Positions 1 through 64,000 are shown, counted from the stretch's first letter. The stretch: DNA of 64,000 nucleotides from a virus (IMGVR_UViG_3300042349_000626); one strand, 5' to 3'. Notes: a model not told the origin generated them from the letters alone. Translations and numbers: made by a program.

Positions 1-2
1 AT

Positions 3-3000
3 ACTGCTGGATCTACATTAATTAAAAATTATGAAAAAGATCCCAATCCAGGTGGCACATGTAAATCATTCACCACCTATTTTGATCCAGAAAGAAATCC
101 ATATAAGCATGAGCCTCTACCTGAAGGAAAGAAATCGGAAGGTAATACGGAGAAAGATGATTCGGAGTACACAAAACCTGGACAAGCTGGAGTAATTGCT
201 GCTGCTATTCCTGGACAAGCTCCTGCTAGTTTCTATGCTTTGTTTGCTGAGAATACATCAACTAATCCAACTGGTTCTAAACTTTGTGTTGAAATTGCTA
301 ATCCAAAATGTGGTTCTGAATCTGATTTGTCTGGTGGATTAAAAAATATTTTATCAGAAATGCTTGCTGCTAACCAACAATCTGGTGGGCAACTTGGCGA
401 CTATTATGTGAGTCAAATCAATGGAGAATTAGATAACTATACAAATGTTGCTAGAGGCTATGTTAATAAAGCAACTAGATTAGTTTCTAGTTTTGTGTCT
501 AGAGCAAAGGGCGAGATAATAAAAGTTGTTAGACAAGGCATAGATGGCTTGGTTGACTTAGCATTAACTGTGGACGTTGCTACTACAGATGCCCTAGGCA
601 ATGTTAATACCGGACCAGTTGCTCCCGACCTAGGAGTTGAACCTTTTACACCAATTACTAAAAAAGAAAGTAGATTAAAGCCAGTCATTGATACAATCAA
701 TGAAGTTCTTGATGATTTGGGTTGTAGTATTGCTGATTTTACTGATAGGCTAGCATCTTGGTTGACTGATTTACTTTTAGAAATTTTTATGGAGGCATTC
801 AATGCCGCCACTTGTTTGATTGATGCTGTAATTGAATCTATTATTAGTGAAATATTAAATGGTCTTGAAGAAATTTTATCTGTAGTTTTAGGACCACTAC
901 AAGATTTCTTAAGTATCTTAGCTGCCCCATTAAACATTATTGGATCGGCTATAAGTGCTGTCTTTGATTTGCTAGGTATTTCTTGTGATGGTCCGAATGC
1001 TGAGTGTGAAAAAGTTTCAAAGGAGTGTACTGACTGTGGTTCTGAAGACACTGAAGATTGGCTTGATAAATTACTCAAACAAATTGAAGATGGTCCTTTG
1101 GCAGGAACTTCTGTTTGTGCCGAATCAAAAGAATCGCCAGCTGATGAAGAAACAGGCATCGTATTTGTTGGGGGCATCTTTCAACCTCCAGGAGATGTAC
1201 CAACAGATGCTTCTCCTACAAGTTTGGAAAAAGTTTTTGCCTACAAATCAAATGATCTTCAAGTAGTTGAAGGACAAGATGCTGTTTTTACTATTATAAG
1301 AGAAGGAAATACTTTACTTTCTTCTAGTATAAAATATCAAGTTGTTAATTTATCTGCTACAGAAGGAGTGGATTTTATTAAGCCAAATACTGGAGGGACA
1401 ATTGGGTTTGCTCCTGGCGAGTATCAAAAAACAATAACATTTAAAACTCTTGCTGATGATGTTGATGAAGGCATAGAAAAATTTGCTATTAGATTATCAG
1501 AATCTGTTACCCCAGAGGGATCAAGAACTATATTTCCTGACGGAACAATTTTTGAATGTGAAATTTTAAATTATGATTTAAATTCTATACAACCTCCTGT
1601 GGGAGGATTTGATTTTGAGGCACCTAATGGTTTGACTCCTGCTACAACATCTATAATCAAACCACCATCAAATTTTGTTACAACACCAGTAACAACTTTG
1701 ACTCCAGTGAACAATATTATTCCTACTGTGCCATTGTATACAGTAATACCAGAGAAAACATTTTATTATGAGGGCACGGAAATAGTATTCAATATTTTTA
1801 CTAAAAATGTAAAAGATAATACTGAATTAAATTATACTATTTTTGGTGATGTTGTTGCTGCTGATATTGTTGGTGGTCAACTTACAGGATCATTTATTGT
1901 TGTGGATAACAAAGCAACTGTTAAAATTACAACAACAACAGACAATGATTTAGTTGGTGAAATTGTAAATGATGATGGAACTATATCAACAGAAAACATA
2001 CCAGACCCAACAGAAAGATTAATCTTTGGCATTGATGATACAAATGTTTTCGCTAGTGTTTCTATATTGGGTGATGATATTCCAGTAGAACCATACTATT
2101 TTGTAGAAGCTGATAAGAATGTTTATGCTGAGGGAGAAACGATAGTTTATACAATAACATCCTATAATGTTCCCAACAATACGGTAGTTACATACGAACT
2201 TTCTGGACCAGGCATTACAGAAACTGATATTATCGAGTATGAATTATCTGGCACGTTTACTGTAGTTGATAATAAAGCTACAGTAAACGTACAGTTAACG
2301 GCAGATTCTGATATAGAACAGTCGGAACTATTAATCTTCACCATTACTGGTGTTGATAATGGAGATTTTACTACGGTAATAATTGAGCCAGATAAAACAA
2401 TTCAAGATCCTGTGGGCACTGTTGTTACCCCAACATTCTTTGTTCAATCTGATAAAATTGAATATGAGGAAGGAGAAACAGCAGAATTTACTATCACCAC
2501 AACTAATGTTCCTAATGGAACTAAATTACAATATGTTTTGTATGGTCCTTCGTTAAAATCATCTGATATTATTAATGGTGTACTGTTTGATACGTTTGTT
2601 GTTTATAATAACACAGCAAAAATTTATATTGGTATTAATAAAGACTTAGAAATTGAAAGCAATGAAGTGATCACTTTTGTTATCAATGGGACTGGAGCTT
2701 CGGCACAAATTATTGTGTTGGGAGAAATCGTTGAACCTCCTGTTGTGGTTCCTGATGTTATTAAACCTTGTATAACATCTCCATCAGCTGGTGTTCCTGT
2801 CACGAATGAATCTGGGGCAATCGTTAGCATACCAATTATTGATAGAGGGTGTCCGTATCAAAAACCACCTAGAGTAATCATACGTGGGAAAGGATATGGA
2901 GCTTCTGCTATTGCTTTGTTGGATGAAAACGGATATGTGAGTGAAGTAAGAGTGACAAGAACTGGCAGAGGATATGTAAAAAATACTTCTGTTAATCAAA

Positions 3001-3308
3001 ACTTAACCTGTGTCATTGATTCATATACATTATTGAATCCAGGTAGAGGGTATACTTCAGAACCAGAAGTATACATTGACGGTCAACTTGGAATTGCTAG
3101 AGCAAGAATAAATGATCTCGGATATGTTTTTAGTGTAGAAGTTCTCGACAGAACAAAAACCTTTAAGGATATTCCTAGTATTATAATTAGAGGTGGCGGT
3201 GGTGCTGGTGCTAGAGTATTACCTAGTTTAAATTGCCTAGATAAGGTAGAACTTGAAACCAAAGGCTATGCCAAAATTGGAACAGGTAAATATATTGATT
3301 GCCCATAA
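3..3308 (+). CDS. large virion structural/surface protein, 5'-partial (frame open from window start; ORF track starts it at TTG 240); Calx-beta-like domain plus three tandem ~100-aa repeats
   Basis: No stop in frame from nt 3. Segment VVEGQDAVFTIIREGN...GVDF...TITF...DDVDEGIEKFAIRL fits a Calx-beta pattern. Three repeats begin YYEGTEIVFNIF / YAEGETIVYTIT / YEEGETAEFTIT. Confidence 0.55.
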   Translation, partial: TAGSTLIKNYEKDPNPGGTCKSFTTYFDPERNPYKHEPLPEGKKSEGNTEKDDSEYTKPGQAGVIAAAIPGQAPASFYALFAENTSTNPTGSKLCVEIANPKCGSESDLSGGLKNILSEMLAANQQSGGQLGDYYVSQINGELDNYTNVARGYVNKATRLVSSFVSRAKGEIIKVVRQGIDGLVDLALTVDVATTDALGNVNTGPVAPDLGVEPFTPITKKESRLKPVIDTINEVLDDLGCSIADFTDRLASWLTDLLLEIFMEAFNAATCLIDAVIESIISEILNGLEEILSVVLGPLQDFLSILAAPLNIIGSAISAVFDLLGISCDGPNAECEKVSKECTDCGSEDTEDWLDKLLKQIEDGPLAGTSVCAESKESPADEETGIVFVGGIFQPPGDVPTDASPTSLEKVFAYKSNDLQVVEGQDAVFTIIREGNTLLSSSIKYQVVNLSATEGVDFIKPNTGGTIGFAPGEYQKTITFKTLADDVDEGIEKFAIRLSESVTPEGSRTIFPDGTIFECEILNYDLNSIQPPVGGFDFEAPNGLTPATTSIIKPPSNFVTTPVTTLTPVNNIIPTVPLYTVIPEKTFYYEGTEIVFNIFTKNVKDNTELNYTIFGDVVAADIVGGQLTGSFIVVDNKATVKITTTTDNDLVGEIVNDDGTISTENIPDPTERLIFGIDDTNVFASVSILGDDIPVEPYYFVEADKNVYAEGETIVYTITSYNVPNNTVVTYELSGPGITETDIIEYELSGTFTVVDNKATVNVQLTADSDIEQSELLIFTITGVDNGDFTTVIIEPDKTIQDPVGTVVTPTFFVQSDKIEYEEGETAEFTITTTNVPNGTKLQYVLYGPSLKSSDIINGVLFDTFVVYNNTAKIYIGINKDLEIESNEVITFVINGTGASAQIIVLGEIVEPPVVVPDVIKPCITSPSAGVPVTNESGAIVSIPIIDRGCPYQKPPRVIIRGKGYGASAIALLDENGYVSEVRVTRTGRGYVKNTSVNQNLTCVIDSYTLLNPGRGYTSEPEVYIDGQLGIARARINDLGYVFSVEVLDRTKTFKDIPSIIIRGGGGAGARVLPSLNCLDKVELETKGYAKIGTGKYIDCP

Positions 3309-4504
3309 TGTCTGTAACTAACAAACCCGCTTCAAATCCAGATGTAACAAAAGGAACTGTTCCTAATGCTGATGGAGATCTTTCTTTTAAATATGGCGAA
3401 GGTCCAATACCAGATTATTCTTATCTGTTAGGCAAATGGACTCTTACTACGTATACATTTCCTGAAGATGGATCTTCTGGCTTTGCTATAACTGATGGTA
3501 AATCAGCATTCCACATAGACAATCAGGGAAACATAATCTTTGGCACTGGGTCTCCATCTCAAAGTGGATGTGGTGGCAAACTGATTATGAAATCAGAAGC
3601 ACAACTACAAAAAACAGGATCTGTTTCAATTGAAGTTCAAGGAAGACCAGACGACGGTTCTGTAAAAAAGGAAACGAATGCTACTGGAGGCATAAGTGAA
3701 ACTAAACTGCCTGCTTACTCGCTAAAAGTATATGGAGATGTGTTAATTGAATGTATTGGTGGTGAAGCAGTTATAAAAGGAGAAAACATTACCTTAAATG
3801 CTGCTAGCACACTTAATTTAAATTCAGGAAAAGATATTAATCTCACGGCAGGTAAAGAGGGTGGTAGAATTAATATGTTTGGTGGAACTTTTTCACTCAA
3901 TACTAGCTTCTTTGAAAAAAATCTGAGTGGTGGTGAATACTCCAAGGGAGCAGGCGAAGTACAAATAGAACAGTACAACCCAAATGCTTCAACATCTGTT
4001 TCAACACCAGGAAGTGTTAATTATACAGTCAATGGTAATTATGATCTCGGAGTTACTGGAGACTATAAACAAATTGTTAATAAGAATTATTCATTGAGCG
4101 TTGATTTAGATTATGCTAGAGAAGTTAAAGGAAATGCCTCAGAAAAAACTGTAGGTAAACAGAAAACATCAATAACTGGAACAAAAATTCGTGAGTCATC
4201 ACAACAAGAGTCATATGTGTTAGAAGTAGGAGCAAATCCAACACCAGAAATAGCTGCTTATAAGGTATCTAGTGGCGGCAAAGTTGAAATGAGTACCACC
4301 ACAGGTGGATTTAAATTTGAGGCTGCTGCTCAAGTAAGCACCATGACACTTGACGAAAAATCTTTCAAGGTAAATGTTGGTAAAGAATTGGGTGTGCTTG
4401 AGATGTCTGAAACGAAAGCAGAATTTTCTTATGGAAAGACATCAAAAATTACACTGGAGCCAGCTAAAATTTCTGTGGTGGCGACACAAATTTACCTAAA
4501 TTGA
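3299..4504 (+). CDS. Gly/Ser/Thr-rich structural protein, possibly beta-helical (baseplate or needle-like)
   Basis: 401-aa ORF overlapping the previous stop. Low-complexity G/S/T/N-rich repeats typical of fibrous virion proteins. Confidence 0.45.
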   Translation: MPIMSVTNKPASNPDVTKGTVPNADGDLSFKYGEGPIPDYSYLLGKWTLTTYTFPEDGSSGFAITDGKSAFHIDNQGNIIFGTGSPSQSGCGGKLIMKSEAQLQKTGSVSIEVQGRPDDGSVKKETNATGGISETKLPAYSLKVYGDVLIECIGGEAVIKGENITLNAASTLNLNSGKDINLTAGKEGGRINMFGGTFSLNTSFFEKNLSGGEYSKGAGEVQIEQYNPNASTSVSTPGSVNYTVNGNYDLGVTGDYKQIVNKNYSLSVDLDYAREVKGNASEKTVGKQKTSITGTKIRESSQQESYVLEVGANPTPEIAAYKVSSGGKVEMSTTTGGFKFEAAAQVSTMTLDEKSFKVNVGKELGVLEMSETKAEFSYGKTSKITLEPAKISVVATQIYLN

Positions 4505-4523
4505 AATTGGAAAACTGAAACCA

Positions 4524-4580
4524 GGAAATCAGCAAAAAATTCTCTGGTAAAAAATCACTCAAAAAGTCGAGCAATAAATA
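4524..4580. repeat. ~55-bp A-tract/hairpin element, copy 1 of 2 (GAAATC..AAAAAATT..GGTAAAAAATC..CAAAAAGT)
   Basis: Near-identical element at 6760-6815. Both lie directly upstream of a small gene. Confidence 0.5.
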
Positions 4581-4601
4581 CCAATAACATTGAGGTGTAT
4601 T

Positions 4602-4922
4602 ATGTTATCTACCCAGTATCGTCTTCGCTTAGAATCTATTTGTCAAAAAATTGTTGCTGGACAAACAGTAGAATTATCTGAAATGATATGGGCAGAAAAA
4701 TTAGCAAAATCAAATAGAAGTGCTGCCACTATACTTAGACAAGCAAGACGTACTGCTAATAATCCAGATATGGTTGAGGGAGATATGGATGATTTTTTGA
4801 ATCAACTTGATATTGGTGGCACTGGTCACGAATCTAAAGGTATTACTGGATTTGATAGTATTGATGAGATTGTTGACTGGTTTCGCCAAGACAAACCAGA
4901 AGACTGGAGACAGCGTGACTAG
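4602..4922 (+). CDS. hypothetical protein (ATG 4602 with GAGG RBS; ORF track starts it at 4590)
   Basis: ORF; the stop TAG lies immediately 5' of a TGGCACA element. Confidence 0.4.
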   Translation: MLSTQYRLRLESICQKIVAGQTVELSEMIWAEKLAKSNRSAATILRQARRTANNPDMVEGDMDDFLNQLDIGGTGHESKGITGFDSIDEIVDWFRQDKPEDWRQRD

Positions 4923-4964
4923 TGGCACAGGGGGGTTGACAGACCAGCTTAAAGCTGCTATTAT
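4923..4964 (+). promoter_or_regulatory. sigma70-like promoter with upstream TGGCACA: TGGCACA(4923)-G6-TTGACA(4936)-17-TATTAT(4959)
   Basis: Consensus -35, 17-bp spacer, -10. Member of the repeated element family. Confidence 0.5.
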
Positions 4965-4990
4965 ACATACATACACGGGTCGAGGAAACA

Positions 4991-5122
4991 ATGAAAGTTC
5001 CAAATTGGCAACACCACAGCAAAAAAGAACAGAAGCGTACCCTCAAGCCCCAAGCATTGAGAGCTGCCAGAAAGCGTAGGCAGGCACTGAAAAACCTCTT
5101 GACAGCAACGGGACGAATATGA
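4991..5122 (+). CDS. small highly basic protein (43 aa, K/R-rich)
   Basis: ATG preceded by GAGG. Not in the track because it is under 60 aa. Sits between the promoter and the tRNAs. Confidence 0.25.
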   Translation: MKVPNWQHHSKKEQKRTLKPQALRAARKRRQALKNLLTATGRI

Positions 5123-5146
5123 TACCATAGATTGGTATCAATTCAA

Positions 5147-5236
5147 GCGAGTGAGACTTGGTAGTCAGAGGAGTCTTATAAACTCTTTCCGCCAGATTAG
5201 CGGCTTTGAGGTGGTTCGAATCCACCCACTCGTACC
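5147..5236 (+). ncRNA. tRNA-like structured RNA: canonical T-arm (GGTGG-TTCGAAT-CCACC), 7-bp acceptor pairing, long variable-arm hairpin; D-arm and anticodon arm do not fit a canonical fold (loop CTTATAA would give UAU)
   Basis: Hand fold. Acceptor GCGAGTG/CACTCGT. The D-region contains TTGGTAG as in Leu-type D-loops. The anticodon arm needs a 6-7 bp stem or a 9-nt loop. Confidence 0.35.
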
Positions 5237-5238
5237 TT

Positions 5239-5311
5239 GCTCCTTTAGCAATCTGGCGAATGCACCGAACTCATAATTCGGCTAAGGTGGGTTCGATCCC
5301 CTCAAGGAGCA
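5239..5311 (+). tRNA. tRNA-Met (CAU), elongator type; could instead be a tRNA-Ile2 (lysidine) gene
   Basis: Perfect acceptor GCTCCTT/AAGGAGC. Anticodon stem CCGAA/TTCGG with loop CTCATAA. T-loop TTCGATC. 5-nt variable loop. Confidence 0.8.
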
Positions 5312-5312
5312 C

Positions 5313-5341
5313 TTGACAATCTGAGCAAAACCTGCTACAAT
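5313..5341 (+). promoter_or_regulatory. internal sigma70-like promoter TTGACA-17-TACAAT overlapping the 3' end of tRNA-Met
   Basis: Consensus spacing. AAAACCTGCTACA motif is shared with the 59601-59641 element. Confidence 0.5.
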
Positions 5342-5355
5342 TGTCACATACACAT

Positions 5356-5428
5356 GCCCGTGTAGTCCAACGGCAGAGACAGGGGACTTAAAATCCCTCC
5401 AGTGTCGGTTCGAATCCGACCACGGGTA
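5356..5428 (+). tRNA. tRNA with anticodon UAA (Leu-type anticodon arm GGGGA-CTTAAAA-TCCCT) but a short 5-nt variable loop
   Basis: Acceptor GCCCGTG/CACGGGT. 3-bp D-stem. T-arm GTCGG-TTCGAAT-CCGAC. Discriminator A. Confidence 0.65.
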
Positions 5429-5459
5429 TTCCACTAAATAAAACGAGTGGAAAAAAGTA

Positions 5460-5726
5460 ATGAAATACACACTTTCTCAATCATATTGCTTTTATATGGG
5501 CGAGGTAGTTCGTATGTATTTCATACAGGGTATGCCATATACCTTTGACGAACTTCCTGCCCTCATACAAGACCATCCTTCTGTCCAAACTGAAGCCCTA
5601 TCTAATAGGGATTTTGATGATGAAGACATGTTTATTTGGTCTAATTATTTGATGATGGAAGAGGCTCATCCGCTAATGTTTGAATTGGAATTTGAAAATC
5701 CTGAGTTACTACCTAAAGATGATTAA
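5460..5726 (+). CDS. hypothetical protein
   Basis: 88-aa ORF inside the tRNA cluster. Stop overlaps the next start (GATGATTAA). Confidence 0.4.
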   Translation: MKYTLSQSYCFYMGEVVRMYFIQGMPYTFDELPALIQDHPSVQTEALSNRDFDDEDMFIWSNYLMMEEAHPLMFELEFENPELLPKDD

Positions 5727-6243
5727 AGAATTTTTTAGATTAATCGAAGGACGATTCGAAAACAAAATCCAAGCATTTTCTAACCCAAGCAAGTATGCCT
5801 TTATTAGGGTAACCCATGTGAACTTGGGTGGTGGTTTGATTTATGGAGAACAAGCATACAATTATCAGTTAAACAAACCTTATCGTCAGTTTGTTCTTCA
5901 GCCCAAAGAAGAAAACGGACAAATTCATATCTATAATTATGAATTGATTGATAAAGAAAACTATACTGGTTTTAAAAGGCTTGACGAAATCGACCAGGAT
6001 GTGCTAAAATTAAAAAGTGGTTGTGACGTGTTCATGACTCCCAAAAACAATTCCTTCGTGGGTGGTATCCAGGGATGTAATTGTATGGTAGACTGGAATG
6101 GTCGTCAAACCTACCTCCAAAACGAAATTGAGATAACACCAACTCATTATTACGTTATGGATCGTGGATTCTGTGCTGAACATAAGCATCAGCTTTGGGG
6201 TTCTAAATACGGTAGGTTTGAATTTGTTAGAATGCCTGAGTAG
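5719..6243 (+). CDS. cpeT: CpcT/CpeT-family phycobilin lyase homolog
   Basis: Motifs NKIQAFSNPSKYAFIRV, GEQAYNY, PYRQFVL, GCDVFM, FEFVR match the CpcT/DUF1001 pattern as I remember it. Confidence 0.7.
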   Translation: MIKEFFRLIEGRFENKIQAFSNPSKYAFIRVTHVNLGGGLIYGEQAYNYQLNKPYRQFVLQPKEENGQIHIYNYELIDKENYTGFKRLDEIDQDVLKLKSGCDVFMTPKNNSFVGGIQGCNCMVDWNGRQTYLQNEIEITPTHYYVMDRGFCAEHKHQLWGSKYGRFEFVRMPE

Positions 6244-6307
6244 CTCAGCTGGATAGAGCAACGGTTTTGTAAACCGTAGGTCGTCGGTTCAAGTCCGACC
6301 TTAGGCT
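6234..6307 (+). tRNA. tRNA-Thr (UGU)
   Basis: Acceptor GCCTGAG/CTTAGGC. D-arm GCTC..GAGC. Anticodon arm ACGGT-TTTGTAA-ACCGT. T-arm GTCGG-TTCAAGT-CCGAC. Confidence 0.85.
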
Positions 6308-6411
6308 CTCGCTTTCACATGGACTGGAAATATCTGGTCGTAGTGATAGCGTTCAATGTAGGAACCAAAACCTCTCCTTGGTCTTAGTATTCTGTGTCCA
6401 AGTGAAGTAAA

Positions 6412-6441
6412 GAGGGGGGCTTAAGGTGATGCTCCCCCCTC
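6412..6441. other. strong GC hairpin (GAGGGGGG-14 nt loop-CCCCCCTC) with no U-run
   Basis: 8-bp G/C stem between tRNA-Thr and the tRNA-like element. Possible RNA processing or structure signal. Confidence 0.4.
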
Positions 6442-6450
6442 CTACCACAA

Positions 6451-6522
6451 CTTCTGGTAGTCTATTGGTAAGGACGGGTGGACAACACACATGGAAACTA
6501 GGTTCGATTCCTAGACAGAGGA
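6451..6522 (+). ncRNA. degenerate tRNA-like element (pseudo-tRNA or stable small RNA): good D-arm and T-arm, anticodon arm not foldable
   Basis: Acceptor 6 of 7 pairs. D-arm GTCT-ATTGGTAA-GGAC. T-arm CTAGG-TTCGATT-CCTAG. The 17 nt where the anticodon arm should be (GGTGGACAACACACATG) make at most 3 pairs. Confidence 0.3.
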
Positions 6523-6640
6523 AATAAGGTAAGGAAAGTAAAAGGAGCATGGGAACCGTATGGAGATACCGCACCTGCCTTGTTAACACCCCTCAAGCCT
6601 ATCTCGGGACGCCGAATGATGCTCAAACAGAGGGGTCACT

Positions 6641-6720
6641 GCCCAAGTGGTGAAATTGGTATACACGCATGACTTAGGATCATGTGCTTCGGCGTGGAGG
6701 TTCGAGTCCTCTCTTGGGCA
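6641..6720 (+). tRNA. tRNA-Leu (UAG), class II
   Basis: Acceptor GCCCAAG/CTTGGGC. D-loop AAATTGGTATA. Anticodon arm CATGA-CTTAGGA-TCATG. 11-nt variable arm. T-arm GGAGG-TTCGAGT-CCTCT. Discriminator A. Confidence 0.85.
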
Positions 6721-6759
6721 CTTCGGATTACAAATCCGAAATTCAAAAACTAAATACAT

Positions 6760-6815
6760 GAAATCGGGAAAAAAATTCCCGGTAAAAAATCGTCAAAAAA
6801 GTTGAGGGTAAAAAA
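6760..6815. repeat. ~55-bp A-tract/hairpin element, copy 2 (contains the CGGGAAAAAAATTCCCG hairpin)
   Basis: Homologous to 4524-4580. Directly upstream of ORF 6814. Confidence 0.5.
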
Positions 6816-6957
6816 TGAGCTTACTTTCTAAGAAAGACCATGAAATGGTCATCGAGGCACTAGAAACCCTAATCCAAACAAAGGAGGAATCTGACGATAA
6901 ATTTGAATACTATAATTTACTTAATTGGGTAAAATTGAAGCAAAAAGACAAATTCTG
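6814..6957 (+). CDS. small hypothetical protein (47 aa)
   Basis: ORF downstream of the repeated element. Under 60 aa, so absent from the track. Confidence 0.3.
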
Positions 6958-6965
6958 ACTTAATC

Positions 6966-7382
6966 ATGTCACTTCTTGAAATTCTATTCAATGAAAAATC
7001 TGAAATAGCTGTACAAACCAGAGTTTGTAGGTATTGTAAAAAAGAAAAACCATTAACTAAAGATTTCTATCACAGAAATCATTCTACCCAAAATGGTTTT
7101 AGATATGAATGTAAAGAATGTAGAAAACCGGGAGGTGTTAAAGACCCTTCAGCTTCTAAGAAATTGAAGAAAAAATATAATCTAAAAACACCACTCCTAG
7201 GCACTCCTTGTGCTTGTTGTGGAAAAACTGATCAACTGCTGGTTTGTGATCATATTCATGGAACTGAAACCATTCGTGGTTTTATTTGTGATAATTGTAA
7301 TGTTGGTATTGGGAGACTTGGTGATAGTATTGAAGGCGTAAAAAAGGCACTTAATTATCTTGAGGGAAATTATTTGACATAA
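6966..7382 (+). CDS. HNH homing endonuclease with N-terminal zinc ribbon, inserted in the tRNA cluster
   Basis: CRYCKKEKPL..GFRYECKEC zinc ribbon plus CDHIHG...GFICDNCN HNH motif. AT-rich. Lies between tRNA genes. Confidence 0.7.
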   Translation: MSLLEILFNEKSEIAVQTRVCRYCKKEKPLTKDFYHRNHSTQNGFRYECKECRKPGGVKDPSASKKLKKKYNLKTPLLGTPCACCGKTDQLLVCDHIHGTETIRGFICDNCNVGIGRLGDSIEGVKKALNYLEGNYLT

Positions 7383-7385
7383 CAA

Positions 7386-7457
7386 TGGAGTGTAGCTCAG
7401 TGGTAGAGCGGTCGGCTGTTAACCGATTGGTCGTAGGTTCGAATCCCACCACTCCAG
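7386..7457 (+). tRNA. tRNA-Asn (GUU)
   Basis: Acceptor TGGAGTG/CACTCCA. D-arm GCTC-AGTGGTA-GAGC. Anticodon arm GTCGG-CTGTTAA-CCGAT. T-loop TTCGAAT with one T-stem mismatch. Confidence 0.85.
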
Positions 7458-7460
7458 TTT

Positions 7461-7543
7461 GGGTAGGTGTCCGAGTGGTTTAAGGAACCTGACTGTAAAT
7501 CAGGCGGCTCTGTCCAACGTTGGTTCAAATCCAACCCTGCCCA
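7461..7543 (+). tRNA. tRNA-Tyr (GUA), class II with 14-nt variable arm
   Basis: Acceptor GGGTAGG/CCTGCCC. Anticodon arm CCTGA-CTGTAAA-TCAGG. T-arm GTTGG-TTCAAAT-CCAAC. Confidence 0.85.
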
Positions 7544-7587
7544 TTGGCGATACTGCCAAACCAGAATCCCTTCCGTGTGCTTTAAAA

Positions 7588-7612
7588 CCTCTCCTTCGGG
7601 AGGGGTTTTATT
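7588..7612 (+). terminator. intrinsic terminator (CCTCTCC-TTCG-GGAGGGG then TTTTATT) ending the tRNA cluster
   Basis: 7-bp stem with UUCG tetraloop plus a U-run. Confidence 0.6.
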
Positions 7613-7613
7613 G

Positions 7614-7621
7614 TATAAATA
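7614..7621 (+). promoter_or_regulatory. T4-type late promoter motif TATAAATA upstream of the giant structural gene
   Basis: Exact TATAAATA 37 nt upstream of ATG 7658, immediately after the terminator. Confidence 0.5.
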
Positions 7622-7657
7622 CTCGTAAGAAGAAAGCACACATAGGTCTGGGTAATT

Positions 7658-10600
7658 ATGGCTCTTACAAGACTTGATAATCTGTATTCAAGCAAAACTG
7701 GTAAATATCTATATGTTTCTCCAGACGATTTTAATGCTACTGATGAATTAGATAATAGAGGTAATTCTCCTCTACGTCCATTCAAAACAATTCAAAGAGC
7801 CTTTATTGAAGTAGCAAGATATTCGTATCTTCCTGGTCAAGATAACGATAGATTTGACCAGTTTAGCATCATGTTGATGCCTGGCGATCACTACATTGAC
7901 AACAGACCTGGATTAATTGAAGTTGATCGTGGCGAAAAGCAACGCTATTTTGATGCCAAAGAACTTATTATTGCAAATAGACAAGAAATTATTGATAGAG
8001 CATTTGGCGAAATTGCCATCGAATATGATGAAGCTGCCTGGGGTACTGATTGGGTAGTTCCTGGCGATCCTATTAATAGCGATTTGAACAGAGGATTTGA
8101 CTCATACCGTCTGATTCAAAAAAATCGTCAAGAAATTGTTGACGGTGCTTTTGCTCAAATTGCTATTACACACCCGACTTTTACAAATCCAAATTCAGCT
8201 AAATGCCAGCGTGATATTGGATATTTTGTTGATGCAGTATCTTTGGATGTATTGCTAGGTGGTGGAAATCGTTATACACGTAAGTTTTTACAAAATTATT
8301 TTAATAATTCTGGAACTGCTTGGATCGATAATGGTCTTCAGGGAGAAGAAGCAGAATCTACTACAGCATTTAATAAAGCCAGAGATTTGATGAAGGCTGC
8401 TGTAGCGAATCAGCTAACATTTAAAGATCTGACACTCACTATTGATCCTCTTACTGGTTCGAATACAACTGTTAATTCATGTGCTAACATTCAAACTACA
8501 ATTGCCACTCTTACAGCAATTGTCACAGATGTAATTAATGATGGCAATTTAGAATATCTTCCTGAAGAGACTATCGAAACAATCGGTCTTGGTGAATCTA
8601 AGTGTAAAAGAGATATTGGTTATATTGTTGATGCTGTTGCTGCTGACCTCGCTAATGGCGGAAATGCCAATATTGTGGCTGCTGCCAAATCATATTTTAC
8701 AAAAGAAGGTCTTCCTATTTCGAATGGTCTTTTAGGAGAAGAAGCACAATCTGTTATTGCTTTTAATGCTGCTAAAGTAATGATGAAAAAAGCTGTAACC
8801 AATCAGCTTTATTCTAAAGATCTGAATATTCTTTCTGGTCCAGCTGTTTATAATTCTGGTGGTCCAGTAGTTCCAAATCTACCATCAGGTAATGTTGCCA
8901 CTTGTGTCGATGTTCAAGCAACTATTGATACTTTAATCGGTATTATAACGACTGCTATTTCTGATGGAGACATCACAAGTCTTGCTAATGTTCAAATTAC
9001 AGGAGACATTCCTGTATTTAATTACAACAGAGCACTTGAAGAGTGGCAAGACAACTCAATTCTTGATCTTAGCAATCCAGATAACGTTCTATACAAATTT
9101 AACGCTTCTACTGGTGGTGCTATCGTTCCTAGAGGTTGTTCTCTAATCGGTTATGATCTTCGTAGAACAATTGTACGTCCTCTCTATGTACCCGATCCTG
9201 CTGACGGAACACAAGAAAGAACTTCGATCTTTAATCTAACTGGTGGTTGCTATATTTGGCAGTTTACTATTAAAGATGGTGATCTTTCTGAGAATTCTCC
9301 TTTATATGACAACAACGATAAAGTAGGTAAGGTTTATTTCCAAAAGGGTAACAATACTCAATTAGCAATTCCTGAGTATTCTCACCACAAGATTACTATC
9401 ATGACTTATGCCGATCTAGATGATCTAGATCTGTATTACAATAAAGTCGCTACTGCTTTCGCTTTATTCCAACCAACAATTGATGATGGTGATTTAGAAG
9501 CATTACCACAAGAAAATAGAATTGTTGGTCCTCTTTCTGACACTAGAAGTATTGTAAATATTCGTCTTAAGCAGTCAACAAATCCATCCAGAACTACGAT
9601 TGTAGCTACTACTAAAATTGCTCATGGATATTTTGTAAACCAGTATGTTGCTATTGTAGATAACGGTCTTAATGATCTACTAAATGGTACTTTTAAAGTA
9701 ACTGCTGTTGATCAAGAAGATCCAAGAATATTTGAGTATCAAGTTGCTACTACACCAGCAATTTTAGGTCTTGATATTAATGAAAACGGATACAGCAATT
9801 CAACAACTCCATCATTAAATCTTAGCGCCAGAGCACAAGCAGAAATTGACTCCGTAGAATCTGCTTCGCCATACGTATTCAACTGCTCGATTAGATCCAC
9901 CTGGGGTCAGTGTGGTATGTGGGCGGATGGATCTAAGGCAACTGGATTCAAGTCGATGGTTGTTGCCCAGTATACGGGTGTTTCTCTACAAAGAGATGAT
10001 AGAGCGTTTATTCGCTATGATGAATTTAGTAATACTTGGAATCAGGCGTCACTTGTAGATGCTTTTGCTACAATTCCTTATCACAGCAAAGGTGATGCTT
10101 ACTGGAAAGATGACTGGAGAAACTTCCACATTCGTGCTTCAGATGATGCTTTCATTCAGTGTGTTTCGGTATTCGCTGTAGGCTTCTTTGATCACTTCTT
10201 AATGGAATCTGGTGGTGACATGTCCATCACCAACTCCAACTCCAACTTCGGTAACACTTCACTTCATGCTGTAGGATTTAAAGGATTCTCATTCAACCAG
10301 GATAAGGGTGGTTATATTACTGATATTATTCCTGTAAAGGAGATTGATGACAGTGCTTTTAACGAAGTAGAACTAAAGTACTATTCAATTGCTTTACAAG
10401 TATCAAAAGATGTAGCCAATCAAACCAAACTTTATTATGGTAGCGATGATTCCTATGATCCATTTGATAGACCATCTACATCAATTAGTGGATATAGACT
10501 AGGTGCTAAAACAGATGAAAAGATTTATCTTAAGTTAAAATCACCTGCCGGAACTACGGAAGAATACTTCTCTTCAGTTACACCAAACGGATTTAAAAAG

Positions 10601-13600
10601 TATACTGTTTCGTTAGAAACTTTAAATCCAGATGGTATTTCAATTGATAATAGAGCACAGGATGCTTCAAATATCATTGAAACTAATAAAACATTCATTC
10701 AGCAAGAAGCATACGGATATATCACACAAAAGTATCCAAATCTTCTAACAAATACTAACATCGAAATTTCTACATGTGAAAGAGACATTGGTTATTTTGT
10801 TGATGCTGTAATTCAAGATTTACGTCTTGGTGGCAATATTAACACTATTCAAGCTGCCGAAGGTTATTATATTGGCGGTCAATTAGCATACATTTCTAAT
10901 GAATTAAACGAAACAATAGAAGCTCTTGATTACGTCAAGAATCTTTGTATTTCGACGATGAGAAATTATGATTATCTCATCAGAAATTGTGTAACGACAC
11001 AGGGTTCTGCTATTGTCGATATTGGTGACACAAGTGGAATCTTGATTGGAATGAAAGTAACCCAGTATGATTACAATCTAATTAATTTTACTGATGGTAA
11101 ATTGAATCCTGGTGCTACACCAGTACAGTTAAACCCAGTTATTCCTAATAACGTATATGTTAAGAAAATTATTGATGCTAACAGAATTGAGCTAGGTAAT
11201 CTTGGCAGTAAATTAGAACAAGGTTTGTCTGTCCCAGCAAACTTAAATTCTTCTTCTGCTTATCTATACTTTGAATTACCAAAAACAACATCAATTGTAG
11301 ATAGCGATTCTAATCTTGTTGGTTCTTGGGCAGCGACTCCAGCTAAAAAAGATAATACTTTAATACAAGATACCAGCACTTGGGGTCCTACTGCTGGCAA
11401 TGGCTATCCTGAGTGTTCTGGTGTTGCTACTATTATTCAGGAGTATTTTGTAAATATATTCTTGATTCTTAATCAAGGTTTAACTCCTCTTGGCGGTAAA
11501 GAAGTTGATGCTTCCAATTTAATTCTTGCTAATAAGAATTTAATCGCTGAGGAAGCAGTTGATAGAATGCTTATTGCTAACCCAGGATTTGTAGTTCCTG
11601 GTGGCAATCAACAATGTACTGATGACGTTAAATTAATTATTGATGCTATTGCTTATAATATTAAGTACGGCGGTAATAGTAGAGTTTATGATGCTGCTAG
11701 AGTATATGTACTTCAGCCTAATTTACTTAATGGAGAAAGAACTCAGGCTGTTCAAGTTTATACTCAAGTAAGAGATCTTGCTATCCAGGCAATGAGAAAT
11801 CAGGTGATTACTATTCAAGGTGATCACAATTTAACTCAGTACATCGATAATACTGTTATTGGTGATCTTTCTGGTCAAGCTGGAGTCTATGATTCAGCTA
11901 ATGATTGTGCTGATATTGCTAGCACAATTACTACATTTAATGGTATTATTACTGGAGCTATTGGTACTGACGCTGATCCAGGTGATCTTGTTGGAATTAC
12001 CAGAACTGAACCAGAATTTAATAATGTAACTCGTGTAGAACCAGTTGTCGATACTGCTAATCTTGCTTCTAGAGCAACACTATTCACTGTTAATGTTGGT
12101 GGTGGTACTTCAAACCCACACAATTTTGAAACAGGAACTGCTGTTCGTCTTGTTCCTAAAGCAAGAGAAAGTACGAATCCAGATAAGAGAGTTATTCGTC
12201 TCCCAAGAGGATTCCAAACTAACACAGTTTATTATGTAATTGCTCCAGGAAGAAGCACTTCACCAGAAGATTATTCTGATGAAACAACATATCCAAACAC
12301 GTTTGGTCCTGATGAATCTACCAAGATCATGCTTGCTAGGACTAAAGAAAATGCTGCTGCTGGTATTTACATCTATTCGTCAGAAACAGATTCTGTAGAC
12401 GAAGAAGTAGAAATTGAACTTCAGCAGTATGTTCTTGATGAAACTTATGATCTACATCAATACCTATGTAACTTTATTACTGGTCAAACTGATGTAATTC
12501 AGACAGATGTACCACACGTTTTTGATGTCCCTTCTACATTAAATACAGTACATAAAGTTTTCTTTAGATCATTTGGTGATCCTAGTGAATCAGAATTGCC
12601 ACAAATTACTAGCGGTGGCATAACAGAGCCAATTGATACTAACACATATTACTATGCTAGATTTGTTACACCAAAAACTTTCGCTCTTTTCTATACTCCA
12701 ACTGAAGCAATTTCTGGTACTCCTAGAATCACTTTTACTGCTGGATTTGGTAAGAATTTCTATGTATTCTCGGATAAGAGAGAAAGCCCAGTAAAATTTG
12801 ATGCTACTTTAGTAAATGCTGATACTACTACTGGTCAATGGTATATTAACACCAAGAATGAAATTAGCAATCAATTTAATATTATTAGAAGAATTCAAGA
12901 ACTTGGCGATACCTTAAAAGATGCTAGAAGTAAGAACACTTTCTACAGAAGACTTAGAGATAATAGAACAGCTCAAGACAGAATTTATCGTTTAAGATAT
13001 GTAATTCCTGAGTATGCTCAAGGTGTTCGTGATCCTCTCAATGGATTTGTTCTTAAAGCAAGAACTGACGAAACAAGAAGACTTCTCCCACAAAAAATTG
13101 TTTTAGCTCCTGTTGCTGTTGGATCTCCTAATCTTGCTTATTTTGAAATTCAATTACAGCAACCAACTGGCGGAACAATCGCCCAGCAATTAGGATTACC
13201 TAAATCTCAGTTAGATCTTAATTTTGAATATGATCCATACAACATTAATCAAGTAAAAGTAATTGATAGTGATAAAACACAAAGTAAAGTATCATTTAGC
13301 ATTCAATCTGCTAGACAAGTTAATGTAAATGGAACAAATCTTATTGAGTTAACTGTATTTGATTACGGAATTACCAACGATCAGTTGAGAAATGAGAAAT
13401 TCACTACGGTCAAAATTGATGCTCCTCAAGGGGGAACTTTCCGATTTAATACATTAAACAGTGTATCAAATAATAGAATTACTTGGTCTGGTTTTTCTGC
13501 TGGTTCTGGCTACCTACAAGGTTACTTTAATGTAGATGGAACTGATGAACATTACTTAATCATCAAAAATATTGATGATAATAAGAGAATTGAGTATAAT

Positions 13601-16600
13601 TCACTTATTGATACTGTATTCACTCAACCTGTTCTTGACATTGATGGAGAACCAGTATTTGATGGTGATGGAAATGCCGTATTGATTTTTGCTTTTCTAC
13701 AAGCCAAAGAAAACAGCGTAGGAAGTGTAAACAATTCATTAAGTAAATCTGATAGAAAAGATTATCTATACAGCATTAAGGATTCTAATGTTCTTACAAT
13801 AACTCCTGGTGATATTATTGAAGATGATGACAGCACTCAATATAGAGTTATATCAGTTGAGGATGCTGGTCAAATTGAAGATTCTTTCTACATCTTTGAT
13901 ATTGATGAAATCCAAAGACGTATTCCTAATCAGCAAGCTGGTATTTACTACCTAACTTGCCTTAAAGGTAATATCTCGCCATTCCCAACTGGACCTGGAG
14001 TTGGTACTAACTTTAGAAACTTTAAGTTTAGTCAGCCAATTTCTCAACTGTATCCATTAGATTATAAGAATGATCCTCTGTGGTTCCAGGTAAGAGCAGA
14101 TGGTTCTAGAGATACTTCTATTGTAGACGTTCCTCCAACCATTTGTGCTGCTGATAACTTTGTTCATGGTTTAGTAACAACTAACGATTCTAAGAACAGT
14201 GAAACTAAAGAAGTTGTTTTAGATTTTATTAATAATCCTGCTTTAAACAGATATGATTACGTAGTTAATCCTATTGCTGCTCAAGCAGGAAATGCTACTT
14301 CTGGTTCTGAGGATAGATTAATTCCTATCTCTGGTGATTCTCCATACCCAACTGAAGGTAGACTATATGTAGAACTTCGTAGACCATCTATTGCTCGTTC
14401 TGGCAACCACACCTTCGAATATCTAGGTTTTGGTCCTGGTAACTACTCAACTGGTTTCCCACTAAGACAAGAAGTTGTTCTTTCCGATATTCAGGATTTC
14501 TATGCTCAATCTAAGAAAGAAGATGGTGGTATTGTATTCTATACTGGTCTAAACTCCAACGGTGACCTTTATATTGGTAACCGTAAAATTAATGCTATTA
14601 CTGGTGAAGAGACATATTTAGAAAGGGCTCAATTAATTTCATCCGATGATGAAACAGATGATTTGGGTGGTCTAGTTACTACGTTCGAACTCCCTGTTGT
14701 ATTTGAAAAAGATATTACTGTAGATGGCAATGCTAACTTTAATAATCCAGTAACAATTAATGTAGAACCATCTGAACCATTTGCTCTAACTGTTGTATCT
14801 AATTTAAATTCTTCCGCTGGTGAAGATGTAACATTAGATAGTGCCACGTTTGCTTTAAGTGACATTCCTTCGGAAGGTAATATTGTATTGAGTAAAAATA
14901 ATATTTACTCTGCCATATTTACTTTAAATCCACGAGGTAACACTGCTTTAAGTGGTCAAAATTACAGCATTAGAACTCATGTAAACCAAACAAACGGCAA
15001 TATTCCTTCCAATTACACTCCAAATCAAGAATTAAGCACTCTTGGATTGAATGTAACATTTGGATCTGCTTCTCCTACTCCAGGTGATATTCTTCTAAAA
15101 GGAGCCCAAGTAGACAAAACTGGATCACTTGGATGGATTTACAGTAATTTCTATGATTTAATTACATCCAATGTATTCACTGTAACTGCTTTAGGTTCAA
15201 ATATTGTTCAGTTTACACTTCAGGTAGGCGTAACAAATAGTCAAATTGGTATTACTCAAGGTTCTAAATTAAAAATTGGTGGATTTACTGGAAGATATGC
15301 TAATTTAAATGGTCTTAGAACTGTTGGCACTGTCACCACAAATACATTCCAAGTAATCTCGCCGTTTATTATTTCCACCAGTGTCGATGATCCTACTATC
15401 ATTCCAGCTGGATGGAGTATTGAAATTTCTAGAAATTCCTGGAAAGAATTTGGTGTTCTTGGAGCGGAAACTTTAAGAACAAATACACAAAATTATGGAG
15501 ATTTTAAACTTGGTATTAATACTCTTGCTAGAGCAAAACATGGCACTGACGGAGATCAATTAACTGGTTTTGTTTCTCAAGCAGTCGATCCTAGAGCTAA
15601 TCTAGATATCGTTGGTAATGCCTTTATTAGTGGCAGAACTTTAAGTACTTCTCCAAACAACTTTATTAACAATCCTCTATTATCAAATAGAACATTTAAT
15701 AAAGTTGATCATGCTTTTATTGTTGGATTTGATCCAAAAACAAATGCTCCTCAAGATGAAGTTGTTCTAAGAGTTGCTTCCACAACTATAGGAACTGCTT
15801 CAAATGCTGGTGGAAGAATTGGTATCAACACCACGTTATCTGAGTTGGATAGAAACTTTGTTGTTAAAGGTAACGCTAGAATTACTAATGATCTTAAGTT
15901 AGAATCTAATCTAGCAATTAACGGTGGATCATTAACAACTACAAGTACATCGTTTAATATTCTTGATACTATTGCCACAGATGTAAACGCTTTCAGTGTT
16001 GCTGAAGAGTTAAACATTGCTAATATTACTAATGAAAATCAATTAATCAACATTGGTAATGTATCAAACACTCAAGAATTTAACATTGGTAGATTTGTTC
16101 AAACTAGCCAGTTGTGGATTCATAGTAACTCTACTAATTCTTTAGTCGATATTGGTACTGTAAGTGAATCTAGTGCTAATACTAGTATTATTAGAATGGG
16201 TGGTGCTTTTGGAAAACTTAGTAACGTAGAAAGCTTATTTAAAATCAGGAACCGTTATACTGAAATTGATGGTAATCTATCAATCGGTACTTACAATCCA
16301 CCAGGAACAGGTTTCTCGGAATTCCAAACTAATTCTAGAGAAGTTGAAATGTTCAGCAGAAACATTTCAACACTTGATTTTGCTACATCAGTAACAAGAT
16401 TAAACATTGGTGGTGCTGGTGGTTTCACCACAATCAATAATACTCTGGTAGTGAAAAATGCTGCTGAGGTTAATGGTGATATTACATTAATTGGTGGATT
16501 GAACGCTGGAGCGTTTACGGTAAGGAGAGGTTCTTTCGGAACTCCAACTACTATACATGTAAGAGGAAATATTGATCTCCTAAACGTCGATATTTTCAAA

Positions 16601-18172
16601 AAAGTAATCATCCAAAGAACTATTGATACTCAAGGATTATCATTCTGGGGAGGAACGACATATCAAGTTGATCCATCAAATGCCGAAGAATATTTCCTAC
16701 CTATTGGGGAGCAAAGTTTCAACGAGTTTGGTATTGGTGATTATGTTTTAATTGATCGTTCTGTACAAGTTACTGGTCAAGATACTGTATCTTCTCCTGT
16801 TGGAGAGCAATATAGTGAATTAGTACAGGTTATTGAACTTACTAATCTAAACGATATTTCTGATTTACCACTTAGAGTTAAAGTAAAGCGAGCTAGAAAT
16901 GCTCTTACTGGCGAAGGTTTGATGATATCTGGTCCTAATGTTGGATCCAGCACAGGTGTTTATCGTTATCTTAGAACTGATCACCCAGATAATGCTGTTC
17001 TTGTAAAATATACTTTAGCAAATGATGTAAGTTATATTGATGAAGTAAGTGGATTGAATAATCCTGGTTCGGGAACAGTTCAAACAATTGCTACTGGTGT
17101 ATTCAGCGGATCTGTAATTCCTGGCGATATTCTGAGATTTAGTGATAGTGAATTAGCTAATGTTAATGCTATTAATCAGACAACTAATCAACTTTTCAGA
17201 ATTAATGATGGCGGCAACCCAGCGAATACTGTGTTCCAAGTTGATTCTACAACTGGTAATACAATTATAGCAGGAACTTTAGATTTAAATAAAACCTTCA
17301 CACTTATTGGATCTTCAACAACAAATCAAGATAGATTTGTAATTACTAATGGCACTTCTCAAAGATTTGCTGTTGATAGTGCTACTGGCAACACATGTAT
17401 TTTTGGAAATCTTGGTGTTGGTGGTTCGACTTGTGATAGATTTAAAGTTGATGGCGCTACATCAAATACCACTTTACGTGGTGGAAATCTATTAATTACT
17501 GACAACAATCCTGTTGATGATGGTGATGGTGGATTAGTATTTGGTCAGAAACTATTCTTACAAAATACTACAGGAAATCTGACTATTTCTGGAACGTTAA
17601 CTACTGAAGGATCTGGTACTAGCACTTTTGCTGGTGATGTTAAAATTAACGGCGGTGATTTAACAGTTAATAAGATTGTTAGTGATGGTGATGGTGGAAC
17701 ATTAGAGCAAAAATTATTTGAAATTGGCAATGATGGATCTATGGATTTTGCTGGAGTAAATGGATTCTTTACTCCATCGGGTGCTAGAAAATGGGTATAC
17801 GTTGGTGGTGGCGAAGATGTCATCGAGGGGGTTGCTAATGTGAATTATTTCCTTTCTCCTTCTGCTGACACCATCTTCAAACTTCCACAAAATCCAACGA
17901 CTGGTGATATGATTAGAGTAGTAGATGTTGGTGGAAATCTAACTTATAATATCTCATTGAGATTTAGAGCACCTTCGACTGTTCGTGTTCAGGGAGACAA
18001 TACAAACTCTGGACAAGGACCAGCTATCGGGTCTACATATAATGGTGGTGAACTTGTAGTACAATCTCCAAATGCTGCTCTCGGATTAATTTACATTGGT
18101 CCATTAAATTATGATGGTACTACTACTGGGGCTCCTCCATCACAACAAGGTTGGTGGTTAATGGAAATCTAA
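7658..18172 (+). CDS. giant virion structural protein (3504 aa) with four N-terminal ~140-aa repeats; probably fibre- or tail-associated
   Basis: Uninterrupted ORF. Repeats CQRDIGYFVDAV..GGGN, CKRDIGYIVDAV..GGNAN, CERDIGYFVDAV..GGNIN, CTDDVKLIIDAI..GGNSR. T/N/S/G-rich C-terminal half. Confidence 0.8.
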   Translation: MALTRLDNLYSSKTGKYLYVSPDDFNATDELDNRGNSPLRPFKTIQRAFIEVARYSYLPGQDNDRFDQFSIMLMPGDHYIDNRPGLIEVDRGEKQRYFDAKELIIANRQEIIDRAFGEIAIEYDEAAWGTDWVVPGDPINSDLNRGFDSYRLIQKNRQEIVDGAFAQIAITHPTFTNPNSAKCQRDIGYFVDAVSLDVLLGGGNRYTRKFLQNYFNNSGTAWIDNGLQGEEAESTTAFNKARDLMKAAVANQLTFKDLTLTIDPLTGSNTTVNSCANIQTTIATLTAIVTDVINDGNLEYLPEETIETIGLGESKCKRDIGYIVDAVAADLANGGNANIVAAAKSYFTKEGLPISNGLLGEEAQSVIAFNAAKVMMKKAVTNQLYSKDLNILSGPAVYNSGGPVVPNLPSGNVATCVDVQATIDTLIGIITTAISDGDITSLANVQITGDIPVFNYNRALEEWQDNSILDLSNPDNVLYKFNASTGGAIVPRGCSLIGYDLRRTIVRPLYVPDPADGTQERTSIFNLTGGCYIWQFTIKDGDLSENSPLYDNNDKVGKVYFQKGNNTQLAIPEYSHHKITIMTYADLDDLDLYYNKVATAFALFQPTIDDGDLEALPQENRIVGPLSDTRSIVNIRLKQSTNPSRTTIVATTKIAHGYFVNQYVAIVDNGLNDLLNGTFKVTAVDQEDPRIFEYQVATTPAILGLDINENGYSNSTTPSLNLSARAQAEIDSVESASPYVFNCSIRSTWGQCGMWADGSKATGFKSMVVAQYTGVSLQRDDRAFIRYDEFSNTWNQASLVDAFATIPYHSKGDAYWKDDWRNFHIRASDDAFIQCVSVFAVGFFDHFLMESGGDMSITNSNSNFGNTSLHAVGFKGFSFNQDKGGYITDIIPVKEIDDSAFNEVELKYYSIALQVSKDVANQTKLYYGSDDSYDPFDRPSTSISGYRLGAKTDEKIYLKLKSPAGTTEEYFSSVTPNGFKKYTVSLETLNPDGISIDNRAQDASNIIETNKTFIQQEAYGYITQKYPNLLTNTNIEISTCERDIGYFVDAVIQDLRLGGNINTIQAAEGYYIGGQLAYISNELNETIEALDYVKNLCISTMRNYDYLIRNCVTTQGSAIVDIGDTSGILIGMKVTQYDYNLINFTDGKLNPGATPVQLNPVIPNNVYVKKIIDANRIELGNLGSKLEQGLSVPANLNSSSAYLYFELPKTTSIVDSDSNLVGSWAATPAKKDNTLIQDTSTWGPTAGNGYPECSGVATIIQEYFVNIFLILNQGLTPLGGKEVDASNLILANKNLIAEEAVDRMLIANPGFVVPGGNQQCTDDVKLIIDAIAYNIKYGGNSRVYDAARVYVLQPNLLNGERTQAVQVYTQVRDLAIQAMRNQVITIQGDHNLTQYIDNTVIGDLSGQAGVYDSANDCADIASTITTFNGIITGAIGTDADPGDLVGITRTEPEFNNVTRVEPVVDTANLASRATLFTVNVGGGTSNPHNFETGTAVRLVPKARESTNPDKRVIRLPRGFQTNTVYYVIAPGRSTSPEDYSDETTYPNTFGPDESTKIMLARTKENAAAGIYIYSSETDSVDEEVEIELQQYVLDETYDLHQYLCNFITGQTDVIQTDVPHVFDVPSTLNTVHKVFFRSFGDPSESELPQITSGGITEPIDTNTYYYARFVTPKTFALFYTPTEAISGTPRITFTAGFGKNFYVFSDKRESPVKFDATLVNADTTTGQWYINTKNEISNQFNIIRRIQELGDTLKDARSKNTFYRRLRDNRTAQDRIYRLRYVIPEYAQGVRDPLNGFVLKARTDETRRLLPQKIVLAPVAVGSPNLAYFEIQLQQPTGGTIAQQLGLPKSQLDLNFEYDPYNINQVKVIDSDKTQSKVSFSIQSARQVNVNGTNLIELTVFDYGITNDQLRNEKFTTVKIDAPQGGTFRFNTLNSVSNNRITWSGFSAGSGYLQGYFNVDGTDEHYLIIKNIDDNKRIEYNSLIDTVFTQPVLDIDGEPVFDGDGNAVLIFAFLQAKENSVGSVNNSLSKSDRKDYLYSIKDSNVLTITPGDIIEDDDSTQYRVISVEDAGQIEDSFYIFDIDEIQRRIPNQQAGIYYLTCLKGNISPFPTGPGVGTNFRNFKFSQPISQLYPLDYKNDPLWFQVRADGSRDTSIVDVPPTICAADNFVHGLVTTNDSKNSETKEVVLDFINNPALNRYDYVVNPIAAQAGNATSGSEDRLIPISGDSPYPTEGRLYVELRRPSIARSGNHTFEYLGFGPGNYSTGFPLRQEVVLSDIQDFYAQSKKEDGGIVFYTGLNSNGDLYIGNRKINAITGEETYLERAQLISSDDETDDLGGLVTTFELPVVFEKDITVDGNANFNNPVTINVEPSEPFALTVVSNLNSSAGEDVTLDSATFALSDIPSEGNIVLSKNNIYSAIFTLNPRGNTALSGQNYSIRTHVNQTNGNIPSNYTPNQELSTLGLNVTFGSASPTPGDILLKGAQVDKTGSLGWIYSNFYDLITSNVFTVTALGSNIVQFTLQVGVTNSQIGITQGSKLKIGGFTGRYANLNGLRTVGTVTTNTFQVISPFIISTSVDDPTIIPAGWSIEISRNSWKEFGVLGAETLRTNTQNYGDFKLGINTLARAKHGTDGDQLTGFVSQAVDPRANLDIVGNAFISGRTLSTSPNNFINNPLLSNRTFNKVDHAFIVGFDPKTNAPQDEVVLRVASTTIGTASNAGGRIGINTTLSELDRNFVVKGNARITNDLKLESNLAINGGSLTTTSTSFNILDTIATDVNAFSVAEELNIANITNENQLINIGNVSNTQEFNIGRFVQTSQLWIHSNSTNSLVDIGTVSESSANTSIIRMGGAFGKLSNVESLFKIRNRYTEIDGNLSIGTYNPPGTGFSEFQTNSREVEMFSRNISTLDFATSVTRLNIGGAGGFTTINNTLVVKNAAEVNGDITLIGGLNAGAFTVRRGSFGTPTTIHVRGNIDLLNVDIFKKVIIQRTIDTQGLSFWGGTTYQVDPSNAEEYFLPIGEQSFNEFGIGDYVLIDRSVQVTGQDTVSSPVGEQYSELVQVIELTNLNDISDLPLRVKVKRARNALTGEGLMISGPNVGSSTGVYRYLRTDHPDNAVLVKYTLANDVSYIDEVSGLNNPGSGTVQTIATGVFSGSVIPGDILRFSDSELANVNAINQTTNQLFRINDGGNPANTVFQVDSTTGNTIIAGTLDLNKTFTLIGSSTTNQDRFVITNGTSQRFAVDSATGNTCIFGNLGVGGSTCDRFKVDGATSNTTLRGGNLLITDNNPVDDGDGGLVFGQKLFLQNTTGNLTISGTLTTEGSGTSTFAGDVKINGGDLTVNKIVSDGDGGTLEQKLFEIGNDGSMDFAGVNGFFTPSGARKWVYVGGGEDVIEGVANVNYFLSPSADTIFKLPQNPTTGDMIRVVDVGGNLTYNISLRFRAPSTVRVQGDNTNSGQGPAIGSTYNGGELVVQSPNAALGLIYIGPLNYDGTTTGAPPSQQGWWLMEI

Positions 18173-18173
18173 G

Positions 18174-19784
18174 ATGCCGAAAAATTACAACGCTGTAAGA
18201 ACACAAAAGGCATTACCAATTGGATCGGTAATGCCTTGGACTGGGGTATTAACTAGAATCCCCAAGGGGTGGCTATTGTGTAATGGTGCTGAAGTTAGAG
18301 CCGATGAATATCCTTTGTTAGCTAGAATTCTCAAGGATAGTTATGGTGGTACTGGTTTCGATGGTTCTTTTCCAGATTATGAGGGAACTTTTAGATTGCC
18401 TGCCGTAAATCAAAAAACTCTTGCTGATATAGGACCAGAACATTTTAATGCTAACGCTAGTATAGCACCATCATCTATTGATGATATTTCTGCTGGAAAT
18501 GTTGTCATTCAATATCTTGGAGATGAAGGAGATTTGGGTCCTCCAACAACTGTTTTTGCTACTACAGATATTAATTTTACCTACACTCCAGATCCAGACG
18601 GATTTATTGCTGCTTATACTACTTCTGGATCTGGAATTGCTACTGGCTCCACACAAGTATTTAAAAATATCTCTGCTACTGGAGGTACTGGAACAGGAGC
18701 ATTATTTACTGTAATTGTTGCTAGTGACGGAACATATTCTGTAGCTATTAAAAATAAAGGACAAGGTTATACACAAGGAAATATTTTAACCATAAGTGGA
18801 GCTAATATAGGTGGCGGAGGTAATGCTATAGTAACGGTTGATTCTATAGGTAATTCTTATTTTCAAGGAACTGTTGAAGGGCAAACATTTATTGGTGGGT
18901 TTGATGTTCGTTCTGTGTATGTAGTCCCAAGAAAATTGGGAAGAGATCACATGCCACAGCACGTACACCCAGGATCTTATGAAACGATTAATAAAAATGA
19001 TTCTGATACAGTTCCTGGTACTGGTGTGGGAGTTTGGGACAATCCCCAAATATTTTTAGCTCAAACATATGAGCAAACTAATGGAGACCCTAATGAATTT
19101 TGTTTTCCATTAAATCAAAATCCTGACGGTCCTTTAAGTAGTAATGGTGTTGCCAATTATTGGGGAGATCAAACTGGTCTTAATAGTAATGAAGCAACGG
19201 TTGGTTCTTCGAGTAGTCCTTTCCAACAAGGGTATGGAAAATACGCTCTAGCTGTTATTGGTGGAACAAAACCACCTAGAACACACATACCTATTCAAAC
19301 TAGTGCCGCTGCTCACGGTGTGGGCAAAACTTGGTTTACGTCAGCAAAAAAATTAAGAACTAGATCATCAGGTGAAACAGAAACTTCTGATTTAACTAAT
19401 ATTAGAACTACTGGTAGATTAAATGTAAATAGTTTTGTACCATTTTCTGATGAAACAGCTCCAATTAAACAACCAAATTACGATTCGGGGGGCAACGGAA
19501 GCGATCAAGCAGATAATTTTAAAAAGACGCTTTATAATACTGCCGCTGTTAGTTTTACAGTTACAGCTAAAGCTGACGCTAGTGTAAATGATGTTATTGA
19601 AACTCATGACCACGAAAGTGAATTTTTAGTTACTTATGATCCAGGTAATTTAAATATTAGAGATTTTATTTCTGTTAATTGTCAGCCAAATGTTATTCCT
19701 GATAATGTACCAGAAGCTTTACAAATCGCTTTCACATTAACTTCGCCATCATTATCCATAACAAATTTAATTAGGGCATATTAA
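18174..19784 (+). CDS. tail fibre protein with N-terminal phage tail-collar domain
   Basis: PKGWLLCNGAEVRADEYPLLARILKDSYGG..FRLP fits the tail-collar motif. Start is 2 nt after the upstream stop. Confidence 0.7.
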   Translation: MPKNYNAVRTQKALPIGSVMPWTGVLTRIPKGWLLCNGAEVRADEYPLLARILKDSYGGTGFDGSFPDYEGTFRLPAVNQKTLADIGPEHFNANASIAPSSIDDISAGNVVIQYLGDEGDLGPPTTVFATTDINFTYTPDPDGFIAAYTTSGSGIATGSTQVFKNISATGGTGTGALFTVIVASDGTYSVAIKNKGQGYTQGNILTISGANIGGGGNAIVTVDSIGNSYFQGTVEGQTFIGGFDVRSVYVVPRKLGRDHMPQHVHPGSYETINKNDSDTVPGTGVGVWDNPQIFLAQTYEQTNGDPNEFCFPLNQNPDGPLSSNGVANYWGDQTGLNSNEATVGSSSSPFQQGYGKYALAVIGGTKPPRTHIPIQTSAAAHGVGKTWFTSAKKLRTRSSGETETSDLTNIRTTGRLNVNSFVPFSDETAPIKQPNYDSGGNGSDQADNFKKTLYNTAAVSFTVTAKADASVNDVIETHDHESEFLVTYDPGNLNIRDFISVNCQPNVIPDNVPEALQIAFTLTSPSLSITNLIRAY

Positions 19785-19785
19785 C

Positions 19786-20664
19786 ATGGCAAAATATTAC
19801 ACTAGAGAAAAAGCAAAATATGGTGGTATTACAGGCATCATAATGCCCTTTATGGTTAAATTGCCTGATGTTAATATTCCCGATCAATCTACTTGGAAAA
19901 CTTTATTACCTGCTGGCTATTTGAGATGTGATGGCAGCATTCTTTCTGCTGAGGTTTATCCTGGTCTTGCTGCTATTTTAGGAACAGGACAAAATTCTAA
20001 ATTTGCTAAAAATCCAGATGTTCTTACAAGTAATCAATTTCAACTTCCGGATTTAGGATCAAAATATGTTAGATGTGCTAATTCAACTGGTCAATATCTT
20101 AATCTAACATTGGATCAAGATCCATCAATTACTAAAGTTGGAGCGGAAACAATAGTACAATCATTGGTTGGAGATTCGGTAACAATTAGATATGGGGGAA
20201 GTTTTGAAGTTATTGGTCAAGAAAATTCTTTTGGTGGAAACCCTCTATACAAAACTTCTACTGGGTTTGTTTTGAATTCTCCATTAACAGAAGAAAATTT
20301 TCAAGCTCACGGTCACGATGCCGATGTTGGGGTGTTTACGTATTTGGGTAATTGGACAGATACTTCATATGTTCAAAATAGAGGTAGTAGAGGCGGAAAT
20401 GATTCACAAACTGAAGGATCTAATAATGTTGTTCCTTTAGATGGTCCCGAAGGATCTACATTTACAATAAATCATACTCATGGTATTAATTTACCTGGAT
20501 CAACGGAATTAAAAGATAATACAACACTAAAATATCAATTTTTTAATACTGACATTGCTGCTGATGGTCTAGAAAGTGAAGTCATTATTACTACTGAAAA
20601 TGTTAAAAAATTGGACACTGCTATATCACCTTACATGTTAGTAGAATTTATTATCAAGATATAA
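19786..20664 (+). CDS. tail fibre/collar-domain protein
   Basis: PAGYLRCDGSILSAEVYPGLAAILGTG...QLPDLGSKYVR collar-like motif. Confidence 0.6.
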   Translation: MAKYYTREKAKYGGITGIIMPFMVKLPDVNIPDQSTWKTLLPAGYLRCDGSILSAEVYPGLAAILGTGQNSKFAKNPDVLTSNQFQLPDLGSKYVRCANSTGQYLNLTLDQDPSITKVGAETIVQSLVGDSVTIRYGGSFEVIGQENSFGGNPLYKTSTGFVLNSPLTEENFQAHGHDADVGVFTYLGNWTDTSYVQNRGSRGGNDSQTEGSNNVVPLDGPEGSTFTINHTHGINLPGSTELKDNTTLKYQFFNTDIAADGLESEVIITTENVKKLDTAISPYMLVEFIIKI

Positions 20665-20668
20665 AAAT

Positions 20669-22102
20669 ATGCCCAGTCAAGATTTTACTAGTTCGACATC
20701 TTGGACAGCACCCTTTGCTTGTAGAAATGTAACTGCTACAGCTATCGGTGGTGGTGGATCTGGCTATAAAGATAGAACTGATAATCAAGATGGTGGTGGC
20801 GGCGGCGGCGGTGGATTTGCTAGATCTACGAGATCAGTAGCTGGCGGAACCGTTGTATCCATAACTGTTGGATCTGGTGGTAATCAGCCAGGAAATAATA
20901 ATTCCAACAACGGCGGAACTACTATAATTAGTGGTGGACCATTAGGTGTAACTGCTACTGGGGGGAGAGGAGGCACTGACGGGCAAGGTGGAAATGGTGG
21001 TAGTGGATCTGGAGATGAAACTGGTGGTGGACAAGATGGAACAAAAGATTCCGACAATAACACTACTGGCGGCGAAGGTGGTGGAGCAGGAAGACCAGGA
21101 GGTAATTCTGGACGCTGTGGTAATTCTCTGGGGGGACAAGGAACAAATTTAGATGGGTCTCAGGCAGGATGTACTGGTGGTAAAAGGGGAGGTAATTATG
21201 GAGCTGGTGGAGCTGGTAATACTAATGGAGGTGAGGCAGGCGCTGGCGCTAATGGAGCTGCTCGATTAGTATGGGATTTTCATCCACCACAAATAAATTC
21301 ATTTACTGCTAGTACTCAAACTAATCCAGTTCCAGGAACATTAAGTAGTACTATAACACTAACTTGGAGCACTACTTATGCTAGCAGTGTAACAATTGAT
21401 CAAGGAGTTGGTGGAGTTGCTGTTAATTCTGGTGGGTTCTCAGTTAATACTGGTCTTCAATCTGTCGCTGGATCTAATTCTCCAGCACAAAGAACTTATA
21501 CAATAACAGCCACTGGTCCTGGAGGAACTGTCACCGCCACTGCTACTGCTAGTGTTTATAATGATGGTACTCCAAATGATTACTCCGTACCAAGTCAAAC
21601 AAATTTAGAACCAAGTACATTAACCAGCATTTCGATTGGAACAATTACTGGCATAGATGTTACAATTAATGCCCAAGGTGGTCCTGGTGTACAAGTATCA
21701 ACTAATAATTCTTCTTGGGCTGGATCTGTTTTTGTATCTAATAACAATCCTTTATTTGTTAGAGCTGTTTCTCCCCCATTCAATACTGATCCATCTGGGT
21801 TAACTAATTCTTCTAGTTTTTATGTTGATGTGGGTCCCATTCGAAGATTTTTTACCTTAACAACTAGAGCGCCTGATGTCAACGAGACATTTAATTACCC
21901 AAATGAAGATGATAGAGTTCCTTTTCCTGATATAGATACTATACCCGATCCAGCTGAACCTTATATTATATCTAACACATTAACTGTTGATGATATTGAA
22001 ATACCTGTAGAAATTAAAACTAATAATTCTAATGTACAAATTAGAAAAAAAACTCCTGGCTCATCTGCTTGGGGCGAATGGATCGATATAAGGAGTATTT
22101 AA
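20669..22102 (+). CDS. Gly-rich fibre-like protein, paralog 1 (shared ~260-aa C-terminal module)
   Basis: Poly-Gly tracts (GGGGGGGGF). C-terminus TRAPDVNETFNYPNEDDR..DIDTIP..TLTVDDIEIPVEIKTNNSNVQIRKK..WGEWIDIRSI. Confidence 0.6.
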   Translation: MPSQDFTSSTSWTAPFACRNVTATAIGGGGSGYKDRTDNQDGGGGGGGGFARSTRSVAGGTVVSITVGSGGNQPGNNNSNNGGTTIISGGPLGVTATGGRGGTDGQGGNGGSGSGDETGGGQDGTKDSDNNTTGGEGGGAGRPGGNSGRCGNSLGGQGTNLDGSQAGCTGGKRGGNYGAGGAGNTNGGEAGAGANGAARLVWDFHPPQINSFTASTQTNPVPGTLSSTITLTWSTTYASSVTIDQGVGGVAVNSGGFSVNTGLQSVAGSNSPAQRTYTITATGPGGTVTATATASVYNDGTPNDYSVPSQTNLEPSTLTSISIGTITGIDVTINAQGGPGVQVSTNNSSWAGSVFVSNNNPLFVRAVSPPFNTDPSGLTNSSSFYVDVGPIRRFFTLTTRAPDVNETFNYPNEDDRVPFPDIDTIPDPAEPYIISNTLTVDDIEIPVEIKTNNSNVQIRKKTPGSSAWGEWIDIRSI

Positions 22103-23407
22103 ATGCCGTTACCTCCAGCAGTATCAGTAAATTGGACTACATCTCAAGTTGGTGTTGGCGCTCCTTTTGGATGGAATATATCAAATAGTGGAAACACTAT
22201 AAGATTTGATGTACAGGATTCTGCTAATTGTGGCGGTCCTAATGGTAATGTTCAAAATGGTGTTGCTACAGCAGTATTGAGTGCTCAAGCAAGATTTAAT
22301 ATGACTGTTTCGTTAACTGGTCTGGGAGAAAGTCAAGATCCTGGATTTGAAAATATGAGTTTGAGATTCAATGGAGCCGAAATAATTAGAGCAACATCTC
22401 CAGGTGGACAACAAGGTTGTGCTGTAGGAAGACCAGTAAATCAAACAATAGTAGTTCCTGGCCCATATTTTCTAGCTAAAAATAGCACTAATTCTTTTCA
22501 ATTAAATTTTAGCACGACAGACTCTTTATTCCACGTTGGTTGTTTTTATCAATGTAATTTGACTTTTACCTTATTAGATCCTCCAGAAATTTTTGAATTT
22601 TATGCTGATCCAAATCCACAAACTAGTGGTATTTTAGGTGTACCATCAGCAAATACAGCATTTTTTTGGAATACTTTTGGGGCACAAACATTAAACATTA
22701 ATCAAGGAGTTGGCGAACTTTCTTCGATTGCTGGATCAACTGGAACAGTTAACACTGGTCTTCAATCTATCACAGGATCAGTTTCGCCAGCAACTAAAAC
22801 TTATACACTAACAGCAGCAAATAGTGCTGGCACAACGACTGCTCAAACTACAGTATCAGTATATAATGATAATACTCCAACTGGGTTCAGTATACCAAAT
22901 CAAAATAATGTAGAACCAAATAGTCCTGTAATTATACAAACATCAGCAATTGAAGGAATAGACATGATAACTGTTGCTAGTGGTGGTCCAGGTGTTCAAG
23001 TTTCTACCAACGGCGTTAATTATGCTAATACAACTACTATAAGTAACAATCAACAATTATACGTAAAAGTTTTTTCTTTACCATTTAACACAGATCCTTC
23101 TGGTTTAACTAACTCTACTCAGTATTATGTTGATGTTGGACCAACTAGATCAACTTTTACAGTGACAACAAGAGCACCAGATGTTAATGAAACCTTCAAT
23201 TACCCAAATGAAGATGATAGATTACCATCTCCAGATATTGATACAATACCTGGAACACCAGATTCATATATAACATCGGATACTTTAACGGTTGATGATA
23301 TTGAAATACCAGTTGAAGTTAAAGTTAGTAATCCAAATGTTCAAGTGAGAATAAAACCTTCTGGTTCTACTAATTGGAATAATTGGCAAGATGTAAGGAG
23401 TATATAA
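22103..23407 (+). CDS. fibre-like protein, paralog 2 (different N-terminal domain, same C-terminal module)
   Basis: C-terminal region is near-identical in pattern to paralogs 1 and 3 (...NPNVQVRIKPSGSTNWNNWQDVRSI). Confidence 0.6.
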   Translation: MPLPPAVSVNWTTSQVGVGAPFGWNISNSGNTIRFDVQDSANCGGPNGNVQNGVATAVLSAQARFNMTVSLTGLGESQDPGFENMSLRFNGAEIIRATSPGGQQGCAVGRPVNQTIVVPGPYFLAKNSTNSFQLNFSTTDSLFHVGCFYQCNLTFTLLDPPEIFEFYADPNPQTSGILGVPSANTAFFWNTFGAQTLNINQGVGELSSIAGSTGTVNTGLQSITGSVSPATKTYTLTAANSAGTTTAQTTVSVYNDNTPTGFSIPNQNNVEPNSPVIIQTSAIEGIDMITVASGGPGVQVSTNGVNYANTTTISNNQQLYVKVFSLPFNTDPSGLTNSTQYYVDVGPTRSTFTVTTRAPDVNETFNYPNEDDRLPSPDIDTIPGTPDSYITSDTLTVDDIEIPVEVKVSNPNVQVRIKPSGSTNWNNWQDVRSI

Positions 23408-24967
23408 ATGGCATCATCAACTTTTAGTGCTACCTACACATCTAGCCAAACTATATCTATTCCAGCAAATGCTACCAACATTTCTATTCAAGTTGCTGCT
23501 GCTAGGGGTGGATCTGGTGGTTATGATGCCAATACTCCTGGGGGAACTTATGGAGCTGGTAGATTCGGAACATTTAATATACAACCATCATTTGTTGCTA
23601 GAAATTTACAATTTAATATTGGTACGATTGGTGGCGATGGAACGAGTAGCCAAGGTAGTGCTCCTGGTGGCGGTGGGGGTGGTGGTGTTGCTTCTGGTGG
23701 AACAGGTGGTCGTGCTGGTCCACAGGGATCTTCTGGAGGTGGCGGTGGCGGTGGCGGAGCCACTGGTGTTTATGATAGTTATTCTGGTTCTTGGATCATT
23801 GTTGCTGGTGGCGGCGGCGGTGGCGGTGGAGCAGCATACCCAGGCGTTAATGGTTTAATAGGTGATGTTGCTCTTAATTGGGTAGGTTCTGTTTCTCCAA
23901 TCAGTAACGGTGGTGGTGGTGGTAATTGTCCTAGTGATGGATCTGGTGGTGGTGGAGGCGGAGGTGGTGCTAGCGGAGGAGGTGGAGGATATAATGGTTT
24001 TGACGTGAGTGTTGGAAACGTCAATGCTAGGGGTGGATACGGTGGTGGTAGCGGATATAACACTACATACGCTTCATTAACTTCATCAAATATTAATAAT
24101 GGTAACGGATATATTTTTATTCAATACACTTTATTAACTCCAGAAATTAATAATTTTTCGGCAAATCCAAATCCACAAACTAGTGGATCTGATGGTATTC
24201 AAAATTATGACACTACATTAAGTTGGAATACATCAGATACAACATCTGTTTCTATAAGTAATATTGGTGTGGTTGGTTCTAGTGGTTCTGCTAGTATTAC
24301 AAATTTACCTCAATCAACAGTTGGTTCGTCTTCTCCTGCCACGAGATCTTATACATTAACTGCTTGTGCTGGATCTAATTGTGTCAATCAAACTATAACC
24401 GTTGAAGTTTTTAATGATAATACACCAGATAATTATAGTATTTCTAATCAAAGTAATTTAGAACCAAATACTTTAACGACTACCAGTACAACAACTATAA
24501 CTGGAATTGATATGCAAACTATAGTATCTGCTGGACCAGGAGTTCAAGTTTCTAATAATAGCGTAAATTGGTCTGGATCTGTTTTGGTATCAAATAATAA
24601 CGTAATTTTTGCTAGAGCTTCGTCTCCTCCATTTAATACAGATCCTTCTGGTTTAACTAATTCTTCACAGTTTTACATTGATATTGGTCCAGTTAGAAGA
24701 TTTTTTACACTGACAACAAGAGCACCAGATGTCAGTGAAACGTTTAATTTTTCTAATAAAGATGATAAAGTTCCTTATCCAGATATAGACACTATAACAA
24801 CTCCTCCAGACAATCCAGCGGAACAATATATTAGTTCGAATACTTTAAGTGTCGATGATATTGAAATACCAGTTGAAATTAAAACCAATAATTCAAATAT
24901 ACAGATTAGAGTAAAACGAGCTGGAGCTAGCAGTTGGGAAAATTGGCAAGATACTAGATCAATATAA
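23408..24967 (+). CDS. Gly-rich fibre-like protein, paralog 3
   Basis: Long poly-Gly runs. C-terminus ...NSNIQIRVKRAGASSWENWQDTRSI. Confidence 0.6.
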   Translation: MASSTFSATYTSSQTISIPANATNISIQVAAARGGSGGYDANTPGGTYGAGRFGTFNIQPSFVARNLQFNIGTIGGDGTSSQGSAPGGGGGGGVASGGTGGRAGPQGSSGGGGGGGGATGVYDSYSGSWIIVAGGGGGGGGAAYPGVNGLIGDVALNWVGSVSPISNGGGGGNCPSDGSGGGGGGGGASGGGGGYNGFDVSVGNVNARGGYGGGSGYNTTYASLTSSNINNGNGYIFIQYTLLTPEINNFSANPNPQTSGSDGIQNYDTTLSWNTSDTTSVSISNIGVVGSSGSASITNLPQSTVGSSSPATRSYTLTACAGSNCVNQTITVEVFNDNTPDNYSISNQSNLEPNTLTTTSTTTITGIDMQTIVSAGPGVQVSNNSVNWSGSVLVSNNNVIFARASSPPFNTDPSGLTNSSQFYIDIGPVRRFFTLTTRAPDVSETFNFSNKDDKVPYPDIDTITTPPDNPAEQYISSNTLSVDDIEIPVEIKTNNSNIQIRVKRAGASSWENWQDTRSI

Positions 24968-24970
24968 ATA
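24963..24970 (+). promoter_or_regulatory. TATAAATA late-promoter motif
   Basis: Exact motif 20 nt upstream of ATG 24990. Confidence 0.4.
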
Positions 24971-24989
24971 CAAAAAATAAGGTGATGAT

Positions 24990-25166
24990 ATGAAAAAGAC
25001 ATTTGTAGATGCCCCCAACATGTCTCCGAAAGAAGAGTACTATCGCTCACAAATTATTTCTGTAAATAACATTAAAGAAAACGAAAAATTAGAAATTAAA
25101 GCATCGGAACCAATTCAAGTTAGAATTAATGGGGGACCATGGCAAGATATAAGACCACTACAGTGA
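24990..25166 (+). CDS. 58-aa protein carrying only the C-terminal motif of the paralog family (..IQVRINGGPWQDIRPLQ)
   Basis: Hand-translated ORF (under 60 aa). Its terminal motif matches the ends of the three paralogs. Confidence 0.4.
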   Translation: MKKTFVDAPNMSPKEEYYRSQIISVNNIKENEKLEIKASEPIQVRINGGPWQDIRPLQ

Positions 25167-25167
25167 A

Positions 25168-25175
25168 TATAAATA
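25168..25175 (+). promoter_or_regulatory. TATAAATA late-promoter motif upstream of the 1822-aa fibre gene
   Basis: Exact motif 29 nt upstream of ATG 25204. Confidence 0.45.
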
Positions 25176-25203
25176 AAGAATAGCGGATATTGTCATAAAA
25201 TAA

Positions 25204-28200
25204 ATGCCATTTAGTAGTACGCCAGTATATGTTGGGCTTGGAGATCAAGTAGAAGTTAGATACCCAACACCATCAACTTGGAATACAAAAGTATCAGTTA
25301 ACGTTCAAATTGGAACTGGTTCTGATCCTGATGGCATTATTTTTGGTACGAGAATACCAGATTCGAGACCAGATAGTTTTAGCTTTAACGATCAACAAGC
25401 ATTTATTAACACAAGTACCACAACAGTACTTACAACAATTGAAAGATCTACTACATATTATTCAAATGAAATTTTAGTTAATGGAATTGAAATTGAAATT
25501 CCTGCTGTAGTAACGGTTACTACTAGTGGTCCGAAAGGAACTACGACAGGAGCAAATGCCGCTGCTGCTTTTAGAATAGATCGTGGTGGTTCTATAGGTC
25601 CTTGGATTACGTCAGGAACTGTACGTCAAGGCGATAAGATCAGATTACGATTAACCACCGAAAATTGGTATACTACAACAACTAATGTAACCCTCAGACT
25701 TTCAGATGAAACGTGGGGAACAAATGTAGGGCAACCTAGTGCTGTAGTAAGTGATACTTGGTCTGTTACTACACGAGCACAAGATCAACTTGTAAATTCT
25801 TGGCAGTTTACTGATTTTGTTGATGTTATTGCTACAGAATTTGGTACATACAAAACACAAAATATACCCATCACTGGCATTGATTCTGATGCTGTTTTAA
25901 GAGCTACATCTACTGGTAATGTACAGATTTCTAAAGATAATTCAACTTGGTCTCAATCTGTAACTGGTCTTGTTTTAAACAATACATTATATACACGAAT
26001 TGCTATTGGATCTACGTATACAACTAAAACATCTGGATCCGTAACTATTTTTTCAAATGATGCTGATACTTTAACTGGCGGTTACGAAAATAACGATGCT
26101 GGAACTTATGGGTCTGGAACTTTTCAAGTAATACAAGCAATTGGAACTGTAACAGATAACTGGTATGTTTGGACAGAAGTAGATAGATATCCAAATACTG
26201 TTTCTTTATCTCCTATTTTTACTCCATCCGATGATGGAACAATTGATAATGTTGTAGTTAGTTCTACAAATACTTTTAATGCTGCTGAACCAGACAGAAC
26301 TTATTTTACCAATTTCAATATTTCTGGATTGGGTACAGAATATCCAAGCAATACATATGCTGAAGCAGCAACCCCAATTAATCCTTCGTATCTTTCTAGT
26401 TCACTACCGTTAAATACTACTCCAACTTCAAATCAAACTGTACAAGTTCTTTGTTCTGTAACTAGTGGTGATGCTCAAATTAGAAAGAATAATACAGGAA
26501 CTTGGGTACAACAATTATATGTTCAAAATGGCGATCAAGTAAATTTAAGATTAACTGCTTCTCCCAATTTCAATACTACAAAAACTAGTTCAATTAGAAT
26601 ATCTGGTCCTCCATCAGCTGGTCCTAATGGGAACCCCACGGCAGGTCCAACAACACCTACATTTGCTGATAAAGTAGATACAATTACTTTAAAAACACGA
26701 CTTTCTAGAAGCACTCCATATCCATTCAGAGCTAGAGATAATTATACCGCTTTGCCTGGACAAACATATATTGTAACCATACCAATTGCTGGTCTTGATG
26801 TAGCTACCACAGCACAAGCAGTAGATGCCGAATCAACTGTAGGAGCAAATGTACAAGTAAGTGTAGATAACGTAACATTTGCTAAAACTGTTACTGTTCC
26901 TGCTACTGCTGAAGTAGTATATGTAAGAGCAACTGCTTCAAATACTCAAGGTAATGTTGTTAGTGCTGCTTATAGAATTGGAAGCACTACTGATGTTTGG
27001 AAAATACAAACACAAATAGAAGACAATATTTATGCTAGTTACAGTGGTGGTGTTGGTGCTAGTGGGTCTTTTGTTGAATATAATCTCCCAGCTTATGTAC
27101 AGCAATTATCTTTTGTAATGTATGGTGGTGGTGGCGGAAATGGTGGTGATGATGCCCCAAATAGTTTTGGTGGAAGGGGTGGTTTTAGTACAATATTAAA
27201 GGGTGTAATTAATTTACCTCAAGAAGTGTTGAATGATGACAATTTAAGAAATCTAAAAATATATACAGGAAATTCTGGTAGATTTGGTGTAAATTTCTTG
27301 AGTGGTGCTCAAGGTGGAGCTGGTGGTTGGGGTTATGCTATTGGTGGTGATGGTGGTAATGCTGGTCCTAGCGATAAATCAGGTGGAGGAGGCGGAGGCG
27401 GTGGTGCTTCCGCTATTACATTAGGGGATGGAACTTTACTTGTTATGGCTGGAGGTGGTGGCGGCGGTGCTGGTGCTGGTAATGACACTACGCTTCAACA
27501 AACAAATCAAAATGGCAACTATACAGGAATAACTACATTAAGAACATCTTTAAATGGATTGAATTTTAATGGTTCTGATGGTCAATCTAATCTCACCGAT
27601 GGTGGTGGTGGAGGCGGTGGTGGTGGTGGCTTTGGAGCTGGTGGAATAATTCCGCCAAACAAAGTTGATGAAAGTGGTGTTGTAATCCAAACAACTGATT
27701 TAGATGCTATTGGTGGCACAACTGGAGATCTTTATTATAATTCAAATTACGCCACAATAACAGAAACAACTGGTTTAAATTTGGGTGCTGGACCACAAGA
27801 GTTTGGCTATGTAATGTTAACTTATTCTCCGCAGGACATTACACCAGAACCATTTTTCTTCCCTGAAGTAGATAATGCTTCTCCTGCTACTCAATACACT
27901 TCAGAAAAAGTTCAAATTTTTGGAATCACTGGTGGAGTTATATCTACATTGATTGGTAATAATGCCCAAGTTAGAACTTGTAATCCAAATGATCCAAATA
28001 CCTGTGGAGCATGGGGACAATCAGCAATTATTTTCAATGAAGGATATGTTCAAGTCAGATTTACAACTGGCAATGATTATTTTACGACTTACAGAGCAAA
28101 CGTTACGATTGGTAATGTAACTTCATTCTTTAATGTAAATACTGGCGAACCCCCAGATAATAATCCAGCGCCATTTACAATACCAAATAAAATAGATCAA

Positions 28201-30672
28201 GCAGTTAATACTTTAATTGAAAGTGATATTGTGTATGTGTCTGGGATTAACATACCAGTAAATATAACTGCTAGCAATGGAGCACAAATTTCTATTTGTA
28301 CTCCATCTGGGACATGTGATACCTACCAAAATTCTCCTAGACAAATATCGAACGGTCAGGGCTTTAAGGTTAGATTGTTATCATCACCAGATAATTTAAC
28401 ATCTGTTTTTACTGACGTAGCTATAGGAACTGGTCCATCAGTTGAGTGGGAAGTTAGAACAATTAAAAGTTTTGATACTTCGCCAATCGGTTTTATTTTC
28501 ACTGATTTATCTAATGTTCCGCTCAATACTCTCGTAAATAGTAACACCAGAACAATACAGGGTATTGATACATCTATTGTTGCTACTGTGACTGGTGGAG
28601 CTTCTGTAATATTAAATGCCAATACAGCAAATCCAATACTTCCTGTCGGAAATACAACCACATTCACTGTAAGCAATCTTGATAGTATTCAATTACGATA
28701 TACGACTAGCGGTATAAATGGAGATCCAAAACAATTTATTGTAACTGTTGGAACTTATAGCACTACATGGACAGTCACAAACGAAGGGCAGTTAGGAACA
28801 ACACCAACACCATTTTTATTCACGCCAGTACTTGCTACTGGTCCTGGTACATTTACTGATTCTGAAATTATCACAATTAGTGGTCTGGGTCAAACAGTAA
28901 GTATATTTTCTACTGGTGGTGGATTAATTAGTATCAATGGTGGTAGTTTTCAATTGTTGACTGCCTCTAATCCAGGAACTGTTAGTAATGGTAATACAAT
29001 TAGAGTTAGATTAAAATCAAGTGAAATAGAAGCATTTTCTCTTTCTACCAATATATACGTTGGTTCATTTAATACCCCATTCTCGGTAATTACCCCTGGA
29101 CCAGAGCCAGAACCTGTATTTGGGCAGTATTACAGCAGTCCTTTTGTAATTAAGGTATTAGGTTCCGATCAAATTAAATTTAATACTAAATTTGATGGCA
29201 TGGCAATTGGATCAATTATGCCTGTATTTAAAGATAATACCCAAGTAGATGAATGGGGAATTTCTGAGGATAAATTGAATGGTAAAGCCAACTCTAGATT
29301 TCCTGGGTGGATTTATTGTGATGGTAGATTTGTTTCACCACAAGATTATCCACTTCTTTATCAAGTAATTGGAAATACTTTCGGGGCAAATCTTGCTGGG
29401 GAATTTAGAGTTCCTGACATGAGAAATAGAAAACTTCTCGGAACAGGAAACGTAGATAACCAATCACCATCTTCGCCAATTGTCACACCAGAATATGGTC
29501 CAGCAAAACAAAGTGGAAATGGTTCTGCTTTTATTCCAGGATCTTTTGGTGGAATGTGGTACATTGACACTATTGCCGATCCTGGTATAGATGAATTGGA
29601 ACAAGTAGAAACCCCAGCAACTGGACAACCAGCTCAAGATAGTCAATTTTTTGCTGTTGCTCAAATTATCACAACTGGTTATTCTGAAGTATCAGATACA
29701 ATCGAATTTGCTGTTAGTGGACAAGTATCTGGTCAGGTTTCTTTAAAAGAAACTAAACTTTTTGATGTTCCATTCCACCAGCATAATCTTATTACTGGAC
29801 AAGCTGATTTAGGTAGTGTTAAAGGAAGAGTTGGGTGGGGAAGTCCTGGTGGTGCCCCTAGTGGAGTTGATATAGGACAAAAAGGCGGAAATTCAGCATC
29901 TCCTCCTCTAGAAGGAACGGCAACTATTAATCTGTGGGGATATCATACTGGGAATCAATATCAATTGCTGAGCGATCCTTCAAATAGTGATGAAAGCGCC
30001 AACACTCTTAGAACAACTAATTCAATTGCTACATATGGTACTGTTTGGGGTAAAAAAATCGGAGAATATGGTTTATGTCTCCCTCCAGGAAAACAAGGAA
30101 ACTTCTTAAATCCTAATACAGATCCTGGACCAACTCAGGATGAATATCAATGTATTGAGTTTTTACAAATATTTGATACGTCTTGTGGTAGCCCTACTAC
30201 TGCCGAAATTCATAATTCAATTACTATTAGACAGCCAAACTCAGCAATATTTGGTGAAATTTATAATTACGTAGATAATAATGCTTTGCCAGCAGACACA
30301 GTTTCTGGCAATAATTTAAGATGGATTGGAGCTGTAACTATTCCTAGAAGATTTATTAGCGTTTCTAAGTTTTCTCCTTCAACAAAACTTTCCCATTCCC
30401 ATTATCTTTCGTTGTCTGCTATAACTAATACTAATACCGTATTTTCTTATGGTAATAGTATTGGGGGCGGAACATCGTTTGGTGGGGCACCTACCAATTC
30501 TTCAGTTTCTGTCGTATTTACTGCTGCTCAAGTTGGACTTGAAGTTTTCCCAGGAACATTTACTTTAGGTTTAGGAAAACAGTTGATACCGTCGCCAGCA
30601 TTCTCTCCAAATGATTTGGTGCCACTTGTTACACCTTATACTAAAGTTAGATGGGTAATCAAAGCATATTAA
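25204..30672 (+). CDS. long tail fibre protein (1822 aa) with Gly-rich blocks and a C-proximal tail-collar domain
   Basis: FPGWIYCDGRFVSPQDYPLLYQVIGNTFGANLAGEFRVPDMRNRKLLG collar motif. Gly blocks resemble those of paralogs 1 and 3. Confidence 0.75.
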   Translation: MPFSSTPVYVGLGDQVEVRYPTPSTWNTKVSVNVQIGTGSDPDGIIFGTRIPDSRPDSFSFNDQQAFINTSTTTVLTTIERSTTYYSNEILVNGIEIEIPAVVTVTTSGPKGTTTGANAAAAFRIDRGGSIGPWITSGTVRQGDKIRLRLTTENWYTTTTNVTLRLSDETWGTNVGQPSAVVSDTWSVTTRAQDQLVNSWQFTDFVDVIATEFGTYKTQNIPITGIDSDAVLRATSTGNVQISKDNSTWSQSVTGLVLNNTLYTRIAIGSTYTTKTSGSVTIFSNDADTLTGGYENNDAGTYGSGTFQVIQAIGTVTDNWYVWTEVDRYPNTVSLSPIFTPSDDGTIDNVVVSSTNTFNAAEPDRTYFTNFNISGLGTEYPSNTYAEAATPINPSYLSSSLPLNTTPTSNQTVQVLCSVTSGDAQIRKNNTGTWVQQLYVQNGDQVNLRLTASPNFNTTKTSSIRISGPPSAGPNGNPTAGPTTPTFADKVDTITLKTRLSRSTPYPFRARDNYTALPGQTYIVTIPIAGLDVATTAQAVDAESTVGANVQVSVDNVTFAKTVTVPATAEVVYVRATASNTQGNVVSAAYRIGSTTDVWKIQTQIEDNIYASYSGGVGASGSFVEYNLPAYVQQLSFVMYGGGGGNGGDDAPNSFGGRGGFSTILKGVINLPQEVLNDDNLRNLKIYTGNSGRFGVNFLSGAQGGAGGWGYAIGGDGGNAGPSDKSGGGGGGGGASAITLGDGTLLVMAGGGGGGAGAGNDTTLQQTNQNGNYTGITTLRTSLNGLNFNGSDGQSNLTDGGGGGGGGGGFGAGGIIPPNKVDESGVVIQTTDLDAIGGTTGDLYYNSNYATITETTGLNLGAGPQEFGYVMLTYSPQDITPEPFFFPEVDNASPATQYTSEKVQIFGITGGVISTLIGNNAQVRTCNPNDPNTCGAWGQSAIIFNEGYVQVRFTTGNDYFTTYRANVTIGNVTSFFNVNTGEPPDNNPAPFTIPNKIDQAVNTLIESDIVYVSGINIPVNITASNGAQISICTPSGTCDTYQNSPRQISNGQGFKVRLLSSPDNLTSVFTDVAIGTGPSVEWEVRTIKSFDTSPIGFIFTDLSNVPLNTLVNSNTRTIQGIDTSIVATVTGGASVILNANTANPILPVGNTTTFTVSNLDSIQLRYTTSGINGDPKQFIVTVGTYSTTWTVTNEGQLGTTPTPFLFTPVLATGPGTFTDSEIITISGLGQTVSIFSTGGGLISINGGSFQLLTASNPGTVSNGNTIRVRLKSSEIEAFSLSTNIYVGSFNTPFSVITPGPEPEPVFGQYYSSPFVIKVLGSDQIKFNTKFDGMAIGSIMPVFKDNTQVDEWGISEDKLNGKANSRFPGWIYCDGRFVSPQDYPLLYQVIGNTFGANLAGEFRVPDMRNRKLLGTGNVDNQSPSSPIVTPEYGPAKQSGNGSAFIPGSFGGMWYIDTIADPGIDELEQVETPATGQPAQDSQFFAVAQIITTGYSEVSDTIEFAVSGQVSGQVSLKETKLFDVPFHQHNLITGQADLGSVKGRVGWGSPGGAPSGVDIGQKGGNSASPPLEGTATINLWGYHTGNQYQLLSDPSNSDESANTLRTTNSIATYGTVWGKKIGEYGLCLPPGKQGNFLNPNTDPGPTQDEYQCIEFLQIFDTSCGSPTTAEIHNSITIRQPNSAIFGEIYNYVDNNALPADTVSGNNLRWIGAVTIPRRFISVSKFSPSTKLSHSHYLSLSAITNTNTVFSYGNSIGGGTSFGGAPTNSSVSVVFTAAQVGLEVFPGTFTLGLGKQLIPSPAFSPNDLVPLVTPYTKVRWVIKAY

Positions 30673-30697
30673 AATAAATACTAAAAAAACTACAGCA

Positions 30698-31639
30698 ATG
30701 GGAAAATTAAATTTTAATCCTGACGATTTTGTATTTGAAAAGTTGCCTTCTCCTGATGAGAAAAAAACAATTCTTGAGTATGATGCAAAAAACAGATTAA
30801 TTCTTCTAAGAACTAAAGACGAAACTGGTAATTATGTTTACAACAGTGTAGTAATTAGTTCGGCAATCAATGAAAATATTTTAAAAAATATTCCTGATGA
30901 GTGGTCAAATGACAACGATAGAATTATTTTGTTCGCCATCTACGAAAATGGTGATTATATAATTGAAAAGGAAAAATTGAAATATGATTTTTCTACAAAA
31001 AATACTAGATGGATTCAATATACATCTGACTTCTTAACTATAGAACAAGCAAAAGAATTATATAATATTCTGAATGCTGCTATCACTATCGACACGGAAG
31101 TAAAAAATTATAATGCTACTAAAGAGTATTTGGAATTATCTAAAACTGCTTATTATCTTTCCGAATTCAATAAAAAAAATGATCATTTTATTGAGGAATT
31201 GTTGAGAGGAACTGATCATAAGGTTCTCCCAGATGCTCCAGAACTTTTTGAAAATGAAAAGGAAATGTGGATTACGTGGAGAAATAAACTTCGTGATTTG
31301 GATAAAATCCGTGATGATTTTGAAACTGATTTAGATTATATAATTTGGATTGAGGAAATGAAATGGCCCATAAGACCAGATCAATACTATTCAAAGTATT
31401 CTAATTTAGAAGAGGAATATTTAAGTACTCCAGATCAATTTGTAAATAATCCACAATTTTTGAATCTTAAATCATCTTCCGATTCAACAATGGAAGTTAC
31501 AAAATTTGCTGAAATGATTAGAACGTATGAAGTATCTGGGTTTGAAATTAACCCAACAACATCAAAACTTGTGGCCAAATATAATTTAATTAAAGATATC
31601 GAAGAGTTTAAAACTATTAAAATGAAGGAGATGGAATGA
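30698..31639 (+). CDS. hypothetical protein
   Basis: 313-aa ORF, acidic and K/E-rich. Confidence 0.5.
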   Translation: MGKLNFNPDDFVFEKLPSPDEKKTILEYDAKNRLILLRTKDETGNYVYNSVVISSAINENILKNIPDEWSNDNDRIILFAIYENGDYIIEKEKLKYDFSTKNTRWIQYTSDFLTIEQAKELYNILNAAITIDTEVKNYNATKEYLELSKTAYYLSEFNKKNDHFIEELLRGTDHKVLPDAPELFENEKEMWITWRNKLRDLDKIRDDFETDLDYIIWIEEMKWPIRPDQYYSKYSNLEEEYLSTPDQFVNNPQFLNLKSSSDSTMEVTKFAEMIRTYEVSGFEINPTTSKLVAKYNLIKDIEEFKTIKMKEME

Positions 31640-32025
31640 TGATAACTAGAGATTTTTTAGAGTGGATTGAATACTATACAGAAACTCAGAAAAAAACGAT
31701 GATGATTCTGAGAACTGTTGGACCAGACAATGTAACGGACACGGAAAAAGCAAATCAAATTTATTCAGCATATTATCAAAATCTACAGCCAGAATCACCT
31801 GAGTTATTTGACAAACTATTGTATAATGAATTTACATTTGTGGAATTTGATACCGAAGAGCAAGCATATCTATTTGCCACTGAGAATTTTCCAATGAATC
31901 GAGATGGCGATCCTGATTATTTTGTTCAGGTTGTGGTATTTTCGAACGGTAATTTGGCTTACTCGAACGATAATCTACGATCATTTTCTGACAGAATACC
32001 GCCCCCAGTTCAGCCACCTGCTTAA
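31636..32025 (+). CDS. hypothetical protein
   Basis: 129-aa ORF, ATGA-coupled to the previous gene. Confidence 0.5.
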   Translation: MMITRDFLEWIEYYTETQKKTMMILRTVGPDNVTDTEKANQIYSAYYQNLQPESPELFDKLLYNEFTFVEFDTEEQAYLFATENFPMNRDGDPDYFVQVVVFSNGNLAYSNDNLRSFSDRIPPPVQPPA

Positions 32026-32026
32026 T

Positions 32027-32068
32027 TGGCACAAGGGGGTTGACTGCCCTCTTTTTTTGTGCCATACT
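32027..32068 (+). promoter_or_regulatory. composite boundary element: TGGCACA-AGGGGG-TTGACT(32040)-17 (contains T7)-CATACT(32063)
   Basis: Weak GGGG/CCCT stem plus T7 run, then a consensus-spaced -35/-10. Sits just after the stop of ORF 31636. Confidence 0.55.
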
Positions 32069-32090
32069 ATCTTTATTGAAACGCTTCGCC

Positions 32091-33317
32091 ATGAAACTCC
32101 GCCCTCAACAAGAGCAGAGCATTGCCGCCATGATCAAGCACCAGTTTGGGCAGATCATTGCTCCCACTGGAGCTGGCAAGACTCTCATCATGATTTATGA
32201 TGCTATTCGTCGAATGAACGAATCTAGCAGACCACTGACCATTGTTGTGTGTGCTCCTCGTATTCTCCTGGCAGAGCAGCTGTCCAGCGAGTTTCTTGAG
32301 CACATTGATTTTGCCAATATTCTTCACGTTCATAGCGGCGAGACTCATCACAAAAGCACCACCAAGCCCGATGTGATTGCTGCTTGGGATGAAGTTGTAG
32401 ATAATCATAAACTCATTTTTACTACCTATAATTCTCTTCGTCGTGTTAACGAGTCAGAAATCAATATCGATGTTGCTTATTTTGATGAAGCCCACAATAG
32501 CACTCGTGTAGATTTCTTTGACTCTGTGGCATCCTGTAATGCTACCAACTATTATTATTTCACTGCTACTCCTAAGCATCGTCGTTCTTCGCTTGGCACT
32601 GGCATGAACAACAGCATGGTATTCGGTCAGATTATTTCTAACATTTCAGCTCCAGAACTTGTAGAGCAAGGCAATATTCTTCGTCCTACCATTCAGATTC
32701 ATGAAGTTGATTATGAGCGTCAGAAAGGTCTCACTGCTGCTGACAACGACGCCAGCACCCTGATCGACATGATCGACGGACTGGACTCTAGGAACGCCCA
32801 GAAGGTGCTTGTGGCTGCTCCCAGCAGCAAGATCCTCTGGCAAATGCTGTCGAGCACCAAGGTGCTCTCAGACCTCGCTGAGCGAGGCTTTGATGTTCTT
32901 CATATTACCAGCAAGTTTGGTGCTTATGTCAACCAAACCAAAGTTGATCGTGAGACTTTCTTCGACACTTTCAATTCTTGGGGTCAAGATCCTAACCGTA
33001 AGTTTATTATCTTCCACTACAGTATTCTGTCCGAAGGCATCAACGTTCATGGTCTGACTCACACCATCTTGCTTCGTAACCTGCCGATTGTGGAAATGGC
33101 ACAGACCATCGGGCGTGTGATCCGTCTTAACAAAGACGACGCTAGGGACGTTGAGTGTGGTAAAATCGAGGCAGGAAACTTCGCTATGTACCGAAAGCCC
33201 ACTGGGTTCGTCACCGTTCCCGTCTTCAAGAACTACGGCAAGAAAACCCAGCGTCGTCTGGAAGAAGTCGTAAACACCATTTTTGTTCAAGGTCAACCCG
33301 CCATTGATGTACGATGA
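32091..33317 (+). CDS. SF2 DEAH-box helicase (ResIII/UvsW-like)
   Basis: Motifs APTGAGKT (I), FDEAHN (II), FTATP (III), SEGINV (V), QTIGRVIR (VI). True start ATG 32091; the track's 32040 start runs through the promoter. Confidence 0.75.
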   Translation: MKLRPQQEQSIAAMIKHQFGQIIAPTGAGKTLIMIYDAIRRMNESSRPLTIVVCAPRILLAEQLSSEFLEHIDFANILHVHSGETHHKSTTKPDVIAAWDEVVDNHKLIFTTYNSLRRVNESEINIDVAYFDEAHNSTRVDFFDSVASCNATNYYYFTATPKHRRSSLGTGMNNSMVFGQIISNISAPELVEQGNILRPTIQIHEVDYERQKGLTAADNDASTLIDMIDGLDSRNAQKVLVAAPSSKILWQMLSSTKVLSDLAERGFDVLHITSKFGAYVNQTKVDRETFFDTFNSWGQDPNRKFIIFHYSILSEGINVHGLTHTILLRNLPIVEMAQTIGRVIRLNKDDARDVECGKIEAGNFAMYRKPTGFVTVPVFKNYGKKTQRRLEEVVNTIFVQGQPAIDVR

Positions 33318-34300
33318 CACTCAAACGATCAATTGATTACAAGGATCAACTACTCACTTTCAAACAACTTGAGGGTGTAGTTGCTCGTAAAGACATTATC
33401 ACTGGTCCTGCTGAAGCTATTGTTGCTCAAGCAAAGATCAATGATTTTTCCTGGGAATCTGCTGTTCAAACATATTCGAAGTTCACGAAAGAAGAACAAG
33501 CAGACATTCGTAAGTCTGGACAGCAATTGCTGGCTGGATACTATGATCCCCTCACAAATACCATAGGTTCTCCTGGTTCTAACCCCACAGAAGCCAGGGG
33601 TATCATGATTACCCAAATGTATCTCAATCAGGATCGTTGCTGTGCTTATAGTGGCGACGGTCCATATCATATTTTAGATTTTCAGGTAGAACACATTGAT
33701 CCTATTGCTGGTGATCATCCAGAAAATATTGTACTTGTCCTTGCTAACATCAACGAGAACAAGAAGCAATCTGCTCAAAATTTTATTCAACGTTGTGAAC
33801 GTCGATATGAAATGGGAGAGCTTGAATATACTATCTGGTATAAGTCTATGAAAGACGCTGTGAAGCGTAATCATAAGATGAAAGCGGAGATTCTTTCTAT
33901 GAGTGAGCATGAATTGTGTCAGTATTGGCTCACTCGTACCACACCCAAATACGACAAATATGTGTGGCGTAACATTGGGATGTCTTCGCTGAGTGAATTC
34001 CGTATCCTCAAGGGTTCTGGAATCAAGCGAGCTGGTGGCACTCAGGGGAACTACGTGGACATCCTCAACACTATCGCTGCCGAGCACCTGTTCGGAAATC
34101 CTGACGTAGCACGAGACATCTACGAGTGTGCTAGAATGTTCAGGAGCAATTTTCTCAATGGACGGATTCAGCGTGAGGAATATGCCATGTTTAACATGGA
34201 GATTATAGAGTTGTCAGATCACATCAATCCAGGTTATAATAGAGAAAAGTTTTACAACAACATCGTTCGGAACAACTATTCATGGCCTCATCTAAACTGA
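33314..34300 (+). CDS. protein with C-terminal HNH nuclease motif
   Basis: CCAYSG..H..VEHIDP...N..NENKK HNH-like motif. ATGA overlap with the helicase stop. Confidence 0.55.
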   Translation: MTLKRSIDYKDQLLTFKQLEGVVARKDIITGPAEAIVAQAKINDFSWESAVQTYSKFTKEEQADIRKSGQQLLAGYYDPLTNTIGSPGSNPTEARGIMITQMYLNQDRCCAYSGDGPYHILDFQVEHIDPIAGDHPENIVLVLANINENKKQSAQNFIQRCERRYEMGELEYTIWYKSMKDAVKRNHKMKAEILSMSEHELCQYWLTRTTPKYDKYVWRNIGMSSLSEFRILKGSGIKRAGGTQGNYVDILNTIAAEHLFGNPDVARDIYECARMFRSNFLNGRIQREEYAMFNMEIIELSDHINPGYNREKFYNNIVRNNYSWPHLN

Positions 34301-35139
34301 CCAACCATTCCCTGTACCGCTACGCTGGCGGTAAAAATAGGATGAAAAATGAGATTATCGACATTATCAAGGATGTTTATCCTGGTGTCGATTATGTTGT
34401 TTCTCCTTTTCTTGGCGGCGGTTCGGTTGAGATGCTGCTTGCCTCTCAAGGCATTCAAGTACAGGCATACGATATTTTTCGTTCCCTTGCCGATTTTTGG
34501 GAAATACTGACTACCGAAGGTGGCAACCGATTGGCGGATGAAGTCACTAAACATTATCCGTTGATTGATAGTGATCATTATAAATCTTTTCTGCCATTAA
34601 TGGATAGTGAAGATAAATTTACCCGTGCCTGGGCATTCTATATTGCTATCAAGGGATCTTATTCTGGAAAGATTGGATGCTCCACTGTACGCTCTAGGGC
34701 AGAATTTCGCTTGGTTGGTGTGGAAAAGCTTAGGAAATTCAATAATCCCAACTTTAGTTTCAACTATGGCAGTTGTTTCGACACCATTCCCCAGCATGTA
34801 GATGATTTCATGTATTTGGATCCACCGTACTACGAAACTGTCAGCCATTATTATGGTAAGGATGGTGAACTACATAAGACGTTCGACCATGAAGAGTTTG
34901 CCGAGATTCTTAAATCTCATCGTGGCGGCTTTGTAATGTCCTACGATAACAGCGAAAGTGTTCAAAACCTTTATAAGGATTGGACTGAGTTTCGATACTT
35001 GACTTTCCCGTATCAAATGTCTGGCACTAAGCGGTATGAGAAAACGGAACTCATCATCGTTAAATATCCAGAAAATCCCAAACCAAAACCCAAAAGTATA
35101 CTAGAAACGTTTTTAACACAGGAGAATGTAAATGTATGA
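34282..35139 (+). CDS. dam: Dam-family N6-adenine DNA methyltransferase
   Basis: YAGGK, SPFLGGGSVEM (AdoMet site), YLDPPYY (catalytic DPPY). Overlaps the HNH gene stop by 19 nt. Confidence 0.85.
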   Translation: MASSKLTNHSLYRYAGGKNRMKNEIIDIIKDVYPGVDYVVSPFLGGGSVEMLLASQGIQVQAYDIFRSLADFWEILTTEGGNRLADEVTKHYPLIDSDHYKSFLPLMDSEDKFTRAWAFYIAIKGSYSGKIGCSTVRSRAEFRLVGVEKLRKFNNPNFSFNYGSCFDTIPQHVDDFMYLDPPYYETVSHYYGKDGELHKTFDHEEFAEILKSHRGGFVMSYDNSESVQNLYKDWTEFRYLTFPYQMSGTKRYEKTELIIVKYPENPKPKPKSILETFLTQENVNV

Positions 35140-35332
35140 AACCCTCACAGAATTCGAACGAGCACTCGCTCGTTTTGGTGATAAAGTTGGACTCATTGCC
35201 GGACTTGAAATTGCGGATAAAATCTCTCCAGAAGATGCTTATCAACAAATCAAGGAACTTTACAAAGAACTTAAGAGCCTCCGTAAACAAGAAAAATCTA
35301 GTTGGCAACAACTCGACTACGACAACAAGTAG
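35132..35332 (+). CDS. small helical hypothetical protein, start overlapping the dam stop
   Basis: 66-aa ORF; ATGTATGA overlap with dam. Confidence 0.45.
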   Translation: MYETLTEFERALARFGDKVGLIAGLEIADKISPEDAYQQIKELYKELKSLRKQEKSSWQQLDYDNK

Positions 35333-35474
35333 AGTTTGTTCACGTTGTGAAATTGAAAAACCATTAGATAAAGATCATTATCAAGTTGTAAAATCTTTTA
35401 GGTCGGGATTTTCTTATTATTGTAATGATTGCTCTATCGAAATGAGAAAGACCTCACCAGGAAATAAGAAATAA
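35333..35474 (+). pseudogene. start-less zinc-ribbon segment homologous to the N-terminus of HNH endonuclease 6966 (VCSRCEIEKPLDKDHY..GFSYYCNDC); remnant or +1 fusion
   Basis: In frame 0, directly after the TAG of 35132. No ATG/GTG/TTG of its own. Clear motif match to CRYCKKEKPLTKDFY..GFRYECKEC. Confidence 0.35.
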
Positions 35475-35492
35475 ATAGTAAAAAACATTCAA

Positions 35493-35924
35493 ATGACGCT
35501 TATAGAAGCCTTACAAAAATTAAAATCTTTTTCCGAAGATTTGTATTCTATTATTAATGGATACAATTATACTGGATATGATAAATTTTTGGAAAAGTAT
35601 TCTTTGTCTATTTCAACTCAATTAAAAGCTATACTTCGTTCCATAGAAGTTAATGATCAGTTTACATTTAAATATGCTATCACCAATATTAGTAGTAAAT
35701 TAAACAAAATTTATTATATTGGAGAATTGAATCAAATTTTTGTATCTAATGATATAAAATATTTTGATATGAATCAAGCTATGGAATGGTGTGATGATAA
35801 TTGGTCTAATATGTCTGAATATATTAACGACATAGAAATAGAAATTATTACGTGTATGGAAAATTATGAAAACATTTTTCAATACATGAATCAAAAATTT
35901 GCTGCTCGTTTTTACAATAGATAA
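35493..35924 (+). CDS. hypothetical protein, markedly AT-rich
   Basis: 143-aa ORF, N/I/Y-rich, flanked by higher-GC genes. Confidence 0.45.
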   Translation: MTLIEALQKLKSFSEDLYSIINGYNYTGYDKFLEKYSLSISTQLKAILRSIEVNDQFTFKYAITNISSKLNKIYYIGELNQIFVSNDIKYFDMNQAMEWCDDNWSNMSEYINDIEIEIITCMENYENIFQYMNQKFAARFYNR

Positions 35925-35925
35925 C

Positions 35926-36186
35926 ATGACTTTATACTACTACGCCATATTTGCTTTCTTTGCTATCATTGCTTATATGATGGTAGTAGATAAAAACGTC
36001 GTCATATTTATTGACTTGATGTTTCGCTATGCTGGGGTTCAACTCAAGCGAGCATGGTGGATTGTCAGATTTCACCCAATCAACCCAATCCCACGCTGGA
36101 CTCTCAAATGGAGAGTCGAGAGGATGACCAGGCAACTGGAAAAAGATCTTAAGATCAACACAAAGGGCTTGACGGACCCCGACTGA
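35926..36186 (+). CDS. small membrane protein
   Basis: Hydrophobic N-terminus YYYAIFAFFAIIAYMMVV. Confidence 0.35.
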   Translation: MTLYYYAIFAFFAIIAYMMVVDKNVVIFIDLMFRYAGVQLKRAWWIVRFHPINPIPRWTLKWRVERMTRQLEKDLKINTKGLTDPD

Positions 36187-36219
36187 GCTGCTACCATACA
36201 ACCATCAACGAATTTCGCC

Positions 36220-36402
36220 ATGACCAAGTACGACAAACTTATGGACGCTATTAAAGATCACCTGTATGGTTACTATATCAGTGGTCAGCAGAATGATGGT
36301 TGGGATGAATCAGATGCTCAGGAGAGTGCTCATGCTATTCTCAAAGCAGTTGAAGAGTATCAATCTTCTCCTCTAGCAAAAAGTTGGAGGGCATCTGATT
36401 AA
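36220..36402 (+). CDS. hypothetical protein
   Basis: ORF; TAATG coupling to the next gene. Confidence 0.4.
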   Translation: MTKYDKLMDAIKDHLYGYYISGQQNDGWDESDAQESAHAILKAVEEYQSSPLAKSWRASD

Positions 36403-36551
36403 TGTCACATTTAAAAGTGATGAATCTCCTCAATTCATTGGCATCAGCTAAACAAATTTTGGGTGAGATGGGAGAGTATGACGATTATGACTTGGTGGAG
36501 CTTCTCGAAATGAAATACGAGAAGATCTACGTCCAACTATCCAAAAACTGA
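36402..36551 (+). CDS. hypothetical protein (49 aa)
   Basis: Hand-translated; TAATG start. Confidence 0.3.
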   Translation: MSHLKVMNLLNSLASAKQILGEMGEYDDYDLVELLEMKYEKIYVQLSKN

Positions 36552-36563
36552 CTTTACTTTATC

Positions 36564-36791
36564 ATGGACATCCGTATTCACAACAAGTCTGGCGACTACG
36601 TTTCTATTGAAGATTATATTCAAGAAATGGAAAGCACCATCATTACTCTTCAGGCAACCATTGTTCAGCTTGAGTATCAAATGAAGACTCACACTCCAGC
36701 GGAACCCAAGGAAGCTCCCAAAACTGATTACGAAAAACTCAAAGAAGAAATTCTTGAAGAAGTAAACCTTGTTATTTCAGATCTACTATGA
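36564..36791 (+). CDS. hypothetical protein
   Basis: ORF in the coupled series. Confidence 0.4.
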   Translation: MDIRIHNKSGDYVSIEDYIQEMESTIITLQATIVQLEYQMKTHTPAEPKEAPKTDYEKLKEEILEEVNLVISDLL

Positions 36792-37174
36792 CATTTTCAG
36801 AACCTGTTCTTGGCACTGCCACTAAAAAAATTAAACTCAATTGGTGGGAATATTGGATTGGTCACTGTTGGATGACTGGATGGCAAAGTATTGGTGGAGC
36901 ATTTCGTATCTGGTCAGATTTGATGACAGATAACTTTGCTGATTATGCTCTACCTAGGACTGTAGAAGATCCATTTGAAGAATGTCGTGATTGGTTCTGG
37001 GTATCTCTTGGCGAAGATAACACTTATCCCCGAGAGTTTCTTGAGTATCTACAACAGATGGTGGATGACATTGAGACAGGTAAAGAAGAACTGATTCCAC
37101 TGGACGAAGATTTCTTTGAACGCTTGAAAGAACTTGTTGCTGATGTTGATTTAGAAGAGGATGATTTACGATAA
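36788..37174 (+). CDS. hypothetical protein
   Basis: ORF, ATGA-coupled. Confidence 0.45.
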   Translation: MTFSEPVLGTATKKIKLNWWEYWIGHCWMTGWQSIGGAFRIWSDLMTDNFADYALPRTVEDPFEECRDWFWVSLGEDNTYPREFLEYLQQMVDDIETGKEELIPLDEDFFERLKELVADVDLEEDDLR

Positions 37175-37658
37175 CGACAAGCTAAACGAAATTTACCACG
37201 CCACTTGGCCAAATTTAGGATGGGCAAAACGTATGACTGAACACAATCTCCCTGTGCCTGATGATATGTGCTGGGTTAATCTCACCAAAGAAGAAATAGA
37301 AGAACTTCGTAGTAAAAAACACACACTCACCGAATATGGTAGAGAACAATTGAGAAAACTTATGACACACGAAGAAATGCTTGATGAAGCAGAGCGTCGT
37401 GAGAAAAGCAATCGTGTTCTTCAAAGATATAATGATTACTACAATATGGAATGTGCTGGACTTCCTCACGGCACACCCATCACACCAGAACATCAACAAA
37501 TGATTACATTCCAATCTATGATTGATGCTCTACGTTGTGAGAACCTCAACCGTGAGTATAATGAGATTGCCATTTCTGATATTGAGGATTTGATTCAACG
37601 ACTTGATGAACAAGCAACTAAGTTTCTACAACGAGTGAGAGAGAATAATGACCGATAA
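37161..37658 (+). CDS. hypothetical protein
   Basis: 165-aa ORF. Confidence 0.45.
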   Translation: MIYDNDKLNEIYHATWPNLGWAKRMTEHNLPVPDDMCWVNLTKEEIEELRSKKHTLTEYGREQLRKLMTHEEMLDEAERREKSNRVLQRYNDYYNMECAGLPHGTPITPEHQQMITFQSMIDALRCENLNREYNEIAISDIEDLIQRLDEQATKFLQRVRENNDR

Positions 37659-38034
37659 AGAAAAAGAAGTATTGGAAATTGCCAGAAAGTTTATGGATGA
37701 ACATCACGAAGCAATGGCAGAACTTGCTGAGATTGAACGTAAAGAGTTTTATCGTTTCTTTGCAGTTGATTACTGTGCCACTGGTGAAGGACGATCTATT
37801 TGGTTGAAGATTTGTCGCAACTATCAATCATATGATGGCAAAGACCGTGAGAAAGAAAAGTGGGAAAAGTTTGTTGGTCATGAATACTATCTTCAATGTT
37901 CGGAAGAACAAACTGAAGAAGAGTTCTTTAAACGCTATGACAATCTAATTCCAGAACGTGTTAGAATCATGGTTGAGAAACGTGATCAACCAATCTTTAC
38001 TTGGGAAACACATTATCATTTTAACTATTCATGA
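37648..38034 (+). CDS. hypothetical protein
   Basis: 128-aa ORF. Confidence 0.45.
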   Translation: MTDKEKEVLEIARKFMDEHHEAMAELAEIERKEFYRFFAVDYCATGEGRSIWLKICRNYQSYDGKDREKEKWEKFVGHEYYLQCSEEQTEEEFFKRYDNLIPERVRIMVEKRDQPIFTWETHYHFNYS

Positions 38035-38228
38035 CTGACAAAGAACTTCACAACCCAGACGAGTTTTTGCTTGACAATATCAAATCCTACCATTATGAGG
38101 TGATGGATGAAGGCGAGCATGTATGGATGGCATTCTATTTTGAGAATGGTAACACAGGACACTTGAATATTTTCAGGAATAATGGTAAAATCAACACTCG
38201 TTATGAGGAATGGGTCAATGACTCTTGA
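38031..38228 (+). CDS. hypothetical protein
   Basis: ORF, ATGA-coupled. Confidence 0.4.
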   Translation: MTDKELHNPDEFLLDNIKSYHYEVMDEGEHVWMAFYFENGNTGHLNIFRNNGKINTRYEEWVNDS

Positions 38229-38505
38229 GATCAACGCTAACCAACCAGCATTCTCTATCGATGTGGAAGAACTGTTTGATGTGATTACAAACATCGTAGC
38301 ACATCCACACACTGTTATCACTTTCCACGACAAACAACGAGCAGCAAAAATCTTCCTCGCTCTTCAAGATTATGTGAGTAATCACGTTCAAGGACAGGAA
38401 GGTTTTGGTCACTTTGTAATGTCAGAACCTGCCCTTGATTTTGATACCTTTGTGGAGAATAACTTCAATGAAAAAGAACTGGAACAAATTCATAGCATGG
38501 GTTGA
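38218..38505 (+). CDS. hypothetical protein (start set at ATG 38218)
   Basis: ORF overlapping the previous stop. Confidence 0.4.
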   Translation: MTLEINANQPAFSIDVEELFDVITNIVAHPHTVITFHDKQRAAKIFLALQDYVSNHVQGQEGFGHFVMSEPALDFDTFVENNFNEKELEQIHSMG

Positions 38506-38689
38506 AGATGCTTATTGGGCATGTGGCAATGTAATTCATTTTCGTACTGACATCTACGAAACTAAAATAGATTACTGTGCCTTTTGGGAAGAAATAAACT
38601 GTGGGTGGTATCAAATGTATATCTATCCATATGATGATTGGTATAATCCTACCATATCAAAAGAACGTAAACTGAGGTTAAATCAATGA
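38468..38689 (+). CDS. hypothetical protein (start uncertain)
   Basis: ORF overlapping the previous gene by 38 nt in another frame. Confidence 0.3.
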   Translation: MKKNWNKFIAWVEDAYWACGNVIHFRTDIYETKIDYCAFWEEINCGWYQMYIYPYDDWYNPTISKERKLRLNQ

Positions 38690-38871
38690 AAGTACCGACT
38701 AAATCTGAACTCGTTCACCTGAAAATTCAGGCAGCAATGAGAGAAAACATTTTTGAAGAAGATCAAATGAAATACCTTGGTATTCGTGAAGGCGAGCACT
38801 GGTATCTTGTTGGCGGAAAGCATGAAGTTCCAGTATCATGTATTGAAGATTTTGAGATGAACCACCAATGA
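38686..38871 (+). CDS. hypothetical protein
   Basis: ORF, ATGA-coupled. Confidence 0.4.
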   Translation: MKVPTKSELVHLKIQAAMRENIFEEDQMKYLGIREGEHWYLVGGKHEVPVSCIEDFEMNHQ

Positions 38872-39074
38872 CACAAAGAGCACAACAATTAATGGACGCC
38901 ATCTGGAATGAGCGTAACACATGGGCGGACAGCGAGCAAAAACTCGTTGCCGCCATTATTCGTAAGACGATGGAACATGTGAGAACCATGACAGCACAGA
39001 AGATGAACAACTTGACAGTGCTGGATAAGGGTGATATGATGACGCTATCCAAAGAAGTGGAGAATCTCCCATGA
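38868..39074 (+). CDS. hypothetical protein
   Basis: ORF, ATGA-coupled. Confidence 0.4.
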   Translation: MTQRAQQLMDAIWNERNTWADSEQKLVAAIIRKTMEHVRTMTAQKMNNLTVLDKGDMMTLSKEVENLP

Positions 39075-39340
39075 AACTGTTTGACTATTTCCATCAATAC
39101 GATTACGGTCACGAGTGGTATTTGAATGTATTTTGTACCAGAGTGTTTAATTTGTTTCAATTTAACTTAGATTGGTCTGATTGGGGCTGTAGACCCATTT
39201 TTCTTTTGAATATTTTAGGGGAAAGTTTGTTTGGGTTTAATATTTCTGTATACAGGTTTTCATTTTCTTTTGATTTCCTTGCTTATCGTCAACGTGATTT
39301 AAATTGGTATCGTGATGAACCTTCCAGCGGTCTTAAATAA
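39071..39340 (+). CDS. hypothetical protein, W/F-rich
   Basis: ORF. Confidence 0.35.
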   Translation: MKLFDYFHQYDYGHEWYLNVFCTRVFNLFQFNLDWSDWGCRPIFLLNILGESLFGFNISVYRFSFSFDFLAYRQRDLNWYRDEPSSGLK

Positions 39341-39680
39341 ATGGATTATCGGATTTAAACCGATTAAGTATACAATTTTTTGGTATTGGTATCGTCTTAT
39401 CAATCATGATAACTGGCGTATGGATGACCACCAACGATATGCTGATTTCTGGTTGAATCTCAATCATGGTTGGGATCATATGAATTATGTTCATAAATTT
39501 GAAGAATACTGGGGTAAAGGTTCTTATCCACCAGAACGTATCATAGTATCAGAAGAAACATATGATGCTTTGATTGAACGTATTAATGCTCCCCCAGATC
39601 CAAAAGTTCAAGAAAGATTTCGTGAAATATTAAACAAAAAAGCACCCTGGGACGATGACTATGAACAACCCACTACTTGA
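39312..39680 (+). CDS. hypothetical protein
   Basis: 122-aa ORF. Confidence 0.4.
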   Translation: MMNLPAVLNKWIIGFKPIKYTIFWYWYRLINHDNWRMDDHQRYADFWLNLNHGWDHMNYVHKFEEYWGKGSYPPERIIVSEETYDALIERINAPPDPKVQERFREILNKKAPWDDDYEQPTT

Positions 39681-40179
39681 TAAATTTGATGAAATATACG
39701 GAAAATCTAAGGTAGAAACTGAGAAAGAAACTAAGGAAGAACCTGTAGATAAAAGAAAAGAAATTCTTGAAGAAGCAGAAGAAGAATTTGATAGAATCAT
39801 AGGCGGTAACATCCCATTTACTATATCAAATACTCCTATTAATTCTATTTCCGCCCCAGCAAAAGGAACACTTTCTATTAACGGTGGGGGTGAACTAACA
39901 GTATTTGATGGTAGCAATAATGTTGTGATACCTACAGGAACTGTAAGTAATGGTTCTTTACACATGGATGGTAGTTGGGTGACGCCAAATACCATAACAT
40001 CTCATGTTGTCAAACACAAGATGTTTACTATGGATCCTCAAAATGAAATGGAAGAACAATTTTGTAGAGTTCTTCGTGATGTTACCGATAAAAGAGCAAT
40101 TATAACAGGATTGACTGTTAATTCTGACGGTGGCGGAAGATTAAATTACTCTATTGAAATCGCTGGGACATATCCGTAA
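39655..40179 (+). CDS. hypothetical protein (acidic N-terminus, G/T/N-rich C-terminus)
   Basis: 174-aa ORF. Confidence 0.45.
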   Translation: MTMNNPLLDKFDEIYGKSKVETEKETKEEPVDKRKEILEEAEEEFDRIIGGNIPFTISNTPINSISAPAKGTLSINGGGELTVFDGSNNVVIPTGTVSNGSLHMDGSWVTPNTITSHVVKHKMFTMDPQNEMEEQFCRVLRDVTDKRAIITGLTVNSDGGGRLNYSIEIAGTYP

Positions 40180-40192
40180 AACTTATCAGTGC

Positions 40193-40221
40193 TTGACAGA
40201 CCACGATCACCCTGTTATTTT
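40193..40221 (+). promoter_or_regulatory. candidate sigma70 promoter TTGACAGACCA...-17-TATTTT upstream of rnlA
   Basis: Same TTGACAGACCA start as the 4936 promoter. Weak -10. Confidence 0.35.
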
Positions 40222-40241
40222 AATTGAAATTAATCAAGACC

Positions 40242-41411
40242 ATGAACTACGATTTTCCTGAAATTAATCATATTGACGATGTGATTCCTCACATTGAAGA
40301 TCTCCCTGAGTTCAAGGTGATGGTCAAGGATTGGTACACTGTCATCAATTATATGGTGGCGTTTGATGAAACGTTTTCGCTTGTTCGTGAGCGTAGTCAC
40401 CACAATATGAAGATTCGTCGTGAGTGTCGTGGTCTGATCTTTGATACTGAAACTGGCAATCTTATTTCTCGCCCATACCATAAGTTTTTCAATGTTGGCG
40501 AGCGTGAAGAAACTGCTATCAACAAAGTTAATCTGTATGAACCTCATGTGGTTCTGGAGAAACTTGATGGTTCTATGATCCGTCCGATTCCTACAAAAGA
40601 AGGTTTTCGTCTTGCTACCAAAGCAGGTGTTACTGATGTAGCAATGAATGCTGAGGTGTTTATTGCTGACAAACCAGAATATGCTAAGTTTATCCGTTCC
40701 TCTATTGCTTGTGGGATGACCCCCATTTTTGAATGGGTCTCTAGAAAAAATCGTATTGTAGTTGATTACCCAGAAGATAATTTAATTCTTACTGCTGTTA
40801 GGGACAATCTAAGTGGAACTTACCTCCACCATTCAGTCATTGTTGAAACTGGCAAAAACTACAATATTCCTGTTGTAAAATCACTTGCTGGACTTGCTGT
40901 TCAAAACATTGATTTGTTTGTCAATCAGGTTCGGGAATGGGATGATGGTGAAGGTATTGTGCTACGATTTAATAGTGGGCACATGGTTAAAGTGAAAGCA
41001 GATGAGTATGTGCTTCGTCACAAATCCAAGGAGCAGATCAGTCAGGAGAAAAACGTTCTCCAGACCATCCTAAGTGACTCTGTGGACGACGTTGTGCCCC
41101 TGCTCACCCCTGACGACGCCACCCGCCTTAAAGCGTTCCAGAACGCCTTCTGGCTATCTGTAGACGATCTTGCCAGCGAGATGGCAGACATGTATAATGC
41201 TGGTAACATCATGTATCCAGAGAAAAAGGATTTCGCTACCAAGTACGTACAACGTATGATTCTACCGATTCACGCTCCTATCATGTATGCTATGAAAGGT
41301 GGTAAGGGTTCCCGTGCTACCATTATAGATATGATCAGCAAGTCGCTAACGACTCAAACTAAAATTGAACAAAATCGCTGGTTGTGGGGGCATCTGAAAT
41401 GGAATGTGTAA
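40242..41411 (+). CDS. rnlA: RNA ligase 1 (T4 RnlA-like)
   Basis: ECRGLIFDTETG..ISRPYHKFFNV, KxDG motif EKLDGSM, FEWVSRKNRIVVDY resemble T4 Rnl1 blocks. ATG 40242; the track used TTG 40224. Confidence 0.75.
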   Translation: MNYDFPEINHIDDVIPHIEDLPEFKVMVKDWYTVINYMVAFDETFSLVRERSHHNMKIRRECRGLIFDTETGNLISRPYHKFFNVGEREETAINKVNLYEPHVVLEKLDGSMIRPIPTKEGFRLATKAGVTDVAMNAEVFIADKPEYAKFIRSSIACGMTPIFEWVSRKNRIVVDYPEDNLILTAVRDNLSGTYLHHSVIVETGKNYNIPVVKSLAGLAVQNIDLFVNQVREWDDGEGIVLRFNSGHMVKVKADEYVLRHKSKEQISQEKNVLQTILSDSVDDVVPLLTPDDATRLKAFQNAFWLSVDDLASEMADMYNAGNIMYPEKKDFATKYVQRMILPIHAPIMYAMKGGKGSRATIIDMISKSLTTQTKIEQNRWLWGHLKWNV

Positions 41412-41908
41412 TGCTGTGTGGTATACCAACGTCAGGTAAATCTACCTTCGTTGAACGTCTTCTCAAGACAGATTATTGGAAAAATTGTGTAGTGCTGTCC
41501 ACAGATTACTACATTGATTACTACACCAAGAAATTTGGGAAGACATACAACGAAGTGTTTGATGAATACATTGACGAAGCAACCAAAAGCATGAACAAAT
41601 GCTTGGCACATGCTATCGAAAATGAGAAGCACATCATCTGGGATCAAACCAATCTTGGTGTGAAAGCACGAAGAAAGAAACTGAATAAACTCCCGTCACA
41701 TTGTCACAGAGGAGCAATCTATTTTGAAGTTCCTTTGGAAGAAGCAATGGAACGTAATGAACACCGTGAAGGTAAGTTCATTCCAAAAAGCATTCTTCAT
41801 AGAATGTATCACCAATTTGAAATTCCCACTGTAGCAGAAGGATTTGATTATGTCGAATGTGGAACTGAAGAAATGCTTCGTCTTCGATCTCGATGGCACT
41901 ATTTGTGA
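41411..41908 (+). CDS. pseT: polynucleotide kinase, 5'-kinase (P-loop) domain, T4 PseT-like
   Basis: MLCGIPTSGKST Walker A. TAATG overlap with the rnlA stop. Frame ends at TGA 41906 inside the Pnk linker. Confidence 0.7.
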   Translation: MLCGIPTSGKSTFVERLLKTDYWKNCVVLSTDYYIDYYTKKFGKTYNEVFDEYIDEATKSMNKCLAHAIENEKHIIWDQTNLGVKARRKKLNKLPSHCHRGAIYFEVPLEEAMERNEHREGKFIPKSILHRMYHQFEIPTVAEGFDYVECGTEEMLRLRSRWHYL

Positions 41909-42311
41909 TGTTCGTCACCGAAGACAATATGTAGCAACGAAACCCCGTAACTGGGATGCTTGGAATGCTGGTCTGGTAAATGATACACCTAATGTAGCAG
42001 TACAAAAAGTATTTCAAGCACTTCGTAATGATCAGGAAGTTGACTTGATTATTGTTTCTGGTCGCTCAGATGACTATAAAGAACAAACTATCAAGTGGTT
42101 GACTGACAACGAAATCTTCTACGATGAGATTTATATGAGAAAGTATAAGGATCATCGTGATGATGCGGTTGTCAAAAATGAGATTGCGGATGAGATTGAG
42201 AAGACACACAAAATTCTTGGTGTGTTTGATGATCGCCAGCGTGTTGTCAACATGTGGATTGAGCGTGGCATCTGGGTGTTTGATGTTGGACAAGGCAAGG
42301 GACAGTTTTGA
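41844..42311 (+). CDS. pseT: polynucleotide kinase 3'-phosphatase (HAD) domain. Probably joined to the kinase ORF by a +1 frameshift (programmed or error) near 41867-41876
   Basis: FVFDLDGT (HAD motif I), VSGR, DDRQRVVNMW resemble the T4 Pnk C-domain. No ATG near the domain start; the track starts it at TTG. Confidence 0.65.
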   Translation: MIMSNVELKKCFVFDLDGTICDVRHRRQYVATKPRNWDAWNAGLVNDTPNVAVQKVFQALRNDQEVDLIIVSGRSDDYKEQTIKWLTDNEIFYDEIYMRKYKDHRDDAVVKNEIADEIEKTHKILGVFDDRQRVVNMWIERGIWVFDVGQGKGQF

Positions 42312-42313
42312 AA

Positions 42314-42356
42314 CTGACACAAGAGGGTTGACACCCTCTTTTTTATGGTCTATACT
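42314..42356 (+). promoter_or_regulatory. composite terminator/promoter: TGACACA-AGAGGGT-[TGAC loop]-ACCCTCT-T6; TTGACA(42328)-17-TATACT(42351)
   Basis: 7-bp stem plus U-run that is also an exact -35/17/-10. Lies just after the pnk stop. Confidence 0.6.
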
Positions 42357-42379
42357 GACTTCAGTTCAAACAAAAAAAC

Positions 42380-42580
42380 ATGTCCAGTTCTTCCTCTTCC
42401 TCCAGCGGTATCGGTTTCCCTGGTCTGCTGACTGTTCTGTTTGTTGGTCTGAAACTTACTGGCCACATTACTTGGCCATGGGTGTGGGTGCTGTCGCCGT
42501 TGTGGATTAGTGCTCTTATCTTTCTTTGTGCTGTTGCCACTATCGTGATTGTTGGTGTTATTACTGGTGCTTTCAAATGA
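42380..42580 (+). CDS. small membrane protein (poly-Ser N-terminus, two TM segments)
   Basis: 66-aa hydrophobic ORF. Confidence 0.45.
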   Translation: MSSSSSSSSGIGFPGLLTVLFVGLKLTGHITWPWVWVLSPLWISALIFLCAVATIVIVGVITGAFK

Positions 42581-42756
42581 TTGAAGCAATTGAAACCGCA
42601 ATCTACGAAGGAAAAATCCTCTGTGGATTTTCTACTCGTGAAGAATGTAAAACCTTTATCAAAGAAAAATACCCAGATATTGACCCCTTTGATGTTGAGT
42701 TGAAAACTCAATATCTTACTTATAACAAACCTTATAATGGTGGAGTGCCCCGATGA
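42577..42756 (+). CDS. hypothetical protein (59 aa)
   Basis: ATGA overlap with the previous stop. Confidence 0.35.
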   Translation: MIEAIETAIYEGKILCGFSTREECKTFIKEKYPDIDPFDVELKTQYLTYNKPYNGGVPR

Positions 42757-42892
42757 GAAGTTTTTTTGAGGAATATGTTGCTATTCCACTTGGCATTCTG
42801 ATGTTGATTTTTATTGCTCCAACTGCGGTGCTTGGTGGACTGAAACTTGCCGCAACTTTAGTTGATATGACTCCTGCTTGTGAGGTGAGCAA

Positions 42893-43075
42893 ATGAAACC
42901 AAAGTATCATGTGATTCTTGAATTAGCAATCGAGCAGGGTGTTCAACGTGGTTGGCGTCTTGCTCACAAACATGTAGAAAATCCTGAAGAGCATGTAATC
43001 ATTGATCGTATCAATGATGCTGTGATGTCTGCTATTACTGATTACTTTACCTTTGAAGATTCTGATTTCGTATGA
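42893..43075 (+). CDS. hypothetical protein
   Basis: 60-aa ORF, ATGA-coupled to the ligase gene. Confidence 0.4.
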   Translation: MKPKYHVILELAIEQGVQRGWRLAHKHVENPEEHVIIDRINDAVMSAITDYFTFEDSDFV

Positions 43076-44115
43076 ACACCGTCCGTAAACTTGCTTCCAT
43101 TAAACCTATTACTTACATCAAACCCATTGAAGGTGCTGATGCTATTGAGTGTGCTATCGTGGATGGTGGTTGGCCAGTAGTGGTCAAGAAAGGTGAGTAT
43201 AAAGTTGGTGATATTGCTATCTACCTTGAGATTGATAGTTGGGTGCCTCATGAACTTGCTCCATTCCTCAGTAAGGGTCAAGAACCCCGTGAGTATAATG
43301 GTGTGAAGGGTGAACGTCTCAAAACTGTTAAACTTCGTGGTCAAGTAAGTCAGGGTCTTTTGCTGCCGATTGAACTTACTTTCTGGCGTGATATTGGCAC
43401 CGACCTTACCGAATCGCTGGGTATTCAGAAGTGGGAACCGCCCATCCCTGCTCAACTTCAGGGAACGATGAAGGGTAACTTCCCCCACTTCATTCCTAAA
43501 ACTGACCAGGAGCGTTGCCAAAACCTTCGTAAAGACATCTTTGAGGAGCACGAAGGTGAAACCTATGAAGTAACTCTCAAACTTGATGGTAGCAGCACCA
43601 CCATTTATATCAAAGATGGTGAGATTGGTGTGTGTTCTCGGAACATTGACCTTAAGGAAACTGAGGGTAATAGTTTCTGGAAAGCAGCACGGGAACAGAA
43701 CATCATTGAACCTTTGCTTGAACTGAGCAAAGAGAAAGGTGAAGAGTATGCCATTCAAGGTGAGTTGATTGGTGAGGGTATTCAGGGTAATCCCGAGAAA
43801 CTCAAAGGTCAGCGTTTCTACCTGTTTGACATCTACAGCATCACTGAAGGTCGTTATTTTGAACCATTTGAGCGTTATACCGTTCTTGACCAACTGAGGA
43901 TGCTTGGTGCTGATGTGGAGCATGTTCCTATCATTGACCAACACGTTTTTGTTACCCAACAATACGAAACCATTGACGACCTTCTTAACTTTGCCGAAGG
44001 TCCATCGCTGAACCCACAGACCAAACGTGAAGGTATCGTATTCAAATCGTGGGATAGTGATTTCACTTTCAAAGCGATTGCTAACTCGTATCTCCTAAAG
44101 CATAAAGACCGATGA
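43072..44115 (+). CDS. second ATP-dependent RNA/polynucleotide ligase (KxDG nucleotidyltransferase with N-terminal OB-like module)
   Basis: Motif I TLKLDGSS. N-terminal pattern IKPIEGADAIECAIVDGGWPVVVKKGEYKVGDIAIYLEIDS resembles DraRnl-type RNA ligases as I remember them. Confidence 0.6.
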   Translation: MNTVRKLASIKPITYIKPIEGADAIECAIVDGGWPVVVKKGEYKVGDIAIYLEIDSWVPHELAPFLSKGQEPREYNGVKGERLKTVKLRGQVSQGLLLPIELTFWRDIGTDLTESLGIQKWEPPIPAQLQGTMKGNFPHFIPKTDQERCQNLRKDIFEEHEGETYEVTLKLDGSSTTIYIKDGEIGVCSRNIDLKETEGNSFWKAAREQNIIEPLLELSKEKGEEYAIQGELIGEGIQGNPEKLKGQRFYLFDIYSITEGRYFEPFERYTVLDQLRMLGADVEHVPIIDQHVFVTQQYETIDDLLNFAEGPSLNPQTKREGIVFKSWDSDFTFKAIANSYLLKHKDR

Positions 44116-44393
44116 ATGAAGAAGAACTCCCAGTATCAAACGAATTCATTACATTTGTAAGAATTCAACTTGACCACGAACAAAAGCAACAACTCAATCG
44201 TTTCCTCAATCTCCATTATCTAGGTGATGTAAATTGTAATGAGTATGATGAGAACTTCAAACTTGTTCCCAAATACCCAGAGAAAGAAACACAAGAGTTC
44301 AAAGATGCTATGTGGAGAGCAGGTATGTGTGTAGATTATCAAGTCAAAGTAGTGTATGATGTGAATGGTGGTTGTAAATTGGAGTTGCTATGA
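44112..44393 (+). CDS. hypothetical protein
   Basis: ORF, ATGA-coupled. Confidence 0.4.
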   Translation: MNEEELPVSNEFITFVRIQLDHEQKQQLNRFLNLHYLGDVNCNEYDENFKLVPKYPEKETQEFKDAMWRAGMCVDYQVKVVYDVNGGCKLELL

Positions 44394-44659
44394 AGTTATT
44401 TCAATACGATAAAAAAGTTTGGGGTGATGGTGAAACCTCTCATACTTGGCAGTTTGTTATTCTCAAAAATCGTTCATTCCTGTGGATGAATTATGAAAAT
44501 CCTACCGCTCATCATTGGTCTTCTGGTGGATTTCATATCACACTTTCTTTTCTTGCCAGTTCTCTTTTTGGTGTAGAACTTAATAACGACAAACAATCTC
44601 TTGCTTTTGAATTTTTCACAGAATACTTTGAGGGGTGGGATGATGACTTATCGTGCTGA
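44390..44659 (+). CDS. hypothetical protein
   Basis: ORF, ATGA-coupled. Confidence 0.4.
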   Translation: MKLFQYDKKVWGDGETSHTWQFVILKNRSFLWMNYENPTAHHWSSGGFHITLSFLASSLFGVELNNDKQSLAFEFFTEYFEGWDDDLSC

Positions 44660-44840
44660 AGAAATCTGGGAAGCATTCTGTGGGGAGCTTATTGTAGCAC
44701 CCACAGAGGATATGAGACAGGCACTTGCTACTTCTATTAGAGTAATTGCCGAACGAATGTATACTGATTTGGGTGAACTACAACACCCGTCCACTGTTCT
44801 TGAAGAAATTGCTGATGAGGTGGATGAGAACTATGACTGA
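44640..44840 (+). CDS. small protein, paralog A (MMTYRAEEIWEAF..)
   Basis: Homologous to 45209-45418 (shared IWE.F..ELIV.PT.DM.QALA.SIRVI). Confidence 0.45.
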   Translation: MMTYRAEEIWEAFCGELIVAPTEDMRQALATSIRVIAERMYTDLGELQHPSTVLEEIADEVDENYD

Positions 44841-45003
44841 AAGAGCAAAAAGAATTATGAAAGCATACGAAGCAGAGGATACATACAACTTTCCAAATGA
44901 TGGAGTTGCTGCTGCTCTCCGTAAGGTTGTAGAAGAACTCAAGTATATCGGTATTACTGAAAAGAACATCCTTGAACTTGCTGATGAATTGGAGGCACTC
45001 TAA
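44833..45003 (+). CDS. hypothetical protein
   Basis: ATGACTGA overlap with the previous gene. Confidence 0.35.
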   Translation: MTERAKRIMKAYEAEDTYNFPNDGVAAALRKVVEELKYIGITEKNILELADELEAL

Positions 45004-45212
45004 TGATTTTAGATGAAGAAATCCGTGAACTTGCTAACACCTATGGGTTTGATAGACACATATGTAAAACAACACACGACATTTACTGGGAATGTGATGA
45101 AAAAGACTTCTTGAAGTTTGCCCAAAAAATCTATCAAATGGGTTATGATGATGGTTGCTACGAAACATCTTATTCTACTGGATACACTGGACTTTTTGGG
45201 GAACCACAATGA
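45003..45212 (+). CDS. hypothetical protein
   Basis: ORF. Confidence 0.4.
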   Translation: MILDEEIRELANTYGFDRHICKTTHDIYWECDEKDFLKFAQKIYQMGYDDGCYETSYSTGYTGLFGEPQ

Positions 45213-45418
45213 TGACTAACACAGCACACCAAATCTGGGAAACATTCAAAGCAGAATTGATTGTAGAACCTACAGATGATATGAAACAAGCATTAGCATC
45301 TTCTATTCGTGTGATTTCTTCTCTCATTCATAGAGATGGAGTGCTTGCAAATGAACCTTGGCTTACTCATACTGCTCAAGAACTAAATGAAATCTCTTAT
45401 GATGTGGAGGCACTATGA
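45209..45418 (+). CDS. small protein, paralog B (MMTNTAHQIWETF..)
   Basis: Paralog of 44640-44840. Confidence 0.45.
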   Translation: MMTNTAHQIWETFKAELIVEPTDDMKQALASSIRVISSLIHRDGVLANEPWLTHTAQELNEISYDVEAL

Positions 45419-45582
45419 AACTCTACCGATACAAGAAAGACGGACACCTTTATACTCTCTATGAGCAGTTAAGACCATTCTATAATCTTGTAGCAGTTCC
45501 TTATTTTCCCAATCAAGGTATTCTTGCTAAAAGTAAGAGGAGTATTTCTATGAATGACTTTATTGTGGTTGCTGAACGATGA
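45415..45582 (+). CDS. hypothetical protein (55 aa)
   Basis: Hand-translated, ATGA-coupled. Confidence 0.3.
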   Translation: MKLYRYKKDGHLYTLYEQLRPFYNLVAVPYFPNQGILAKSKRSISMNDFIVVAER

Positions 45583-45713
45583 CTGAACCAACCGACGAAC
45601 AACTTGATGAACTCTGGGATGAGATCGGGGGGTATTACAATCTTTATCCCGAAGTTAGAAATACTATTCGTGAAGCACTCAATCGTTGGGGAAATGTGGA
45701 GGCACTGGAATGA
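45579..45713 (+). CDS. hypothetical protein (44 aa)
   Basis: Hand-translated, ATGA-coupled. Confidence 0.3.
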   Translation: MTEPTDEQLDELWDEIGGYYNLYPEVRNTIREALNRWGNVEALE

Positions 45714-45913
45714 TTGAACTCCTCAAAACTCCAATAAGATATGTGATAGATACTCAAAATAAAAAAATTTCTCTTCATCGAGAGGAAGACTTTGAAGTAT
45801 TATCTTTCAATACCACTGATGAGTTTATACATGCTCTAACATCTATTCGCAAAACAAACAACATTATCTGGTATGTAATTCCACCAGGATTGATTGAGGG
45901 TCCTCACAAATGA
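45710..45913 (+). CDS. hypothetical protein
   Basis: ORF, ATGA-coupled. Confidence 0.35.
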   Translation: MIELLKTPIRYVIDTQNKKISLHREEDFEVLSFNTTDEFIHALTSIRKTNNIIWYVIPPGLIEGPHK

Positions 45914-46089
45914 ACAAAGTTAAATTCGTAACGATCGCCCGCACAATTGATCCTAAGACACGTATTCATTATCTTGATGCTGTTGATGAGAATGGATACC
46001 ACTGGTCTGCGCAAATGGAAACTGGTGTAGAGCCTTGGATTACATACAAAGAAATTTGGAAAAAAGACCCACAGCAACCTTATGACTGA
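45910..46089 (+). CDS. hypothetical protein (59 aa)
   Basis: Hand-translated, ATGA-coupled. Confidence 0.3.
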   Translation: MNKVKFVTIARTIDPKTRIHYLDAVDENGYHWSAQMETGVEPWITYKEIWKKDPQQPYD

Positions 46090-46297
46090 CCTCGAAAAAC
46101 TATTAGAAAAACATAGTAGACGCCCACCATCGTTGTGGAATGTGATGAGACATGAGTTGGGATACTCTATTGATATGTGCGATGAGATTGTGTCTGCTGT
46201 TGAAGAATGGTTGCCACCAGAACATCCCACGAATGACTATCAATGGAATAAATGTGTTAGAATGATTCGTGAGAAACTTTGGGATCAACCAGAATGA
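46082..46297 (+). CDS. hypothetical protein
   Basis: ORF. Confidence 0.4.
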   Translation: MTDLEKLLEKHSRRPPSLWNVMRHELGYSIDMCDEIVSAVEEWLPPEHPTNDYQWNKCVRMIREKLWDQPE

Positions 46298-46488
46298 CTA
46301 AAGAACAAATTGAAATCTTACGATCACTCATCCGTGGTGAGATTGAAGCAGCACTGATGAATGAAAATGGGTATCGTTTTGCTTTTGAGCAAGAGCAATC
46401 AAATGATCAAGGATGGGAAACCTTCATAGATAGTTTCACACGACTTAGAATGACAACAACAGGAGGTGATTCAGTTGGGAATGTTTGA
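46294..46488 (+). CDS. hypothetical protein
   Basis: ORF, ATGA-coupled. Confidence 0.4.
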   Translation: MTKEQIEILRSLIRGEIEAALMNENGYRFAFEQEQSNDQGWETFIDSFTRLRMTTTGGDSVGNV

Positions 46489-46897
46489 CTATTTCCGATC
46501 ATCGTATGATCTTGGAGAACCATTTACTGAAACTGTGTGTCAATCCAAAACATTTCATGAACACTACAGGGGATCTCTCGATCTATACTGGTTAGATCCA
46601 TCGGGACGCCTGTGGGTTGTTGATGAAACTGACATATCCGACATGGTAGAATCTGATACTGCCTTCCTTGGCTTTGACTGGGTGCCAAACGGCAACCATG
46701 GCAAGGTTACACCTTGTCGGATCTCCAGAACTGTGGTAGTATACCCAGAGCAGTACAAAGGTCGGTGGGAAGACTGGCCCGAGTGCTCTCTCACTTTTTT
46801 CAATGGCAAATTACAACATTATGAAACAAGACCAAGACCTTTTCCCTCACAGCGGATTTCCAGTTCGTCTGGAGTATCAAGATGGCAAGGAACATAG
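46466..46897 (+). CDS. hypothetical protein (3' end overlaps the next gene by 95 nt; tail may be read-through)
   Basis: 143-aa ORF. Confidence 0.4.
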   Translation: MIQLGMFDYFRSSYDLGEPFTETVCQSKTFHEHYRGSLDLYWLDPSGRLWVVDETDISDMVESDTAFLGFDWVPNGNHGKVTPCRISRTVVVYPEQYKGRWEDWPECSLTFFNGKLQHYETRPRPFPSQRISSSSGVSRWQGT

Positions 46898-47198
46898 AAT
46901 CTGTTGGTTTCAATGCCAAAACCATCTGGAAAAGCATTTGACACGGTACAAGATCAAGGCAAAGGATGCTACCATTCATTACCAAGATCCTACTCTTGCT
47001 GTGCCACTTCCTGTAGTGGATAAGGAAGAACCTGTAGAAACTCCGAAGAAACGTGGCAGGAAGCCCAAACAACAACTATTCTCTTCACTAGAACAATTCT
47101 TTGAACCAAATGAAAAAACTGTGGCACCTGTGGGCACTAGCACTGGGGGAGAAAGCACACAAAAAAGACGACGTGGCCGACCGAGTAGCAATCGTTAG
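46803..47198 (+). CDS. AT-hook-containing putative DNA-binding protein
   Basis: KKRGRKPK and RRRGRPS AT-hook-like motifs in a basic C-terminal tail. Confidence 0.45.
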   Translation: MANYNIMKQDQDLFPHSGFPVRLEYQDGKEHRICWFQCQNHLEKHLTRYKIKAKDATIHYQDPTLAVPLPVVDKEEPVETPKKRGRKPKQQLFSSLEQFFEPNEKTVAPVGTSTGGESTQKRRRGRPSSNR

Positions 47199-47305
47199 GA
47201 CAATTATATTTGTTACATATTTTGTGACAAATGCTTTTATCATTGCTGGAGTAGTTCGCCATTGGAACGATGCTCCAGCACAAATTATTATTGAAGGAGT
47301 ACCAG

Positions 47306-47527
47306 ATGAGCAACCAGCAAGAACAAATTTTTTATGATGAAGGAGCATTTTATCTGAAGAAAACTCCATATGGACTTTGGCACTCTTTTGGCAAAGATGA
47401 GAAACCTATCATTACATCTCTCACAGAGGAACAATGTGTTAATGCTACTCGATGCTATCTTAAATGGTTGCAAGAAGGATTTCCCGAAGCACAAAAACAC
47501 GAAGGAGTAGTAGGTGGAAAACTCTAA
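47306..47527 (+). CDS. hypothetical protein
   Basis: ORF; MSNQQEQ start. Confidence 0.4.
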   Translation: MSNQQEQIFYDEGAFYLKKTPYGLWHSFGKDEKPIITSLTEEQCVNATRCYLKWLQEGFPEAQKHEGVVGGKL

Positions 47528-47674
47528 ATATCCATATCATGTGTTGGATCCAACGACACCCTGGTATGATTGGCTATGCTACTGCGAAATTTGTCATCAG
47601 TTACAAGTTGTGAACCAGCCAAAACTTGGTCGGTTTATACGCTATCGTGAGTACCTTAAAGAAGTTGGAATTCT

Positions 47675-48187
47675 ATGAACATCTTTGTCACATCACCATG
47701 GCCAGCAGAATCTGCTTTGTGTCTTCCTGACAAACATATTGTCAAGATGCCATTAGAATGCTGTCAAATGCTTTCGATAGTAGCATCTAAGTGGTATCAC
47801 AATTATGGTCCTCTTCATAAATCCGATGCCACTCCCTATGCTACAGAAAAGGGGGCATTCCGTAATCATCCATGTACACAATGGGCGGCAGAGTCTATCC
47901 ATAATGCCTATTGGCTGATTAAACATGGAATGAATCTATGTGATGAATTTGAACTTCGTTATGGAAAACCACATTCATGTTATTTTACTCTTTTGGAAGC
48001 ATATTACCTGTTTCCCAAGGGCAAAATTACAGAAGTAACACCATTTGCCCGTGCTATGCCAGATGAATTTAAACTTGACACAAGCATTGACACTTTTACT
48101 GCTTACAAGATGTATATTTCGTCCAAACCTTGGGTTGCATCTAATTATCTTCGTATGCCAGAACGTAAGCCCGAGTGGGTAGCATAA
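47675..48187 (+). CDS. conserved-looking hypothetical protein (MNIFVTSPWPAESALCLPDKHIVKMPLECCQMLS..)
   Basis: 170-aa ORF. The N-terminal pattern looks like a recurrent phage family I cannot name. Confidence 0.45.
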   Translation: MNIFVTSPWPAESALCLPDKHIVKMPLECCQMLSIVASKWYHNYGPLHKSDATPYATEKGAFRNHPCTQWAAESIHNAYWLIKHGMNLCDEFELRYGKPHSCYFTLLEAYYLFPKGKITEVTPFARAMPDEFKLDTSIDTFTAYKMYISSKPWVASNYLRMPERKPEWVA

Positions 48188-48189
48188 TT

Positions 48190-48369
48190 ATGTCTGAATA
48201 TAATTTTGAATATGAATCTTTACAGGATAGAATCAGCTATCTTGAGAATGAGGTGGAGCGTCTCAAGTCGGAACTGATTGAGACAGATAATACCATCTAC
48301 GAGATCCTGAACAGGCTTGACACCCTGGATGGAATGACGTATAATAGCGAGAGATTCAAATGGAGATGA
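48190..48369 (+). CDS. small coiled-coil protein
   Basis: ORF; heptad-like LENEVERLKSELIE. Confidence 0.35.
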   Translation: MSEYNFEYESLQDRISYLENEVERLKSELIETDNTIYEILNRLDTLDGMTYNSERFKWR

Positions 48370-48713
48370 CCATGACCACATACAAAGATGTCTGGGACAC
48401 GATGAATGAGCTTGACATGATGACATCCAAAATTGGATATATCAAAACAAGCATTGATACTGCTCTTGAAGCAATTGACAATCGGGATTATCAAAAAGCA
48501 GAATCTTTGATGTTTATGTGTTCTGAATTTGTTGAGTATTATCTTCAAGATTACGATACCAAATTTCAACGTGCTTGGGCAACAACCACCGCTGTTGGCA
48601 AAGAACTTGATGACGTGAGGGCAAAACTCTCTCGCCTTGAAAATCCAGACAATCCTCACTACACAGAAGAAGAAATGGAAGCAATGACCAACGAAATCGA
48701 AATTGAGCAATGA
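48360..48713 (+). CDS. hypothetical protein
   Basis: 117-aa ORF. Confidence 0.4.
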   Translation: MEMTMTTYKDVWDTMNELDMMTSKIGYIKTSIDTALEAIDNRDYQKAESLMFMCSEFVEYYLQDYDTKFQRAWATTTAVGKELDDVRAKLSRLENPDNPHYTEEEMEAMTNEIEIEQ

Positions 48714-48982
48714 AACAAATACATTTGTTTGTACAAGAAGGGTGTCGTCCCTGTCTGTATGCCGAAACACAACTAAAAAAAGTTGAAGGCTGGGAGAATG
48801 TGATTACTATTACGAATGCCAAAGAGAATGGCGAATGGTCTCAGTTTGCCAAAGATTGTGGTGTTGAAGCAACACCAACGCTTGTGGCGTTGATCGATGG
48901 CAACATTGTTGCTCGTATGGCTGGATCACAACATATGACTAGTACATTCTGGGAAACTACAATTTATAATCATGGAAAGTAA
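48710..48982 (+). CDS. thioredoxin/glutaredoxin-fold protein (NrdH/NrdC-like)
   Basis: CxxC active site EGCRPC near the N-terminus. 90 aa, consistent with a small redoxin. Confidence 0.55.
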   Translation: MKQIHLFVQEGCRPCLYAETQLKKVEGWENVITITNAKENGEWSQFAKDCGVEATPTLVALIDGNIVARMAGSQHMTSTFWETTIYNHGK

Positions 48983-49247
48983 TGATCTTTTTGTGTGTCA
49001 GTGTGGTGAGATAGATCATCAACTGGTGCTATCATTTGATGCTGGTCCAGATTTCAATGATACTATTTGGTTTCATGTACATCTGTCTGACCTTGGCATT
49101 TTGAATCGTATCAAATATGCTTTCTTATACATATTTGGTAAAAAATCTAGGTATGGTGGCGGAGCATTTGCTGAGGTTCTACTAGACAAACAAACAACTA
49201 AAGAATTTATTGATACATTAACTAAACACTACGAGGTAATGAAGTAA
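48972..49247 (+). CDS. hypothetical protein
   Basis: ORF. Confidence 0.4.
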   Translation: MESNDLFVCQCGEIDHQLVLSFDAGPDFNDTIWFHVHLSDLGILNRIKYAFLYIFGKKSRYGGGAFAEVLLDKQTTKEFIDTLTKHYEVMK

Positions 49248-49465
49248 TGGCACTGTCCGAATCTGTAGCAACCAGTTTAAAAGAAGCTGAAGCATCGCTT
49301 CGTAATGCTCTTGCTTATGCTGCTCGCCAAGAACGTCCGCTTGTGTGTAAAACCATCTCTGCTATGATTGGGGACATTGATTCTCTCATGAAAATTGATG
49401 AGTTCATCGACAAGCTAGAAGAGCGTATGGATGGTGGCAAGGGCATGTTTGGTCCCTTTACATAA
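49247..49465 (+). CDS. hypothetical protein
   Basis: ORF, TAATG-coupled. Confidence 0.4.
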   Translation: MALSESVATSLKEAEASLRNALAYAARQERPLVCKTISAMIGDIDSLMKIDEFIDKLEERMDGGKGMFGPFT

Positions 49466-49557
49466 CTTCACACAAATATAAAAACATTATAAAGGCATCA
49501 ATACATTTCGATTAAATAGATGTATAATGTGTTGAAACGCTGACACAAGAGGTAACC

Positions 49558-49722
49558 ATGACTCTCCCAAAACAACCAAATAGTAGTCTCAACAATGAAG
49601 AATGGAATGAGATGGTTGCCTTAAGGAACGCCATTCATGACCTTCCCCAGTCAGTTTCTCCAGAAAAAATGGAACAATTTACAGCGTATCTTGTGAGAAG
49701 CATCCGAGAAAATGGTGGGTGA
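49558..49722 (+). CDS. hypothetical protein (54 aa)
   Basis: Hand-translated. RBS AAGAGG lies within a CTGACACAAGAGG motif. Extended -10 TGTATAAT at 49519-49527. Confidence 0.3.
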   Translation: MTLPKQPNSSLNNEEWNEMVALRNAIHDLPQSVSPEKMEQFTAYLVRSIRENGG

Positions 49723-49734
49723 CAGTTGAGCAAG

Positions 49735-49776
49735 TGGCACAGGGGGCTTGACGCCCCCTTTGTTTTGCCCTATATT
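49735..49776 (+). promoter_or_regulatory. composite terminator/promoter: TGGCACA-GGGGGC-[TTGAC]-GCCCCC-TTTGTTTT; TTGACG(49748)-17-TATATT(49771)
   Basis: 6-bp GC stem with the -35 in the loop. Immediately after the stop of ORF 49558. Confidence 0.6.
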
Positions 49777-49801
49777 AAGTGAGTCAACAACAGAGGACCA
49801 C

Positions 49802-50257
49802 ATGGCAACCCGCTCACGAATCGGCATCATGCTTCCCGACGAATCTGTGCTCTCGGTGTACCACCACTGGGATGGCTACCCAGAGTGGCTTGGTCGTATT
49901 CTCAAGACCCACTACAACAGCCGTGAGAAAGCGTCTGAACTGATCGACGGCGGTGATATGAGTTCCTGCTGGACTGAAGATCGTTGGACTACTGAAACCA
50001 TTCAGTTGAATCCTTATGTTTCTGAAGCAAATACTTCTACGAAAGAAGTAGAATACGGTCCTCAGTATTATTCTCAGCGTGGCGATGATTGCCCCCCTCG
50101 GCATGATGACAACAAGTATGATTATCTTGCCGATGGCGAGGAGTATGCTTACCTGTTCACTCTCGATGGCGAGTGGATCTGCTATGATCGCCACCAGTTT
50201 GAAGAGAACACTATGCCCACCATTGCTGAGATTCCTTCGGGAGCACTGGCAGTCTGA
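49802..50257 (+). CDS. hypothetical protein (true start ATG 49802 with GAGGA RBS; the track's 49748 start runs through the promoter)
   Basis: 151-aa ORF. Leader contains GAGTCAACAACAG. Confidence 0.5.
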   Translation: MATRSRIGIMLPDESVLSVYHHWDGYPEWLGRILKTHYNSREKASELIDGGDMSSCWTEDRWTTETIQLNPYVSEANTSTKEVEYGPQYYSQRGDDCPPRHDDNKYDYLADGEEYAYLFTLDGEWICYDRHQFEENTMPTIAEIPSGALAV

Positions 50258-50261
50258 CAAC

Positions 50262-50304
50262 TGGCACACACCACCCCACAACGGGGTGGTTTCACCCCTA
50301 TAAT
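50262..50304 (+). promoter_or_regulatory. composite element, hairpin-abutting variant: TGGCACA-CCACCCC/GGGGTGG hairpin-TATAAT(50299)
   Basis: Same stop-TGGCACA-hairpin-(-10) layout as 62830-62873, with no TTGACA. Confidence 0.45.
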
Positions 50305-50327
50305 GAGTAGGTACTCAAGCAAACGAC

Positions 50328-50489
50328 ATGGTTACTGACACCACCCAAGACGCTCAGATCCGCCACACCATCCGAATGGCAGTGCTGGACATGGATCTCC
50401 GTCTGCTCCAGCGTATTGCCTACGAGGTTCGTTGTGAAGAGATGGGTATTCACCCTGATACTTGGCAACTGTTCCCCATTGAAGACTGA
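50328..50489 (+). CDS. hypothetical protein (53 aa)
   Basis: Hand-translated ORF downstream of the element. Confidence 0.3.
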   Translation: MVTDTTQDAQIRHTIRMAVLDMDLRLLQRIAYEVRCEEMGIHPDTWQLFPIED

Positions 50490-50514
50490 TTGTAAACCTT
50501 ATTATTTTATTACC

Positions 50515-50664
50515 ATGAGCAAGCAACTTCTGATCTCCATGCTTCGTAAAGGCGCCAACGGTCAAGAAATTCTCAACATTCTTGACGTTATTGCCAGTGA
50601 TACTGTGACAGAAGACAACAGCGAATCTTTCGCTGCTCCTACCCTCGACGAAATTTCTTTCTGA
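50515..50664 (+). CDS. hypothetical protein (49 aa)
   Basis: Hand-translated. Confidence 0.3.
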   Translation: MSKQLLISMLRKGANGQEILNILDVIASDTVTEDNSESFAAPTLDEISF

Positions 50665-50666
50665 TT

Positions 50667-50951
50667 ATGATTTCTCTTCCCGTGATCGACCAACCAATCG
50701 TTGAAGATACGAATGATAATCTTCACATTGATCAGAATGATCTTAACATTACACTGACTTATACTGAGCATGAAATGCTCTGTGATGTATTGCTTCAAGC
50801 AGTTGAAATTATTAGTTTTGCTTGTCCTTATGGGTATTTTGATTTGCCCATGGACAGCGAACTGATTCAACGATTCTCTACCATTGAGAATCTTCGTGAA
50901 CGCTTCAATCATGCCTGGTCCGATCGCTTTAACAACAATGAAATTCACTGA
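50667..50951 (+). CDS. hypothetical protein
   Basis: 94-aa ORF. Confidence 0.4.
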   Translation: MISLPVIDQPIVEDTNDNLHIDQNDLNITLTYTEHEMLCDVLLQAVEIISFACPYGYFDLPMDSELIQRFSTIENLRERFNHAWSDRFNNNEIH

Positions 50952-51213
50952 TCTTGACTTCCAACCCCATCCCACCTATGCTACTGATGGGGTTCAAGCA
51001 AAGCACATCTTTCCCAATGGTTATGGTGTGAGTGTGGTACGATTTCCTGGATCCTATGGTTATTCTCAGGATCTGTATGAAGTAGCAGTCATCAAAGGTA
51101 CGGTAGATGACTTTGAACTGTGCTATGATACTCCCATCACTGAGGATGTTCTTGGTCATCGTGATGAGCAAGATGTAGAAATCATTATGGAAGAGGTTGC
51201 TGCTTTGACATGA
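50938..51213 (+). CDS. hypothetical protein (start at internal ATG 50938)
   Basis: ORF, ATGA-coupled to the next gene. Confidence 0.4.
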   Translation: MKFTDLDFQPHPTYATDGVQAKHIFPNGYGVSVVRFPGSYGYSQDLYEVAVIKGTVDDFELCYDTPITEDVLGHRDEQDVEIIMEEVAALT

Positions 51214-51371
51214 TTGCTCGTATTCTTGGTACTGGAGCAGGTGTATTTCTCATCCTGCTGATTCTATTGTCGAGGGGCATTCCAGTATTATTCTTTATGA
51301 AGATGCTGCCCCTCGTTCTTCTTCTTATCGTAGCAGCAGCGTTAATCTACGCGGGTGTTACTTCTGACTAA
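51210..51371 (+). CDS. small two-TM membrane protein (53 aa) directly upstream of the SPFH gene; possible NfeD-like partner
   Basis: Hand-translated MIARILGTGAGVFLILLILLSRGIPVLFFMKMLPLVLLLIVAAALIYAGVTSD. Confidence 0.4.
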   Translation: MIARILGTGAGVFLILLILLSRGIPVLFFMKMLPLVLLLIVAAALIYAGVTSD

Positions 51372-51398
51372 TTCTTGTTCTTTACTCCCTAACTAACT

Positions 51399-52217
51399 AT
51401 GTCTACTGGCAAAATTGTTCTTGGTGCTGGCGGTGTTCTGCTCGCTCTCGTGCTCACTGCTGGTCAATTCACCACCATCAACACTGGCGAAAATGGTCTC
51501 TATGTGGGATTTGATGGTCAGGTGAAGAATGAAGTGCTGACTCCTGGTATTAAATACGATGGTTTCGGTTCTATCAAAGTCTTCAACACTCGTAAGATTA
51601 CTGTTCAATCAGATAACCTGACTCCTAAGACTAAAGACAACACCATCATGAAAGATATGGATGTTGTGGTTACTTATAGTCTGTCTCCCACTTCGCTGTA
51701 TGATTTCTATACTGCTTATGACATGAGTAATCATGGTGTCAGTGAGAATGGACAGATTGAACTGATGGCAAGTTTCATCAAGCGTCTGATTACGTCTGCT
51801 GTGAATCAATCGGTTGACGAATATCCTGCTCTGGATGTAAACAGCAGTCTGGATAAGATTCAGGATACTATCAAACAGAATTTGATTCTTGCTCTGGATA
51901 AGAACAATTTGGGTGGTAAGATTGACATTGAATCTGTTGTGGTTGTGAAGGCAGATCTTCCCGAGGATCTGGTTGCTGCTGTGAACCGTGTGGTGACTGC
52001 TCAATCTGCTGAGAAAGAACAGATTGTGAAGAACCGTACTGCTGAACTGAAATCGAACGAGAACAAATCTCTTGCTTCGACTATCACTCCGTCCTATCTT
52101 GAGTATCAGCGTAATGAGATTCTCCGTGAAGCAATGAAGAATGGTAGCATCCAAAAGATGATTATCGTGAACGGTGCTAAGATGGACATTCTGCCTGGTG
52201 GTTTCGACGGTAAGTGA
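51399..52217 (+). CDS. SPFH/band-7 (stomatin/prohibitin/HflK-C-like) membrane protein
   Basis: N-terminal TM helix, then TINTGENGLYVGFDGQVKNEVLTPGIKY and later blocks typical of SPFH domains. C-terminal coiled-coil region. Confidence 0.6.
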   Translation: MSTGKIVLGAGGVLLALVLTAGQFTTINTGENGLYVGFDGQVKNEVLTPGIKYDGFGSIKVFNTRKITVQSDNLTPKTKDNTIMKDMDVVVTYSLSPTSLYDFYTAYDMSNHGVSENGQIELMASFIKRLITSAVNQSVDEYPALDVNSSLDKIQDTIKQNLILALDKNNLGGKIDIESVVVVKADLPEDLVAAVNRVVTAQSAEKEQIVKNRTAELKSNENKSLASTITPSYLEYQRNEILREAMKNGSIQKMIIVNGAKMDILPGGFDGK

Positions 52218-52219
52218 TT

Positions 52220-52387
52220 ATGATTGAACTCCTCGCCAGTGCTCTTATTGCTTCCAGCAATCAATCCGAGCAAATTAACAAATTCTGTGCTTATGTAGTG
52301 GGTATCCCATATGCTAGTGATAACTTCACTGACGAGGAATGGGAAAGGTTTAAATACTGTAGAGAACGATTAGGATATGATAACTAA
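52220..52387 (+). CDS. hypothetical protein (55 aa)
   Basis: Hand-translated, starts 3 nt after the SPFH stop. Confidence 0.3.
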   Translation: MIELLASALIASSNQSEQINKFCAYVVGIPYASDNFTDEEWERFKYCRERLGYDN

Positions 52388-52586
52388 AGATGGATATGCT
52401 ACGGTCCCCTGGGGGGACCGTTTTGTTTTAATACACAATGGCTTTCAGCTCAGTGATCACAAGACAGATGAGCAAGCAATTGAAGCACTCAAGAAACATA
52501 GGGAGAAAAACAAACCGAAGCCACCCAAACGTGCCAGTAAGAAAACTGGCACACGCTCCAAGTCAAAGGGTAAAATTGACTTATAA
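52377..52586 (+). CDS. small protein with basic K-rich tail
   Basis: 69-aa ORF. Confidence 0.35.
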   Translation: MITKDGYATVPWGDRFVLIHNGFQLSDHKTDEQAIEALKKHREKNKPKPPKRASKKTGTRSKSKGKIDL

Positions 52587-52781
52587 TACATGTAGTTGAG
52601 GAACCACTATGTACAACGTCACAGAAAATCAAGTCAATGAAGCAGTTGAACTTGTATTCGACACACTTCAATTAGAACCTAATTTGGCAAGCGATTTTCA
52701 TAGATTACTTGTTGATTGGTTGGATGTCAATAATGTAGAAATTATCGAATAAAAATAAATAGTTGGAAATGGTAGCATAAA

Positions 52782-54404
52782 ATGTCAGCAACTACTTCCA
52801 TAGAAAGTTTACAGTGCTTCGCATTTGCTTATTATGCTATAAATCCAACTATTACTAATGTTCACCAACAAAATTGGTATGATATATTTGATATAACACA
52901 ATTATCTCAACAAGAAATAAAAAACAAATCTAATTTATTGAGATCTACATATGGCAATCATTTGAGTTCAACGTTTAGTTCAAACATATTTGAAAATGTA
53001 TTGAACCAATATGGAAGCACATTAACAGCTACAGGAAAAGTTAGCATTAGTGAATATGTTAAGAAAGTATATCTTGTTGCCAAGAAAGTTGCTGCCACTT
53101 CTTTATTAGATAAGTGGTCACAATACGTGTTTCTTGATCAATCAGATTCTTTCACTACACTGGTTAAAAATACTGCTTTACAAAGAATCGCTTCAGCATT
53201 TGATATGCTAGGCAAAGATGATTTACTTTCCCCAGTAGATATGTTTGCCGTAAAGAAAACTAAAATTACTACAATTCTTACTGATTTCAACAAGCATATA
53301 ATTAATGCTACCGATGAACAATTGCTAGCAAATACTATTTGGGGTAAAACTGGCAAGAATACATATAGAACTTTATCAAACAAGTATTTCAAATCAAAAT
53401 CTATGATTGGAATATCATTGAAATTACCTGAAGCGATTACTGGATCAGGAATAATAAAAATTGTTGGTACTGAAAATGTTGATTCATCTCTTCTTGGTTT
53501 TGTAGATCCATATACAAAATTGATTGCTGCTATGTTAGCACATCCAACACAAACAAAAAAATTAATTGAGGACGTTATTGATATTGAATTTGATAATTTT
53601 AGAATAACACCTGATTTATTATCATGGGAGTACCCCATTACGTTTAGATATAAAGATGTTGTAGATCCCAGAACAGGATTAGAATTACACAAACAAAATC
53701 TTCGATTTAAATTGATGACATGGAGCAGTCAAGGATTTAATGCTTCGTGGTATAAAGGACAAGAAGCACCAGGAAATTGGACTGGTGGAGCCACAACTAT
53801 TCCTATTGGCGAACTATTTGTTAGATACAATGAATATTCTGGAATTTTAAATGAATTGGTTAAATTAAGAAGAGCAGCATTTTTCTATGCTATTCATGGA
53901 TCTACTAAAGATCCCTCATCAATAATACCTAAAAATTTGAAGTCTGAATATGAGAAGGCATTAAATGATGTGGAAAAGAAAATGATACTCACATCAGACA
54001 AAAGAGCCAACGTGGGCGAAGCAAAGAATTTGATAACGTTTTTGGAGGCATATTCTCCATCTTCCAACAAATATCATGTTTATCAGGAACATCTCATATT
54101 AAGTACAACAAGACCTATGAGAAATTCATCTAGGATTGTAACTAAAGATCCTAAGAGATTGAATGCTCACTACATTGCTTGTCAATGTGCTTGGTTTTTG
54201 TTTAGAGGTGGTCCTTCAATGCACAAATATCTCAAACAAAGAATGTTCTTATCATTGTTTGGTTTAATTACTAAGAGTGGATACAAAATCTTTCAAGGTA
54301 ATGAGAACACTGTTATGGAAGATTACCTCCAGAAATCATTCAAGAAAAACAAGAAGAATTTTGTAGCATACTTCAATGCTGCTCCCCACATCGTATTGTC
54401 ATAG
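52782..54404 (+). CDS. 540-aa hypothetical protein, strongly AT-rich relative to its neighbours (candidate moron)
   Basis: Long clean ORF. I recognise no motifs. Confidence 0.55.
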   Translation: MSATTSIESLQCFAFAYYAINPTITNVHQQNWYDIFDITQLSQQEIKNKSNLLRSTYGNHLSSTFSSNIFENVLNQYGSTLTATGKVSISEYVKKVYLVAKKVAATSLLDKWSQYVFLDQSDSFTTLVKNTALQRIASAFDMLGKDDLLSPVDMFAVKKTKITTILTDFNKHIINATDEQLLANTIWGKTGKNTYRTLSNKYFKSKSMIGISLKLPEAITGSGIIKIVGTENVDSSLLGFVDPYTKLIAAMLAHPTQTKKLIEDVIDIEFDNFRITPDLLSWEYPITFRYKDVVDPRTGLELHKQNLRFKLMTWSSQGFNASWYKGQEAPGNWTGGATTIPIGELFVRYNEYSGILNELVKLRRAAFFYAIHGSTKDPSSIIPKNLKSEYEKALNDVEKKMILTSDKRANVGEAKNLITFLEAYSPSSNKYHVYQEHLILSTTRPMRNSSRIVTKDPKRLNAHYIACQCAWFLFRGGPSMHKYLKQRMFLSLFGLITKSGYKIFQGNENTVMEDYLQKSFKKNKKNFVAYFNAAPHIVLS

Positions 54405-54416
54405 ACACCACACAAA

Positions 54417-54457
54417 CCGTCACGGGGGCTTGACCAGCCCCTTTTTCATGCTATGAT
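54417..54457 (+). promoter_or_regulatory. composite terminator/promoter (degenerate TGGCACA): GGGGC-[TTGACCA]-GCCCC-T5; TTGACC(54430)-16-TATGAT(54452)
   Basis: Hairpin plus U-run followed by a good -10. Just after the stop of ORF 52782. Confidence 0.5.
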
Positions 54458-54482
54458 ACGAGGGTAGTCAAGGGAGACCCCC

Positions 54483-54674
54483 ATGAGCACCACCACTAAG
54501 AAGCCCTATCCCCTGGGCATTGACAACCCCATGATCATTCGTGCTAGGATTGGTACGAGCAAGTGGGAGATCATTGATCGTGAGACTCGCCACTGCCTTG
54601 GTGTCTACCCCAATGAGTTTACTGCCTACGATGCTCGACGTGCCATGCTACGTTACGCTGGTTACGATGCCTGA
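54483..54674 (+). CDS. hypothetical protein
   Basis: 63-aa ORF with AGGGAG RBS. Confidence 0.45.
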   Translation: MSTTTKKPYPLGIDNPMIIRARIGTSKWEIIDRETRHCLGVYPNEFTAYDARRAMLRYAGYDA

Positions 54675-54768
54675 GCACAGTGGGACAGTTCTGAAAGTGG
54701 CACACTGACCACCACAGATCCGTCCCACACACCCTATAATTACAGAGTAATCAACGGAGCACCTTCCC

Positions 54769-55173
54769 ATGAACACCACACTCACCGCTGAGAAAATCGA
54801 AGATTACGCTGTGATGCTGTGTGATGCCCTCTACATGAACCTGAAGAATCAGCAGATTCGCTCTCACCAGCGTTCGATTCGTGAAGAAATCAACATGGAT
54901 TACCATGCTCAAAAGATCGAAGAAATCAAAAATCATGGTCCCAGTGTCGAATTCTATTTTCGTCGTGGTCGTAAGTATCTGAAACTGATCATGAAGGATT
55001 CTGGTGGACAGCAACATGTTCATGCTTTCATTGATCGTAACAACGGTGAAGTATTCAAACCAGCATCATGGTCTGGTCCAGCAAAAGATGTACGTTTCAA
55101 TTTGACACTGGAGCAATCCCGTGAGTGGTTGTATGAACATGCTGATTGGGCAGGAGGTTATCTGTACAAATGA
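54769..55173 (+). CDS. hypothetical protein
   Basis: 134-aa ORF. Confidence 0.45.
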   Translation: MNTTLTAEKIEDYAVMLCDALYMNLKNQQIRSHQRSIREEINMDYHAQKIEEIKNHGPSVEFYFRRGRKYLKLIMKDSGGQQHVHAFIDRNNGEVFKPASWSGPAKDVRFNLTLEQSREWLYEHADWAGGYLYK

Positions 55174-55316
55174 AAACAACTTACGCTTTTTTGGCAGTTG
55201 TAGCCATTCTCGGCTACAACGCCTTTCTCATCAAACGTGACACCCAATTGTTCAAAGCATATGATACAATATGCCAAGAACAACCACACCACCCAAATTG
55301 TAAGTATTCCAAATGA
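55170..55316 (+). CDS. small membrane protein (48 aa)
   Basis: Hand-translated, ATGA-coupled. Confidence 0.3.
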   Translation: MKTTYAFLAVVAILGYNAFLIKRDTQLFKAYDTICQEQPHHPNCKYSK

Positions 55317-55416
55317 TTGAAGAAGAAACACCAATTGATGATCTGTTCATGATGGCACTCGAAGAGAAGGCTGCGGAACTTGAAATCACTGTTGATTACT
55401 ACATTGCTGAGTTTTT

Positions 55417-55674
55417 ATGATTCGAGTATCCGTTAGAGATCTTACACATTGTCCTGAATGCGGAACTAATTGGGTTACTTCCGCAATACCTGAGGAACGG
55501 CGAGAGCATTACTCTTGGCCATACTTCTTTTCCCGTATTAATGCTTGTTACAATATAGAAACAGATCGTACAGAATACTATCAATGTCCTGATTGTAAAC
55601 ATACATTCCCACGATTTGGTCCTGATGTCAAGACATACGAGGTTGACAAAACCGAGTATGCTACATATACTTGA
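55417..55674 (+). CDS. zinc-ribbon protein (CPEC...CPDC)
   Basis: Two CxxC pairs. Confidence 0.45.
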   Translation: MIRVSVRDLTHCPECGTNWVTSAIPEERREHYSWPYFFSRINACYNIETDRTEYYQCPDCKHTFPRFGPDVKTYEVDKTEYATYT

Positions 55675-55695
55675 TTAGTTTTTTACTTACTCCAT

Positions 55696-55848
55696 ATGAC
55701 TGTTAGCATCGAACAAGCAAACGCTATCATCAAAGAACTTCGTGAAGTAAACAGTGCTCTTCAGAAAGAAAATGAGTTTCTTCGTGATGAGCTTGAAGAA
55801 TTGAAGTTCGAACTGTCCTGTGAAATAGACAAAGAGTATGATGTCTGA
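55696..55848 (+). CDS. small coiled-coil protein (50 aa)
   Basis: Hand-translated. Confidence 0.3.
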   Translation: MTVSIEQANAIIKELREVNSALQKENEFLRDELEELKFELSCEIDKEYDV

Positions 55849-56101
55849 TCTTATTATTGACTTTGATAATCATCTCAAGCATGGTCATGTATATCTTGTA
55901 GAAGTTGCTTTGCCATTACAAGATGCTCCCGAAGATGTACCCAATTGTATCACTGCTGATGTGTATGTGATAGCAAATAATTCACATCAAGCATTGTATA
56001 TTGTTAATTCTATGTACCCTGATAATGATGGAGCAACTACAGGAGAAGAACCAATTACAGAGTACGAGTATGCTGCCCGTAGGAACAGAAGTGTATTATA
56101 A
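55838..56101 (+). CDS. hypothetical protein
   Basis: 87-aa ORF. Confidence 0.4.
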   Translation: MMSDLIIDFDNHLKHGHVYLVEVALPLQDAPEDVPNCITADVYVIANNSHQALYIVNSMYPDNDGATTGEEPITEYEYAARRNRSVL

Positions 56102-56427
56102 TAACATGTATGGTCATGTACGATTTGTATGTGAGAAATATATGACCATCTGTGTTAAAGAATTTCCAACAGAACCAGTACGGGATGTATGTTTGATCGT
56201 GTATCCCGACAGATATGATAAAGTTGAACTTGTAAGAGGAAACCATTCACACGAATTATGACTTATTTTTCTGATTTTGAACATGTGGATTACCTGGATG
56301 ATTACAACGCCAGGCAGAATATCCTACAGGATATAGAAAATGTCTATTTGAAGGACACTATCGAAACTGTCCCAAATGACTTATTAGATGAGTTTGATTT
56401 CTGTAACATCAACTGAACACATCAACA

Positions 56428-56715
56428 ATGAGCAAGTTTCAATCGACTGTCTCCACAGTAGCAGCATTGGCTAGTATTTTTGCTGCTGGTGCTGCTGGAT
56501 ATAAACTGGCACAGAATCAGCCAGAATACAAACCAGAAGAACCACAGCCTGCCATTGAACAGAAATTAACTCAATTGGAGCAGAAGCTAGAAGAAAAGCT
56601 CACCACACCCCTCCAGCAGCCCCAGCAGCAGGCTCCTGTTGTACCACAGCTGCCACCCACGCCACAAGTGCCCCCAGCTCCTCCAGAGTCCCCTACACAA
56701 GAGGTAACACCATGA
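56428..56715 (+). CDS. TM/signal peptide plus Pro/Gln-rich protein
   Basis: N-terminal hydrophobic segment, then a PQ-rich tail. Confidence 0.4.
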   Translation: MSKFQSTVSTVAALASIFAAGAAGYKLAQNQPEYKPEEPQPAIEQKLTQLEQKLEEKLTTPLQQPQQQAPVVPQLPPTPQVPPAPPESPTQEVTP

Positions 56716-56972
56716 AAATGAGAATTATTCGAAGGCCATCGTTAACAAACAATCCTGATATTCACTGGTATCATGCTCAAGTACGACGATTTGGTATTTG
56801 GGTAGAATGTCGTGATGATTTGTTCATGATGTTGAAGTATACGAGTGAGATGATGTCACAATCACATGATACTAGTCTCGAACGTGTGGAGCGTTTCGTA
56901 GAATATGCCATGAGGAAGGAAGATATGTTCCCTAAATCAAAGAACATTGTCCTCAAAGAGTATGAAACCTGA
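56712..56972 (+). CDS. hypothetical protein
   Basis: ORF, ATGA-coupled. Confidence 0.4.
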   Translation: MKMRIIRRPSLTNNPDIHWYHAQVRRFGIWVECRDDLFMMLKYTSEMMSQSHDTSLERVERFVEYAMRKEDMFPKSKNIVLKEYET

Positions 56973-57183
56973 TGTAAAAGCAAGAATCATATCATCTATT
57001 CTTGTAATCACAGCGTATTACATTACCATGTACCATGACACTGTAACAGGTGCCAAGTTATACATGGTAGCCAATGCCCTAGCACTTCCGTATATGATAC
57101 GGAATAAGTGTTGGGATGTTGTGGCTCTACTCTCTTTCCTGATCCTTGTGGGTCTCCCCAAGGTGTTGACATCCACCAACTGA
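56947..57183 (+). CDS. small membrane protein
   Basis: Hydrophobic ORF. Confidence 0.35.
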   Translation: MSSKSMKPDVKARIISSILVITAYYITMYHDTVTGAKLYMVANALALPYMIRNKCWDVVALLSFLILVGLPKVLTSTN

Positions 57184-57217
57184 TCTGCTACACTGTTCTC
57201 ATACATCACTGAAAATC

Positions 57218-57439
57218 ATGGAACACGACGAAATGTACTTTGTAATCGAAGGCAAAGCCATCACACTCGATGAGATGGGTGCCGCTGTAATCTGTAATGT
57301 CAACCAAGATGGTCAAGTTGACTGGGATTCTTTTGATCTGATTGATTGGATGGATCTCTCTCCTGATCAGTATCAATTGTACAAAGCAGTCGTTGACTTT
57401 CTTCAACAGCACACTCCTCACCCCATGTATGTCAAATGA
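57218..57439 (+). CDS. hypothetical protein, acidic
   Basis: ORF. Confidence 0.4.
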   Translation: MEHDEMYFVIEGKAITLDEMGAAVICNVNQDGQVDWDSFDLIDWMDLSPDQYQLYKAVVDFLQQHTPHPMYVK

Positions 57440-57672
57440 ACATAGTAGCAGATCACGTCAGGGAACTTGCCGAGTTAGTTCCTGTAACTCAAACTGAATA
57501 CCAACCAATTCCAAAACAATCTCTCACACCAAAAGAACAGCAACTGTTCTGGAGGTATCATGGACATTTCCCAAATGACTTCGCCCGTGGAATAGCAGAA
57601 TGTCTTCCTGAAAACTGTAAGTTTGTAACTTACGATCATCTGTCAAATAGAGTTACGGTGGAGGTAGTATGA
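57436..57672 (+). CDS. hypothetical protein
   Basis: ORF, ATGA-coupled. Confidence 0.4.
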   Translation: MNIVADHVRELAELVPVTQTEYQPIPKQSLTPKEQQLFWRYHGHFPNDFARGIAECLPENCKFVTYDHLSNRVTVEVV

Positions 57673-57914
57673 CACCAGATCAAGAACAACGACAACAAGA
57701 AAGAGAGTATGAGTCTGTGTCTGAGCAATCAGACCAGATTTTATTATACATGCAAGATCGCTTTCAAGAATTGATGTCTGAGAATCGTATGGATGATGCC
57801 ATTGCCTTAGGTGATGAGTATATCGAATGGATTGGTCAGTATCCTGATGAAGTGTTCTTGTATTACAATGAGAAAGAACTGAAACAGGATTACAAGGAAA
57901 GAAAACGTAAATGA
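57669..57914 (+). CDS. hypothetical protein
   Basis: ORF. Confidence 0.4.
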   Translation: MTPDQEQRQQEREYESVSEQSDQILLYMQDRFQELMSENRMDDAIALGDEYIEWIGQYPDEVFLYYNEKELKQDYKERKRK

Positions 57915-58489
57915 TACACACATTCACCCCAGAGTTTTTCTTTTATCATTCCATACCAAATCACCAACAACACAAGGAGATTATTCTTCCTAAACTAGAG
58001 AAGGATAAAGATCGTGCTTTTCGTGCTACTGCTAATGGTACATGTATTACTACTAGTACACTGAGTAACTTTGATTTGTTTCATGAAGAGTTTGTACGAG
58101 AAGTGATCTGGAATCCATTTAATCAAATGTTAAGTGAGTTTGATATTCATTTGAATAAGATTAAATTGACGAATTCAAAGGTGAATGCTGTGTGGTGGAA
58201 TTACTACGAACCAAATGAAATCTGTCATCCACATAGGCATTATCAATCAGATTTCACAGGAATCTATCTTCTACATCTAGAAGAACCCAATCCAACAAGA
58301 TTTCTACCAACGAATAATTCGTCAAATACTTATCCATTGTTCGATGGTATTGTATTGTCTGAACAATGTAAAGAAGGAGATGTATTAATCTTTCCAGGTA
58401 AGATTCTACATTGGACTGTACCTATCTCAACACCACGTTGGATTGTTGCTTTTGACATTAATGTGGGCAGCTATCACAAGAGTATTTGA
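57911..58489 (+). CDS. hypothetical protein; weak resemblance to cupin/2OG-Fe(II) oxygenase (HPHRH...H)
   Basis: 192-aa ORF; the His cluster is only suggestive. Confidence 0.35.
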   Translation: MIHTFTPEFFFYHSIPNHQQHKEIILPKLEKDKDRAFRATANGTCITTSTLSNFDLFHEEFVREVIWNPFNQMLSEFDIHLNKIKLTNSKVNAVWWNYYEPNEICHPHRHYQSDFTGIYLLHLEEPNPTRFLPTNNSSNTYPLFDGIVLSEQCKEGDVLIFPGKILHWTVPISTPRWIVAFDINVGSYHKSI

Positions 58490-58761
58490 TTGTGCCACTG
58501 ATTCAACTGGCACACACCACTCACCAACACCACTCAGCAGCCCCTACAATAAGCACAGTTCAAACAACTCACATGAACACCACTGTCACCATCACTCTCA
58601 CTCCTGAGCAGCGTACAGCTCTTGCTGATGCTCTTTATATTCGAGCAATGGATCTTCAAGCCAACGTTCATGGAACAGATCGTAATGTGGCAATGAATGA
58701 AGTTGCTGCTTGTTTGCTCGATCAAATGGATTATCCTGTACATGAATGGATGAATGTATGA
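58486..58761 (+). CDS. hypothetical protein
   Basis: ORF. Confidence 0.35.
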   Translation: MIVPLIQLAHTTHQHHSAAPTISTVQTTHMNTTVTITLTPEQRTALADALYIRAMDLQANVHGTDRNVAMNEVAACLLDQMDYPVHEWMNV

Positions 58762-59261
58762 TCAAAGCAGCAGTATTTTGTGGTAAAATCATTCCTGGTT
58801 ACTATGTTTCCACCGATGGACGTGTATTCACTACTAGAATCAGAATCAGAAACAAAGGAAAGATTACTCGGTTTGACAACACAGGACCAATGGTAGAAAT
58901 GATACAAACAAGATGGAATAAAAAACAAGATTACCTATCTGTTCGCCTAGCAATACCATATGGATTATTACCCAATGATGAACACTACCAAAAGAAAAGA
59001 AAAAATTTAAATTGTACAACATATCAACGTAGAGTATATGTTCATAGGTTAGTAATGGAAACATATAAACCAATAGAAAAGTATCCACCTGATAGATTGA
59101 AAACACATTGGAAAGAATTACCATCACCAGTCAAAGAGATTATAAGTGAAATGATCTATGTTAATCATATGGATCATGTACAAACAAATAATCATGTAAG
59201 TAATCTTGAATGGGTAACACCACAAGAAAACTCTATTAGGGCAGCTACTTTCCGCAGGTAG
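58746..59261 (+). CDS. HNH homing endonuclease, second copy, AT-rich island
   Basis: YYVSTDGRVFT...VHRLV...VNHMDHVQTNNHVSNLEWVTPQEN is a classic phage HNH homing-endonuclease signature. Confidence 0.75.
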   Translation: MDECMIKAAVFCGKIIPGYYVSTDGRVFTTRIRIRNKGKITRFDNTGPMVEMIQTRWNKKQDYLSVRLAIPYGLLPNDEHYQKKRKNLNCTTYQRRVYVHRLVMETYKPIEKYPPDRLKTHWKELPSPVKEIISEMIYVNHMDHVQTNNHVSNLEWVTPQENSIRAATFRR

Positions 59262-59302
59262 AGTATCCAGTGTATGACTGAGATGTTCTCAATGATACCT
59301 TT

Positions 59303-59343
59303 GAGTTTTCCACATACCTGTGGAAAAACCTGTGGAAAACTAG
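59303..59343. repeat. hairpin repeat copy 1 (AGTTTTCCACA-N4-CCTGTGGAAAA..CTAG)
   Basis: Inverted repeat TTTTCCACA/TGTGGAAAA. Direct repeat of 59553-59587. Confidence 0.5.
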
Positions 59344-59552
59344 TATATTAATAAATGTTTAAAAAAACATAGTTGAGTGTTTTGAATTGCTCACATAAGC
59401 TTTCGTTAATTGTTGCTGAAAGCATGGAAATGTACGGAGGTGTTGTTGTCTAAGCCCGCCACCACTCGAAAGTCAAGGATTTATGTGCCAGTTCTCCAAG
59501 TGTCACACAGGGGCTTGACAAATAGTTCTATATATGCTTCGAGCACCTCCAA

Positions 59553-59587
59553 GATAGTTTTCCACAACCCTGTGGAAAAACTCCTAG
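59553..59587. repeat. hairpin repeat copy 2
   Basis: Same 30-35 bp unit. The two copies flank about 210 bp of structured non-coding sequence. Confidence 0.5.
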
Positions 59588-59600
59588 CCACTTCGAGGAC

Positions 59601-59641
59601 TGGCACAGGGGGTTGACAAGCCCAGAAAAACCTGCTACACT
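59601..59641 (+). promoter_or_regulatory. sigma70-like promoter TGGCACA-G5-TTGACA(59613)-17-TACACT(59636), no hairpin
   Basis: Exact spacing. Shares AAAACCTGCTACA with the tRNA-cluster promoter. Confidence 0.55.
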
Positions 59642-59656
59642 GTATTCATGAAGTTC

Positions 59657-59733
59657 GGAAATCTCAAAAATCGAGAAATCCCAAAAATCCAAAAAACTCA
59701 AAAACTTGAAATTTAAGGTTTTTGAGATTTTCC
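59657..59733. repeat. A-tract iterons (AAATCTCAAAAA x3-4 at ~10-11 bp phasing) bracketed by the imperfect inverted repeat GGAAATCTCAAAAA / TTTTTGAGATTTTCC
   Basis: Seen directly. A similar array lies at 61125-61190. Confidence 0.45.
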
Positions 59734-59764
59734 AAAAACTTCAAAGTTAAACTTTAACATTTAA

Positions 59765-60001
59765 TTGATGAACATGAAAACCATTAACAACATTGATTCT
59801 ACTGCTATTAACACTGTAACACAAGATAGTGATAACCTTGTTACTATTACATTTAACAGTGGTAAGAGCTATAATTACCGTGATACCACTGGTAATTTTG
59901 TAAATACCGTTGAGAATGCTGTAGAAAACAACCAAAGTGTTGGTCGTTTGTTCAATCGAGCACTAAAAGAAGATCAAACTCTTCAACTAGTCACTGTTTG
60001 A
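59765..60001 (+). CDS. hypothetical protein, AT-rich
   Basis: 78-aa ORF. Confidence 0.4.
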   Translation: MMNMKTINNIDSTAINTVTQDSDNLVTITFNSGKSYNYRDTTGNFVNTVENAVENNQSVGRLFNRALKEDQTLQLVTV

Positions 60002-60050
60002 ACAATAAATAACCCAAATACCACAACAACTGGAGTAAATTGAGTTAAAA

Positions 60051-60209
60051 ATGGCAAAAACAAGTCGTAAGTACACAGATCCCGTTAAAGATCTGCCCCT
60101 TGAAGATGACTACGAGAATTTTGGATACGATATCCAAAACGCTAAACGTTATTCCACAAGGAACAAACGCCAGACCAAATTCAAGGACTACGATGATTAT
60201 GGTGAGTGA
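60051..60209 (+). CDS. small basic/acidic protein (52 aa)
   Basis: Hand-translated. Confidence 0.3.
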   Translation: MAKTSRKYTDPVKDLPLEDDYENFGYDIQNAKRYSTRNKRQTKFKDYDDYGE

Positions 60210-60221
60210 ATAAAATATTTC

Positions 60222-60250
60222 AAGGGGGGCATTAGCCCCTCTTTTTTTAT
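60222..60250 (+). terminator. intrinsic terminator (GGGGGGC-ATTA-GCCCCTC then T7)
   Basis: 7-bp GC stem plus U-run after ORF 60051. Confidence 0.6.
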
Positions 60251-60410
60251 ACACATCCACAAGGGCATTCATAGCACGTTTAGGTGCCCCTGCCTCTATG
60301 ACACTGTGACACTTCGGCAAGTGGCATAGAGGGGCTTCCAGGGGGCTCTCAGGGGTGCCATACTATGTTCATCGGGGGAACACCCCGACCCACACTACTC
60401 AAAGGATCAA

Positions 60411-60590
60411 ATGACCTCTCAGCAACTGCTCCAGACCGCTCGTAACGTGCTCACCGCCACTTCGAGCGACACTGGTCGTCCTGCCCTTCGGAAGGCTGCC
60501 ATGGCAGCTGGTCGTACCCAACAGCAGGTGGACAAGGCTAGCACCATGCGTCTGGCACTGTGGAGCCGTGGCTTTAAGTCCGCCATCTGA
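60411..60590 (+). CDS. small GC-rich hypothetical protein (59 aa)
   Basis: Hand-translated; AAGGA RBS. The track shows only minus-strand shadows here. Confidence 0.4.
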   Translation: MTSQQLLQTARNVLTATSSDTGRPALRKAAMAAGRTQQQVDKASTMRLALWSRGFKSAI

Positions 60591-60592
60591 AC

Positions 60593-60634
60593 TGGCACAA
60601 GGGGGTTGACACCAGCCCCCACCCATGTTATTCT
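60593..60634 (+). promoter_or_regulatory. composite element: TGGCACA-AGGGGG-TTGACA(60606) in a GGGGG/CCCCC hairpin -17- TATTCT(60629)
   Basis: Just after the stop of ORF 60411. Confidence 0.5.
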
Positions 60635-60657
60635 TGATCTGTACCTGAGAAATCCAA

Positions 60658-60825
60658 ATGGATTACTTCAACACCAACATCGTTGCCCGTCATGAAGACA
60701 CCACCATGCTGAATGCTTGGATGGTTGAACACTTCAACTTCGTGCTTTCTATGCCTTGGTTGACTGATGCTGAGATTGACATGTATGAAGATGAGAAAGC
60801 AATGTACCTTTGTTACGATGTATGA
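60658..60825 (+). CDS. hypothetical protein (55 aa)
   Basis: Hand-translated. Confidence 0.3.
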   Translation: MDYFNTNIVARHEDTTMLNAWMVEHFNFVLSMPWLTDAEIDMYEDEKAMYLCYDV

Positions 60826-60910
60826 TGGTTGACACTTACAACTTTACTGGTGACGCTGTGACAGTTCTAGGACTGGTCGGTGTCATCTCCACTGGCATCA
60901 TCCTGGTGCT

Positions 60911-61123
60911 ATGCTTCACTCGTTACTACAACTCACCCCTTCGGAAATGATGGATCGTCAAGTTCTTCAAGAACAACTTGTTCAACAAATGTTGGATGAC
61001 ATGGATCTTAAAACAGTGATGTCATTGTGTTATGACTATCTTCAAGAGGGTTATGATAAGTATAGTGATGAAGAATTGAAGGAAGAGGTAGAACAGTATT
61101 ATCCTGAAATTTTAGAAAACTAA
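60911..61123 (+). CDS. hypothetical acidic protein
   Basis: 70-aa ORF. Confidence 0.4.
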   Translation: MLHSLLQLTPSEMMDRQVLQEQLVQQMLDDMDLKTVMSLCYDYLQEGYDKYSDEELKEEVEQYYPEILEN

Positions 61124-61140
61124 AAAATCTAAAAATCTCA

Positions 61141-61190
61141 AAAACTGAGAAATCTAAAAAACTCAAAAGTTAAGATTTCTCAGTTTTTTT
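61141..61190 (+). terminator. long AU-rich hairpin (15-bp stem AAAACTGAGAAATCT/AGATTTCTCAGTTTT, 17-nt loop) ending in a T-run; sits in the second A-tract array
   Basis: Perfect inverted repeat 18 nt after the stop of ORF 60911. Confidence 0.45.
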
Positions 61191-61325
61191 AACATTAAAC
61201 TTTAATCTTTAATCTTATGTCTAATATATTAACCTTTCAAGATTATATAAAGAATGAATTAGAAGAACAAGATATAAAGAATAAAGAATACGAATACGAT
61301 GACTATAGTATAACTACAGATATAG

Positions 61326-61382
61326 ATTATACTACTCAAGAGTAGTATATTATACCCTCTAGACCACAATCTAGAGGGTATT
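61326..61382. other. two tandem perfect hairpins (ATATACTACTC/GAGTAGTATAT and ACCCTCTAGA/TCTAGAGGGT), the second followed by TTTTAGTGTTT
   Basis: Seen directly. Could be a bidirectional terminator or a structured RNA. Confidence 0.45.
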
Positions 61383-61433
61383 TTAGTGTTTGTCAAGGGG
61401 TGCTGTGCCACTTTCTGAACTGTCCACTCCCCC

Positions 61434-61462
61434 TTGACACCGCTGGTTGTTGTTGCTATGCT
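61434..61462 (+). promoter_or_regulatory. sigma70-like promoter TTGACA(61434)-17-TATGCT(61457). A divergent TGGCACA-GCACCCC-TTGACA element lies on the minus strand at 61391-61410
   Basis: Plus-strand promoter before gene 61519. A second TATACT..CAACCCACCA leader sits at 61482-61500. Confidence 0.45.
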
Positions 61463-61518
61463 TGGTGTGTGGTTGAGAGAAGTATACTCAACCCACCAAT
61501 CAATTCTTAACAACAACC

Positions 61519-61758
61519 ATGAACAACGAGTTTGTGAAGTCTTTCGTGTCCACCCTGATGTATAATCTAGCAACGGTGGTTGCTATCATCGTGGGTGTGG
61601 CACTGTTTGTTGCTAACCGTGCCCAGCAGTGGTACAACTCAGGCGGGCGAGAAACCCTCCTAAAGTATACTCAACGTGTGCTGCTGTTTGTGAGTTCTAC
61701 CACAGAAAAAGCCTACTATTGGGCATGTGATGTGACAGAATCTGAACTGGCACACTAA
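61519..61758 (+). CDS. small membrane protein
   Basis: 79-aa ORF with an N-terminal TM helix. Its last codons encode the TGGCACA motif. Confidence 0.45.
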   Translation: MNNEFVKSFVSTLMYNLATVVAIIVGVALFVANRAQQWYNSGGRETLLKYTQRVLLFVSSTTEKAYYWACDVTESELAH

Positions 61759-61803
61759 CACCCCCAGGGGGGCATCGTGCCCCCTATACTGAACAAGTCA
61801 ACA
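61747..61803 (+). promoter_or_regulatory. composite element plus conserved leader: TGGCACA-GGGGGCA/TGCCCCC hairpin-TATACT(61785)-GAACAAGTCAAC
   Basis: Copy 1 of the 20-mer CTATACTGAACAAGTCAAC(C). Confidence 0.5.
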
Positions 61804-61813
61804 CAATTCTATT

Positions 61814-62005
61814 ATGTTTGACCTCGCTTTTGTCACTCCTAAATCTAAAAAAGCAAAGAACAGATTTGCTAACCTGATGAACAGCAACCCAGAGTGTATT
61901 GTGGAACAAATTAAAGAGAACCGTGTGTTCCTTCGTTCTCACAATGGGAAGAACTTCTTCTGGGTTGCTGTCAAGAATGACCCAGACTGGAGTGTAGACT
62001 TCTGA
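61814..62005 (+). CDS. hypothetical protein
   Basis: 63-aa ORF 24 nt after the -10. Confidence 0.4.
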   Translation: MFDLAFVTPKSKKAKNRFANLMNSNPECIVEQIKENRVFLRSHNGKNFFWVAVKNDPDWSVDF

Positions 62006-62010
62006 CCCTG

Positions 62011-62081
62011 TGCCAGTTGGGGCACTGTCCACCAACACCAGCAGGGGGCACCACCAGCCCCCTATACTGAACAAGTCAACC
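62011..62081 (+). promoter_or_regulatory. composite element plus leader: inverted TGTGCCA, GGGGGC/GCCCCC hairpin, TATACT(62063), leader copy 2
   Basis: 20-mer CTATACTGAACAAGTCAACC at 62062-62081. Confidence 0.5.
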
Positions 62082-62096
62082 AAACGACACCCGATC

Positions 62097-62825
62097 ATGC
62101 TTCACTTCTCCCACGGCAACGCTAAGCTTGGCAAGGGCACAGTGATTTTCAACCTGCCTGCTGGCAGCACCTGCCCAGGTGCTCTCCAGTGCTTCTCCAT
62201 GGCGGTTGCTGATGCTAACGGCAAGCGTTCGATTGTTGACGGTCAACACACCCAATTCCGCTGCTTTGCTGCTTCTTCTGAGGTTCAGTATGACGCTGTT
62301 TATGCCAACCGCCAGCACAACTTTAAAACAATTGTTGAAGCTCTCAAGTCTGGCAATTGTGCTGATTTTATTAACACCGAACTCCAGAAAGCACGCAAAA
62401 AGAATACTAAACTCGTCCGAATTCATGAGTCTGGTGACTTCTTCTCTGCCGCCTATCTGCTCTCGTGGATGCTTGTTGCTCAGGCAAATCCTGATCTGAA
62501 GTTCTACTGCTACAGCAAGAATCTGCCACTGTTTGTTGGTTTGGTGTTGCCCTCTAACTTCTACTTCACTGCCTCCTATGGTGGTAAGTTCGACTATCTC
62601 ATCGATGAGGGCAAGTTTACACGCTACGCCAAGGTGTTCATGACCGAAGCTGATGCTAACGCTGCTGGTCTTAAGTTAGATTCACAGGATCAGTCTTGCT
62701 TTGAGGAAGGTCCCTTCGCTCTGCTGGTTCACGGCACCCAACCCAAGGGCAGCGAGTGGGGCAAAGCAGCGAGGGCAAACCGTAAGATCCAGAAGGCTAA
62801 AGTCAAGCAGCCTCAGCCAGTCTGA
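62097..62825 (+). CDS. hypothetical Cys-rich protein (true start ATG 62097)
   Basis: 242-aa ORF, GC-rich. CPGALQC motif. Confidence 0.5.
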   Translation: MLHFSHGNAKLGKGTVIFNLPAGSTCPGALQCFSMAVADANGKRSIVDGQHTQFRCFAASSEVQYDAVYANRQHNFKTIVEALKSGNCADFINTELQKARKKNTKLVRIHESGDFFSAAYLLSWMLVAQANPDLKFYCYSKNLPLFVGLVLPSNFYFTASYGGKFDYLIDEGKFTRYAKVFMTEADANAAGLKLDSQDQSCFEEGPFALLVHGTQPKGSEWGKAARANRKIQKAKVKQPQPV

Positions 62826-62829
62826 CAAG

Positions 62830-62886
62830 TGGCACACAGGGGGCAGCAATGCCCCCACCCCACCCCCTATACTGAACAAGTCAACC
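62830..62886 (+). promoter_or_regulatory. composite element plus leader copy 3: TGGCACA-GGGGGCA/TGCCCCC hairpin-TATACT(62868)-GAACAAGTCAACC
   Basis: Seen directly; starts 5 nt after the stop of ORF 62097. Confidence 0.5.
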
Positions 62887-62897
62887 ACAGGCACCCC

Positions 62898-63167
62898 ATG
62901 ACCTACGCCTTCACCGACACCGTACAGATCGATGAGCAGTGGGAGATCCCCACCAACCTCGACGCCGTTCTCTCTAAGGTGGACGAAATCCTGGAGAATC
63001 GGTATTGCATCTGGGGAGAATTCACCACCAGTGGTGACAACGAGTGGGCAACAGATCTGGCGATCCAAGGTATCCTGGAGGGCAAGAATCCTTCGGAGAT
63101 TGCTGATACAATCGCCAGTGAGTATGACCCCACCCCCGACATCATGCCTATCGGGGAGATGTTCTGA
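62898..63167 (+). CDS. hypothetical acidic protein
   Basis: 89-aa ORF (ATG 62898). Confidence 0.45.
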   Translation: MTYAFTDTVQIDEQWEIPTNLDAVLSKVDEILENRYCIWGEFTTSGDNEWATDLAIQGILEGKNPSEIADTIASEYDPTPDIMPIGEMF

Positions 63168-63169
63168 AA

Positions 63170-63230
63170 TGTTACAGGGGCATCCACAGGGGTGCCCCTC
63201 CCCATGCTAGAATTCCAGAGTCAACCACAC
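63170..63230 (+). promoter_or_regulatory. variant element: AGGGGCA/TGCCCCT hairpin-GCTAGAAT-CCAGAGTCAACCACAC leader
   Basis: Same layout with -10-like TAGAAT and an AGTCAACCACA leader. Confidence 0.4.
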
Positions 63231-63238
63231 AGCCACCG

Positions 63239-63400
63239 ATGAGAATCGAAGTCCGCTACCAGACCCCCTACAACCACACCGAGTGGCGGTCTCAGTGGTT
63301 CCCCACCCTGGAGGAGGCACAGCGTATGGTAGAATTCTACCTGAGCTGTGGATCACCCTCCCACATCGCCCCCAGCAGCCTCGCCCAGTTCGACCGATGA
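63239..63400 (+). CDS. hypothetical protein (53 aa)
   Basis: Hand-translated, GC-rich. Confidence 0.3.
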   Translation: MRIEVRYQTPYNHTEWRSQWFPTLEEAQRMVEFYLSCGSPSHIAPSSLAQFDR

Positions 63401-63567
63401 TCAACCGCCTCTCTGCCGCCATCCTCGCCACCGCTGCTCTGGGCATCACGGTGGGGCTGCCGCTGTTCTCCTGCCTCAGGGATAGTAAGGCACTCCAGAG
63501 CACCGCCCCCCTGTGCCACCCCACAGAGCGGCTGAGCGACTGCCTGGATCAGCTGCCCACCGTCTAG
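63397..63567 (+). CDS. small membrane/secreted protein (56 aa)
   Basis: ATGA-coupled; hydrophobic N-terminus. Confidence 0.35.
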   Translation: MINRLSAAILATAALGITVGLPLFSCLRDSKALQSTAPLCHPTERLSDCLDQLPTV

Positions 63568-63593
63568 ACTGAATCACGACGACACCCACCCCC

Positions 63594-63770
63594 ATGATCA
63601 AGACCATCGCTCTGCTCTGCCTCGGTGCTGCCTTCTACGCCCCCATCGCTGCTGTAGGATCTGCTGCTGTGGGGTTCGCTGCCGACACCGTGAGCAGCCT
63701 CAACGCCGCCACCGCTGCCCGTTGTGACACCTACAATTCTGTCCTCCCTGGTGCTTGCCAGATGCCTTGA
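63594..63770 (+). CDS. small protein with signal-peptide-like N-terminus (58 aa)
   Basis: Hand-translated MIKTIALLCLGAAFYAPIAA... Confidence 0.35.
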   Translation: MIKTIALLCLGAAFYAPIAAVGSAAVGFAADTVSSLNAATAARCDTYNSVLPGACQMP

Positions 63771-63796
63771 GAGGCTCTATACTGAACAAGTCAACC
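63755..63796 (+). promoter_or_regulatory. TTGCCA(63755)-17-TATACT(63778) plus leader copy 4 (CTATACTGAACAAGTCAACC)
   Basis: Seen directly; the -35 lies inside the end of the upstream ORF. Confidence 0.5.
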
Positions 63797-63811
63797 ACAG
63801 ACACCCGACCG

Positions 63812-63985
63812 ATGTTCATCACCAACGAAGCTGCCCGTAACGACCTCGCCTGCCAGATGGCGATGGCATCCTACATGAAGCAGCTCCAGGCAGAGGAGCA
63901 ACGCCGCCAGGAGATCCGCCAGGGTCTCCGCCCCGCCCCCACCTGGAGCGAGGGTGGCACCTGGAACATCTCCGACCGCCACTGA
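63812..63985 (+). CDS. hypothetical protein (57 aa)
   Basis: ORF 29 nt after the -10. Confidence 0.4.
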   Translation: MFITNEAARNDLACQMAMASYMKQLQAEEQRRQEIRQGLRPAPTWSEGGTWNISDRH

Positions 63986-64000
63986 TCCACACGGGGGCAC

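Follow-up and report, generated by a model that had tools for sequence, protein, structure and literature searches.

In 2016, Doron et al. reportedly described an early-gene regulatory element in the T4-like cyanophages Syn9 and P-TIM40; this element is said not to be a canonical sigma70 promoter, and to be both frequent and conserved in the genomes of cyanophages and in metagenomes. In cyanobacteria, NtcA-type '-10 only' promoters are activator-dependent and carry GTA-N8-TAC centred at -41.5. Promoter-early stem-loops (PeSLs) have been described in the T4-type phages RB49/phi1, T4/PST and KVP40/nt-1 (Arbiol et al. 2010, PMC2839356; Comeau et al. 2014, PMC4122927). These two papers do not mention cyanophages, and a study of S-PM2 judged PeSL-mediated exchange to be unlikely there (PMC4503421).

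We looked at a stretch of viral DNA of 64,000 nucleotides, hereafter the window. Its tail-collar and fibre proteins match those of Synechococcus and Prochlorococcus myoviruses and, by its sequence, the window is that of a T4-like cyanomyovirus (Kyanoviridae). An earlier note on this DNA had pointed to a 20-mer repeated four times upstream of small genes, and had proposed that it could be a shared start-site or translation signal, a binding site for a phage regulator, or the footprint of recombination or homing. We found that the 20-mer is the best-conserved part of an intergenic module of about 90 nt, in which a palindromic box is followed by a spacer of about 31 nt that usually folds into a hairpin with G/C runs, then by TATACT, 5 nt, AGTCAACC, a leader and the ATG. 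The 20-mer is very likely the core, that is the -10 region and the start site, of a host-polymerase promoter for cyanomyovirus early genes. Most likely, this core is a known kind of element that would also mark the sites at which the phage gains and loses gene cassettes. The module may correspond, by its box, its core or both, to the early element attributed to Doron et al., an assignment that rests on the reported features of that element and on the presence of the module in Syn9.

Syn9 shares the phage family and carries the same architecture (box, about 30 nt, TATTCT, CATACT or TATACT, 5 nt, AGTCAAA, a short leader and the ATG) in front of gp55, gp63, gp68, gp75, gp78 and gp79, in its 43-52 kb region. 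The reported abundance of the early element in genomes and metagenomes also agrees with the spread of the module observed here. The cores differ, being TATACT-GAACA-AGTCAACC in the window and TATTCT-ATAAG-AGTCAAAG in Syn9, and the Syn9-type core was detected in 96 cyanomyovirus records. Among the isolates of the phage collection, the window-type core was matched only in S-SRM01, as one exact copy; in this phage, too, the module precedes small genes. A search of related phages, as the earlier note had suggested, gave exact 20-mers in 18 viral contigs in addition to S-SRM01, while the degenerate pattern CTATACTNANCAAGTCAACC, with two positions free, was present in more than 120 metagenome contigs, where the module again lies ahead of small genes. 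The exact 20-mer had no match in 185,579 cellular genomes (species genomes), and the degenerate form had two, neither of them cyanobacterial, where about 17 were expected by chance according to a hand estimate. A copied host promoter or host repeat was rejected on these counts. The modules resemble NtcA-type promoters in having a TAnnnT -10, no -35 and an upstream palindrome at a fixed distance, but this palindrome is GTGNCA-N10-TGNCAC near -54 rather than GTA-N8-TAC at -41.5, and no cellular genome has the exact 20-mer.

The likeness to PeSLs is one of organization. Both are intergenic composites of about 100 nt that combine an early promoter (a putative one in the modules) with a polyG/polyC stem-loop lying between an upstream element and the -10, both are densely repeated among orphan genes of variable regions and reach to the start codon of the following gene, and in both cases the indels that separate close relatives have the elements as their borders and leave a single chimeric element behind. 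PeSLs, however, have -35 and -10 hexamers close to the consensus, with a Shine-Dalgarno sequence at their 3' end, whereas in the modules the -35 is missing from three of the four copies and there is no Shine-Dalgarno sequence; the modules also have the palindromic box further upstream and a conserved start-site block. The PeSL stem-loop terminates transcription and PeSL recombination gives mini-circles.

Four copies of a composite module

The 20-mer CTATACTGAACAAGTCAACC was found in four copies in the window, all on the + strand, three of them exact and one with one mismatch, which bears out the four-fold repeat. It was matched in none of 100 dinucleotide-preserving shuffles, even with three mismatches allowed. 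The GC-rich block is real as well, with 56.7% GC in 62001-64000 against 32-45% elsewhere in the window. The block starts with a box followed by a sigma70-like promoter (61405..61462, +; GTGCCA..TGTCCAC, then TTGACA-17-TATGCT), directly preceded by a canonical terminator at 61352-61381.

All features of the modules described below lie on the + strand. In module 1, the box (61732..61753, GTGACAgaatctgaacTGGCAC) overlaps the last codons of the ORF 61519-61758 and ends 31 nt before the -10. The hairpin (61767..61785, GGGGGGCA-tcg-TGCCCCCT) occupies the interval between the box and the -10, and the 66-nt segment folds with -22.6 kcal/mol (z -2.4). The 20-mer follows at 61784-61803, its one mismatch being the last base, A, with TATACT at 61785-61790, AGTCAAC at 61796-61802 and a predicted start at the A or G of 61796/61797. 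The gene (61814..62005, 63 aa) belongs to phrog_1653. Module 2 consists of a box (62010..62032, GTGCCAgttggggcacTGTCCAC), a hairpin (62043..62063, GGGGGCA-ccaccag-CCCCCT region), an exact 20-mer (62062-62081) and a gene of 242 aa (62097..62825) that matches Pfam PF17338 GP88 (E 3.8e-42). In module 3, the box (62814..62835, CAGCCAgtctgacaagTGGCAC) has a degenerate left half, and is followed by a hairpin (62839..62856, GGGGGCA-gcaa-TGCCCCC), an exact 20-mer (62867-62886) and a gene of 89 aa (62898..63167) with no family match. In module 4, the box, read from the sequence (63724..63746, GTGACAcctacaattcTGTCCTC), lies within the end of the ORF 63594-63770; the 20-mer (63777-63796) is exact and is the sole copy with a -35-like hexamer (TTGCCA at 63755, 17-nt spacer), and the gene (63812..63985, 57 aa) belongs to phrog_14769.

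Counted from the final T of TATACT, the four ATGs (61814, 62097, 62898 and 63812) follow at 24, 29, 25 and 29 nt, in line with the 24-29 nt given in the earlier note, and 10-15 nt after the 3' end of the 20-mer. None of the four leaders (caattctatt, aaacgacacccgatc, acaggcacccc and acagacacccgaccg) contains a GGAG, GAGG or AGGA run, so that these genes do lack a Shine-Dalgarno sequence, as had been claimed. The three variants quoted at the same time are all present: AGTCAACCACAC starts at 63219, GAGTCAACAACAG at 49781 and TATACTCAACCCACCA at 61483. The first belongs to a variant module (63180..63238) made of a hairpin, TAGAAT (63208-63213), 5 nt, AGTCAACC (63219-63226) and a leader, upstream of two genes (63239-63400 and 63397-63567). 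The second belongs to a module outside the GC-rich block (49719..49801), with a box at 49719-49740, TTGACG in the hairpin loop, TATATT at 49771-49776, AGTCAAC at 49782-49788 and an ATG at 49802. The looser pattern TANNNT-N5-AGTCAA was found six times in the window for 1.5 expected.

A segmental duplication was rejected as the origin of the copies, and with it the larger recent duplication that the earlier note had weighed against a motif: the repeated unit reaches at most 30-44 nt, identity drops outside the 20-mer, and the four downstream genes are unrelated to one another. Altogether, the modules precede at least 147 different genes, counted as distinct N-termini over 236 modules. Those of the window are small orphans located in a variable region, which fits early expression without proving it.

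The predicted -10 region and start-site block, and the leader

Related loci were gathered using the motif itself, so that the module frequencies given here are biased upward; the scans of Syn9 and of the cellular genomes are the unbiased controls. In 244 of 263 unique modules, a TAnnnT was located exactly 5 nt before AGTCAA. Among these, TATACT was the most frequent hexamer (161), followed by TAGAAT, TAGGAT, TATTCT, TAGACT, TACAAT, TATAAT and others. The -10-type TAnnnT reads TATACT in 4/4 copies of the window, and TAGAAT, TACAAT, TATTCT or TATAAT at the same position in paralogous modules. Contrarily to the rigid spacing of 5 nt, the distance from AGTCAA to the ATG ranged from 17 to 26 nt, with a mode of 19-20 nt (236 modules). 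Since the 5 nt to the -10 are rigid while the ATG distance floats, the element appears tied to the transcription start and is not placed as a ribosome-binding site would be. Among the readings of the earlier note, a shared start site is thus the best supported.

In the promoter reading, TATACT would be recognized as the -10 hexamer by host RNA polymerase carrying the primary sigma factor; the next five bases would be the discriminator, and AGTCAACC would cover the predicted start (A or G of AGTC) together with the beginning of the mRNA. The resulting leader would be about 20 nt long, C/A-rich, unstructured and without a Shine-Dalgarno sequence, and the module would serve small, mostly orphan genes of variable regions. 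Neither a -35 hexamer (TTGACA-like, 16-18 nt from the -10) nor a TG extended -10 was found in copies 1-3, so that such a promoter would have to rely on an activator, or on a start region that is exceptionally favourable. A TTGACA -35 is present, at 17 nt, in some related modules of the window.

We wanted to weigh this against a role in the RNA, in which AGTCAACC and the C/A leader of about 20 nt would act mainly as a 5' signal for translation independent of a Shine-Dalgarno sequence, or for protection, the promoter needing only TATACT. In favour of such a signal, AGTCAAC(C) is kept downstream of the -10 while hexamer and discriminator vary, and the block is common to promoter classes with different upstream parts (GATAAG-type in L008, TTGACA-type) and to phages as distant as Syn9, where it reads AGTCAAA. 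The narrow leader is also 46% C and 36% A, is predicted by folding to be unstructured, and is Shine-Dalgarno-like in only 14/236 modules. However, a rigid distance to the -10 with a loose one to the ATG is the opposite of what a ribosome-positioning element would show, and other modules of the window have other start regions (AGTTCAA, AGTAATC and GGTACTC). In orthologous alignments upstream of the gp88-like gene, the 20-mer had a mean pairwise identity of 0.87 and the box one of 0.83, both higher than the coding sequence (0.70-0.78). The values were 0.59 in the hairpin spacer and 0.48 in the remainder of the leader, which makes this remainder the least conserved part of the module. A known structured RNA family was rejected, since no Rfam match was obtained at E up to 1 in 44000-64000. 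We consider a mainly RNA-borne role rather unlikely, and it is compatible with the promoter explanation, not exclusive of it.

A bolder form combines both, with an (A)GUCAACC 5' end and a C/A leader of about 20 nt without a Shine-Dalgarno sequence as a dedicated early-mRNA signal of the whole family, and a palindrome that recruits an activator to promoters without a -35. We give it a small chance. If it were true, the first phage mRNAs would be favoured in translation or protected during host takeover, by a route that depends on the 5' end or on a specific host or virion protein.

The upstream palindrome and the hairpin

The box has the consensus GTGNCA-N10-TGNCAC, with half-site centres 16 bp apart, and occurs 14 times in the window for 1.9 expected. 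Its end was 30-32 nt from the -10 in 94 of 106 cases, whether a hairpin was present or not, which places its centre about 54 bp upstream of the predicted start. The commonest pair of half-sites, GTGACA/TGGCAC (56/121), would mismatch as a stem, which suggests protein binding rather than RNA pairing; no covariation was found between the half-sites, and the box was rejected as an RNA stem. For the promoter reading, we infer that the box may bind a dimeric protein replacing the missing -35, but a centre near -54 is atypical for a classical activator position and counts against this substitution. As for the regulator site proposed in the earlier note, no support was obtained for the 20-mer itself, and the palindromic box, which that note does not mention, appears to be the better candidate. 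A sigma54-like reading of TGGCAC lacks the GC element 5 nt downstream, and the hosts of these cyanophages are not known to have sigma54.

The spacer folds with a mean energy of -11.2 kcal/mol, compared with -5.7 kcal/mol in shuffles; 71% of the modules have a hairpin at or below -8 kcal/mol and about 30% have none. A folding energy of -6 kcal/mol or lower was reached by 185 modules, of which 140 have distinct hairpin sequences. The hairpin may block or attenuate read-through from the upstream cassette, or protect the 3' end of the RNA of that cassette. Its role as a terminator is uncertain because no T-run follows the hairpins; 61000-64000 contains one canonical terminator (61352).

Probable cassette exchange, remaining alternatives and meaning

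Since the modules repeat along the genome, they could provide the homology through which recombination inserts, deletes or exchanges cassettes made of a module and its gene. Two indels relative to close relatives were found, and both have their junctions inside modules. The relative L012 (97-99% identity with the window) carries an additional cassette of 268 bp, made of a module and an ORF, at the site of a box/hairpin/TTGACA/TATTCT module of the window (60576..60640, +), flanked by the 15-nt direct repeat A(G/C)TGGCACAAGGGGG, which is composed of the proximal half of the box and the 5' arm of the hairpin. Compared with L059 and L011, an insertion of two genes separates a module of the window from the following gene; these are the genes of the variant module, which are missing at this point in both relatives. 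Gene-order comparison also showed that the gene content between modules varies among relatives. The L012 junction fits homologous recombination because it consists of a simple direct repeat of 15 nt located in the box and hairpin arm and not in the 20-mer, and these exchanges look like homologous recombination between promoter modules, not homing. Of the footprint that the earlier note had envisaged, recombination has support from these comparisons, and homing seems not to fit.

The same junctions and the varying cassette content could also be expected if the 20-mer had no function of its own and were kept alike by concerted evolution, through frequent gene conversion and recombination among the modules, or were left by mobile cassettes (homing, integron-like site-specific recombination, mini-circles, the latter being documented for PeSLs in RB49 and phi1; PMC2839356). 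Homogenization within genomes is hinted at because some genomes favour their own discriminator variant, with mostly T or A at position 8 in L016 and L004 and GATCA twice in L011. Yet the same sequence is found across contigs that are about 70-80% identical in coding sequence, before at least 147 genes, and variation is limited to the discriminator while the -10 and AGTCAACC are fixed, a pattern of a binding site and not of a drifting repeat. In addition, the L012 repeat lies outside the 20-mer, and no family of recombinases or endonucleases was matched by the eight proteins encoded in the 61.5-64 kb block, the remainder of the window being covered by sampling. A 20-mer without a sequence-specific function of its own, or left by mobile cassettes, is quite improbable.

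A promoter of a phage single-subunit RNA polymerase (T7, SP6 or Syn5 type), or a portion of a hairpin promoter such as the N4 virion polymerase uses, would account for a long, near-identical, strand-specific 20-mer just 5' of genes and adjoining a hairpin. The N4-like reading was considered because of an ORF of 3504 aa in the window, similar in size to the N4 virion polymerase. However, this ORF is surrounded by tail-fibre genes, matches nothing in Pfam but a phycobilisome-protein domain, and is flanked by genes for tail collar and fibre proteins as found in T4-like cyanophages; the Pfam and PHROG matches thus led to the rejection of the N4-like reading. In the five ORFs scanned, which include the three longest of a 64-kb window that is part of the genome, no polymerase Pfam match was obtained. 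Moreover, the paralogous hexamers vary within the TAnnnT of the sigma70 family, some with TTGACA at 17 nt, and about 30% of the modules do without a hairpin. No RNA polymerase of their own is known from T4-like phages, which rely on that of the host (PMC2988021). We regard a phage polymerase as highly improbable here.

Finally, there is next to no chance that the 20-mer is coding, as a shared N-terminal extension read from an upstream GTG or TTG: the ORFs 62010-62825, 62829-63167 and 63755-63985 do cross it in frame with the downstream ATG, but such frames stay open because C/A-rich sequence has few stop codons, the frame differs among copies (copies 2 and 4 read ILNKST, whereas copy 3 reads YTEQVN), and no 3-nt periodicity of the distance from AGTCAA to the ATG was found across 236 modules.

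The promoter reading of the 20-mer and its module leaves current views standing. The signature (box, 31 nt, TAnnnT, 5 nt, AGTCAA, a leader of about 20 nt, ATG) would mark transcription units and true start codons, and would be useful for the small orphan genes of cyanomyovirus genomes and metagenome contigs, which are hard to annotate because they lack a Shine-Dalgarno sequence. Cassette shuffling of the PeSL type, known in enterobacterial and vibrio phages, appears to be active in cyanomyoviruses with a different promoter design. The start block and the palindrome may provide handles on strong early transcription without a -35 and on the translation of early mRNAs without a Shine-Dalgarno sequence.

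The repeated 20-mer and its setting in the window

The earlier note had described a 20-mer, CTATACTGAACAAGTCAACC, repeated four times ahead of small genes, and our scan of the window confirmed this observation. The sequence occurs exactly at 62062, 62867 and 63777 and with one mismatch at 61784, all on the + strand, and no match appeared in 100 shuffles of the sequence even with three mismatches permitted. The variants quoted with it were also present (49781/49782, 61483 and 63219), and the looser pattern TANNNT-N5-AGTCAA was found six times in the window against 1.5 expected. As had been claimed, the ATGs at 61814, 62097, 62898 and 63812 lie 24-29 nt from the last T of TATACT, and none of the four leaders contains a Shine-Dalgarno run. 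When a -35 element and an extended -10 were looked for, neither was detected in three of the four copies, and no Rfam family matched the region. The repeated unit extends over only 30-44 nt, and the copies precede mutually unrelated orphan genes: one belongs to the GP88 family (PF17338; second copy, 62097-62825), two to PHROG families of unknown function, and the Pfam and PHROG searches gave no match for the others. A larger recent duplication, the alternative raised in the earlier note, is therefore ruled out by the short unit and the unrelated downstream genes.

The GC-rich block was also recovered, with 56.7% GC versus 32-45% elsewhere. This block of about 57% GC, in a phage of about 37% GC, starts just past a canonical terminator (61352-61381) made of a 12-bp stem and a T-run, after which a palindromic box and a TTGACA-17-TATGCT promoter are found at 61405-61462. 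An AT-rich, near-perfect inverted repeat (61323-61354; TAGATTATACTACTC / GAGTAGTATATTATA) with arms 2 nt apart immediately precedes the terminator, where AT-rich sequence gives way to GC-rich. The block resembles an insulated unit with a separate compositional origin.

We assign the window to a cyanomyovirus (Kyanoviridae-like) genome, because the best relatives of its tail proteins come from T4-like Synechococcus and Prochlorococcus myoviruses (Sf-FR1, 48%; Syn1; S-RIM44). No close isolate at the DNA level was found in the phage collection. These proteins (tail collar, fibre and assembly) are the neighbours of a 3504-aa ORF located among the tail-fibre genes (7658-18172, + strand), which had first suggested an N4-like phage; this identification was dropped in view of the Pfam match and the tail-gene neighbours. 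Pfam gave only one match for the ORF, PF00502 (phycobilisome protein), over aa 1279-1384 with E 4.7e-11; a domain of the light-harvesting type is unusual within a giant virion-associated protein.

Architecture of the modules

Modules were collected by scanning with the motif itself, their contexts were lined up, and 244 unique modules were measured. They follow a common plan: a palindromic box GTGNCA-N10-TGNCAC, a spacer that in most cases holds a hairpin made of G and C runs, a hexamer of -10 type, then precisely five bases, AGTCAAC(C), a C/A-rich leader and an ATG. Of the 263 modules with a hexamer within 4-7 nt, 244 have a gap of 5 nt between it and AGTCAA. Inside the TAnnnT pattern the hexamer is variable, TATACT being the most frequent (161), followed by TAGAAT, TAGGAT, TATTCT, TAGACT, TACAAT, TATAAT and others, and a canonical -35 is present in some modules. 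In 236 modules an open ATG lies 17-26 nt past the A of AGTCAA (mode 19-20 nt), with no three-base periodicity in this distance. The leaders consist of 46% C, 36% A, 12% G and 6% T; a Shine-Dalgarno-like run is present in only 14 of the 236, and 147 distinct N-terminal heptapeptides are encoded behind the modules.

The box, whose right half is frequently TGTCCAC, was counted 14 times in the window versus 1.9 expected, at 4907, 32011, 49719, 50246, 52531, 54682, 58492, 59485, 59585, 60576, 61405, 61732, 62010 and 62814. Every intergenic box there is followed at the same distance by a -10-like hexamer, and often, 4-6 nt after the box, by a TTGACA-type -35. Among the modules, the box ends 30-32 nt ahead of the hexamer in 94 of 106 cases, including modules that lack a hairpin (L008, a related viral contig). 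Since the commonest pair of half-sites, GTGACA with TGGCAC (56/121), would mismatch as a stem, the box appears to be an inverted repeat for protein binding rather than an RNA hairpin. If the G of AGTC is the transcription start, the centre of the box falls at about -54, a position unusual for a classical activator. The helicase gene carries a box-type promoter both in the window (32011-32040) and in phage Syn9 (~49050-49158), so the box is not restricted to orphan genes. Two boxes (61732-61753 and 63724-63746) overlap the final codons of the preceding ORFs, whose products end in, for example, CDVTESELAH and CDTYNSVLPGACQMP; chimeric protein ends would therefore result from recombination at the boxes.

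The 34 nt ahead of the hexamer fold with a mean of -11.2 kcal/mol versus -5.7 for shuffles, reaching -8 kcal/mol or lower in 71% of modules. In the window, hairpins are strong in the first three copies and weak in the fourth. Hairpin structure is conserved and hairpin sequence is not, with 140 distinct sequences among the 185 modules folding to -6 kcal/mol or lower. The hairpin is probably not an essential part of the promoter, because about 30% of the modules have none. No T-run follows the hairpins, which makes termination by them uncertain.

Alignments of orthologous regions ahead of the gp88-like gene indicate the parts on which selection would act. Mean pairwise identity was 0.87 for the 20-mer and 0.83 for the box, both understated because one of the aligned contigs has another type of promoter, and it was 0.78 for the upstream coding sequence, 0.70 for the downstream coding sequence, 0.59 for the hairpin spacer and 0.48 for the rest of the leader.

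Distribution among phages and apparent exchange of cassettes

The search of related phages proposed in the earlier note found the exact 20-mer in 18 viral contigs and in the cultured Synechococcus phage S-SRM01, which has one copy (match at genome 87236-87267). The CTATACTNANCAAGTCAACC pattern was present in more than 120 metagenome contigs among the matches listed. Across 185,579 species genomes of bacteria and archaea the exact 20-mer was absent, and the form degenerate at two positions gave only two matches, neither of them cyanobacterial.

Syn9 serves as an unbiased control, since it was not collected with the motif. Its small-gene region (43-52 kb) follows the same plan: upstream of gp55, gp63, gp68, gp75 (a helicase), gp78 and gp79 there is a box and, about 30 nt on, a hexamer (TATTCT, CATACT or TATACT) separated by five bases from a start block, with a short leader and the ATG behind it. 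The start block is AGTCAAA before gp63, gp68 and gp78 and a related AGTCCCA, AGTTTCA or ATCAAAC before gp55, gp75 and gp79; the predicted starts at the A or G of AGTCAAA lie at Syn9 46353, 48622 and 51064. The box is missing from the promoters of Syn9 replication genes, gp32 among them, which are of the ordinary TTGACN-17-TAnnnT kind. The Syn9-type core TATTCTATAAGAGTCAAAG recurs across 96 records of cyanomyoviruses, frequently with several copies in one genome. In L008 (- strand; starts at 11464, 10048, 9661 and 5855), a palindrome GATAAG-N7-CTTATC replaces the GTGNCA box, together with a hairpin bearing TTGACA in its loop, a TATTCT -10 and the same AGTCAACC start block; this arrangement suggests that a single core design is served by two or more upstream regulators.

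Comparison of relatives points to exchange at the modules. L012 is a contig 97-99% identical to window 59342-64000. At about 60590, where only one module is present in the window, it carries 268 bp more, made up of a module and a 63-aa ORF, and the insert is flanked by a direct repeat, A(G/C)TGGCACAAGGGGG, comprising the proximal box half and the 5' hairpin arm. In contig L059, a TAGAAT/AGTCAACC module leads directly into the MLKTLALL gene, and in contig L011 a CTATACTGATCAAGTCAACC module occupies the same point ahead of its homologue. Compared with both, the window has two genes (63239-63567) inserted after the TAGAAT module, and a degenerate core, TAGACTGAATCAC, remains before the displaced gene. 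Seven relatives share the flanking backbone and differ in the genes that lie between modules. Moreover, gp88-family orthologues (upstream loci L038 5323, L088 1496, L118 1066 and L103) stand behind three core promoters, namely the 20-mer type, TTAAGAT..AGTTCAC and TTGACG-17-TATTGT..AGTCACC; promoters and genes therefore reassort.

The modules resemble the PeSLs of RB49/phi1, T4/PST and KVP40/nt-1, composites of about 100 bp that join an early promoter to a polyG/polyC stem-loop, most often placed between -35 and -10, and that are repeated among orphan genes and act as recombination points (PMC2839356, PMC4122927). The L012 and L059/L011 comparisons show the same exchange behaviour. The PeSL papers make no mention of cyanophages (PMC2839356, PMC4122927), and a PeSL-type mechanism was judged unlikely in S-PM2 (PMC4503421); for these reasons the exchange evidence is a modest extension of PeSL-type behaviour.

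The module as a probable promoter

Altogether, the best reading of the 20-mer is that it comprises the -10, discriminator and transcription start region of a host-polymerase promoter. This reading draws on the TAnnnT variation, a pattern recognised by primary sigma factors, on the canonical -35s of some modules, on the rigid spacing to AGTCAA and floating spacing to the ATG, and on the use of host RNA polymerase for transcription by T4-like phages. The copies lacking both -35 and extended -10 would fit a promoter class relying on something else; the obvious candidate is the palindromic box, which sits at a fixed distance where an upstream element would lie. Among the readings offered in the earlier note, the start site thus fares best and cassette recombination is supported as well, and nothing favoured a phage-regulator site in the 20-mer. 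A role of AGTCAAC(C) and the leader at the mRNA 5' end is possible, because AGTCAAC(C) is kept across upstream promoter types and distant phages and the leader is short, unstructured and without Shine-Dalgarno.

Doron et al. reportedly described in 2016 a novel regulatory element driving Syn9 early genes and host-like promoters driving middle genes, these elements being said to be conserved and abundant both in metagenomes and in the genomes of T4-like cyanophages. The module matches this early-element description, and we infer that the two are equivalent. The 20-mer module would then be a lineage-specific version, with PeSL-like organisation, of a previously described promoter element of T4-like cyanophages.
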